Of a stretch of 39,150 nucleotides of DNA, positions 1 through 39,150 are shown piece after piece. A program made the translations under genes and the position numbers. A model generated the notes under the pieces. That model had not been told where the DNA came from and did not search any database. It saw nothing but the letters and a program-made list of their open reading frames with translations. Numbering within the stretch: position 1 is the stretch's first letter; every line of letters begins with the position of its first letter. Source of the stretch: a virus; the IMG/VR virus record IMGVR_UViG_3300021426_000003, positions 1-39,150 of that record; one strand, given 5' to 3'.

Positions 1-669
1 GCAGAGCAAAAGCAAGAAGTATTTGAACCAATGTTCAAGAATTTTGAGACAGAAGAAATCTTAGAATATTTTAAAGAAATAGTAACTAAAATACCAAATG
101 CTATTTTTTATAAACCAGCAAGTAGTTCTGGAAAATATCACAATTCACAACAGGTTGGTGAATATGGACAATTAATTCATATTTATATGTTTTCTGATAT
201 CCTTAATATGTTTTTGGATTTAGAATATAACAAACATAGATTCCCAAATCCAATTGAAAGAGATTTAATGAGATGTACTCCTGCATTACATGATATGTGT
301 AAATACGGAATGGTTGGAAGCAGAACTCATACTACTAGTAAGCACCCTCTTATGGCTAAAGAAAAATTAATTGAAATTAATAATCAAAAAAACTTTAATC
401 ATCCATTAAAGGAAGACCAGCTTAAAGCATTATGTGAAATGTGCGAAAGACATTCTGGAGAATGGAATGTTTGGAAGGACAAACAAGCTTCTTATGGATA
501 TTGGGGAGATATTTACGATGAAGTAACAACTGGAGAGATGGAAAAACCACAAAACGATAGAGACATATTGATTCATGAATGCGATATGTTAGCTTCCAGA
601 ACTTTTCTTACATATGATATACCTGATGATTTAATCGAAAGATTTGAAAAGAATATCAAAATAAAATAA
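1..669 (+). CDS. HD-domain phosphohydrolase, phage-type (probably 5'-truncated by the window)
   Basis: ORF 31..669; the frame is also open from base 1 (AEQKQEVFEP-M). Motifs PASSSGKYH, H (LIHI), HD (ALHDMCK), H (KHP), H (RHSGEW) and D (ECDML) fit the HD superfamily. Confidence 0.75.
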   Translation, partial: AEQKQEVFEPMFKNFETEEILEYFKEIVTKIPNAIFYKPASSSGKYHNSQQVGEYGQLIHIYMFSDILNMFLDLEYNKHRFPNPIERDLMRCTPALHDMCKYGMVGSRTHTTSKHPLMAKEKLIEINNQKNFNHPLKEDQLKALCEMCERHSGEWNVWKDKQASYGYWGDIYDEVTTGEMEKPQNDRDILIHECDMLASRTFLTYDIPDDLIERFEKNIKIK

Positions 670-696
670 CCCAATATCCAATCTCTCCTTTCTAAA

Positions 697-726
697 GGTA
701 ATCAAAGGTAATCATAAAAGTAATCA
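697..726 (+). repeat. Left integrase arm-type repeats (GGTAATCA x2, AGTAATCA x1)
   Basis: GGTAATCA at 697-704 and 707-714, AGTAATCA at 719-726. The same motif recurs at 938-957 next to the integrase 3' end. Confidence 0.7.
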
Positions 727-739
727 AAAATATTTCTGT

Positions 740-768
740 TTGACAAGAGAAGACCGCTGTGCTATTAT
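740..768 (+). promoter_or_regulatory. sigma70/sigmaA-type promoter upstream of the tRNA fragment
   Basis: TTGACA (740-745), 17-nt spacer, TGn-TATTAT extended -10 (763-768). It is followed by a perfect 10-bp hairpin ATTTGTTGTC-GCCAA-GACAACAAAT (771-795). Confidence 0.8.
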
Positions 769-797
769 ACATTTGTTGTCGCCAAGACAACAAATAA

Positions 798-857
798 GCT
801 GGCATAGCACAGTCGGTAGTGCGTCGCATTGGTAGTGCGGAGGTCACGAGTTCGATT
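798..857 (+). tRNA. tRNA-Thr(GGT), 5' 60 nt only (3'-truncated after the T-loop); probable attP core region
   Basis: GCTGGCA-TA-GCAC AGTCGGTA GTGC (D arm)-G-TCGCA TTGGTAG TGCGG (anticodon arm, GGT at 831-833)-AGGTC-ACGAG TTCGATT. The expected 3' T-stem (CTCGT) and acceptor strand (TGCCAGC) are absent. Confidence 0.8.
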
Positions 858-874
858 AACATATATCAATAATA

Positions 875-926
875 ATAGGGTTCAGAAAGTCTTTAAATAC
901 CAAGGATTTTTGAATCCTATTTTTTT
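875..926 (+). terminator. Intrinsic terminator after the tRNA fragment (may also terminate the converging int transcript)
   Basis: Imperfect stem ATAGGGTTCAGAAAGTCTTT / AAGGATTTTTGAATCCTAT followed by a T run. Confidence 0.65.
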
Positions 927-937
927 GCTTTTTAAGA

Positions 938-957
938 GGTAATCAAACAGGTAATCA
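938..957 (+). repeat. Right integrase arm-type repeats (GGTAATCA x2)
   Basis: GGTAATCA at 938-945 and 950-957, same orientation as the copies at 697-726. Confidence 0.7.
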
Positions 958-962
958 ATTAT

Positions 963-2093
963 TTAAACCAATGCGAATTCTGGAATACTGTTAATTATCT
1001 CAGATTTCTTTTCTATAGATTTTCTATTTCTATGATAATATTTCTCAGAAGTAGTAATATCAGAATGACCCATTTGGTCTTTAATAAATCTTTTGTCTAA
1101 ATGCGCATCTAATAAAATAGTATCGTATGTCGCTCTTATCTTATGAGGAGACTTTTTATAAATATTAGTATCTTTACACATTTTATAAACTCTTTTTCTG
1201 ATTAATAGAGTAGTTAATCTTTTATCTTTTTCCATAAATATCCATTCTTTATTTTCAGAATATGCTTTTAAATTTCTAAGAAGCCATTGATAATTTGATG
1301 GAACAACTATTTCTCTATTACCAGCTTGAGTTTTAGAAAACATTTTAACTGTATAAATTGTTTTATTGTTTTCTTTATAACGAGTCTCTATACGTCTTAT
1401 TTTTATCGTATTCTTTTCAACATTAATGTCTTCTGATTTTAAAGCTACAATCTCACCTATTCTTGCTCCAGTTATAAACATTAATAATACAGCTGAATTT
1501 CTAATATCTAAATTATCTTTAAGATATTTAATTGCAATTGAAGTTTCTTCTTCATTAAATACTTCTTCATAATCCTCTTTAATATTTTTTTGAAATTCAT
1601 TATTACTTATCTCTAATTGGAACAATACATCTTCAGGTGTATAAGATATTAGCTTCTTTCGTTTTGCTCTTTTTAAAATACCTTTTGTAATAGTCTTTAA
1701 ACTGCCAAAAGCTTTTGCTGATAATGAATGTTCAGGAATTTGTTTTTCAAGAAATTCTATAAATTCATTTTCAGTCACATCTTTAATATGCTTTTTCCCA
1801 AAAGTTGAATAATGTCTTTTAAATACTTGTTCTAATCTAGTATGGGATGATTTACTAATCTTATTTAATTCCAACCGATAATCATTCCACTCATAAAAAA
1901 TGTCTTTTATAGTTGGAGAATTAATTGCTTCATCCCAATAAACAATAACTATGTCTTCAATATCTTTTTTACTACTTCTTTTCTTTAAAACCCTCCCTTT
2001 GTCTTCGTCTGGTAAATAAGTGTACCATTTACCATTTGTACCTTCCCATATTTTATAAGGATGGTTGGATAACAGTTCTTTTCTTTTTGTCAT
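963..2093 (-). CDS. int: Tyrosine recombinase / phage integrase
   Basis: 376 aa. Catalytic set R (TGARIGE), K (FSKT), HxxR (SPHKIR), H (QMGH), Y (EKYY). Adjacent to the tRNA fragment and arm repeats. Confidence 0.92.
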   Translation of the reverse strand: MTKRKELLSNHPYKIWEGTNGKWYTYLPDEDKGRVLKKRSSKKDIEDIVIVYWDEAINSPTIKDIFYEWNDYRLELNKISKSSHTRLEQVFKRHYSTFGKKHIKDVTENEFIEFLEKQIPEHSLSAKAFGSLKTITKGILKRAKRKKLISYTPEDVLFQLEISNNEFQKNIKEDYEEVFNEEETSIAIKYLKDNLDIRNSAVLLMFITGARIGEIVALKSEDINVEKNTIKIRRIETRYKENNKTIYTVKMFSKTQAGNREIVVPSNYQWLLRNLKAYSENKEWIFMEKDKRLTTLLIRKRVYKMCKDTNIYKKSPHKIRATYDTILLDAHLDKRFIKDQMGHSDITTSEKYYHRNRKSIEKKSEIINSIPEFALV

Positions 2094-2161
2094 ATTTATA
2101 TTTGATTAGATATTGGGTTAATTAATTATCTCATTATTATTCAAATAAATCAAATCTATAC

Positions 2162-2191
2162 AAAAAAAGGGGAAGATAAAAATCTTCCCCT
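2162..2191 (-). terminator. Intrinsic terminator separating the late operon from int
   Basis: GGGGAAGAT-4 nt loop-ATCTTCCCC stem, followed by T7 on the minus strand. Confidence 0.85.
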
Positions 2192-2210
2192 ATAATTCTA
2201 TATTCAATTT

Positions 2211-2675
2211 TTAAATTGCTTGTCTAATTCTTGTACCAATAGAAGAGCCTGTTCTTTTAAAATCAAATAAAAGGATATCTATTGGTACTCCAGAAGAACC
2301 GACATTTATTCCAGTAAAAGTAATGCGTTTATTTTCTAAATTATAAAAACTAGGTCGCATTATCAATGTATCTCCATAAAGATTATATTCATAATAACCA
2401 ACCATATTTTTACCTTGAGCTATTGCTTCAAGCATTTCATCTAAAGTTTTATCAGCATTGACTTCCCCATAAGGAGCATTAAAAAAGTGAACAGTAAGCA
2501 TATTACTATCCACTACATCTCCAATTAATTCTTTTTTTAATTCTTTAAAAGCAGAAGAGTATTGCTGTTTACTTTCAGGTGAATTGCGAGAACTATTATC
2601 TTCATAACCCAATAATCTATAAATATTATTTAGAAAAGATGGTATACCTACTGGTATTTGTTTTGTTTCTTTCAT
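2211..2675 (-). CDS. Hypothetical protein
   Basis: 154-aa ORF co-oriented with the late genes, 13 bp after the upstream stop. No recognisable family. Confidence 0.6.
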   Translation of the reverse strand: MKETKQIPVGIPSFLNNIYRLLGYEDNSSRNSPESKQQYSSAFKELKKELIGDVVDSNMLTVHFFNAPYGEVNADKTLDEMLEAIAQGKNMVGYYEYNLYGDTLIMRPSFYNLENKRITFTGINVGSSGVPIDILLFDFKRTGSSIGTRIRQAI

Positions 2676-2688
2676 ATTTATATTTTAT

Positions 2689-2991
2689 TTACCCCTCAGT
2701 AGGAGTTACTTCCTCTTCAGGCTCTACTTCAGGCTCTGTCTCCGCCTCTGGTTCAGGCTGAACAACCTCATGCTTATAGCACTGATTCATAACTGCTCTA
2801 CCATCAGCGGTAAGCAAGGTTGCGCTGTGCTGAGGAAGTTCACTAACTGCCGCAGAAGCAAGAACCTCATGATATTTAGCTTCAGCTTTCAGTCTGGCTT
2901 TTGTAGGATTTTCATCATAGGCGAAATGAACAATGTGTCCATAGTTACCATCTGTATACTGCTGAATTTCAATAATATAAAACTGATTCAT
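2689..2991 (-). CDS. Small phage protein with acidic Pro/Glu tail (possible fibre-assembly chaperone)
   Basis: 100 aa, AAAGGAG SD upstream, C-terminal PEPEAETEPEVEPEEE. Resembles 3093..3341. Function inferred from position only. Confidence 0.65.
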   Translation of the reverse strand: MNQFYIIEIQQYTDGNYGHIVHFAYDENPTKARLKAEAKYHEVLASAAVSELPQHSATLLTADGRAVMNQCYKHEVVQPEPEAETEPEVEPEEEVTPTEG

Positions 2992-3092
2992 AATTTTTCT
3001 CCTTTAACATTATTATATAAAAAATCTGTTAGAAGATTTGATTTTTCTCTGTCCTATTTTTTATAAAAAATTTCTATATTTAGTTTTTATAT

Positions 3093-3341
3093 TTATTCCT
3101 CGCTCACCTCTTCGGGTTCGGGAGAAGGCTCATACAGCGTATCAAATCGCTTATTTTCGATGATGTTTCCCTCTTCGTCCTGTAAAGTCAGCGTGACCCA
3201 CTGATAATCTTTAGTAATTACTGCTGCTGCTGCTCGCTGATAATAAAACGCTAGTCCTGTGGCAAAACTCGACCTTGTAGTAAGAGTAGAATTAACAATC
3301 CCATCGGGACGTTTTTGAAGTTCTGTTAAAAATGTATACAT
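3093..3341 (-). CDS. Small phage protein with acidic Pro/Glu tail (probable paralog of 2689..2991)
   Basis: 82 aa, AAAGGAG SD. Shares the E(I/L)Q..DG ... Y(H/Y)...A.AA ... TL....G pattern and ends in EPSPEPEEVSEE. Confidence 0.65.
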   Translation of the reverse strand: MYTFLTELQKRPDGIVNSTLTTRSSFATGLAFYYQRAAAAVITKDYQWVTLTLQDEEGNIIENKRFDTLYEPSPEPEEVSEE

Positions 3342-3447
3342 AAGTTATGCTCCTTTCTTATATTGCCCTTTACGGCGTTGCTGTGATAATGGTGTCTCCT
3401 GCGACGCGATGTAGGATGTCATGTTGTAGGCTGTGTCCTCAGATGCT

Positions 3448-4890
3448 TTAAGCCGCTTCCTCCTGCATATATGATGCGTATGTTGACCAGTTGGTTGCAG
3501 TCTTATACGCCTCTAATATGCTGTGGTCTTCTGAGTATGGAACATAGATTATGCAGTCGGTTTGAATATTATTAAATATATTTTTCTTTGCAATTGCGGG
3601 TGGTGTTATTGGAAGAAAATGATATTCTGCCATTCCGCAACAATTACTAAACGCACTATTTCCAACGCTTGTTACTCCTTCGGGAATAGTTATACTTGAA
3701 AGACTGTAACAATAACTAAACGCATTACTTCCAATGCTTGTTACTCCTTCGGGAATAACTATGCTTGAAAGACTGTAACAATTACTAAACGCATAGATTC
3801 CAACGCTTGTTACTCCTTCGGGAATAACTATACTTGAAAGACTGAAACAATTAAAAAACGCATTACTTTCAACGCTTGTTACTCCTTCGGGAATAACTAT
3901 ACTTGAAAGACTGAAACAATTACTAAACGCACCACTTCCAACGCTTGTTACTCCTTCGGGAATAACTATACTTGAAAGACTGTGACAATTAAAAAACGCA
4001 TCACTTCCAACGATTGTTACTCCTTCGGGAATAACTATACTTGAAAGACTGTAACAATTATAAAACGCATTACTTTCAACGCTTGTTACTCCTTCGGGAA
4101 TAGTTATACTTGAAAGACTGTAACAATTACTAAACGCATAGCTTCCAACACTTGTTACTTCTTTGGGGATAGATATATTGGAAAGACTATAACAATTACT
4201 AAACGCAGAGTCTCCAATATTAGTGATGCCGTTTCCTAATTCAATTTTCTGTACAGCATTAGTATATACTCCCGAAACGTTGGTTGATGCTGAAGTAGAT
4301 TTTTGTAAAATGAGTGCTCCAAAGAATGTAAACGAACCGCTTACAACTGTTAATTTTATTACATAATCGCCGGGGGCATATATATGCTGTGCTGTTGTTA
4401 CTGTAGTAAGCGAAGTACCAGTAAGCGTCTCCGTATTGCTTCCATCCCCCCAATCAACTTCGACACTACCATTTACTCCAATGCCCAAATACGGGCTTGT
4501 TCGTCCTTCCTCAAAATGCACATAAATGCGAGTTTTCCCATCATCAGTAATGTACATCTGACCGATGTCACACTTGCCCATGGACTGCACCTGCGATTTC
4601 ATGTCGGCAAGAGACCAGTTCCAACCCTGTGCAGTCAATCCATCGTGAGATGGATTCTCTGGCAGAGCAGTCAGAGCAAGAGCCTCTGCGGTTGTGTATG
4701 AATGCAGGATTGTGCCGTCATAGTCAATGAAATTGACGTCCTTTCTAGGGGCAGAGACAGTACTGCCGCCCCTACCATACCCACTCGCAAGTGTATGCAC
4801 GGCATCAGAGAGATTCGTATCACTTCCCCCTGTTACCTCATTAGCGTAAGTGGTTAAGGCATTGATTGAATCAGTTAATGGAGTTGCCAT
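3448..4890 (-). CDS. BspA/TpLRR-type leucine-rich repeat protein (LRR_5-like), probable virion adhesin or receptor-binding protein
   Basis: 480 aa with 23-aa repeats IPEGVTSVGxxAFxNCxSLSSIx and a PKD-like VDWGDG..HIY.PGDYVIKL segment. No signal peptide. Starts 1 bp after the tail fibre stop. Confidence 0.85.
   Translation of the reverse strand: MATPLTDSINALTTYANEVTGGSDTNLSDAVHTLASGYGRGGSTVSAPRKDVNFIDYDGTILHSYTTAEALALTALPENPSHDGLTAQGWNWSLADMKSQVQSMGKCDIGQMYITDDGKTRIYVHFEEGRTSPYLGIGVNGSVEVDWGDGSNTETLTGTSLTTVTTAQHIYAPGDYVIKLTVVSGSFTFFGALILQKSTSASTNVSGVYTNAVQKIELGNGITNIGDSAFSNCYSLSNISIPKEVTSVGSYAFSNCYSLSSITIPEGVTSVESNAFYNCYSLSSIVIPEGVTIVGSDAFFNCHSLSSIVIPEGVTSVGSGAFSNCFSLSSIVIPEGVTSVESNAFFNCFSLSSIVIPEGVTSVGIYAFSNCYSLSSIVIPEGVTSIGSNAFSYCYSLSSITIPEGVTSVGNSAFSNCCGMAEYHFLPITPPAIAKKNIFNNIQTDCIIYVPYSEDHSILEAYKTATNWSTYASYMQEEAA
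3637..4119 (-). repeat. Seven near-identical 69-bp tandem repeats encoding LRR units (plus a diverged unit at 4120-4188)
   Basis: Unit in coding sense: AGT CTT TCA AGY ATA nnT ATT CCC GAA GGA GTA ACA AnC nTT GnA AnY nnT GCG TTT nnT nAT TGT nnC; 7 x 69 = 483 bp. Confidence 0.95.
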
Positions 4891-4891
4891 A

Positions 4892-7207
4892 TCAAATCAC
4901 CCCCAATGCTGTAAGTGCGGAAGAATAATCCGCATAAACATCGTCAAGGTGCTGTTTGTCTTGTACAGACATTACCCCGTTTCGTGTGGTTGTTACAATC
5001 GGCACATTAGCCACTCCATCCTGTACGATACTCGTTCCATTTATTTGTACATCGTCAACCTTACCATCCAACACTCCAGCAACACTAACAACTTCAACAT
5101 TCGTACCTTCATTAACATATTCACCAGCCGTTAATGCAGTCTTTGCTCTATATAACTTACCACCAATAATAAACAACTCGCCTACCACATGAGCAGATTC
5201 AAATGGGTCTGATTCATGTGATGCAATGAGTGGTGTTATACCTAACATATTTTGGATTGAGTCTTTAGCGTTATCTGTATATTGACCAAGTGGAAGAGTG
5301 GAATTTTTCTCGTCCGCTCCAGAAGCTTTTGCTAAACCATAAAATACCGAATAATGCTGATTCGCTGGCATAACTGGTCTATATGAAGTACTAGCACCTT
5401 TCATCTCTGCACCATTTGCCCCCGCTATTAAAAGCAATCCATCAGATTTACGAATTTTGGTTCCAGTCGTCTCTGATACTTTGACAACTCCAAGAGCGGT
5501 AGTACTTGCAATTGGCACATCAGCCACACCATTATTGACGATAGAAGTACTATCGATTTGCACATCCGTCAAATACCCACTCAAATCAACACTAGCACTA
5601 CCAAACATTTCCCAAGCGCCATTTACATAAACCCACTCGGTAAATAAATCTGGACTTGTTCCACCTGCTGTAGGGACTAAATAAAATGTTTTATCATCTG
5701 GATTTGCTATAGTAGGAATTCTAGTTTCAGCATTATACTCACTAGCACTACAAATATGAATCTCCATATCTGTAGCTGGTTCTCCTTTTTCTCCCTTTTC
5801 ACCTCTAATAGATGTGGTAGTATATTGAGTCCCATCAGTGAAATTAATCGTTAATGTATAATCATTATTCAACACAGTTGATGCAATACCATTACCAATA
5901 TCACCTTTTAACCCTTTTTCTCCACGTATAGACGGAGTGGTATAAGATGTACCATCCGTGAAAGTTATAGTTAATGTATAGTCAGAATTAAGAGCAGTGT
6001 TCTCAATACCATTTCCAGTTTTACCAATATCACCCTTATCACCTTTAGTACCACGAGCGTCAACATTGGTATTTACATATTCATTCTTACTTGCATCCCA
6101 TACATACCAATAACCATCAACAACTTTTGGATAATGAGTAACATTAGTAGCGGATTGATTTTTAAATTCTTCTGCTTGACTTGCGCTTTCAGATGCATTA
6201 ATTGCAGACTGGTTAGCCTCATTTGCAGACTGACTTGCGTTATCAGCAGATTCAGAAGCACTTAACGAAGCATTGTCTGCTGATATCATACTTTGATATG
6301 CTTCACGAGCATTTTCAAAAACATTATCAGCGGTATCGTCAATCTGAGTTTTTAGCGATTGAACATCACCCTTAATAGTTTGGGCACCATCTTTTGCAGT
6401 AATGGTTTCGTCTCTATAACCCTTAGTCTCATCCCTGTAATCAACAATATTCTGCTTTGCTTGTTCCGCTTCGTTCTTAAAAGTCTCAGCCTCATCTCTA
6501 AAACCTTTTGCTTCAGCGGATGCATCATTAGCAACTTGTGCTTTTTGATTAGCTGTGTCTTTACTCTCAAGCGCACTTTGAGCATAGCCCTTTGCTTCAT
6601 CAGAATAATCCAAAGCCTTACGTTCAGATTCAGCAGAATTCTGTGCAGATTGTTCAGAAGCATTTGCCGACTCTCTGGCACTCTGAGCGTCTTGACTAAC
6701 CGCACTTGCGGTAGAATTAATCTCTTCTTTTAAACTAACAACTTCTTCTTTGATAGTTGCGACTTGAGTTTTATCAGCATTTGTCTTATCCGCATTTTCA
6801 TTTGTAATATCAACCGCATTATTTAATTCAGCTATTGCCTTATCAATTGCTGACTGTTGTACAGGAAGAGGTTCTTCGTCTGTAGGTTTTGCCCTTTTAA
6901 TTAATGGTATTTTGACTTCATAAATTGTTTCCCCATCATCAGTTCCATTATGAAGATATATCCAAGCATATATCTCTAAAGCGCCACTCCAAAAATATTC
7001 ATCGGGAATTTCTACAAGTTTGTCACTACCAATCTGTGTTTTGGATTCACCCCTATTCTTATTTGAAAAATGCACTTCAAAAACTTGAGGCAGATTTAAA
7101 TCCGCAAAATATAAATATTGTCCATGATTATATTGATATTGTGATTTAGAGGTGATGAGATGTTTACCTTTAAAATAAAGATAAATTATATTTTGTTTTA
7201 AACTCAT
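4892..7207 (-). CDS. Tail fibre protein (BppU-like N-terminus, Ala/Ser-rich coiled coil, collagen-like repeats)
   Basis: ORF track 4892..7222; the ATG at 7207 has a GGAGG SD. YQYNHGQ..LP..FEVHF N-terminus, Ala/Ser-rich heptads, GxKG triplets, duplicated LNxDYTLTIxFTDGTxYTTxSIRGEKG and duplicated DVQIxxTSIVxxGVAxVPI. Confidence 0.7.
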   Translation of the reverse strand: MSLKQNIIYLYFKGKHLITSKSQYQYNHGQYLYFADLNLPQVFEVHFSNKNRGESKTQIGSDKLVEIPDEYFWSGALEIYAWIYLHNGTDDGETIYEVKIPLIKRAKPTDEEPLPVQQSAIDKAIAELNNAVDITNENADKTNADKTQVATIKEEVVSLKEEINSTASAVSQDAQSARESANASEQSAQNSAESERKALDYSDEAKGYAQSALESKDTANQKAQVANDASAEAKGFRDEAETFKNEAEQAKQNIVDYRDETKGYRDETITAKDGAQTIKGDVQSLKTQIDDTADNVFENAREAYQSMISADNASLSASESADNASQSANEANQSAINASESASQAEEFKNQSATNVTHYPKVVDGYWYVWDASKNEYVNTNVDARGTKGDKGDIGKTGNGIENTALNSDYTLTITFTDGTSYTTPSIRGEKGLKGDIGNGIASTVLNNDYTLTINFTDGTQYTTTSIRGEKGEKGEPATDMEIHICSASEYNAETRIPTIANPDDKTFYLVPTAGGTSPDLFTEWVYVNGAWEMFGSASVDLSGYLTDVQIDSTSIVNNGVADVPIASTTALGVVKVSETTGTKIRKSDGLLLIAGANGAEMKGASTSYRPVMPANQHYSVFYGLAKASGADEKNSTLPLGQYTDNAKDSIQNMLGITPLIASHESDPFESAHVVGELFIIGGKLYRAKTALTAGEYVNEGTNVEVVSVAGVLDGKVDDVQINGTSIVQDGVANVPIVTTTRNGVMSVQDKQHLDDVYADYSSALTALGVI

Positions 7208-7237
7208 ATTTATCCTCCACAATTTATTTTCTAATTT

Positions 7238-7270
7238 AAAAAGAGGAGAGTAGTTTGACCCACCCTCCTC
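7238..7270 (-). terminator. Intrinsic terminator after the lysis cassette
   Basis: Minus strand GAGGAGGGTG-loop-TACTCTCCTC-TTTTT. Confidence 0.7.
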
Positions 7271-7297
7271 ATAATATTATTTACTTGTTATTTATTT

Positions 7298-7591
7298 TTA
7301 TCCGACACTTTTCTGACCAATCTTGGTAATCAAATCACTAACATAGTTAGAACCACGACTCATTACTATACCAGTCAGAACCATGCCAATATACTCGTTG
7401 ACCACGAGTCCAAGCGGCACGAACATATTTGCGCTAAATGCAAATGCAAGTCCAATACCGATTATAATGGTTACAATCTGCGTAATGCCTGTCTTCCTGT
7501 CACCCTCATAAAACATGTTGGCAATAGTCTTACCATACTCAACAAGACCCTCAATTAAAACTGCAACTGCAACAATAACTGCAATATTCAT
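7298..7591 (-). CDS. Putative holin
   Basis: 97 aa, 2-3 hydrophobic helices, C-terminal LTGIVMSRGSNYVSDL holin-like motif, downstream of the endolysin. Confidence 0.75.
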   Translation of the reverse strand: MNIAVIVAVAVLIEGLVEYGKTIANMFYEGDRKTGITQIVTIIIGIGLAFAFSANMFVPLGLVVNEYIGMVLTGIVMSRGSNYVSDLITKIGQKSVG

Positions 7592-7604
7592 AATTCATTC
7601 CTCC

Positions 7605-8018
7605 TTATTTACCAACCTTAAAATCATTCTTTTCCAAATGTTCTTGATAATCATTCTTTATATATTCAATTGTCGCTTCAGTCTGATGGTTCTTAAATCT
7701 TGGATGTAAATCACAATAATTAATATAATTTGTTATATCTTGCATAACTTGTGTATAACTGTCAAAACTATGATTCCATCCTTCAATAATCTCATCCATG
7801 AATTTAAGAATACGGACTCGACACGCAACCGCACCTCTTTCACTTAATTCACCGTCAAGCTTATCAATCTTTTCATCTAACTTCTGAATCATATCAAGAA
7901 TCTTTTTCGAACAATCATCTTTATTATCTTTACGTTGTAATAAAAACTGTATAAATCCCCATAAAGCATTTGAGCCTATAACAGCTATAAAAATTGCTAT
8001 AACAGCATCTTTTTCCAT
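7605..8018 (-). CDS. Lysis-cassette membrane protein (single N-terminal TM helix, holin-like)
   Basis: 137 aa, hydrophobic N-terminus (AVIAIFIAVIGSNALWGFIQFLL) then a coiled coil. Lies between the endolysin and the holin. Confidence 0.6.
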   Translation of the reverse strand: MEKDAVIAIFIAVIGSNALWGFIQFLLQRKDNKDDCSKKILDMIQKLDEKIDKLDGELSERGAVACRVRILKFMDEIIEGWNHSFDSYTQVMQDITNYINYCDLHPRFKNHQTEATIEYIKNDYQEHLEKNDFKVGK

Positions 8019-8038
8019 TGGTCTATTCCTCCATTATA

Positions 8039-9754
8039 TTATTTTCTTTTTACATAGGAAGAATAGACATAGCCATACTTCCCGTTATACTTGATTAAAT
8101 ACCAGTCACCATCTTGATGACATACGCCTATCTCTGTTCCTTTACGAAGAGGACTGAAACTACAAGTTTTTGCGGAAGTAGTAGGCTGAAGTCTGACATT
8201 TAATGTGCCACCATTTGTTTTAACAATACCGTTCCATTTAACAGTATGGATATCATCAACTACAGGGTCGGGATTTGATATTTCACTAACCTTTGTTTTA
8301 CCAATATACTGGCTCTGTACATATCCAAACTTTCCATTATATTTAATAAGATACCAATCGCCTTGCTCATAAGACACGCCAACTTCTGTGCCTTGCTTTA
8401 AGCCACTAAAAGAACATTCTTTTGCCTTTGTGTTAGGCTGAAGTCTGACTGCAAGTTTTGTGTTCTTACCAATATTAACATAACCCTTCCATTTAACCGT
8501 ATGCATATCATCTGCAACAACAACCTTATTTGTATCAAATGTGATAGCAGTAGAAGAGTAAGCTGGACGGCAGAACTTCGCATTAACACTACTAAGATTA
8601 TATGTTTTCTGACAAACACCGCCACCATTTGGTACAACGGTAGATGCGCCACTAGTATTACCTTCAATTGTGGTAAATGTGTTGCCATTAACCGCAATAA
8701 CTAATCCTGTGTGAGCATATGCACCATTTTTCCAAAAGATTACAATATCACCAACTTTTGGAGTAGAATATTTTGTAAATAATCCAGCAAGAGTAGGACA
8801 GTAAACATAAGGATAATGTTTAAGCAATTGTTTTGCACGTTCTTTACCAAGCGCAGTTTGAAATACCCAACAAATGAACGCCGCACACCAGTAAGAGCCG
8901 TTCCATTCTGGTTTCACAGCCCAGTATTTAACATAATTTCTATCCCCAGCGTTTGCCGTCTTACTATCAAGCTGACTGTTAGAACGTTTCTCAAGATATC
9001 CAATCTCAGCTTTCGCAACTTCAATAACCTTTTCAAGTTCAGATTTCTCTATAGGCTTTTCTTCTTTTACTGGTTCAGAACTTGTATTTGTCACATGATT
9101 AAAAGAAGTTTCCTTCCCATCAATCATCATGTGGAAGTTGTAATATTGATTAGACATATCAACTACACCACTAATGCCATTAACAAATTCTTTAGATGAA
9201 TATTGCCACATGACAAAATAGCCTGTATACTTTGTCATTGTTACGCCATATTCAGCAACCCAAGTATTCTTAACGGCATCACTTGGAATTTGGCTCATAT
9301 CGATATTGTTATAAAACCAAGACCGTGACGCATAAATTCCGCATGGGATTCCCCATTTTAACAAATCCTCACAGATAATGCGGAGCATTCTTGTTCGCTT
9401 TTCTTTAGACAACTTATCAGAACGTCCACTCTTATCTCTCTGAACAACTTCACTATCAAGAAATACAGGCATCTTAATCCTACTGTTTATTACTTCATTT
9501 TTAATAAATAAAGCTTCCTCATGTGCCTCTGAATCTGTAATAGAACATGGAAAAAAGTAAAAGCTATGTTCAATACCATATTCTTCACAGGCTTTTCTGT
9601 ATTCCTTATACCTTGGATCATAAGTTATAATGCCAGTCTTACTTCCTCTGTAACCGATTCTTATTATTACAGGAATTTTTGTAGCTTTAACTTTTGACCA
9701 ATTCGTTACATTATTAAATTGTGAAATATCTATTACTTTTCTCTTAATAACCAT
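8039..9754 (-). CDS. Endolysin: GH25 muramidase + CHAP + 2x SH3b
   Basis: GH25 motifs (IDISQFN, IIRIGYRG, FLDSE, WVAEY, WQYSS), CHAP motifs (YWCAAF, HTGLV, IEGNT) and two L.VRLQP...GDWYLIKYNGK.GYV repeats. Confidence 0.9.
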   Translation of the reverse strand: MVIKRKVIDISQFNNVTNWSKVKATKIPVIIRIGYRGSKTGIITYDPRYKEYRKACEEYGIEHSFYFFPCSITDSEAHEEALFIKNEVINSRIKMPVFLDSEVVQRDKSGRSDKLSKEKRTRMLRIICEDLLKWGIPCGIYASRSWFYNNIDMSQIPSDAVKNTWVAEYGVTMTKYTGYFVMWQYSSKEFVNGISGVVDMSNQYYNFHMMIDGKETSFNHVTNTSSEPVKEEKPIEKSELEKVIEVAKAEIGYLEKRSNSQLDSKTANAGDRNYVKYWAVKPEWNGSYWCAAFICWVFQTALGKERAKQLLKHYPYVYCPTLAGLFTKYSTPKVGDIVIFWKNGAYAHTGLVIAVNGNTFTTIEGNTSGASTVVPNGGGVCQKTYNLSSVNAKFCRPAYSSTAITFDTNKVVVADDMHTVKWKGYVNIGKNTKLAVRLQPNTKAKECSFSGLKQGTEVGVSYEQGDWYLIKYNGKFGYVQSQYIGKTKVSEISNPDPVVDDIHTVKWNGIVKTNGGTLNVRLQPTTSAKTCSFSPLRKGTEIGVCHQDGDWYLIKYNGKYGYVYSSYVKRK

Positions 9755-9775
9755 AAATCCTCCTTTCTAAATAAT

Positions 9776-9803
9776 TAAAGGACTCTAGTTTCCCAGAGTC
9801 CTC
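9776..9803 (-). terminator. Hairpin / weak terminator between the MBL gene and the endolysin
   Basis: AGGACTCT-8 nt-AGAGTCCT stem, then TTAATTATT on the minus strand. Confidence 0.5.
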
Positions 9804-9811
9804 GTCATCGG

Positions 9812-11023
9812 TTACCACTTCTTAGATTTAGCATTTAACAGAGAATTAATTTCATCTTGAATAAGCTGACCATATCCTCTGCCAAACTTCTTATCAAGAT
9901 TTCTAATTCTCTCTTCATTTTGACCAAAATTTAATTTACCGCTTATAATCTGTTTCGCCACGTTCACCATAAGTGTTACTCGCTTCTGAACGACAGTAGG
10001 ATTATATCCAATATCAAGAAGCTTTGTTACCCTTGTTTCACTAGTACCATACTTATTCATAAATACATTGCGTACAATATTAACAAGACCTGTTGTCTTC
10101 AGTGTATTCACTCCTTTATAAGGTACAGAATATGTATATTCTTTACCGCCTTTATAGATTGTAAATTTACCATTCGCAACTGTGAAGTTAATATCGCCGA
10201 TACACTCAAATACCTTAATACCAGCTTGTCTACAACGATTTGCGCCAAACTCTGTAAAGTCGGTTGTTCCAACTCCATTAGGTTCAAGTTGATTATACCA
10301 ACAATAATCAGCACCTTGATTCTTCAAACCGTTCGCTTGAGAACGAGGGCAGTTGTTGCCGTGGTGTGGAATCTTAAAACATTTAACCTTAACACGGAAT
10401 TTTCCCTTACTATTAGCATTTTCTTTTGCGTCCATCTCCTTAATAAAATCCCAGACTCTCTCAGAACCATCGCCACTCGTCCAATAATACCATTCGTAAA
10501 AATAACAACACAGGCTTCCATCATTGACATAAGACCAACCATTATCATCGTCATCTTCAACACGACTTGGTTGCTTCCTATAAACCTTGAATTTAATATC
10601 CCCAAGTTCGACTTTATCACCATGTTTTAAAAACTTTACAGGAATCTTTTTGTTCTTGGCTTCAGATATAATTCTGTTAAGATATTCAATATCTTCACGG
10701 ACAGCTTTACTGCCTTTGTTATTCCTAAGTCCGCCCTCAAGTGTTTTAGGGTCATAACAATAAAAAGCTAATACTGTAAAATAATCATCTCTAATAATTT
10801 TCTTAAGACCATCCGCATGGTCGTAATGAGGATGGGAGAGCAGAAGATATACTTTCTTAATCCCATTTCTCTTTAAATAGTTAATGAGGGCTGTGGCACA
10901 TTCGTCACAACCCCCATCAATAATAAAACATATTTTATTTTTATCATCTATGAACACGGTTGAATCACCATGTCGTGTTTCTCTACTGGGTCTGTTGAAC
11001 CCAGCTATCCAACCTCTAATCAT
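9812..11023 (-). CDS. MBL-fold metallo-hydrolase (ComEC/Pce-like) with C-terminal Cpl-7 (CW_7)-like repeats
   Basis: Motifs GDST, IIDGG, SHPHYDHADG (HxHxDH), NDGSL, SGD and KIPHHG. C-terminal IVRNVFMNKYGTSETRVTKLLDIGYNPTVVQKRV plus a second similar unit. Confidence 0.8.
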   Translation of the reverse strand: MIRGWIAGFNRPSRETRHGDSTVFIDDKNKICFIIDGGCDECATALINYLKRNGIKKVYLLLSHPHYDHADGLKKIIRDDYFTVLAFYCYDPKTLEGGLRNNKGSKAVREDIEYLNRIISEAKNKKIPVKFLKHGDKVELGDIKFKVYRKQPSRVEDDDDNGWSYVNDGSLCCYFYEWYYWTSGDGSERVWDFIKEMDAKENANSKGKFRVKVKCFKIPHHGNNCPRSQANGLKNQGADYCWYNQLEPNGVGTTDFTEFGANRCRQAGIKVFECIGDINFTVANGKFTIYKGGKEYTYSVPYKGVNTLKTTGLVNIVRNVFMNKYGTSETRVTKLLDIGYNPTVVQKRVTLMVNVAKQIISGKLNFGQNEERIRNLDKKFGRGYGQLIQDEINSLLNAKSKKW

Positions 11024-11045
11024 ATATAGTCACCCCTTTAACATA

Positions 11046-11576
11046 TTAACTCATTGTTATTGTTTTCCATGACCCCCATACATTATTAGTGTTTCGACTT
11101 CTTACCCACATCGTAGGTGACGTACCATTCATGGGAACGGCAATTTGATAGCAACTAAAATTACTAACCCCATTACCATTTAAAAAGAGACTTCTTACTA
11201 TTATCCAACCGCTATTGGGTTTATTTTTATTCGTTGAATCACTATTAAGATAATAAATAAGATTTGGATTAACAGCATCATTACAATCTGTAACCTTTGT
11301 TAAAGTAGAACTGACAATCGGTGTATATGTAAAATCACCATTTGTAATAGATACTTTATATAAATTTGCATATGCGGTATTTGGGATATATAATCCACAT
11401 CCTGTATCATGAGTTGGTCTATTTAAAAGAAAAGTACCACCAGTTGCTTCTGGTTTATCAGTTACAGCATTTACCATATAATAAACACCACTTTCACCCA
11501 TTGTTTGCATACTGCCAGTATTAACAACACGAAATCTATTTATTATTTTTGTTAATAATTTTTTTAAATTTAACAT
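11046..11576 (-). CDS. Small tail-fibre-associated protein (knob-like)
   Basis: 176 aa directly after the large fibre gene; ends in YQIAVP....MWVRSR....WGSWK, a pattern typical of fibre knob modules. Confidence 0.55.
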   Translation of the reverse strand: MLNLKKLLTKIINRFRVVNTGSMQTMGESGVYYMVNAVTDKPEATGGTFLLNRPTHDTGCGLYIPNTAYANLYKVSITNGDFTYTPIVSSTLTKVTDCNDAVNPNLIYYLNSDSTNKNKPNSGWIIVRSLFLNGNGVSNFSCYQIAVPMNGTSPTMWVRSRNTNNVWGSWKTITMS

Positions 11577-11590
11577 ATTATATTCTCCTT

Positions 11591-14500
11591 TTAATCATCA
11601 TATACATCATCGTCCCAGCCAGCATTTATTATTGCCGTTGCCAATTCAGCATCGACATCTAATCCTGCAACATTTACACCAAAACATATATTTCCACTCC
11701 AGTCTATAGTTAATGCATTTGAACGATGTTCTTCAGCTTCTCCATTTCCTACAATAAAAGCATATTTTGATTCTGTTTGTAATTCTTGCTCATTAAATCT
11801 ACCTATTACAAATTCCCCATCCTTTTCTGCATATAACCCTTGTCCAAATATAGAAGACAACATACCGTCTTCACCAGTTCTTGTACCAAATGTCATAGCT
11901 GGCGCTTTAGTATATGCCGTGCTTGATATGACAGAAGTATATGAATATCTAGAAGCAAAAGTATCAAAAGATGCTTTTTTTTCATTATTTCCTGATGTTC
12001 TTGTACAAGACCCTTTCAAAACTGATAAATCAAGCGTTCTTTCGCCATTATATGTTAATGTAAAATTGCATGTTAAATTATAAGAATCATTATAATCATT
12101 TATAAAATTAGCTGTTATTTCATAAGTGGTTGTTTTAGAAACACCATAATTACAGGAAAAAGCAGGAGACTCAGGAATGACAATAGAATGTGTACTATCT
12201 GGTGTAGAAATGTAACCACTGCCATCATAATAACTAATACGAGTTGCATCTGCATTAACAGAATTAACCTTTACATTATTTAAAATAGACGAAGAATTGT
12301 TTATCCCAATTATCACACTAATATTTCTTATATAAAATGTATTCTCAGAAACTGAATCTCCAGCATCTAATGTTATTGTAGAACCAGATATATATGCACC
12401 AACTTCCCCAGCAGGTGCGGCTTCTGCTTCAGTTTCAAATGTTTTATTAGTAGAAACAATAGAAAAAACAGGCGCACCATTTTCGTTGATTGCGCTTACA
12501 GAATCTTTTTCAATTACAAATCTCTGTTCATTATTCGCCCCAATAATTGCACCACCTGTACCAAATGTAGCCAACTCTTTCTTATATACAGGGTCGTAGA
12601 ACTTAGTATTATCACCAGTAAAACTAGCAAGTGTTAAAGTACCATTTCTTATATCAACAGAATCGTTATCAATAAATACGTTTCTACCAGTTGCTTCACT
12701 AGGCTTTTGTTCGCCATCATTCATATCAGCAACCATAATACCAGTGCTATCCATTGATAAATAATTGGTGGCTACTTTTTTTGCGTCTTCAATTTCTTCT
12801 ACATAATCTTCTGGAGCAGGTGTCCAAGACGTAGCTTTATTACCTTTTTCTAGTTTAAGGTTTTTTGCTTCGATATAATCTCCTACAGCATAATGAGCGG
12901 CATTGGTATTATTTGCTCTAATTGCTAAATAAAGACGTACTGCGGTTTCTGGAACAGTAAATGTATATACTAATTTGCCAGACATATTAGTACCTTTATC
13001 CGCTTGCGTTATAGGAAATTGTTCATTATGCGGAACAACACCCCATGAACCACTTTGATTCGGCGACCATGCCAAAAAAGCACCCATATAATATGTTGTA
13101 GTATTTGCTTTACCAGTATCCGAAGATAAAATTTTCCAAGATAAATCAGCAGATAATGTATAAGTTTCTCCAGCTTCCAACCCTAACATACATGGTGTTG
13201 CTGTATTACTAGATGCGCCAAAGTAAATATATTGCCAATTAGCAGAAGTATTTGTAAATTTAACTCCATGTTCAGCAACAGAATAAGTACCTCTACCAGT
13301 TGTGTTTGAAATCTGCCCAAATATATGCGGTCTATAAATTCCAGAACCAGAAGCTTTAGGATATAAAGTTCCTATAATAAGATTCCTTCCACCAACTTCA
13401 ATATTATCAATAGCAGTTTTATAATCGGTAACTTTAACCCATTTACTTCCATCCCATCTATATGAACTACCATCAGTACCATCTACAAGATAATCTCCAG
13501 TTTCTACATTCTCATAAGTTCCAGATGTTGTACCATAATATACAGTTGTCTTTCCATCTAATTTATCAAACAACTCAGACGTAGCTGAATATTCAATCCA
13601 TGTATTTGTTGCTGAATCATATCTATATGTTCTATCTTTTTTATAGTCTGTATATACATCTGTTTCTGTACAATACCATAAGTCACCATCATGTTTTGCC
13701 CTATCAGTTGTGCTCGACCAAGATGGAGCAGTAGCTTGATAATAAGTTTGAATCTTTTCATCAATTTGCGCTTGAAGGTCTGTACGAAGATTTGAAACTT
13801 CTTCTTCAATATCCTCTGGAGCAGGTGTCCAATCTGTTGCGGATGTGCCTAAAGACAATTGAGGCTCTTTAACTTGGAAACTGTTGTGATATGATTTTTG
13901 AGCATATAAATTTAATCTAAACCAACAATTATTAAAATTAACTTCGCCAGCACTGCCATTTGAAGTAAATAAATAATCAGCTAAAATTTCAGATAAACAA
14001 ACTGTTTGCCAATTTCCATTGCCAGTGAAATATATATATTGTTGCGTATATTTTGAAAGAATGGTGTTTGTTTCAGAATTTGTCACACCAAATTCTACGT
14101 CAATACAACACATATCACCATCACTAGCCTTAACTTTCATAGATATTATACAGGGCTTGTTTCTTATTAAATTATAATTTATATTCTTTGACGAAGATTT
14201 TAATCCTCTAAATACATCAGACGTAGCAATTGGGAATGTGGCAACTCCATTGGAGATAGTCGTACCATTTGTTACAGTCCATTCAGTAAGATGTTCAGTT
14301 TCACGCAGAAAATTTCTTGCAGTTCCAGTATTAACATTAACACGTTCCATTTTGAATCCGCACATATCAAGAGAAGAACCAGCAACGTTATTATTAAAAA
14401 AATAAAAATATAATCTTTTATATGAGGTGTCTTGAGTAGACACGTTTGGGTCTGTATCTCCAAAAGTATGTACTACTTCCACCCATTGCCATTCAGTATT

Positions 14501-16744
14501 CTCAACATTATATTTAACAAGCCATGATGAGCCCATACTACCCAAATTTATGCTCAGTTTAGGTTCACCAGCATGTTTTCTTACCCAACATCCAATTCTA
14601 TATGTATGTCCGTTTATAAAAGGTGGAGTTCCATTGTCATAAAAACATAAACCTCGTCCTTTTGTAGACGCAGAACTATCTGTAATTCTATAGAAATGTG
14701 TTGCATTAGGGTCTGGTAAATTGGCTTCCGCAATAAACTGTCCAGTAATAGTAGTATTACTTGCGTTAGATAAATATCTATCCCAAGGTGCGTCAACTTT
14801 TGTTAAAGATGAAGCATAAACATCCATTAATAAATTTTCACTAGTACCTGTGCTACCTTTAAGCGCAAGTGCATAAGTAAATTTTTTTGTAAAAGCTTTA
14901 CCATCCACAGTAATAGGAATATTTAATACTCCATTTTTAGTAATCATAGATGTAGTGACATTTACTTTAAATGCCGCATTAACTGTACCGTTATTTAACA
15001 AACTTGTAGTCATGCCAGTTGGTTGACCAGTAATCGTACCAATGGTAGCCGCAATCTGCGTTGTCCCCTTATAGGCAATAACATTACATTCAATTTCACT
15101 GGCAATAGCAGAAGTTGTATTTCCAGCAAATGTATGATTCTCATTTGTTAATATAATTGAATATGCATCTTTACCGTCAGCACCGTCTTCTACAAGCTTG
15201 ATTGGGTCTGACCAATTACTCCCAGCAATAGTAGCAGTTGTTCCATTACCAATTGCAGTCGCAGATACAACCCAACAAGGACTACCATTAATTGTTGGTA
15301 TGTTTCTAGTCCAGCTATTTGGTTCTGCACTAAGCTTACCAGTAGAAAATGTATAAGTGACAGAGGTTGTAGGTTTTGTTACACTTGTCCCACGCTTATA
15401 TAAAAATATAGTTGCTTGATTAAGTCCATTTGTTCCATTCGTACCATTAGTACCATTTGTTCCGTTAGTCCCATTGAACTGAATAGGTGTTGACCATTCT
15501 CCAGTACCAATTGTATCTGTTGTACCATTTGAACTTGCAACAGCCGCAGTAACATAACACTGCCCACTACCAGTCGTTGGTATTTCCTGTGTCCAACTAT
15601 CTAATGTACCAGTAAGTTTCTTTGTACTAAATGTATATGTCGTATTTCCACTTGGAACAGATGGAGCAGTAGTGCCTTTTTTATACAAATATACTGTAGC
15701 CGTATTTATACCATTCGTACCATTTGTACCATTTTTAGAAACTGTATATGAAACTGCCGTAGCACTATCTGAATATGTAACAGTAACTCTTGTCCACATA
15801 TATTGACCAGCCGTAGCAGTTTTAGGTGTTGTATCCCATCCGCTTGTCGGTGGAGTAGTACCATTAGTAGATTGAGCATATTCCGTCACTGTTGAAGATA
15901 CGGTCGGACTTGTACCATCCTTACCATTTGTTCCATCTTTACCATCTTTACCGTTTGTTCCATTAGTACCATTTACTGCATTTCTTGAAACACTATAAGC
16001 CTCTGTAGAACTTCCATCACTATAATTAACAATAGTTCTTGTCCAAAGATACTCACCCTGTCCTACAGATACAGATTGAACATCTGTTTCCCAAGTTCCA
16101 GTAGGTTTAACAGTACCACTTGTTCCCTTTTGATAAGTAACAGATGTTGATGTAATTGTAATATTTGTACCATCAATACCATCGCTCACAACAGGAACAG
16201 TCTGTTGGTCAAGGAGAGTGGTAGTACCACCTTTAAGATATAAACTACATCTAATTGCTACAGTGTCACTTGGGATTGTATAAGTCTTAGTAGCCGCATC
16301 TTCATTAATCCTTGATGTCCAAGTTGAATTATTTGTTGTTGTTTCAATTTTAATTCTCCCAGTATAGTTTGCCATCGCATTACTACCAGTCTGCGATTTA
16401 GCGGTAACAGTGATTGTACTGGGAGATAGATTTCCATTTTTATCTTTAACAATAGCCAAGTTTGATACAATAAGAGCATATGTTACAGAAGCCGCACCAG
16501 TCGCACCTCTTATACTTGTCCTATTACCAGTTAATACAGTTGTGCCATCACTTGATATTGATAACACGGTATATCTATAATAACTATTTAAAATAATATC
16601 TCCCTCTCTGATAGGAACATCAGAATCACCTGTCAGATGGGAGACATCGAAAGTATAATTTGGAGTAGTAGGAGCGGCAGAAGATGTCCATATTTGTGAC
16701 CCTTCTTGCACCTCAGTTATTGTATATGTGCTATATGTTACCAT
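11591..16744 (-). CDS. Large tail fibre / host-specificity protein with collagen-like linkers and carbohydrate-binding-like modules
   Basis: 1717 aa with (GTN)n/(GKD)n triplets, two YxWTR..V.YSD modules, two AT..LYK.GT...YTFST.KL modules, and NLL/RNFL/RNLI-started domains, two of which end in G..AT.WTPAPED. Confidence 0.8.
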   Translation of the reverse strand: MVTYSTYTITEVQEGSQIWTSSAAPTTPNYTFDVSHLTGDSDVPIREGDIILNSYYRYTVLSISSDGTTVLTGNRTSIRGATGAASVTYALIVSNLAIVKDKNGNLSPSTITVTAKSQTGSNAMANYTGRIKIETTTNNSTWTSRINEDAATKTYTIPSDTVAIRCSLYLKGGTTTLLDQQTVPVVSDGIDGTNITITSTSVTYQKGTSGTVKPTGTWETDVQSVSVGQGEYLWTRTIVNYSDGSSTEAYSVSRNAVNGTNGTNGKDGKDGTNGKDGTSPTVSSTVTEYAQSTNGTTPPTSGWDTTPKTATAGQYMWTRVTVTYSDSATAVSYTVSKNGTNGTNGINTATVYLYKKGTTAPSVPSGNTTYTFSTKKLTGTLDSWTQEIPTTGSGQCYVTAAVASSNGTTDTIGTGEWSTPIQFNGTNGTNGTNGTNGTNGLNQATIFLYKRGTSVTKPTTSVTYTFSTGKLSAEPNSWTRNIPTINGSPCWVVSATAIGNGTTATIAGSNWSDPIKLVEDGADGKDAYSIILTNENHTFAGNTTSAIASEIECNVIAYKGTTQIAATIGTITGQPTGMTTSLLNNGTVNAAFKVNVTTSMITKNGVLNIPITVDGKAFTKKFTYALALKGSTGTSENLLMDVYASSLTKVDAPWDRYLSNASNTTITGQFIAEANLPDPNATHFYRITDSSASTKGRGLCFYDNGTPPFINGHTYRIGCWVRKHAGEPKLSINLGSMGSSWLVKYNVENTEWQWVEVVHTFGDTDPNVSTQDTSYKRLYFYFFNNNVAGSSLDMCGFKMERVNVNTGTARNFLRETEHLTEWTVTNGTTISNGVATFPIATSDVFRGLKSSSKNINYNLIRNKPCIISMKVKASDGDMCCIDVEFGVTNSETNTILSKYTQQYIYFTGNGNWQTVCLSEILADYLFTSNGSAGEVNFNNCWFRLNLYAQKSYHNSFQVKEPQLSLGTSATDWTPAPEDIEEEVSNLRTDLQAQIDEKIQTYYQATAPSWSSTTDRAKHDGDLWYCTETDVYTDYKKDRTYRYDSATNTWIEYSATSELFDKLDGKTTVYYGTTSGTYENVETGDYLVDGTDGSSYRWDGSKWVKVTDYKTAIDNIEVGGRNLIIGTLYPKASGSGIYRPHIFGQISNTTGRGTYSVAEHGVKFTNTSANWQYIYFGASSNTATPCMLGLEAGETYTLSADLSWKILSSDTGKANTTTYYMGAFLAWSPNQSGSWGVVPHNEQFPITQADKGTNMSGKLVYTFTVPETAVRLYLAIRANNTNAAHYAVGDYIEAKNLKLEKGNKATSWTPAPEDYVEEIEDAKKVATNYLSMDSTGIMVADMNDGEQKPSEATGRNVFIDNDSVDIRNGTLTLASFTGDNTKFYDPVYKKELATFGTGGAIIGANNEQRFVIEKDSVSAINENGAPVFSIVSTNKTFETEAEAAPAGEVGAYISGSTITLDAGDSVSENTFYIRNISVIIGINNSSSILNNVKVNSVNADATRISYYDGSGYISTPDSTHSIVIPESPAFSCNYGVSKTTTYEITANFINDYNDSYNLTCNFTLTYNGERTLDLSVLKGSCTRTSGNNEKKASFDTFASRYSYTSVISSTAYTKAPAMTFGTRTGEDGMLSSIFGQGLYAEKDGEFVIGRFNEQELQTESKYAFIVGNGEAEEHRSNALTIDWSGNICFGVNVAGLDVDAELATAIINAGWDDDVYDD

Positions 16745-16764
16745 TCTATATCCTTTCTATTCCT

Positions 16765-19362
16765 TTAAATACTAACCTTAACATCGGCAGTCAATTTTTT
16801 AGTTACAAATGAACTATCAATATAAATAACTTTTCCATTTGTAGCCATTCCACTTGGAACTATTGATTGACCGTTCATATCTCTATATGTCCATTTATAT
16901 TCCCCAGTTGGTAAATCAGATGCGTCCGCATCTTTCCAAGCAGAACCATTATGTTTTCTTAGGGTAACAGTTCTATGAGTACTATCCAAAAGATAATAAT
17001 AATCGTTTTTCGAACCGCCAGAAGGGTCTGCCGTTAAAAACCTATCGGACTTTAATGCGTCAACTTCTTCACCAGTTCCAGTATCGGTAACTATAACATA
17101 TAACGCACCTACGCCTTGTTTGTTAACAATCTGATTTCCAATAGAAGAAAAGATTTGCGCTTGAATCGGGTCTAATTTATCAAGGAGAACATAGTACGCC
17201 TCATATGGTTTCGCACTATTATTATAATTACAAGTTACTTTGTACGATGCATACCCATGCACAGTAGAGTTATTAATTGTTAACGTACTTTCTCCTACAA
17301 CTGCTGGACTTGTGCCTTGCCCAGCAATAAGCCTATAACCACCCTGTGTTCCCTCTTCTGGGTCATACACATACCACTTCCAATCTGTAGCACTGGCGGT
17401 GACATCAGACGAACCATCCATTAATCTTCCATGCATTGTTATATCTTGCGATTCTCTACTCGTGAAAACATTTCCACCAATCGTATATACCTCAAACAGC
17501 TTTGCATTTGTGCCATTAGCACCAGCCGTACTTCTTGTCCATCTATAAGTATGTACAATATTCTTACCCTCACAGGAGAATGTAATTGACACAGTACCAG
17601 TAGGACTGGTAATAGTAGTATTAGCGCCAATTTCACAAGTAATATGACCAATATTGGTTGCAGTCGCATCAGTAATTTCAGCCGTTTTACCTAAAATTAA
17701 TACACTTCCAGCAACAGTACATGGAACTTGTGTTGTCCCTTTATATGCAACAAAAGGTATGTCAATCGGAACACTAGCTAACGTTTTATTATTAGAAGAA
17801 CAAGGTATTACATCTGCTTGATTACCAAGTATAACATTGATTGCGTCAGCGCCCTTGTTTCCATCTTTACCAGTAGCACCCTTTGCTCCATCAGATGTGA
17901 TAACAATTGTTTGTGTATCTAAAAGCGTAGTTGTGCCACCATTCGCATAAAGACTAACGGTCATATAACCATTATCTTTTGCCGATGCCATTTCACTTGA
18001 ATTAATTTCATGACTTGATTCATCTACGTTCCTTTTATAAATTTCATCATTTCCAGAAGTAATTACAATTCTTCCACTATATAAAGTTCTTTCCCCATTA
18101 CCCGTCTGTGAATATGCACGTACCCATAATGACGACGGGGTATATGTAATAGCACTTGTAGATTCAGTGCTTTCCGCATGTGCGTTTGTTGCATTTATTG
18201 CAACACCATCACATACCAATGAATATATTGTTGGGTCTTTACCATCAGCACCCTTCGCAACCTTTACAATAGAAAATGTTTTAATAATTTGAGCATATTG
18301 CTCTCTTTTATCTGTGCATGTAAAAGTAATAGAACGTGTGTCTCCAGTAATACCAGTAACTTCTACAGTGTCATTATTAGCAACAGTTTTTGATGCTGTA
18401 TATGTAATTCCAGATGCGCTTCCAGAACTGGGGGACAATTCAATAGTCCAGTTAGACGTATCAACCTTACCAGCGTTATAAATTATAATTTGGCTTTTTG
18501 CCTGTGAATAATCAATTGAGCCTGTAGTAGGTACTGCTACCATCTGGTCTTCGTTTGTTAAAACAGCAGTAATAGTGTCAGTTCCCTTTGCACCATCTTT
18601 TAATTTAACAATGGTATGCAAATCAAAAACGTTTTCATCGGTTGTGGTTAATCTTATATTTAATACACCATCTTGTGTAAACATTGCGCTATGCGTTGTT
18701 TCATTAACCACAAAAGTGGATGTGTTTGAAGAATTTGGAAATTTTGTCCAAGCCCCAGTTGAAGGGTTTTTATATTGCCATTCTGATAAATCAACGCCAC
18801 TATACATAGCTGTTAAGGCGATATCAGCAGAGCTAACCAATTTTTGGTCTGAATCGTATTTATAAACTGTATCACCAACAATACTACATGTTTTGGTAGT
18901 AGCCTCTAATTTGATAAGGCTGAATGTTATTTGTCCTTCTGCCGTTAACGCAACATTAACATAAGGGTCTTTGTATGTTACAGTGACAATATATGTAATC
19001 ATTGCAGGACATGTAGGAGATGTTGCATCAAATTGATTTTGATTTACAATCAGATTACCACTACTTACAGTTTCTCCAGATTTGAGATTTGTTATATTTC
19101 CAATACCCTCACGCCTTTTCCAAACAATGCTATTATTAGGGTCATCAAGAATATCTGAGGGTACAAGAACCGTGTTATTATAATAAATTTTAGGTTCTAA
19201 TATTAAATTATTTGAACCCCAATTAGGTGTATACGTTCCTCCCGTTCCTGTGTTGGGGTCATACACAATCGAAAGTGGTAAATTACTTGTAGGATAAACT
19301 GATAACGAACCAGCATCTGTAATATCCACAATCGTTATTGAACCATATGTTGTCTGAGCCAT
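16765..19362 (-). CDS. Baseplate / tail structural protein (beta-rich Ig-like modules)
   Basis: ORF track 16765..19383; the ATG at 19362 (MAQTTYGSITIVDITD) has an AAAGGA SD. Thr/Gly-rich with short GxxG linkers; located after the Tal-like gene. Confidence 0.65.
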   Translation of the reverse strand: MAQTTYGSITIVDITDAGSLSVYPTSNLPLSIVYDPNTGTGGTYTPNWGSNNLILEPKIYYNNTVLVPSDILDDPNNSIVWKRREGIGNITNLKSGETVSSGNLIVNQNQFDATSPTCPAMITYIVTVTYKDPYVNVALTAEGQITFSLIKLEATTKTCSIVGDTVYKYDSDQKLVSSADIALTAMYSGVDLSEWQYKNPSTGAWTKFPNSSNTSTFVVNETTHSAMFTQDGVLNIRLTTTDENVFDLHTIVKLKDGAKGTDTITAVLTNEDQMVAVPTTGSIDYSQAKSQIIIYNAGKVDTSNWTIELSPSSGSASGITYTASKTVANNDTVEVTGITGDTRSITFTCTDKREQYAQIIKTFSIVKVAKGADGKDPTIYSLVCDGVAINATNAHAESTESTSAITYTPSSLWVRAYSQTGNGERTLYSGRIVITSGNDEIYKRNVDESSHEINSSEMASAKDNGYMTVSLYANGGTTTLLDTQTIVITSDGAKGATGKDGNKGADAINVILGNQADVIPCSSNNKTLASVPIDIPFVAYKGTTQVPCTVAGSVLILGKTAEITDATATNIGHITCEIGANTTITSPTGTVSITFSCEGKNIVHTYRWTRSTAGANGTNAKLFEVYTIGGNVFTSRESQDITMHGRLMDGSSDVTASATDWKWYVYDPEEGTQGGYRLIAGQGTSPAVVGESTLTINNSTVHGYASYKVTCNYNNSAKPYEAYYVLLDKLDPIQAQIFSSIGNQIVNKQGVGALYVIVTDTGTGEEVDALKSDRFLTADPSGGSKNDYYYLLDSTHRTVTLRKHNGSAWKDADASDLPTGEYKWTYRDMNGQSIVPSGMATNGKVIYIDSSFVTKKLTADVKVSI

Positions 19363-19379
19363 ATATTTATTCCTTTCTA

Positions 19380-22300
19380 TCAAATAAGTGTAACTTCACA
19401 TTTAAAAATGCCTTTACTTTGAACATCAGCAGAAGAGAGTGTTATAGTCTTTGTGTTCTCTCTGCTCCAACTTTTATCTTCACGACCATTCATATCGTAT
19501 TTAATCCAATGATATGTAGAAACTTTATTTGAAATATCTTCATTTCCACGCCTGACATTGCAAGTTAATATAGTATTAATTCCACGATTTTTAAATATGT
19601 TTCCAGCACTAGAATCTATCTCGACAATAACTGGCATAGCATCTTCAACAGATTCATCAATTACATCATCCACATATTCAACAAGTGGTTTACCACCAAG
19701 GGTAATTGAATTTCCAGCTATCTTAACCTCGCCATCAGAATCTACATAGATATACTTTTCTACATATTTTCTACCTTCTTCATCTTCCTTCTCTTTTTGG
19801 ACAACAAACAGGTCGGTATTATCTTCTCCGTCTTTTGCGGTAATCTTTAGACCACCATCACCCATTTCAAATTTGCCAGATTCAGAAAATATTTTAAGAT
19901 TTTCGCCTAATAACAATTGACCAACAATCGTAGAAGCAATAATACCATAATCTTCTTTGGTTGTTTTTGTTTCAGGGTCATAATACATAAAATGACCAAG
20001 ACCAGCTTTTACCGTTTCCCAATCATCATTTGTATAATATATACCTTTATTTAAAAGCTTAATTTGTTCAGGACTATATTCATCATCAAAATCATTTTTA
20101 GCCCTCATTAAAGCACCTTGCGAATTTAATACAAAATTTTGTGTATCAACATCATTAATTATTTTATTTTGATTTAATATAAGTCCTTGTTTTTGAGTTT
20201 GTTGAATTGTTTGATTTGCTTTATTACCTTTTTCTGCCTGTCTCATCACAGCATTATAACTAGTTGCCATTGTACGAGCTTGAGATAGAAGACTGGCAAT
20301 GTCAGACATTGTATCTCCTGTATAAATTACATCAGAAAATTCCACATCTAATTCTTCTGGATTCTCATAATCAATTTCCCAATTAATTAATCTTAATTTA
20401 TAAACCTTATCATCAACTCTAACTCTTAACCAGTTACCACTATCAAACAAATCAATAAACCTTTTTAAAGCAGAAGATATCACACTTGGTTCATCACCTA
20501 CATTATGAACCTGACCATTACCATCTACATATAATCCTTCTCCAATATATTGAATTTGAGAAGTATCGTCAGTTATTAATATTCTTCTAAATTCAGGAAT
20601 TAAAAACAAATTATATAAAGAACAACTAATAGAATGTTGAATAGTAGAAGCTTTGATAATTTCTTTTTGTGCTCTTTTAAAATATTCTTGAGCTTTTTCT
20701 ATTACTTCACTATCGGTTAAACCATCAGATATAAAATTAGTATTTGAATATTCCGTTTCTCTTCTATATAGCATTAATTCAGAATATAATTTATCACCAA
20801 AATAATTTCGCATATCAAGAGTATTAATTATATCTTCTCGAATAAAATCTATATCTTCAATAATTTGTTCAACAATTCTAATTTCTTCTTCTCTAACAGT
20901 TTCTTCTTCCATAATCAATTTTCGTTTTTTCCAATAAGGATGATAAAATTCTTCATAATATGGACTATCTGCCGTGCCTTGATTTGCATCAGCTAAAATA
21001 TCCATAGTGGCTGAACACAAATCATCAAGAAGACTTAATGCATCTAAAGAATATTTTTTGAGTCTTGGTTTAAATATAGTTTCTAATTCTTCATCTGTAT
21101 AATCTTCTTGAAGAAAAGATACATCACCTATATCTTCAACTTTATGTTCTTCCATCATTTTCTGAATTTTTTGTTTTAAAAACTGAGCACCGTCATTATT
21201 AAACTCAATACTTAGAATTGTACTTGCTGTATCCTCATCATCAGTTAAAGAAGTTACTGTTATAGTTCCTGACCAAATATTATTTTCATATGTTGAATCA
21301 TTTGTTTCAATTTTATATCTTGAACTATCTACATAAACTTTAGCGTATGTTTGTACAGCTGTATTAGCAGCTGTTAAAGATAGAGCAGAAGAGTCTTCTG
21401 TTCCAATTGGAGACATAGATTCAACAGTTAATTTTTCTATTTGTTCTTGTGCTGTTGTTTCAACAACTTCGCCAGAAGCTGGCATCATAATTGTTTGCAA
21501 GCAATCTTTAAAATTAACTGCATTATAATCATAATTAGTTAATTCTCCATACCCTTTAACTATAGCATCCATCACTGGAATAGCTTCTTTAATATAATTT
21601 TGATATTTATTAACTAATTTATTATATTCTTCTACATTATTTGCTGGAAGAAATATATCATAATCTTTTAAATAACTATCATATAAAGTTTCGTATTCAT
21701 TTAATTTTTCCACTAATTCATCTGACATGTCTTCTTTCATTTCATCAGAAAAATAAGAAAGATAATTAGAACCATTTGGATTACAGTTTCTAATAGCTGC
21801 CTCCATGTATTCATCACCAGCACCCATCTTAAAAAAATTCTTAACTTGGTCTGTATTAGATGAAAATGAAATAGATTCTGTTAAATTTTCTGCATTAACA
21901 AAAATCCCAGTATCTTTACCATAACCATATTTAATCTTTTTACTTCCACAATTAGTGCAAACGCCTTGTGTATAATTTCCACGTTCTTTACAATCTTCGC
22001 AATAATCCATTAAATCATAAGCAGATAATGTCCTATGAAATATATTATCATCAAGATTATTCGGTGCTTCACCAAATATAAATAAACATCCAACTTCCTG
22101 AGCAATCGTTTGTCTTAATGCATCAGCTATAGAAGTGCCATTAAAACTAAATTCTCTTTGAATGTTTTTTAAAGTGTCGTCTACATGGACAATAGAATAG
22201 TGCGATGCCTTATCAGATAATATACGATGTAACAAAGAAGCTTTAGGATGTTCAGGATTAAAAAATACAGTCCCATATTCCTTCCCACCTATAGTAATTA

Positions 22301-22721
22301 TTTCATAATCATCTCTGGCTATATCATTCTCTGTATTAATTTCAACATCATATAGCATTAATTGTCCAAGTTCAGCTTCATTAGCATGAATACCTGTAAC
22401 ATGTTTTATAGTATCATTGCTTTCATCTATATTTACGGTAATTTCATACCATCTAAACCTACGGTCTGCAACAGTTGGTAAAAATATAAGTTTAAAATCT
22501 TTTATAAAATCCCAATAAATATTTTTTGTACCATTTACTTCCTTATAAATATCAAAGCTTATTTCACCAGCATCTCCCATAGGATGGTTGCATTTTAAAT
22601 TTTTTATATTATTAATAACTCCAATCTTTCTACCAGAACGAGTACATAATACAATAATTGGAGTTAATATATTCTTATCAATATCAGTTTCTATTTTTCC
22701 ATTATATCTATAATCCATCAT
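19380..22721 (-). CDS. Tal-like baseplate hub / tail spike protein
   Basis: 1113 aa, second gene after the TMP (TMP-Dit-Tal synteny). C-terminal hub-like segment (GNWLRVRVDDKVYKLRLINWEIDYENPEELDVEFSD); internal CxxC...CxxC. Confidence 0.65.
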   Translation of the reverse strand: MMDYRYNGKIETDIDKNILTPIIVLCTRSGRKIGVINNIKNLKCNHPMGDAGEISFDIYKEVNGTKNIYWDFIKDFKLIFLPTVADRRFRWYEITVNIDESNDTIKHVTGIHANEAELGQLMLYDVEINTENDIARDDYEIITIGGKEYGTVFFNPEHPKASLLHRILSDKASHYSIVHVDDTLKNIQREFSFNGTSIADALRQTIAQEVGCLFIFGEAPNNLDDNIFHRTLSAYDLMDYCEDCKERGNYTQGVCTNCGSKKIKYGYGKDTGIFVNAENLTESISFSSNTDQVKNFFKMGAGDEYMEAAIRNCNPNGSNYLSYFSDEMKEDMSDELVEKLNEYETLYDSYLKDYDIFLPANNVEEYNKLVNKYQNYIKEAIPVMDAIVKGYGELTNYDYNAVNFKDCLQTIMMPASGEVVETTAQEQIEKLTVESMSPIGTEDSSALSLTAANTAVQTYAKVYVDSSRYKIETNDSTYENNIWSGTITVTSLTDDEDTASTILSIEFNNDGAQFLKQKIQKMMEEHKVEDIGDVSFLQEDYTDEELETIFKPRLKKYSLDALSLLDDLCSATMDILADANQGTADSPYYEEFYHPYWKKRKLIMEEETVREEEIRIVEQIIEDIDFIREDIINTLDMRNYFGDKLYSELMLYRRETEYSNTNFISDGLTDSEVIEKAQEYFKRAQKEIIKASTIQHSISCSLYNLFLIPEFRRILITDDTSQIQYIGEGLYVDGNGQVHNVGDEPSVISSALKRFIDLFDSGNWLRVRVDDKVYKLRLINWEIDYENPEELDVEFSDVIYTGDTMSDIASLLSQARTMATSYNAVMRQAEKGNKANQTIQQTQKQGLILNQNKIINDVDTQNFVLNSQGALMRAKNDFDDEYSPEQIKLLNKGIYYTNDDWETVKAGLGHFMYYDPETKTTKEDYGIIASTIVGQLLLGENLKIFSESGKFEMGDGGLKITAKDGEDNTDLFVVQKEKEDEEGRKYVEKYIYVDSDGEVKIAGNSITLGGKPLVEYVDDVIDESVEDAMPVIVEIDSSAGNIFKNRGINTILTCNVRRGNEDISNKVSTYHWIKYDMNGREDKSWSRENTKTITLSSADVQSKGIFKCEVTLI

Positions 22722-23548
22722 GAGAAAGTCACCTTCCTTACAGGATTATAAGTAATCTTACAATCACAATTTAAATTCGATTTAAATTTATTAATCGTGT
22801 TTCCATACATATTATATATTTTAGGAAAGACCCAATTAAAATTATTATAAATATCATGGGACTCAATAGAAGAGGACACTTGCATTAATTTATCAAATGT
22901 AATTATTTCACCACTAACACACCCTTTAATTTCAGTTGTTGTTTCAACATCATTAAAAGTATTTGTAAGTTTTAAATCTCCACCTTCTTTTAATTCTATA
23001 ACAACCGTTGGAATAATACTTCCCTCATCGTATGAAAAATCTGCTAAAACCAATTCAGCGTTCCCACCTAATTCTTTTTCATATAAAGTTTCATTCCCAA
23101 TTGCATAAGGACGATTTGAAATAAAAGTGGCGTTAAATCCAATTGTATCTTCACCTATTTTTACCCATTGAATATTAAAAGAACCTTCCCAATATACATC
23201 TGCATATTCTAAATCATCTAATATTTTAAATTTATGAGAAGTAGGACGATTGAGCCAATACTGTATATCTTCAATTTCTTGAATCGTAAAATATGGATTA
23301 TCCATATTATCTTCACAATAATTCTTGCCAATAGAAAATTCTACTTCCAATCTATCTTCAAAAACACTGGTAATAAAAGGTTGATATCTTCCACCAAATA
23401 AAGATATTGAATTATAAGTTCTTTGTGAATCTGTTTCAATATCACTGTCTTGAACACCATCAAAACTAATAATAGCCAATCCTTTATCGCTTAAAGCTAT
23501 GCCATCATATTCAAAGTCTCTAAATCTCACTCTCATCCCTCCTCTCAT
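22718..23548 (-). CDS. Distal tail (Dit)-like protein
   Basis: 276 aa directly after the TMP; DFEYDG N-terminus, F.SNRPYA and FNWVFPKI motifs. The true start may be GTG at 23530, 7 nt after GGAGG. Confidence 0.7.
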   Translation of the reverse strand: MRGGMRVRFRDFEYDGIALSDKGLAIISFDGVQDSDIETDSQRTYNSISLFGGRYQPFITSVFEDRLEVEFSIGKNYCEDNMDNPYFTIQEIEDIQYWLNRPTSHKFKILDDLEYADVYWEGSFNIQWVKIGEDTIGFNATFISNRPYAIGNETLYEKELGGNAELVLADFSYDEGSIIPTVVIELKEGGDLKLTNTFNDVETTTEIKGCVSGEIITFDKLMQVSSSIESHDIYNNFNWVFPKIYNMYGNTINKFKSNLNCDCKITYNPVRKVTFS

Positions 23549-23559
23549 TTAAAATGAAT

Positions 23560-23589
23560 TCACCCTATTCCTTTTACAGAATAGGGTGA
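23560..23589 (-). terminator. Hairpin / possible terminator after the TMP gene
   Basis: TCACCCTATTC-8 nt-GAATAGGGTGA perfect 11-bp stem; only a weak U tract (ATTCATTTT) follows on the minus strand. Confidence 0.5.
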
Positions 23590-23593
23590 TATA

Positions 23594-26500
23594 TTAACGT
23601 ATAACATAACTATACTTTTTATAATTATTATTACCATTAGCTTGACCTAATGTAATCTCTTGAACCCATTTTTCCAGCTTTTTATTATTCATTAAATCAT
23701 TTACAAATTTATTTGCATCTTGAACACCATTAGCGATAAATTGCATATTCACAACAGGTGGTTGATTATTAGAATTATTATTATTACTTTGAATGACTTT
23801 TATATCAGGTGCAGTATATTGTTTAAGATATTTAGCTGGATCAGTTAATGCCTGATACATATTTTTCATGGCATTATTAGGAATCACAGAATCACCTTTA
23901 CTCAAAGGAGTGAGAATAGCACCATCTGATTTCCTGATAATTGCTTCAGGTTTATTACCTTCATTTGTCCAATAAAGGTCATCACGAGAAACACCTTTAG
24001 TACCAGATTTATAACCTTTCCATTTACCATCTGTATCAAATGTGAGCCATCCCCTGTTTGTTTTCTTTTTACCATTAGCAACCATAAAGCCGTTTGCATC
24101 AAGATAATAATCACCTTTAACAGGTTTTACGGTTACTGTACCTTTATGAATCCACTGATTTTTAATCATCTTTTTTGTTTTAGGGTCAAAGAAATTCCAT
24201 TGCCCAGATTTTCTTTTATACCAGCCACTTGAAGCTTTACCATCAGCTCCAAAATGATACAAACCATCTCCAACCTGTCTCCAGTCATTCACAATCATAG
24301 CTCCAGTTTTACCATCAAAATAATACTTAGCGCCATTAATAGTTTGAAGACCTTTTTGATTAACACCATTTTTATCAAAATAAAACTTTCTATTATTAAT
24401 AGTCTGAAGACCAGTAGACATCTTACCATTAGCTCCAAAATGATACAAATCTTTACCTACTTGTCTCCAGTTATTAGTAACCATACCATTTTTGTCAAAA
24501 TAATATTTAGTACCATTAATAGTCTGAAGACCTTTTTGGTTAACACCAGCATTATCAAAATAGAATTTTTTACCATTAATAGTTTGAAGTCCTTTTAGCA
24601 TTTCGCCATTTTGATTGAAATAATATAATTTACCACCAACATTTCTCCAAGTATTAGTAGCCCTAGAACCATCACTATCTAAATGGTATGTCTTTCCACC
24701 AATATTGATAAACTGAGAACCAGACATTTGTTCACCGTTATTAAAACGATATGTCTTACCATTCTTAGCAGCCCAACCTGTATATTTTTCATCAAGTGTA
24801 CCATCGTCTCTGAAATAACCATTCTTAGTTTTTCCGTTTGCATCAGTATAAGATTGGATATGAGTACCACTTTCCTTAACTTTATCAGCCATAATTCTAT
24901 TTTTAGCTCCTTGTTCAGAAGCATTTTGAGCTGATAAGAAATATTTAACAATAGTATCAACACCCTCAGCAATACTAGTCACAGCAGGATTTTCAAAACT
25001 ACCATTAAAATAACTAACTAAATTATTAGACATTGTATCAATAGCAGCTTTTAATGTATCAGAAGGAGTATAACCATAAGAATTCGCTACATCATTAATG
25101 GTATCTTTAATTACATTCTTATTTTCGTTTGTAGCATTAATTACTTCTCTAACAATTCCTTCAATGTTTTTAAGTTTATTTTCTAAGAATTCTTCAAACT
25201 TTTCTTCAAAGTCTCCAAGCATATCCTTAGTTTCAGACAAACGTCTGTCTTCTTGAGTCTCTTGAAGGTCTTGTCTCTTTTCATTAATTTGGTCTCTTAA
25301 CTGCTGACGTTTAGTAGCACCTTCTTCAGAATTATCATTTTGAATTGCTCTATATTGCTTTTCAAGTTTATTAATTTCTTTTTGTTGGTCAGCTACTTTT
25401 TTAGCATAATCAGTTTGGTCTTTTTGAGTTTCTAATAAATCTTCATAATCTTCAATTAGTTTCTTTACATAATCAATCTGTTTTTTAATACCATCTTCAG
25501 TTAAATCGACCATAGATTCTTTCATCTTTTTGGCATTAGCAGATGCATCTTGTTGAGCTTCTTTAAGCTCTTTTAATTTATCTACAAGATTCTGATCATA
25601 TTTATTTTCAGCTTTTGCCATCTGACGATTAACTTCATTAATTTCAGATTGATAACGTTGAACTTCTCTGAAATATGTATCATATTCTTGAGCAAGCAGT
25701 GCAAATCCAGTAATACCTTGATTAGTAATAGTACCTTGCTCATCAAACATTTCATCTTCATTGAGCAAATCATAGAAAAACTCTAATTCATTAACAACTC
25801 CACCAATAGCATCATGAACTTTTTCCCATCTGTCATAATTAATATCTCTAATATTATTTGCAAAAGTGATGAGATTTGTATTTGCTTCAGCAATAGATTC
25901 ACTGACTTCGTTGATAGACTGTTGCATCTCATACCAAGCTTCAGACCCTTTAGTAATTTTACCTGAATTAACAGCTCTATCTCTTAATCTGATTAAACTA
26001 TTATATTCATCTGTTAATTGAACAAGACGTTTTCTCTCTAGTGCAATTTGTTGAGTAACGTTGGTTACTGAACCAAGTCTACCAGCTTCTGACAATTGGT
26101 CATTATAAGCATCAATTAAATCAATACTATGTTGAGTATTAGCTATAACCTCTTCATAATAACTTTGTTGATTATCAAAAAGTTGCTTATATAATTCACC
26201 TTCTTTTTCTCTAAGGTCAATAACAGCATCCTTTGCGGCTAAGGCTTTTTCATAATAAGTCTTATATTCGTTTATTTTATCCCATAAATCAGAATCTTTT
26301 ACATCTTCAATTCTAAACGCACCATTTTGAACTTTAGTTCTCCAACCAGCAGATAAACCAACAGAATTAGCCTTTTTAATATATGTAGTATAAGCTTTTT
26401 CTTGGTCTTTAATTTCAGTAGACACATTCTTTAAATTAGAAGCAATAGCGTTGTTGCGTTTTGCCCATGCAGAATATGTACTGCTGATGGTTTTATCAAG

Positions 26501-29500
26501 ATTAGAAATTTGACGCTCAATACGAGCAATAAGGATTTCAACTTCATCTAATGTGTTCTTAGTTTCTTTAGCATCTTTGGAAGAAGAATTACCTCCACCA
26601 GACCTACCAGAACCACCGCCTGAAGATCTGCCAGAACCACCGCTTGATTTTTTAGAACTAGACTTTTTATTGCTACTAGTAGAAACTCTGGCTCTAGTAG
26701 CTCCATTTCTAGAACCACTAGAATAAGCAGTACCATTGGCAAATCCAACTAAATGTCCACGACCTTTATTAGAAGTGACATAACCATTTTCTAATAATTC
26801 TTTCGCCTGCTCGTGGTTGAAAACAATATCTCCACGCTTAAGATTAACAAATTCAGCACCATCATCACCAACAGTAAACCAATTACCATCACGAACAACT
26901 ATTTCTGTTCCCAGCTCTCCTGTAAGAGCAGTTTGATTTTTAGGAAGACCCCAATTACCACCAGCATAAGCAGAACCTCTAGAAAATGCAGTACCATATG
27001 CATGAGCTGTACCATTGGCTGCTGGTATTTTTGTGGTTTTTTCAAAGGTTTCAATGGTTAATGACTTATAAGTGGTCATATTGTTTAATTTATTATCAAT
27101 AGTATTAAGCTTATCTATAGCATTACCACCAAGATTAGCGTATCCCCACCAAGTAGTACCGTTATAATCTTCTCCCTTGCTTATTAAAGTATTAACAGCA
27201 TTCATTCCTTGAGAATTGTCACCATTGAATTTAGCTTCTGCTGGATTTTCTTCTATTTCCTGCTTTCCTTGTAAAATTTCTTCTTGCTTTTGTTTTGCTA
27301 GTTCAGTATTAGCATCTACATCAACAACTATATCCTTACCATCCATAGCATTCATGCGTTCTTCATCTGCTGCTAATTTTTGGTTATAAGCTTCGTCATT
27401 GATATCCATTGTAGTAGAAGAGTAATTCTCTTCTTTATTAATTTCGGTCTTAATATGAGTTTCATCTTTATTAACAGAAACACTTGTATCTTCAGCCGCT
27501 TTGTCTATATCTTTTTCTAACTCTTCAGTATCTCCATGTAATAATACATCAACATCTCTTTCTCCCGATTCAAGCATTTCAAATATTTCTGCTGATGTTT
27601 TTTGAGGGTCAATATTTAAACTTCCTAATATGTCAAGAGTTCCTTCTTCATAAATAATAGATAAAAGTTGTTTTACTTTTTCATCTTCAGAAAAATTAAA
27701 CTTAATATTATGTTCTTTTTCGAGTTCTTTAGCATTAGCCAAGTATTGTTCTAATTCATCTTTGGCATTTTTAACATCGTTAAAAGCCTCAACAGTATTA
27801 CCTTTAAACTCTGGGTCTGCTTCATAATTATCAATTATATTTAATTGGTCAATAGCGTCATAAAGAATATTTAAGAATGATTCGGCAGTAGAAGTATCTA
27901 TTGCACCAGAATCTTTCAATCCTTCAATATATTCTTTAGCTTTTTCTAATCCTTGTGCATCAGTAATAGAATCCCAATTATATTCTGACAATTCTTTTGG
28001 AAGATTTCCTACATCTTCAACTAATTGTTTTATTGAATCAGTTGCCTTTTCAGCTACTTTTATTTTTAAATCTATATCACCTTTATCAGCAGCTTCTCTT
28101 TCAAGAGCAACTAAATAAGCTAACATATCTTGAGCATTTTCAATTAAATCCGTTTTAACATCAGGAGCTAATTCATCACTATTTTGGATTTTCTGAATAT
28201 AATCATAAACATCACTAACATGTCCACTTAATACGTCATATGCTTCATCAGATTTTAAGAACTCTTCATCAAATTTACTAAAATCAATATTATTAAATCC
28301 ATCAAGTTCTTCTTGAGCTGCTACAGCCTTATCTTTTAATTCATTCATCGCCCACATAGGCTGGTCAAGATTTAATTCAAAACCTGCACTAACAGCGGCA
28401 CGAAGCATAGATTGGAAAAATTCAACATCTATTCCTAAAGCTTCAGCGGCTTCTCTATCTCTACCAAGTCCAAAATCATATGTGCCATCATCTTTAATCC
28501 ATTTTTCATTATCTTCAAGCCCACGCTGTTCTTGTTTTTCTTTAAGAGCATCAAAGAAATTAAAAATACCATTAGATGTTAATTTACCGCTGTCATCAAA
28601 TTGGAAGAAATCATGAATTGAAAATGAAGTGCCCTCAATTTTTTCATCGAGTTTATCAAACATTTCAGCACATTCTTCACCACTTGCGGTAAATGCATCA
28701 AATGATTCTCCATAAATCAAATCAAGATAACTTCTAACAGTATCATCACCACTCCAACCACGGTCAATCAAATCTTTAACCGTATCATAACCAGCGGCAA
28801 TTTTATCATACATATCATACTCATTACCATTTGACTGAGCATTAATCCATGTCTGATAAGCAGAAGTAGAAGCTTGATATGCCATCATCAAATCTTGAGT
28901 ATCTTGTATTCTTTGTAAAATATCTTTTCGTCGAGATAAAAGACCAGAAGTATCTTGCCCTTGACTACTCATTGAAACAATTTCATCATTACAACGTTTA
29001 AGGGCATCATATTGAGCATCTAATGTATTTTGGAATTCAGTATTCATTAATGCCTTTTGTTTATCAGTTAATGTTTGAAGATTTTCAGCATTAATATGAT
29101 AACCATTTGCACTTCTTTCAAGAGCATAAACATAATCATCTCCAAACATCTCTTTAAAAGCATCAATATTTTGAGTGGAAATACCAGCACCAGAAGAAGA
29201 TTCAGATAATACTGTATTTAATTTAGATACATTTTCAATTGCAGTAGCAACTTCTTGAGAAAACTGATTATAAGCATCACTAGCAGAAAGAGCAGCATCT
29301 TCGACACCACCATAAATGATTTCATTATCAACTAACATATCAATCATAGCGCTTGCATCATCCATGGTGTATCCTAATGCATTCATTAAATCTTCTAAAG
29401 CATATCTATAAACCTGACTTCCATTCGCACTATCATCAAAAGCCTGTTCAGCATCAACTCTATCTATATCTAAATCTATAACCCTTTTTAAAGCTTGATA

Positions 29501-32137
29501 TAATTGTTTGTCTTCTTTAGTATATTTGCCAGTTGCTTTAGTAACATCTTTTAAATCTTTTTCTTGACTTTGCATATACTCATCAAAAGATTTACCTTGT
29601 TTAATGGCTTCTTTCCATTCATTTTGATAATTAGCAATATATCCTAACGACCTCGATTGCCACTCATGAAGTCTGTCTTCAGCAATTTTTTCAGGAGTCC
29701 AAACAGCAGATCCACCCTGAATATTATTTCCAATTTGAGCAATTACATTTGATATTTTTTGGTCATCAATTATTAAACCTTCAGCATCAAGTTTTAATAA
29801 TTCTTCATTAGTCCAACCTTCACCAGCATTTTTAATTAATGTGTCTATATAATTATAAAGAGTATCTCTGTTTAATAATTTTCCTTTGCCTGTGCCATCG
29901 TCAATAATAGGCGTAAAAGCAATTTCTATACCATCAAATTTTTCAGATGCTCCAAAAGCTGTAGAATAATCACCTATAATATCTTCAACAGATTCTCCCC
30001 AAGATTCAAGAGCATCTTTTTGCTTTTCTGCTTCTTCTTTGTCCCAGAAGATAATAGGTCTATTTGTATTATCAATATTACCAATTTTATCTATGCCTGC
30101 TTTTTTTAAATAATTATTATAATTATCAGATATCTGTTTTTCTCTTTCATATTCATCAAATCGAGATAAATCATCACCTAATTGAAGAGCATTTTTAAGC
30201 GCCTTGGTAGCATCTTCGGTTTTATTTTTTGTATCAACAATAGAAGTATCTATTTGGTCAAATAACATTGAATATTGATTATTGCTAGGTACTTTTAAGA
30301 ATTCATCTTTGGCTTTAGTAGCTTCTTCAAAAGCTTCACGAGCTTCATTTATTTTCTTTGTATCTCCAGATATATATGCAGATTCAAGGTCTGAGACGGA
30401 AGATTGATAATTTGAATATACATTATAATCTTGAGCGCCACCTGTTGCCATCAGTTTAATAGGTAACCCTTCAAAATAAACCGATTCATTTTCTTGTCTT
30501 ATTTTAGTTATCGTATCTATATAAGTATTAAGATATGTTAATAAATCATCAGTTCTTTTTTGGAATTGTTCATTATTAGGATTTTGTTTTTGAAGCGTTT
30601 CGATTTGTTCAATTAATTCATTTATTTTTTCTTCTGCTTCTATAGGAGTACCACTAATAACACGATAAGGACTAAGAGACCCAGAATCACGACTAGGTTT
30701 TCTTAATTCTCCATATTGTTTAAGCAGGTCAGCGAGAGCTTTGTCTTCATCTGTTTTAATATCATTAATATCAAAAGCCTCACCTAAAGAATAATCACTT
30801 TCAGTAGTCATTGCTTTTTTAGCTATTTCAAATCCTTTTTGATAATCAGCACTATTCCAAATTTTATTTGCTTCGGCTTGAGATATATTAGATATTATAT
30901 CAAGCTGCTCTCGGAGTTTACCGTTTACTAAATCAATTTTACCTGCATTTTCACCATATTGTTCTGTAATTTGTTTTTGTATATTATATATTTCTTGTTT
31001 TGTTTGTAAAGTTTCTTGTTCAGATAAGTTGCCAGTATCTAATTTGGTTTTTAATTCTTCATATTGGGATGCGTAATCAGAAAGGGATTGTTTTTGAGAT
31101 TGCCATTCTTCACCAGTAGTCCTAGCTGAATCTACAAGTTCTTTTCGTACTTGTTCTTGGTGTTTAATGAACGCATGAATCAAAGTACCAATAATACCGA
31201 TAGCCGTGCCAACACCCATTATCATTGGAATAGCAGCAGAAAAACTACCTCCTATTGCTTTACCAGCGGATATACCCGTAGAAGCTAATGACCCCATTAG
31301 ATTCTCTTGTTTAGCAAGAGCTTTTATTGCTTCTTTACTACCTTTGATTAATTCATAAGCAAAACCTTTACCGTTCTGATATCCAACTATACTTCTTACT
31401 CCCACAATAGCGGTAAAAGCTGTACCTAATAAACCAACATTATCAACAACTTGAACAATTGCTTTTCCTAAATCTATGAAAAAATTAACAGTATCTCTAT
31501 TCATACTATTAGCCCACATTTGCTGATAAGCATTTTGTAATTGAGCTATATGACCATTGATACTGTTCATATACTTTTCATTTTCTTCCATTGCTGAATT
31601 TTCTGCTTCTTGAGAAGATTTATAAGCATCCCTAAGAAGTTGAGGATTTTGGAAAATAGAAGCAGCGATATTTGCACGATTCTTTCCTGCAACAGATTCT
31701 AATAATAAATTAGCATTATTTCTACCAAGTTGTTTATCTGTTTCAAGAATTTCATCATAAACATCCGCAATACCTAACATAATCTCATAAGTAGATTTAT
31801 AATTTCCATTATTATCTAAAATATCAAATCCTTTAAAATTGTTAGAAGCAACTGCCGTCGCTTCTTTAATTGTGTCTCTAAGTTTTGATTGAGTTGTTAA
31901 CATTGAATCTGTTTCTTCACCCAGTTCTTCAAGTTCTTCTTTTGCTGATTTAGTGCCAGTAAGACGAAGAGCGATAGTACGCATACCAGTTCCTACTTTA
32001 TTTGCATCTTGAACTACTGCATTACCAGCTGTAATAAGTGCAAGAGCTTCATCCATATCATTACCAGCTGTTTTTAAAGCAGAAGCAGAATTTTGAAGAG
32101 CAGTAGCAGCCTCTGAAGTTGAGATTGCATAATTATT
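23594..32137 (-). CDS. Tape measure protein, exon 2 (2847 codons), with C-terminal cell-wall-binding repeats
   Basis: Begins mid-domain (NNYAISTSEAATALQNSASALKTAGN...VGTGMRTIALRL, TP901-family TMP core). Contains hydrophobic segments, long coiled coils and a GELGTEIV motif. Joins exon 1 in frame once the intron is removed. Confidence 0.9.
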   Translation of the reverse strand, partial: NNYAISTSEAATALQNSASALKTAGNDMDEALALITAGNAVVQDANKVGTGMRTIALRLTGTKSAKEELEELGEETDSMLTTQSKLRDTIKEATAVASNNFKGFDILDNNGNYKSTYEIMLGIADVYDEILETDKQLGRNNANLLLESVAGKNRANIAASIFQNPQLLRDAYKSSQEAENSAMEENEKYMNSINGHIAQLQNAYQQMWANSMNRDTVNFFIDLGKAIVQVVDNVGLLGTAFTAIVGVRSIVGYQNGKGFAYELIKGSKEAIKALAKQENLMGSLASTGISAGKAIGGSFSAAIPMIMGVGTAIGIIGTLIHAFIKHQEQVRKELVDSARTTGEEWQSQKQSLSDYASQYEELKTKLDTGNLSEQETLQTKQEIYNIQKQITEQYGENAGKIDLVNGKLREQLDIISNISQAEANKIWNSADYQKGFEIAKKAMTTESDYSLGEAFDINDIKTDEDKALADLLKQYGELRKPSRDSGSLSPYRVISGTPIEAEEKINELIEQIETLQKQNPNNEQFQKRTDDLLTYLNTYIDTITKIRQENESVYFEGLPIKLMATGGAQDYNVYSNYQSSVSDLESAYISGDTKKINEAREAFEEATKAKDEFLKVPSNNQYSMLFDQIDTSIVDTKNKTEDATKALKNALQLGDDLSRFDEYEREKQISDNYNNYLKKAGIDKIGNIDNTNRPIIFWDKEEAEKQKDALESWGESVEDIIGDYSTAFGASEKFDGIEIAFTPIIDDGTGKGKLLNRDTLYNYIDTLIKNAGEGWTNEELLKLDAEGLIIDDQKISNVIAQIGNNIQGGSAVWTPEKIAEDRLHEWQSRSLGYIANYQNEWKEAIKQGKSFDEYMQSQEKDLKDVTKATGKYTKEDKQLYQALKRVIDLDIDRVDAEQAFDDSANGSQVYRYALEDLMNALGYTMDDASAMIDMLVDNEIIYGGVEDAALSASDAYNQFSQEVATAIENVSKLNTVLSESSSGAGISTQNIDAFKEMFGDDYVYALERSANGYHINAENLQTLTDKQKALMNTEFQNTLDAQYDALKRCNDEIVSMSSQGQDTSGLLSRRKDILQRIQDTQDLMMAYQASTSAYQTWINAQSNGNEYDMYDKIAAGYDTVKDLIDRGWSGDDTVRSYLDLIYGESFDAFTASGEECAEMFDKLDEKIEGTSFSIHDFFQFDDSGKLTSNGIFNFFDALKEKQEQRGLEDNEKWIKDDGTYDFGLGRDREAAEALGIDVEFFQSMLRAAVSAGFELNLDQPMWAMNELKDKAVAAQEELDGFNNIDFSKFDEEFLKSDEAYDVLSGHVSDVYDYIQKIQNSDELAPDVKTDLIENAQDMLAYLVALEREAADKGDIDLKIKVAEKATDSIKQLVEDVGNLPKELSEYNWDSITDAQGLEKAKEYIEGLKDSGAIDTSTAESFLNILYDAIDQLNIIDNYEADPEFKGNTVEAFNDVKNAKDELEQYLANAKELEKEHNIKFNFSEDEKVKQLLSIIYEEGTLDILGSLNIDPQKTSAEIFEMLESGERDVDVLLHGDTEELEKDIDKAAEDTSVSVNKDETHIKTEINKEENYSSTTMDINDEAYNQKLAADEERMNAMDGKDIVVDVDANTELAKQKQEEILQGKQEIEENPAEAKFNGDNSQGMNAVNTLISKGEDYNGTTWWGYANLGGNAIDKLNTIDNKLNNMTTYKSLTIETFEKTTKIPAANGTAHAYGTAFSRGSAYAGGNWGLPKNQTALTGELGTEIVVRDGNWFTVGDDGAEFVNLKRGDIVFNHEQAKELLENGYVTSNKGRGHLVGFANGTAYSSGSRNGATRARVSTSSNKKSSSKKSSGGSGRSSGGGSGRSGGGNSSSKDAKETKNTLDEVEILIARIERQISNLDKTISSTYSAWAKRNNAIASNLKNVSTEIKDQEKAYTTYIKKANSVGLSAGWRTKVQNGAFRIEDVKDSDLWDKINEYKTYYEKALAAKDAVIDLREKEGELYKQLFDNQQSYYEEVIANTQHSIDLIDAYNDQLSEAGRLGSVTNVTQQIALERKRLVQLTDEYNSLIRLRDRAVNSGKITKGSEAWYEMQQSINEVSESIAEANTNLITFANNIRDINYDRWEKVHDAIGGVVNELEFFYDLLNEDEMFDEQGTITNQGITGFALLAQEYDTYFREVQRYQSEINEVNRQMAKAENKYDQNLVDKLKELKEAQQDASANAKKMKESMVDLTEDGIKKQIDYVKKLIEDYEDLLETQKDQTDYAKKVADQQKEINKLEKQYRAIQNDNSEEGATKRQQLRDQINEKRQDLQETQEDRRLSETKDMLGDFEEKFEEFLENKLKNIEGIVREVINATNENKNVIKDTINDVANSYGYTPSDTLKAAIDTMSNNLVSYFNGSFENPAVTSIAEGVDTIVKYFLSAQNASEQGAKNRIMADKVKESGTHIQSYTDANGKTKNGYFRDDGTLDEKYTGWAAKNGKTYRFNNGEQMSGSQFINIGGKTYHLDSDGSRATNTWRNVGGKLYYFNQNGEMLKGLQTINGKKFYFDNAGVNQKGLQTINGTKYYFDKNGMVTNNWRQVGKDLYHFGANGKMSTGLQTINNRKFYFDKNGVNQKGLQTINGAKYYFDGKTGAMIVNDWRQVGDGLYHFGADGKASSGWYKRKSGQWNFFDPKTKKMIKNQWIHKGTVTVKPVKGDYYLDANGFMVANGKKKTNRGWLTFDTDGKWKGYKSGTKGVSRDDLYWTNEGNKPEAIIRKSDGAILTPLSKGDSVIPNNAMKNMYQALTDPAKYLKQYTAPDIKVIQSNNNNSNNQPPVVNMQFIANGVQDANKFVNDLMNNKKLEKWVQEITLGQANGNNNYKKYSYVIR
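24020..24850 (-). repeat. About 20-aa choline/glucan-binding-type (CW_binding) repeats inside the TMP
   Basis: Units such as GLQTINGKKFYFDNAGVNQK and NWRQVGKDLYHFGANGKMST; a block of about 180 bp is visibly duplicated at DNA level (24361.. vs 24541..). Confidence 0.85.
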
Positions 32138-33390
32138 CAATCTGTTACTTTCGGTTTATCAACCTACTGACTATAATTATTAAAAATTATAGCGATAAGG
32201 ACGTTAATCCTTATTCTCACATTTCATTAAAATTAGATTATAGTGTGAGTTCGGACTGTATATTACATCCTTTATAAAGGATGAATAGCTTCAATATTAT
32301 TGTTACCAATAATATCCCGCAGTCTCTACGGTTTCAATGTATTATATAAAATTTTTTTAATATCCTCATTAGTTAAATCAAACCTTAATCTTATTAAAGG
32401 GATGTTATGTTTTAAACAATATTCATCTTTAATAGAATCTCTTTCTTGAGTTTTTTTTAGCCCTTCTTCTCCACCAAAAAAATCTTTAGAAACAAAATGC
32501 TGTTGACCATCATATTCTATTAAATATAATATGTTCATATCACTATCGAAAATTGCAAAGTCGAATTTTAATTTATATTTATATTTACAATCCGAAAAAG
32601 AATACTGACGAATGTATATTATTCCCATTTTTTGCAAAAGTTTCTCAATATAATCTTCATGTGAAGATAATATTCTACATCCACAAGATGTAGTATGACC
32701 ATTAACGACTTTTGCTGGTAAAATAGAAAAGACATTACCACATAAAGGGCATTCACATTTCCAAATCCATTGTCCAAAATCATTCATATAATCCCGTTCA
32801 ATGAATCTAATATCTGTATCAGAAATAAAATTAGACCAATCTTTTGTATTCGTCTCAGATATTCTTTCTTTCCAAAGACAACCACAAGACTGGGTATGTC
32901 CAGATTGTACATCATTTTTATTTAATATTACCGTATTACCACAATCACAAACACATTTTACTTTTACTGGAGTTTCTTCCCATATTATCTCTTGTACAAC
33001 AAGTCTTCCAAAACGTTGGCTAGTTATATCTCGTCCGTTTTTTTCTATCCAACGCATTTTTCTTGCGCATCCGCAAGAATGGTATCTTTTATTTTTTAAA
33101 GTGCTTGCTCCGATAGTAACAATTTTTCCGCAATCACATTGACATTTACAATATTTTCGACTTTGACCTTTATCATCTTTTTTAAAAATTGTATCTATTA
33201 CCGTTAGCATATCAAATTTTTGTCCATCTAATATTATACGTCCCATTTTTCTCCTTTTATTTATTTTATTTATAATACATTGTCTTACCTCGGTCTTAAC
33301 TATCTCTAGCCTTTAACCGATATAGCTATTTGCTGATATAATATTTACGTATTATATCTGTATGTTACCATACATTTAGGCTATTTTCAA
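32138..33390 (-). mobile_element. Group I self-splicing intron (IA-like, 1253 nt) in the TMP gene
   Basis: 5' splice site after U (GTAGGT|TTGAAAATAGCCTA; P1 TAGGT/GCCTA with U.G). Terminal G before AAT AAT TAT. P3 AATAGCT (33324-33330)/AGCTATT (32284-32290); P4 TCGGTT/GACCGA; P7 GACTG (32320-32324)/CAGTC (32254-32258); extra P7.1 stem; P8 CATCCTTT/AAAGGATG. Splicing restores DKLNEVG|NNYAIST in frame. Confidence 0.92.
32326..33246 (-). CDS. Intron-encoded homing endonuclease (Vsr/DUF559-like EDxHD-type nuclease with three Cys-rich N-terminal repeats)
   Basis: 306 aa with AAGGAG SD; three C.C(D/P)..G...SCGC repeats; C-terminal E...FDFAI...LIEYDGQQH...RD..K..YC....IPLIRL. The stop codon overlaps the intron R element (CCGTAGAGACTG). 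Confidence 0.85.
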   Translation of the reverse strand: MGRIILDGQKFDMLTVIDTIFKKDDKGQSRKYCKCQCDCGKIVTIGASTLKNKRYHSCGCARKMRWIEKNGRDITSQRFGRLVVQEIIWEETPVKVKCVCDCGNTVILNKNDVQSGHTQSCGCLWKERISETNTKDWSNFISDTDIRFIERDYMNDFGQWIWKCECPLCGNVFSILPAKVVNGHTTSCGCRILSSHEDYIEKLLQKMGIIYIRQYSFSDCKYKYKLKFDFAIFDSDMNILYLIEYDGQQHFVSKDFFGGEEGLKKTQERDSIKDEYCLKHNIPLIRLRFDLTNEDIKKILYNTLKP

Positions 33391-36300
33391 ACCTACTTCA
33401 TTTAATTTATCTATTATATTCATTTTAGATAAATCATCATAAGCAGCCCCCATAGCAATTAAACTCTTAGTTGCTTCATCAACACTTTCAAATTCAGATA
33501 CATTCATTAAAATATTAGCAACTTTTGCAGATTCAGCGGCTTCACTTAAACTTTCACCCAAACGCATAAAATCGGCAGTACTATTTTGAATTTGTAACGC
33601 AGTTGCTCCTATTGCATCAGCTGTATCAAAAGTTGTTTTTTGATAATTTTGAAGTGTAGATATTGTTTCATTGGAAACTTTTTGCATTTCCGTTAAAGCT
33701 GTATCAAATTCTCTAATAATATTTATTCCTTGTTTAAAATAACCCCATAAACGATAAAAACCAGTGAATGATGCAAGAGTAGTAAATAAACCTCTCCATT
33801 TAGTGGTCAATTCATCTGCAAGAGTCTTAAATAAGCTTTCTGGTTCTTGTACTTTTTTAGTTGCTACTGCAACAGTGCCCATTGCTTTATCATAAGTAAA
33901 TTCAAATTCTGATATTTTTCCTTTTGTATCTTGTATTATTCTTGAAAATTTAATAAATTCATTACCGTCTTTATCGGTTATTATTCCAGTTCGAGATGAT
34001 TCGGTTATTTTCCCTTTCGCTTCTACATATTTATCTATTACTTTATTAAGTTCTTCAATATCAGATGTTTTAGGAATATTTTGTTCTATTACCCGACCCA
34101 TCTGATTATTTATATTCATTGAATCTGACGATAATACTTTTTTTAATTCTTCTAATCTTAAAACCAATTCATGTATTTTCTCTTTATCTTCTTCATATTT
34201 TTGAGTTTGTTCTTTAGTTGTACCTTTGGTTAAATTAGTAGTTAATTCATTTAATTGCTTTTGAGTTTCTACAAATTGGTTGTAAATTTCGGTATAGCGT
34301 TCAATTTTATCTCCAGCACTGCTAGGGTCAGGTATATCTTTAAACCAATTATTTAAGTTGTTAATCTTATTTCCATTTATTTCCGTATTAATAATTTTCA
34401 TACGGTTTAATTGTTCATTTACTTTATTTAACTGTTCATTAAAAGTACCATAAGCATTAGAAACTTCAACAATATTACCGACTCTATTTCCACTTTCATC
34501 TGTTGTATTATACTTATTTACAGCCTCTCGAAGTGCATCATAATAAGTTGTTAATATCCCTAATTCTTTTTCAACATTCACTAATTCTTTTGTTGGGTCT
34601 TCAGTATTCCAATTAATAGCTAATTTATCATATGTCGATTGAGCTTTATCTAATTTAGTTCTTCTAGATATTTCTCCAAACATCATATTGGGGATAGGAC
34701 TTAAAGAAGAAGAACCTTTTCTTGCATTGCTCACAACATTATTATATACAGTTTCTAATTCACTTTTTAATGTTTCTGCTCTTTGTAAACTTTTTTCATT
34801 TATAAGAGAAGCATCATTAGCCAACTGATTTAATTCTTTCATTTGATTTGATTGAACAAAATTTTCAGATGTTTTATTATTAAAAGATGCTATCCATTGT
34901 TGTAATTTTTCACGTTCTCTTTGATTTCTTTCAAGCTCTTTAGTAAAACTGGCAATTCTTTTTTGTTCATTATCAATTAATTGGATATTAGTTTGTATTA
35001 TTTTAGATTCTCCAGTTTCTTTATCGGTAATACTCTTAAAACTGTCAGTAATAATACTTTTATCTTCTGGATTTTCTCTAGTAATAGTAGCAGATTTTAA
35101 TTTAAAACCTGAAGTAACATTAAATACACTTTTTGTATGATTATAACCTTGTGATTTATACCATTCTGCAAATCTTTCTTCCATTGATTGATATGCTTCT
35201 TCATATGATTTAAATCCTTTTTCAAATTCATCAGATTCTTGCTGATATATTTTGGCTAATTCTTTTTCTGCGCCGACAACTTCTCCTTCAAATACTTCAA
35301 TATGAGGAATTGTTTCAAGTTCTGTTTTTTGTTGTTCAATTTGTTTAGTTGTTTCTTTAACTGCTTTTTGAATTCTAACTTGTGTATGTTCAACATCTTC
35401 TGCATATCCATCATCTACCATGGTAAAACCATTTGTAGAAATCATAGAAGTATTTTGAGATTGTTTTGTTTTTTTGTTTTTATTAGAATCATTATCTCCA
35501 TAAGATTCTCCTACTATAGTGAAATTAGTAGAAGATTGCTCTTTTCTTGATTTATTTGCTTTATTTTTAGCTTTTTCTATTTGATCATTTGACTCTTTTA
35601 ATTTTTGATTTTCATTTTCAACTTCTTTTGCATTAGACTTGGCACTTTCTGCGACAGATTTGTCAACATCAGATAATTTTTGTTTATTATTAATGACTTC
35701 TGTTAGTATTTTTACAGATTCTTTTAACGCTTCATTTTCTAACTTTAATTGTTCATCTGACTGTGTTGTCTTAGTAGAAGTATTATTTTTTGTTCTATTT
35801 TTATAGTATTCATATTGTCTATATAATTTATCTTGATTTGACTCAGATTCAGTTAATCTGTGAAGAGACATTTGCCCACCAGCATTTTTATATTCATCAT
35901 ACAATGAATACATTAATGTTAATTTATCTTTATTGCCTCTAGCAACAAATTTTCCTTTATCATTAACCATTGAATCATATAAACTTTGTATATATTCAAA
36001 TTGAGAATTTAAATTACTTTTACTAGCCTGACCAGATATTCTTTCAATTAAATCAACTATATCATTTAAAGAATTAACTATATTATCAAATGGAGTAGTA
36101 GAAATTTCTAATTTGTTTATTTTACTAAAATCTATTGATTTTATATTATTAGCCAATTCTACAATTAATAAATTAAGTATAATAATACCATTTTTAATAT
36201 TTTCTATTTGACCGACATAATCTTTTTGCTCAGTCATACCAGCAATAGTAACAATCATTTCCGCTAATATTTTTAAATCATTGCGAAGTCCATCTAACGA

Positions 36301-39150
36301 ATTTTTAATATTATCAACGAGGGTAAGGATATTTTGTTCTGATGCTTCAGTATTATTTTCAACTTGTTGAACGGTTTGTTGTATTTGTTGAGCTTGTTGT
36401 TGGGTTTGGTTGTTTTTATTAGAAATATTTGATGCGTTTAAAACAGAAGAAGTTGTACGTTCTTTAATTTTTTCTTGTAATTCAGAAACTGATTTATTTT
36501 TAGTTTCTGTTATTTTTTGTCCAGTTTTAACTAAAGAATCTGTAGCTGTTTTTTGTTCTTGTTGTATAGCTTGACCTGCTTTTTCGGCACTAGTTGCTAA
36601 TTTTTGATTTAAATTAATTACTTGTTCTGTCTCTTGTTTAATCCCTAAAATATTATTTTTAGCTTGTTGAGAAACTTCATCTATTTGTTTACCAGAAGCA
36701 ACAATTCTTTTTGAATCAATTGTATCAAAAAGAACATTCCCAGATTTTTTAGTCCCAAAAGAAGTTCCAGATAAATCTATGCCTTGATATCCCAATTGTT
36801 TTAAAAAACGTGTTTTAATATCATCTACACCATATTCCTTTTTGAAATCATACATCTGCTTAGGAATTATAGTACCGTCTGATTTTATACCGCTTTTTGA
36901 TACCAATTCAGACATATTGCTAATAAAACTATCAAATTCATCAATTGTCATTTTAAAATTAGGAAATAATTTTTGAGCGGTTTTATATAAAGAATTTATA
37001 TCTACATCTTTTAAATTATCTTCAAATCCAGTAAAACCACTTCCTAATGAAATACATAACTGTTCTAAATGATGTATAAATTCATAAAATTCTTGTGCGA
37101 TTTCTTCAGTATGCGCTTCATATAATTTTAAATCACTTGTATCAATAGCATAAAATTTTTCTAAAGACTTATCAGAAATTGGAGTTTTAGAAAAACTACT
37201 TATATCTTTTGTTGTATATAAACCCGTACCACCTCCCCATCCACGACCAGAATCTTTTATTCCTGCAAACCAAGATTTTAATTCATCTCCAAATGGATGA
37301 GACGATCTTTGAGATTGCCCATTAATATTTCCATAATGATACATTAAGCCGTTTATTTTTTTTTCTTTTTCTTCATTTGTTAATTCTTTAGACGCTTCTT
37401 TTTCTTGATGAATTGATTGTGCTGCTTCTTCTGCACTATGAGCTAATTTATTATTAGAATCAATTACTTGTTTATTTGAATTAACTGTTTCTTGAGATAT
37501 TTGTTCTGTTTGTTCTTCTTGCGGCTCTTTTTTTGAAGGGATAACAAGTTTTTGCCTAGGCGTTCTTGTTTTTGGTTGTGAAAAAGATGATGGGTGAGTT
37601 ATGTCATTATTTCCTTGATTATTTGTTAAAGGTTTTAAATTTTTAGAAGTATTTATACCCGTTTTACCTATATCTTGAAGGGTTTGATTAATCTCTTTAA
37701 GTAAAGATAAAATTTCATTTAATTGTTCTTTATCAGTTTCTAATATTCCAGATGGTATAAAAATATCGCTACCTAAATCTGTCTTGTCGGTCTTTTTTTT
37801 AACTGATTTATTATTTTTTATATACTTTTTATATTCGTTATTAAAGTATTTTATTTTTTCTGCGTCAGATTCTCCAGATAATAAATCCGTAATTGGTCTA
37901 ATACCACCTCTAGCTTGGTATGTTGAATATAAAGAAAATAACTCACGTAATTGTTTTTTCTTTTCTTTTATAAGTTCTAATTCTTTTTCTTCTTTTCCTT
38001 TTGTTCCTTGAGACAATAATCCTAAATCGAGTTTAGAATAATTATTTTTAATTATTTCAAATTGACTTTCAAGCCCATTTTTGTTTAATTTTGTAGATAC
38101 ATTATCAATAGCAGCTGTTAATTTTTTAAAACTTTCTGAAATTCCTTCCAAGTTTTTAGAATATAATTCTAAATTTTCAGAAGAAAATGAAGCATTAAAT
38201 TTTTCATCTGCTGTTTTAATTGTATCAATTTCTTTGGAAAAATCTTTTAAACTAGCAAGGAGTTGAGTTATTGAAGTGGCAATACCTTCAAAATTTTGCT
38301 GTGTTTGTTTAATTCCTGTTTCATTTAAAATTTTCCCCATTGTATTATTTAATTCTTGAGCCTGTTCTTGAAGACGCATAGAAATATCATTAAAATAAGA
38401 ATTAATTGCTTCAGATAATTTATTTTCGTCTTCTTTAATAGGATTAAAATTAAATTGAATAGGATGTTCGTCTATTTGTGATTGTGCATTACCAATTATT
38501 TCTCCAATTTGAGCTGTTATATCTCTTTTCGCATTTTCTTTTAATTTAACTGGAATTTCAATAGCCCCTTTAACCACAAAACCTTTAGTTCCATTTTCAA
38601 TCGTTCCAGATATTTGTTTTTGAAAAAAAGCCCCTATATCAATTGAAGAAAACATTGTTTCGATTGCTTGTCTTGTCTGATTGGACAATTGGCTACCTAG
38701 TACTTTAGAAGCTTGTTCAGATATTTTAATTATTGAATCTAGTTTTTCTGGAGATAAAAAAGGTTTATCATTATTAGCATCTGTATAAGCAGCATCAACC
38801 TGTACCAATGCTTCTGCATATTTAAACAAAGCAGAAGCGGCTTCTTGATATTCTTTACTATATCCACCTTTTATTCCCTTTTTATTTGCTTCGTTAAAAT
38901 TTTGAAACAAAAATTCTGCTTCATTAAAAGCTTTTTCAAGTTGACTTATATTAGTAATATCATTTATATTAGTTCTATTACTTAAAAAACTTTCTGATTC
39001 TTTTTTTAAAAGAGTATATTGTAAAGCAACCTCTTTCATATTAGAGGACATTTTTTCCATTTGAGCATTTAAAGTATCAGTATTGAGATTCCTGACTGTT
39101 TCTTGTAATGTCCCAAAAGTATGTCTAAAACTATCAAATTTTTTATTTAA
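33391..39150 (-). CDS. Tape measure protein, exon 1 (5' end outside the window), containing an ART-like insert
   Basis: Frame is open from 39150 (LNKKFDSF...AQ-MEKM) to GGT at 33391-33393 (1920 codons). Ends with the start of the TMP core (IREFDTALTEMQKVS...ADFMRLG...IIDKLNEVG); long coiled coils. Confidence 0.88.

Follow-up and report, generated by a model that had tools for sequence, protein, structure and literature searches.

Concerted evolution, cassette exchange and diversifying selection as the probable source of DGR-like variation in a phage LRR_5 repeat array

The window analyzed here, a stretch of 39,150 nucleotides covering positions 1 to 39,150 of IMG/VR record IMGVR_UViG_3300021426_000003, comes from a phage record that represents a complete virus of 149,019 bp with direct terminal repeats. 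On its minus strand, a gene for a fibre-like protein is followed by one for a protein with leucine-rich repeats (LRRs), P0001, whose central part is a tandem array of 69-bp units. The features of the locus, in window coordinates, are as follows.

4892-7222, minus strand: fibre-like gene, 776 aa, upstream of the LRR gene (coiled-coil, collagen-like runs, weak PHROG matches)
3448-4890, minus strand: gene of the LRR_5 protein P0001, 480 aa (open reading frame list and translation, Pfam, AlphaFold2 model, Foldseek)
4282-4890, minus strand: conserved N-terminal domain, about residues 1-203, two helices and then a beta-sandwich (model secondary structure)
4213-4281, minus strand: first LRR unit, degenerate, residues 204-226 (unit register)
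4144-4212, minus strand: type B unit (SLSNISIPKEVT), divergent, residues 227-249 (unit register; the same cassette occurs in the relatives L008 and L026)
3661-4143, minus strand: seven type A units (SLSSI[VT]IPEGVT), residues 250-410 (mean pairwise identity 90.8%)
3451-3660, minus strand: C-terminal cap, residues 411-480, with the unit-like start NSAFSNC (3592-3660) followed by the family motif GMAEYHF...IYVP...AY.TA.NWS.YA

A profile search assigns P0001 to Pfam LRR_5 (BspA/TpLRR type) with E = 3.7e-67 and 224.4 bits against a cut-off of 27.7. Its AlphaFold2 model, built with 40 relatives, has a mean pLDDT of 90.4 and shows two strands in each unit, a short one at unit positions 12-14 and another at 21-22. 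Foldseek matches this model best to LRR_5 structures solved for proteins from gut bacteria, 4fdw, 4fd0, 4gt6 and 4fs7 (E = 4e-12 to 2e-9), and further top matches include pneumococcal PcpA (4cp6) and Treponema TpLRR (6mlx). What the 69-bp array encodes is a solenoid of the BspA/TpLRR type (Pfam LRR_5) within a phage protein. Invariant columns of the cap in the family comparison include C417, G419, P430, P431, D445 and C446, and the translation of P0001 contains no N-terminal hydrophobic signal sequence or segment.

The start codon of the LRR gene lies 1 nt past the stop codon of the fibre-like gene, whose 776-residue product combines a coiled-coil Ala/Ser-rich region with short collagen-like G-x-y runs and weak matches to tail-fibre PHROGs. 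A collagen-like or fibre gene also adjoins the LRR gene in four related records (L024, L025, L031 and L032), and in three of these (L025, L031 and L032) the LRR gene precedes holin and endolysin genes. This context suggests that the LRR protein is most likely made together with the fibre-like protein and sits on the fibre as a host-binding module, which would place it in the virion and its variable residues in contact with a host receptor. A single complex prediction, which combined three copies of the C-terminal fibre residues 560-776 with the N-terminal residues 1-210 of the LRR protein, returned a median score of 0.28 against a mark of 0.32, a result that weighs neither for nor against binding.

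The family to which P0001 belongs is large. Residues 1-215, used as an N-terminal query, retrieved 5689 proteins at E <= 0.001, and all among the matches listed carry LRR_5. Matches in genomes are mostly to gut and rumen Clostridia (Oscillospiraceae, Ruminococcus, Pseudoflavonifractor, Dorea and Blautia). The GenBank phage collection holds no nucleotide match, and in a protein-mode search of GenBank phages all matches were metagenomic records, either unannotated or labelled 'hypothetical', with no characterized phage among them; the searches run returned no cultured or characterized family member. Literature searches on phage LRR_5/BspA tail proteins and on targets of diversity-generating retroelements (DGRs) that have an LRR fold turned up no work of direct relevance.

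Tandem Repeats Finder reports the array at 3639-4207 with a period of 69 bp, 8.2 copies, 89% matches and a score of 872. The array lies on the minus strand within the open reading frame at 3448-4890, its reading frame is intact and each unit is exactly 69 bp long. A previous interpretation of the locus, made from the letters alone and referred to below as the sequence-only reading, had placed tandem LRR units at 3637-4119; this is the same array in another register, and in codon phase the array extends further, over 3592-4281 with its flanking units. That reading had also described differences between units as falling mostly at codon positions 1 and 2, which holds for the seven core units: of their 69 columns 15 vary, 13 at codon positions 1-2 (six at the first, seven at the second) and the other two at position 3. 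Both third-position changes are synonymous T/C differences, and two T/C differences were also what it had counted. The codon sets given for the variable sites could likewise be reproduced, with a few members (TGC; AAT/AGT at the first two codons) belonging to the cap unit. Variation concentrates at five hypervariable codons of each type A unit, codons 1, 2, 5, 6 and 8, which form the pattern xxAFxxCx.

These positions are variable throughout the family. Among 194 units from 40 relatives, entropy is highest at unit positions 1, 2, 5, 6 and 8, plus 17, 11 and 23; positions 1, 2, 5 and 6 are the most variable within arrays, and 11 and 17 vary chiefly from one array to another. Family entropy correlates with variability in the present array (Spearman rho 0.57, p = 0.004). 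In the secondary structure of the model, the variable slots surround the conserved Ala, Phe and Cys in the segment that leads from the short strand to the next unit's main strand, and the main strand itself changes little within the array at its presumably exposed positions (Ser, Ser, Val/Thr). The repeat pattern and the predicted secondary structure suggest that the variable side chains point outward on one flank of the solenoid, with the conserved Ala-Phe-Cys of xxAFxxCx probably buried.

Almost all differences between units had been described as non-synonymous; the nonsynonymous excess is significant at the hypervariable codons and not for the unit as a whole. Over the whole unit we count 15 nonsynonymous and 2 synonymous minimal events, an excess that is not significant (p = 0.25). 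Codons 1, 2, 5, 6 and 8, set against all synonymous sites, give 10 nonsynonymous versus 2 synonymous events (binomial p = 0.011), in a test that is count-based, rests on few events (10 versus 2), ignores gene conversion and tree structure and is distinct from a recombination-aware codon model. The corresponding within-array values are a pS of 0.051, an overall pN of 0.104 and a pN at the hypervariable codons of 0.274, the last being 5.4-fold higher than pS.

One way to read such counts is that recent duplication was accompanied by relaxed constraint only, so that the five positions are unconstrained surface residues drifting neutrally and the apparent nonsynonymous excess reflects noise or arises as a side effect of gene conversion. 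The small counts and the non-significant whole-unit comparison are compatible with this, and the same positions are also the least conserved across the family. Neutral drift, however, predicts a ratio of about 1, and in 18 of 19 independent related arrays the pN of the five codons (0.16-0.56) lies above pS, often several-fold. Nor are the residues found there a random set, being skewed toward Tyr, Ser, Asn, Asp and Gly. We consider drift under relaxed constraint an unlikely account of the array, and infer that selection drives divergence at the five positions.

The sequence-only reading had described this variation as looking adenine-directed, the units possibly forming an array of DGR variable regions served by one template in trans. 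In such a scheme each unit would be rewritten from a single adenine-rich template by a reverse transcriptase (RT) encoded elsewhere, for example by the host, as in a classical or trans-acting DGR. Two features fit this scheme: variation is concentrated at codon positions 1-2 of codons such as AAT, AGT, TAT and GAT, and the residues that occur (N, S, Y, D, G, H and F) are similar to what AAY mutagenesis yields. The array looked DGR-like because its hypervariable positions carry the residue set that is commonest at these positions in the units of the whole family, namely Ser, Tyr, Asn, Asp, Gly and Thr. Adenine itself is not favored, as columns with a consensus A vary in 5 of 21 cases and columns with another consensus base in 10 of 48 (Fisher p = 0.76). 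A is missing altogether from six of the 15 variable columns of the seven core units, and 16 A columns are unchanged across all seven. Under a DGR template model that assumes a template A at every variable column and mutation at the observed 71% non-A rate, the 16 invariant columns would all have kept their A through seven units with a joint probability of about 1e-61. It had further been argued that each codon set can be derived from AAY, GAA or ATT by changes at adenines only; derivability from AAY carries no weight as a test because any set of codons with the same third-position pyrimidine has this property. The same 'mutant' state also recurs between units, as at codon 21, where six of seven units carry AGC and the seventh ATC, a recurrence predicted by inheritance through duplication and not by independent mutagenesis.

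When 19 related arrays are pooled, the fraction of columns that vary is 0.40 for consensus A, 0.36 for G, 0.25 for C and 0.21 for T, a mild A excess that is in the direction a DGR would give and that we ascribe to codons rich in A and G, those of Asn, Ser, Asp, Gly and Tyr, at the variable positions; the consensus base is other than A in 254 of the 393 variable columns. Within-array pS spans 0.00-0.42 across the 19 arrays, with the present array (0.05) at the young end. Arrays with low pS share the appearance of a fixed third base, and older arrays show ordinary third-position variation.

The components of a DGR were sought in the phage and beyond it. The complete 149,019-bp genome contains no RVT_1 match at E <= 0.001, and therein no TIGR02436 match, the profile for Avd, was found. 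A search of the genome for a template repeat or second copy of the unit returned the array itself and 16-17-nt chance matches only. The 33-nt constant block of the unit was searched exactly because a true template would equal the units at invariant positions; it has no match in reference genomes of 185,579 species, one genome per species, and in IMG/VR and the metagenome collection it matches, outside its own array, only the array of one related phage, L008/L029. None of five related viral records, three of them complete, encodes an RT. RT genes do occur in three of five candidate host genomes, on contigs other than that of the LRR gene. The suggestion that a non-coding unit copy with an RT and Avd might lie elsewhere in the phage or in its host ended with no template or RT in the phage and no constant block in the reference genomes. 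Known DGR targets have C-type lectin or Ig-like folds, unlike the LRR solenoid encoded here. Four defining features were tested, an RT, a template repeat, confinement of variation to adenines and Avd, and none of them is present, so the array is not a DGR; as adenine bias is absent and the complete phage contains neither an RT nor Avd nor a template, we regard rewriting from a template, whether in cis or in trans, as having almost no chance of being correct. The alternative that the sequence-only reading had itself named, ordinary concerted evolution plus positive selection, is the one that the data show.

Comparison with relatives indicates how the array changes over longer times. Among relatives whose N-terminal domains are 83-93% identical, protein length ranges from 392 to 480 residues, and arrays are composed in different orders from three shared cassette types: B-A7 in this phage, and A-B-A4, (B-A)x3, C3-A and C5 in others. 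Concerted evolution shows in motifs that run through a whole array and are particular to each relative (PEG, PAG, PNG, PSS and others), and synonymous states can be array-specific as well, codon 21 being AGC in six of seven units here versus AGT in all type A units of L008. Between phages the N-terminal domains differ with a pS of 0.21-0.42 and a pN of 0.03-0.09; by this measure the domain is under purifying selection. The units are much less diverged at synonymous sites: type C units of L025 and L027 have a pS of 0.000 versus 0.279 for their N-terminal domains, type A units of this phage and L026 have 0.061 versus 0.303, and type B units have 0.045-0.067 between phages versus 0.27-0.33. Judged by pS, the shared cassette types prove far younger than the N-terminal domain. 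The argument for cassette exchange rests on pairs other than this phage and L008, whose synonymous divergence is low but based on numbers that are too small.

A recombination-shuffled LRR repertoire, comparable to that of VLRs, had been offered as a second possibility. Between phages and on an evolutionary scale this idea is borne out, as unit numbers and orders differ and the units are young; within one genome it is not. The complete phage genome contains no other LRR_5 gene, gene fragment or silent donor cassette, and VLR-like assembly within the genome was rejected on finding a single intact gene with no donor cassettes and no flanking inverted repeats. A mechanism of inversion or of the shufflon type was set aside as well, there being no convincing inverted repeats around the array.

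Near-identical 69-bp repeats are difficult for short-read assembly, and the array could in principle be an artefact, a chimeric or collapsed consensus of population variants from a short-read metagenome in which the order of units and the combinations of variable residues would match no real molecule. The same 480-residue protein is encoded in another, independent ENA assembly, within 7,156 identical bases that include the whole array, on a contig of 70,996 bp with about 100x coverage according to its name, and a 438-residue relative is identical in four assemblies; such identical copies may stem from related samples, and consensus assemblies hide variants within populations. The intact frame, the exact 69-bp length of all units and the shared architecture of relatives assembled elsewhere likewise argue for a real array, and we judge an assembly artefact very improbable. 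The identity of arrays across assemblies also speaks against DGR mutagenesis.

We propose, with good though not full confidence, that the array has been shaped by concerted evolution, cassette exchange and diversifying selection with no involvement of an adenine-mutating retroelement. The seven core units would be recent tandem duplicates, kept alike by unequal recombination or gene conversion within the array; synonymous sites would have hardly diverged because the duplication is recent and the units are homogenized. Against this background, the five positions of xxAFxxCx have gained amino-acid changes faster than the synonymous rate, as expected if they form a ligand-contacting surface under diversifying selection. 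Changes would be favored as they alter binding by the solenoid, most likely to a structure on the host cell surface. In the longer term, arrays gain and lose units, and whole cassette types swap between related phages, with replacement, on this view, occurring by occasional recombination between co-infecting or resident related phages.

A broader and more tentative reading, which we hold to be possible and somewhat on the doubtful side, is that proteins composed of this N-terminal domain, LRR_5 units and a cap constitute a widespread, uncharacterized platform with which phages of gut and rumen Clostridia bind their receptors, and whose host specificity is re-set by unit duplication and loss, cassette exchange and selection at five slots per unit. 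If so, the platform would be a population-level, retroelement-free counterpart of diversification by DGRs or VLRs, with the added twist that its variable slots lie outside the canonical concave beta-strand of the LRR. The analysis removes a false DGR lead and draws attention to a large family of LRR_5 proteins that phages of Clostridia from gut and rumen encode beside their tail-fibre genes, in which the five variable positions per unit are candidate determinants of host range. It also yields a rule: young tandem repeats in concerted evolution can mimic DGR variation, in that codon positions 1-2 vary and the third is fixed, and an adenine test against invariant adenines quickly tells such repeats from a DGR.

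With DGRs the array shares a presumed setting, a ligand-binding protein of the phage tail (a role that context suggests here) diversified at few codons with a similar residue repertoire. It differs from them in having no RT, Avd, template repeat or adenine specificity and many invariant adenines, and in being a repeat solenoid rather than a single C-terminal lectin-like variable region. In fold, its closest counterparts are the BspA/TpLRR-type proteins (4fdw, 4fs7, 4gt6, 4cp6, 6mlx), with which it has in common the 23-residue unit, the L..I.IP..V..IG..AF..C pattern and the predicted structure. The depositions of the solved proteins name them as proteins of the bacterial cell surface and, in one case, as a vaccine antigen, whereas the phage protein lacks a signal peptide, has an N-terminal beta-sandwich and a C-terminal cap that are particular to its family, and is encoded next to a fibre-like gene. 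Among gut phages, tandem repeats of the BACON domain in tail-associated proteins of crAssphage are reportedly a hotspot of evolution (PMC6949934); these are repeats of a whole, different domain, unlike the 23-residue solenoid units described here.

Closer parallels in mode of evolution come from fungi and bacteria. The WD40 repeats of the fungal (Podospora) NLRs het-d and het-e show high internal conservation (HIC), with units 80-100% identical, which has been attributed to concerted evolution (PMC12222747). Fungal NLR WD40 repeats of this kind have a few hypervariable codons under diversifying selection, polymorphic repeat numbers and shuffling between genes (PMC12222747). The phage array likewise has units at least 80% identical (90.8% on average), array-wide fixed differences, hypervariable codons, unit-number polymorphism and shuffling. 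It differs in being an LRR solenoid rather than a propeller, in belonging to a phage rather than a fungus, in a presumed role in host adsorption rather than non-self recognition, and in exchange between phage genomes rather than between paralogues. The cell-surface LRR loci of Flavobacterium psychrophilum are hypervariable and recombining (Altae-Tran et al. 2020, PMC10392669), and they too have units of about 22 residues, few hypervariable positions, unit numbers that vary between strains, and signs of recombination at the nucleotide level without a retroelement. Those loci are multi-gene tandem arrangements encoding secreted proteins, with gene fragments in between, in contrast to the single phage gene with no other LRR_5 copy or fragment. 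By analogy, the way in which the phage array evolves matches these known kinds, HIC repeats with hypervariable sites and the recombining LRR loci of F. psychrophilum.

Two relatives show further variation in the units of their LRR arrays. The array of one of them, L026 (375-1688), consists of three copies of a 46-residue double unit in which a type B unit is joined to a type A unit, showing that pairs of units can be duplicated together. At a second relative, L024 (6001-7311), a single unit comprises 22 residues, one codon short (NNAFYAC-SLSS...), and this shortened unit shows that in-frame indels are tolerated at the variable position preceding the strand.

The genes around the fibre-LRR pair also differ in arrangement between the window and some relatives. 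Two minus-strand ORFs of the window are relevant here:

8039-9754, minus strand, endolysin ORF encoding a GH25 domain, a CHAP domain and two SH3 domains
9812-11023, minus strand, its neighbour, with a metallo-beta-lactamase fold and a CW_7 repeat

The fibre-LRR pair follows the lysis genes in the window, whereas it precedes them in three relatives (L025, L031 and L032), and from this difference in gene order it follows that the module has moved.

Elsewhere in the window, two giant ORFs (23594-32140 and 33376-39150) flank a third ORF on the same strand:

32326-33246, minus strand, HNH/homing-endonuclease ORF of 306 aa (phrog_559, E = 3e-40)

This placement is consistent with an intron-split tape-measure gene. 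Separately, the 2848-aa ORF contains a 180-bp tandem duplication at 24237-24659, with 1.9 copies and 76-80% matches.

The majority of the family's genome matches are Clostridia; several members (L034, L038, L051, L055, L061 and L064), however, occur on genome contigs assigned to MAGs of Bacteroidales, Parabacteroides or Rikenellaceae, and either these are mis-binned phage contigs or the family has a wider host range.

A comparable organization is found in a viral protein of 1005 aa (L023:3520-6534), which carries at least nine near-identical repeats of 27 residues (..LL..C..LTSVDLTPLAGW...). These repeats show the same behavior as the window LRR array, namely a constant block combined with variable positions flanking a cysteine.

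Follow-up and report, generated by a model that had tools for sequence, protein, structure and literature searches.

Introduction

Virion-carried ADP-ribosyltransferases (ARTs) are known from phage heads, in the form of T4 Alt, MuF-VIP2 fusions and polyvalent proteins. T4 Alt and MuF-VIP2 are injected together with the DNA and act prior to phage transcription (PMC5512222, PMC9503650, PMC7302621). The active site of the ART-PolyVal family consists of a His on strand 1, a Tyr on strand 2 and an Asp on strand 5 (PMC5512222), and in the small phage enzyme AcrIF11 a poorly conserved middle helical region is directly followed by the catalytic acid loop (10.1101/2024.08.26.609590). Cell-wall enzymes are known as parts of tape measure proteins; the term 'tape measure' occurs 0 times in the 2017 survey (PMC5512222) and in the 2022 NAD-ADPr virus survey, and the paper on cyanophage A4 (PMC12002296) reports no ART.

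Here we describe a conserved domain, fused to a tape measure core, whose predicted fold is ART-like and shows His and Tyr at the expected sites. It represents a family of ~100 clusters carrying no name in Pfam, PHROGs or the NCBI phage records, and its activity would bear on the question of how far the tape measure protein travels at genome delivery in long-tailed phages.

Results

The tape measure gene and its probable intron

The window, that is the whole stretch of 39,150 nucleotides analysed, derives from an uncultured phage of 149 kb with gut-phage affinities. Its tape measure protein of 4854 aa (spliced) is encoded by an intron-split gene (Table 1), downstream of which tail, fibre and endolysin genes are located. 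The ORF designated P0001 (33376..39060, minus strand) comprises 1894 aa counted from an internal ATG, whereas the full exon 1 gene call is 2011 aa long, its final four residues LKIA representing intron read-through; P0001 numbering is therefore converted by adding 117. The sequence-only reading had assigned the carrier protein to the tape measure proteins, and this was confirmed by a match of PHROG 4211 (tape measure) to residues 1360-1890 of P0001 (E 1.3e-10) and by PhageMin_Tail in the downstream ORF, where residues 2-134 of exon 2 match positions 87-190 of the Pfam profile. PhageMin_Tail was also found in 8 of 27 scanned homologues, and residues ~1680-1890 of the core are kept in 52-74 of 75 long homologues. 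Judged by these profile matches, the protein carrying the ART-like domain is a phage tail tape measure protein. The C-terminal part of exon 2 contains Pfam matches to Choline_bind_1, 2 and 3 (residues 2494-2620).

Since 40 homologues align across the NEVG/NNYAIS junction without a gap, the end of exon 1 was placed at NEVG. U is the last nucleotide of the 5′ exon and G that of the insert, and as read from the sequence exon UAGGU can pair with intron GCCUA, leaving a U.G wobble at the splice site. An Rfam search of the intervening sequence matched no group I model. The ORF inside it matches PHROG 559 (HNH endonuclease) with E 3e-40 as well as PHROG 9084 and 7140 (homing or intron-encoded nuclease), with DUF2726 as its Pfam match. 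The intervening sequence is probably a group I intron carrying an HNH endonuclease.

Table 1: Features of the tape measure gene and of the ART-like domain (positions in the window; residues in P0001 numbering unless assigned to the model).
Feature	Position	Strand	Remarks
Tape measure gene, exon 1	33391..39150	-	open at the window edge; ORF list, PHROG 4211
Upstream linker	37381..37518	-	residues 515-560; resembles the downstream linker
ART-like domain	36691..37347	-	P0001 residues 572-790
Strand 1, LMYHYGN	37327..37347	-	residues 572-578; His575 codon 37336-37338; DSSP model residues 13-18
Gly-rich loop and strand 2, GRGWGGGTGLYTTKD	37204..37248	-	residues 605-619; Tyr615 codon 37216-37218; strand bearing Tyr615 at model residues 55-58 (DSSP, AlphaFold2 model)
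Strands 3 and 4, FYAIDTSDLKLY	37120..37155	-	residues 636-647; Asp640, Ser642; model residues 76-81 and 87-89
Helical insertion, five helices	36796..37110	-	residues 651-755, between strand 4 and strand 5
C-terminal strands, LKQLGYQGID ... GNVLFD	36724..36804	-	LKQLGYQGID, residues 753-762 (36775-36804), Asp762 codon 36775-36777; GNVLFD, residues 774-779 (36724-36741), Asp779 codon 36724-36726
Downstream linker	36538..36693	-	residues 790-841; repeat partner of the upstream linker
Conserved tape measure core, first half	33391..34023	-	residues ~1680-1890 (TALTEMQKVS ... NEVG)
Intervening sequence, 1253 nt	32138..33390	-	probable group I intron interrupting the tape measure core
HNH/homing endonuclease ORF, 306 aa	32326..33246	-	inside the intron; PHROGs and Pfam
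Tape measure gene, exon 2	23594..32137	-	2847 aa; remaining PhageMin_Tail core and choline-binding repeats

A conserved domain upstream of the tape measure core

All motifs which had been quoted for one ORF at 36720-37350 were recovered at 36724-37347 on the minus strand, and they coincide with conserved columns of the family described below. The same reading had proposed a globular island of about 210 aa, which is supported by a clear contrast in composition to the flanks and by 99 homologous clusters. The island is rich in glycine and aromatic residues and contains 8-14 E, K, Q and N residues per 50-residue block, versus 17-27 in most blocks of the K/E/Q/N-rich flanks. The tape measure core follows ~1100 residues further downstream. 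The island includes a helical insertion of ~105 residues, which closes with a conserved T-R-F-[LM]-K helix and is succeeded by the three final strands.

Searching 1.84 billion representatives with the domain by phmmer yielded 99 proteins at E<=1e-3, each standing for a cluster at 50% identity, and 61 at E<=1e-10. Nearly all of the 99 clusters are proteins of 1300-6000 aa with the tape measure core 545-2618 residues downstream of the domain, whose median start is residue 537; two copies are present in P0029 and P0050. Across 75 long homologues just two parts of exon 1 are conserved, namely ~545-800 (domain) and ~1680-1890 (core). The conserved motif columns read [YF]-H-x-G, G-x-G-x-G-T-G-[LI]-[YF], I-D-x-S-K-Y-N-[LM]-Y, T-R-F-M-K-x-L-G-Y-[QE]-G-[VI]-[DN] and G-S-V-[IL]-F-D, and the window copy retains all conserved polar and Gly columns (H575, G611, G613, D640, S642, E653, T750, R751, K754, G757, G760, G774 and D779). 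Gly577 occurs in 91 of 94 sequences, Gly611 in 83/83 and Gly613 in 95/95 of those with a residue at the respective column, D at 640 in 88/98 and S at 642 in 86/98; G757, G760 and G774 are near-invariant. This pattern goes well beyond a chance string of motifs and shows a genuine domain family subject to constraint.

The family derives so far from metagenomic assemblies of uncultured phages only, several of the contigs being ~145-170 kb in size. When the domain was searched by tblastn in 50,697 phage records as well as 72,556 plasmids, no match was obtained, and a single-domain query for related loci in viral and genome contigs found none; later locus scans provided four usable loci. Stand-alone copies, which are related to the embedded family with an hhalign probability of 99.5%, have non-structural genes as neighbours (UvrD-like helicase, PcfJ-like), which shows that the domain is more than a tail part.

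The two linkers flanking the window domain resemble each other, with a local alignment score of 83 versus 38.7 ± 6.3 for shuffles (z = 7). A repeat at z >= 5 was detected in only 4 of 66 homologues, one of them an artefact. The idea of a swappable cargo slot was therefore rejected as a family feature, as most homologues do not possess the repeat.

Relationship to described families

Profile searches placed the domain in no described family. Pfam gave no match to the island at E<=1 with either the window domain or P0001, and PHROGs none with the window domain; neither reported ADPrib_exo_Tox, VIP2 or Alt families for the window copy. A search of the whole phage for ARH (PF03747) found nothing, and no peptidoglycan-hydrolase family was matched in Pfam by the window proteins and 27 homologues. 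With membership in PF18760 defined by the Pfam gathering score of 31.2 bits, the 149-kb phage, searched over its full length in six frames, yielded 0 candidates, and none of 27 family members matched PF18760 at E<=0.1. By score, the window copy is not a PF18760 member. Sub-threshold matches were observed in the stand-alone relatives, both to the ART-PolyVal HMM (13.8-15.8 bits, E 0.006-0.025) and to DUF3990 (E 0.0025-0.046 in 7 of 10 proteins), and these map to the Gly-rich loop/strand 2 motif.

An Atu_ph07-like subfamily of 13 sequences, two of which carry PF18760 by precomputed annotation, was used in place of ART-PolyVal for profile comparison. The hhalign alignment to it was in the expected register and not significant (P 0.004, probability 8%); for the profile of 98 family sequences the probability was ~1%. 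Against PDB sequences, phmmer and the family profile gave noise only (Hcp1, E 0.022; QnrB pentapeptide repeats, E 0.05).

Predicted fold

An AlphaFold2 model of the domain based on an alignment of 27 sequences reached a pLDDT of 89 and a pTM of 0.88; the single-sequence model reached a pLDDT of 36.6 only. When compared by Foldseek with BFVD, the two top matches were ART-PolyVal proteins (E 1.5e-3 and 3.9e-3, probability 0.90), the best match having a TM of 0.28-0.34. ART-PolyVal or polyvalent-protein entries occupied ranks 1, 2 and 4, and the top 50 contained at least seven others. The Foldseek comparison that the sequence-only reading had suggested thus gave ART-PolyVal as best match in BFVD and nothing at E<=0.001 in the PDB. 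Among the PDB matches listed, the weak ones spanning the domain all belonged to the ART clan except 9k3a_B, a cyanophage ejection protein. This pre-ejectosome protein of cyanophage A4 was considered as a relative and regarded as a weak lead only; the Pf-WMP3 gp26 homologue gave no Pfam match and no profile match to the ART-like tape measure family.

The ESM Atlas neighbours of the window copy were PF18760 and AcrIF11 clusters (score 0.93, 177/256 features), and the same clusters were obtained for a relative of 24% identity (score 0.94, 188 features). In the model, DSSP puts His575 into strand 1 and Tyr615 into strand 2, the placement described for ART-PolyVal. The island probably adopts a fold of the ART superfamily. 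The proposed ART fold is hence backed by model, neighbours and His/Tyr placement, whereas the scores did not support the more specific assignment to ART-PolyVal.

Active-site residues

His and Arg are the two residues which ARTs use at the strand-1 site. Among 93 sequences, column 575 holds H 76 times, R 14 times and K twice; in column 615, 62 sequences have Y and 30 have F. Where the penultimate strand begins, which we take to be the site of the PARP-type catalytic Glu and which was mapped here by secondary-structure order, the family has the near-invariant Gly774 and, in the next position, Ser, Thr or Asn. Acidic residues are scattered over the neighbouring columns. Column 762 on model strand 5 contains D in 48 of 97 sequences and N in 32, column 759 Q (48 sequences), E (34) or D (8), with an acid in 42/97, and column 779, at the end of the strand after strand 5, D in 80/97; D769 is present in 64/96 and an acid at 771-773 in 19/96. 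The window copy carries Gln759, Gly769 and Lys772 and does not have the acids which most relatives possess at 769 or 771-773, leaving Asp762 and Asp779 as candidates. In P0003 and P0005, D779 is the sole remaining candidate acid. Some stand-alone relatives are of the E772 type.

An Asp or Glu is found somewhere among 759, 762 and 767-773 in 92 of 96 members. The resulting idea of a floating acid was given no weight, since many positions are allowed, the sequences are related and the count is close to chance expectation. As far as the alignment indicates, the third catalytic acid is not at one fixed position in the family. Of the motif series originally taken to mark an ART, the strand-1 His, the strand-2 Tyr and the conserved columns stood, whereas the third catalytic residue did not settle on any one position.

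Discussion

The best explanation of these data appears to be an ART-superfamily domain which would be delivered by the tail and would use NAD+ inside the cell, a reading to which we give an even chance. Residues 572-790 would form an independently folding, divergent member of the superfamily that rides in the virion as a segment of the tape measure protein. At ejection it would leave the tail last, just ahead of the DNA, because of its position near the N-terminus. Within the cell, which we infer it enters, it would fold or refold, bind NAD+ and then either mono-ADP-ribosylate a host target or cleave NAD+ before phage genes are expressed; a role in host takeover or anti-defence may be envisaged. 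That the domain is an active injected effector seems to us nearly as probable as its opposite. More tentatively, the whole N-terminal extension of ~1900 residues might serve as effector carrier, with the tail, in addition to the head, delivering to the cytoplasm an NAD+ enzyme that folds on arrival and ADP-ribosylates a component of host defence or transcription, which we consider possible and rather doubtful. Two general points argue against tail delivery of an NAD+-using domain: the lumen of the tail tube is unlikely to be wide enough for three folded 24-kDa domains next to each other, and NAD+ is available only in the cytoplasm.

The ART fold might also be present in a catalytically dead form, the pseudo-enzyme being retained in the tape measure protein for binding or for structure, perhaps as binder of a nucleotide or envelope ligand, as head-proximal assembly checkpoint or plug, or as docking site for a host protein. 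The glycine at the canonical acid site, the shift of the putative acid among five positions and the absence of D769 and E772 from the window copy and its closest relatives are all in line with this, as are the nearly constant association with a structural protein at a similar place and the repeated linkers in the window. Conservation of His575, the Gly-rich loop, Tyr/Phe615, T750, R751 and K754, however, suits a ligand or active site more than a spacer, and the stand-alone versions lie in non-structural gene neighbourhoods. Moreover, PARP-family enzymes with H-Y-I, H-Y-L and H-Y-Y are listed as active mono-ARTs (PMC7955679), so that an absent Glu is no proof of inactivity. Taken together, we regard a dead enzyme as unlikely, without dismissing it. 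A kinship with ARTs could be lacking altogether if the island were an unrelated alpha/beta domain with a new or different fold, such as an envelope-active enzyme like those frequently found inside tape measure and ejection proteins, resembling ARTs by a common small beta-sheet arrangement. This is quite improbable, as three independent kinds of evidence point to one clan: the Foldseek comparison with viral models, the agreement of language-model features for two members only 24% identical, and the sub-threshold HMM matches to two ART-clan families recurring at one motif. In addition, 9k3a_B is the sole non-ART protein among the listed PDB matches spanning both halves of the beta-core, and the search for peptidoglycan-hydrolase families argues against an envelope-active enzyme.

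An NAD+-dependent domain in a tape measure protein would need cytoplasmic NAD+, and its activity would therefore be a direct reporter of tape measure travel. If the effector-carrier reading is true, the tape measure protein of a siphophage passes into the cell completely, up to its head-proximal end, and an unnamed ART family exists with a migrating acid and His/Arg alternation at the NAD site. If the domain is inactive, it would still clearly exemplify how a tail can adopt an enzyme fold for structure or binding. The stand-alone versions are possible host-takeover or anti-defence enzymes.

Comparison with known systems

Other enzymes of tape measure and ejection proteins (lytic transglycosylase, M23 peptidase; cyanophage A4 gp28, PMC12002296) have peptidoglycan as their substrate, outside the membrane, and work without a cytoplasmic cofactor, unlike the NAD+ enzyme proposed here. 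With T4 Alt and MuF-VIP2 the window domain would have the concept of a virion-carried ART in common; no similarity to T4 Alt or VIP2 was detected. These belong to the Arg-Ser-Glu ART clade and are packaged into the head by a capsid-targeting signal or MuF fusion, whereas in the window copy the first position is His and the domain would be tail-borne. DUF3990 (PF13151) and DUF952 are ART-clan families with names that give no function, all scores being below the curated cut-offs; in contrast to the window family, they have neither a helical insertion nor a link to tape measure proteins.

AcrIF11 (anti-CRISPR mono-ADP-ribosyltransferase; PF26151; PDB 6KYF, 8DWQ) is likewise small, comes from phages and combines H-F/Y with an Asp, and its layout of a variable helical region followed by the acid loop is matched by the window domain. 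It is a freely expressed protein of 130-160 aa which modifies Asn250 of Csy1, whereas the window domain is embedded; AcrIF11 structures were not among the fold matches listed, and no sequence match to the window domain was found. ART-PolyVal (PF18760; Tox-ART-HYD2 clade; PMC5512222) is nearest in BFVD and in ESM Atlas feature space. Both have the strand-1 His, the strand-2 Tyr after a Gly-rich turn and a GY-x-G-[IV] strand behind a helical region, both occur within very large virion-associated phage proteins, sometimes in multiple copies, and for both an action on the host during entry is predicted. The window family differs by H-x-G in place of H-G, by its far longer helical insertion, by the lack of a fixed position for the strand-5 Asp, and by a tape measure protein as carrier, unlike the ART-PolyVal architectures surveyed. 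In terms of the predicted fold and its neighbours, the window domain appears closest to the phage ART-PolyVal/AcrIF11 group.

Domain Family within the Tape Measure Protein

The sequence-only reading had described a globular island inside the tape measure protein (TMP) and quoted five motifs for it. All five were found at their coordinates in the translation of the TMP ORF (P0001; residue numbers refer to it), and the island is clearly set apart by its distinct composition, its homologues and its conservation within exon 1. In comparison to its flanks it is depleted in E, K, Q and N and enriched in G, W, F, Y and H. A phmmer search with the island against 1.84 billion cluster representatives yielded 99 proteins, 61 of them at E ≤ 1e-10; almost all of the 99 measure 1300-6000 aa and match at a single internal place, and two copies are present in the homologues P0029 and P0050. 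The island is a real domain.

An alignment of 98 sequences demonstrated that the quoted motifs coincide with conserved columns; further conserved columns are D640, S642, E653, A655, F661, L691, F699, T750, R751, K754, G757, G760, G774 and D779. When exon 1 was compared with 75 long homologues, only the island domain and the TMP core were conserved, not the helical low-complexity rest. In 55 homologues with domain and core, the median start of the domain is residue 537, and 545-2618 residues (median 1072) separate its end from the core junction. The domain also occurs alone, in proteins of 200-360 aa, one of which is encoded on a 109-kb viral contig amid non-structural genes (UvrD-like helicase, DUF4116 repeat proteins, PcfJ-like). 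The domain had no match in INPHARED phage records or PLSDB plasmids, none of the 25 relatives listed is NCBI-sourced, and no family member with a listed source bears a functional name.

At one locus (L014 806-2826, equal to L019 7875-9892; IMGVR_UViG_3300027754_005987) three neighbouring small ORFs of 195, 293 and 179 aa share the N-terminal leader MKG[LF]IK-LLREGL, possibly a signal for targeting or packaging that they have in common. The second of them encodes a stand-alone family member of the Arg type, and YH-T ... G-L-G-F-Y-G motifs are seen in the first as well. In the window, the N-terminal extension is internally duplicated (37801-38251 versus 35767-36228, residues ~270-420 versus 945-1098; z = 10 over shuffles in local alignment), one copy lying on each side of the domain with the common motif SQFE-I...LYS-Y...GG...ES...K. 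The linkers flanking the domain are repeated as well (residues 515-560 versus 790-841, z = 7 over shuffles), which across homologues is not a family property.

Features of the TMP gene, the domain and its structure model
Feature	Position	Strand	Remarks
P0001 ORF	33376..39060	minus	from internal ATG; frame open to window edge
Intervening sequence	32138-33390	minus	1253 nt, interrupts TMP core; homologues ungapped across NEVG/NNYAIS
HNH/homing endonuclease ORF	32326-33246	minus	inside the 1253-nt insert
Motif LMYHYGN	residues 572-578	minus	translation
Motif GRGWGGGTGLYTTKD	residues 605-619	minus	translation
Motif FYAIDTSDLKLY	residues 636-647	minus	translation
Motif LKQLGYQGID	residues 753-762	minus	translation
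Motif GNVLFD	residues 774-779	minus	translation
Model strand 1			LMYHYG, then one helix
Model strand 2			LYTT, entered from glycine-rich loop
Model strands 3 and 4			KFYAID, LYE
Model helical region	residues about 651-755		five helices
Model C-terminal part			three short strands: GID, SGNVL, IVASG
Candidate position	759		family Q 48, E 34, D 8; window copy Gln
Candidate position	762		family D 48, N 32; window copy Asp
Candidate position	769		family acid in 64/96; window copy Gly
Candidate positions	771-773		family acid in 19/96; window copy Lys at 772
Candidate position	779		family D in 80/97; window copy Asp

Tape Measure Gene and Genome Setting

PHROG 4211 (tail length tape measure protein) covers P0001 residues 1360-1890, and by this match the carrier of the domain is the TMP. 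In the collection, the gene is called at 2011 aa, with an N-terminus 117 residues longer than that of P0001. The exon 1 ORF terminates within the conserved TMP core at ...NEVG-LKIA*, and after 1.25 kb an ORF of 2848 aa restarts at NNYAIST, its match to Pfam PhageMin_Tail starting at profile position 87. The equivalent of the NEVG Gly directly adjoins the residue aligned to the first exon 2 Asn in 40 homologues that are uninterrupted; because these proteins are contiguous across the junction, we regard both ORFs as one split TMP gene of about 4854 aa (2007 + 2847).

The insert is probably a group I intron: its boundaries (U at the exon end, G at the insert end) are compatible with this class, and intron GCCUA offers a pairing partner for exon UAGGU, leaving a U.G wobble at the splice site. 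Rfam recognised no group I model in the insert. A sub-threshold Rfam match to the Bacilli-1 RNA (33321-33375, minus strand; 26.9 bits versus a gathering score of 55.6, E 0.0013) spans the full 65-position model in the 5′ part of the intron, directly past the splice site, and may represent an intron element. Homologues end within ≤6 residues of the window junction (33391 / 32137) in 7/55 cases and 7-80 residues beyond it, many at 38-65, in 22/55, which suggests recurrent intron/endonuclease insertion sites in the TMP core across this phage clade; some of these ends may be contig ends.

The record is a complete virus genome of 149,019 bp with direct terminal repeats. Tail, fibre and endolysin genes and an integrase gene follow downstream of the TMP gene, and the closest phage relatives of the endolysin come from human faecal samples and phages of Bacillota. 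The phage is probably temperate. A tRNA-Thr(GGT) adjoins the tyrosine-integrase gene (963-2093, minus strand; together 798-2093). Choline-binding (cell-wall-binding) repeats near the TMP C-terminus (24281-24661, minus strand; exon 2 residues 2494-2620; Choline_bind_3 E 1.6e-28) form an unusual module for wall anchoring, located at the terminus that leaves the tail ahead of the rest. Elsewhere in the phage genome, outside the window, a 152-aa ORF (144391-144849 of the whole genome; L015 1252-1710) matches the Macro domain below threshold (16.7 bits against a cut-off of 22; E 0.007) and adjoins a PTH2 peptidyl-tRNA hydrolase gene (E 1.3e-24); the product of this ORF could be a partner that binds or removes ADP-ribose.

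Predicted Fold

Pfam, PHROGs and PDB sequences gave no family match for the window copy. A structure model built on a checked 27-sequence alignment reached pLDDT 89 and pTM 0.88. The Foldseek comparison with ART-PolyVal (PF18760, an ADP-ribosyltransferase (ART) family) that the sequence-only reading had proposed came out positive: among viral predicted structures (BFVD), ART-PolyVal took ranks 1 and 2 (E 1.5e-3 and 3.9e-3, probability 0.90), and at least 8 further ART-PolyVal or polyvalent-protein entries were present in the top 50. Foldseek against the PDB gave no strong match. The weak matches were either helical bundles such as TetR, covering the helical insertion only, or spanned the whole domain; among the matches listed, the latter were all of the ART clan except 9k3a_B. 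This pre-ejectosome chain of cyanophage A4 was the top PDB match, and a Pf-WMP3 relative (gp26, L018 21214-25701) ranked third in BFVD. An ART-like domain may have gone unrecognised in such podovirus ejection proteins; no sequence link between them and the family was found, and the A4 paper mentions no ART-like domain.

In ESM-Atlas feature space, the neighbours were clusters of PF18760 and AcrIF11; this applied to the window copy as well as to a stand-alone relative only 24% identical to it. The stand-alone subfamily, homologous to the TMP copies (hhalign probability 99.5%), gave repeated sub-threshold HMM matches at G-T-G-F-Y-F-F to DUF3990 (E 0.0025-0.046) and ART-PolyVal (E 0.006-0.025). 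According to PMC7955679, Pfam assigns DUF3990, DUF952, RES, PTS_2-RNA and ART-PolyVal to the ART clan or lists them alongside it. Because these individually weak lines (Foldseek, ESM-Atlas and HMM matches) agree, a predicted ART-superfamily fold is quite likely. The narrower designation as an ART-PolyVal-type domain was upheld only in part: the ART-like model and the viral Foldseek ranks favour it, whereas neither Pfam on the window copy nor a search of the whole phage genome gave a PF18760 assignment by score, and profile-profile comparison by hhalign with an ART-PolyVal-like subfamily reached only P 0.004 and 8% probability.

Candidate Active Site

Catalytic residues were mapped by motif and strand order only. 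His575 lies on model strand 1 (H 76/93, R 14/93 and K 2/93 in its column) and Tyr615 on model strand 2 (Y in 62, F in 30). Alternation of His and Arg is expected at the first NAD-site position of ARTs (H-Y-E and R-S-E classes), which the Arg variants echo. Members with Arg or Lys mostly belong to a subgroup with LLLYRR and G-D-G instead of G-T-G, together with stand-alone GYRAGNL proteins. For ART-PolyVal, Iyer et al. (PMC5512222) place the active-site His on strand 1, the Tyr on strand 2 and the Asp on strand 5, and AcrIF11 carries a catalytic Asp/Glu pair in the loop right behind the variable helical region (10.1101/2024.08.26.609590). The corresponding family stretch, L-G-Y-[QE]-G-[VI]-[DN]-x-x-G-T-x-[FY]-[DG]-G-x-x-x-G-S-V-[IL]-F-D, holds no acid at one fixed position. 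By secondary-structure order, the place of the PARP-type catalytic Glu would be taken by Gly774, a near-invariant residue with Ser, Thr or Asn after it.

The window copy retains the His, the Tyr and all family-wide conserved residues, and its candidate acids are limited to Asp762 and Asp779. These features are compatible with a mono-ART or NADase using a non-canonical acid, and PMC7955679 counts PARPs with H-Y-I, H-Y-L or H-Y-Y triads among the mono-ARTs; the features of the window copy are equally compatible with a pseudo-enzyme.

Proposed Delivery and Comparison with Known Systems

In siphophages, the TMP occupies the tail tube, its C-terminus lying at the tip, and is ejected on infection. 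The part carrying the ART-like domain, the N-terminal extension, would leave the tail last, beside the DNA end. Since three copies of a folded 24-kDa domain are unlikely to fit the lumen, the domain would have to be carried unfolded or placed at the head-tail junction, folding on arrival. If it reaches the cytoplasm, it could employ NAD+ in modifying a host protein or nucleic acid ahead of phage transcription, in the way T4 Alt acts from the head; here the carrier would be the tail TMP. From the anatomy and the fold likeness, which are the observations, we infer NAD+ use, translocation and a target. Stand-alone homologues in non-structural gene neighbourhoods argue for a soluble intracellular protein rather than a mere tail spacer.

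Neither the surveys nor a subset of the papers that mention both ARTs and tape measure proteins were found to describe an ART-like domain within a TMP; the words 'tape measure' are absent from the polyvalent-protein survey (PMC5512222) and from the viral NAD-ADPr survey. The concept of a virion-delivered ART is already established by T4 Alt, MuF-VIP2 fusions and polyvalent proteins, as are TMPs or ejection proteins with peptidoglycan-degrading domains, for example A4 gp28. Because such a fusion was not found described, we regard the domain as an ART-like family of its own, as yet unnamed, whose carrier, the TMP, is new.
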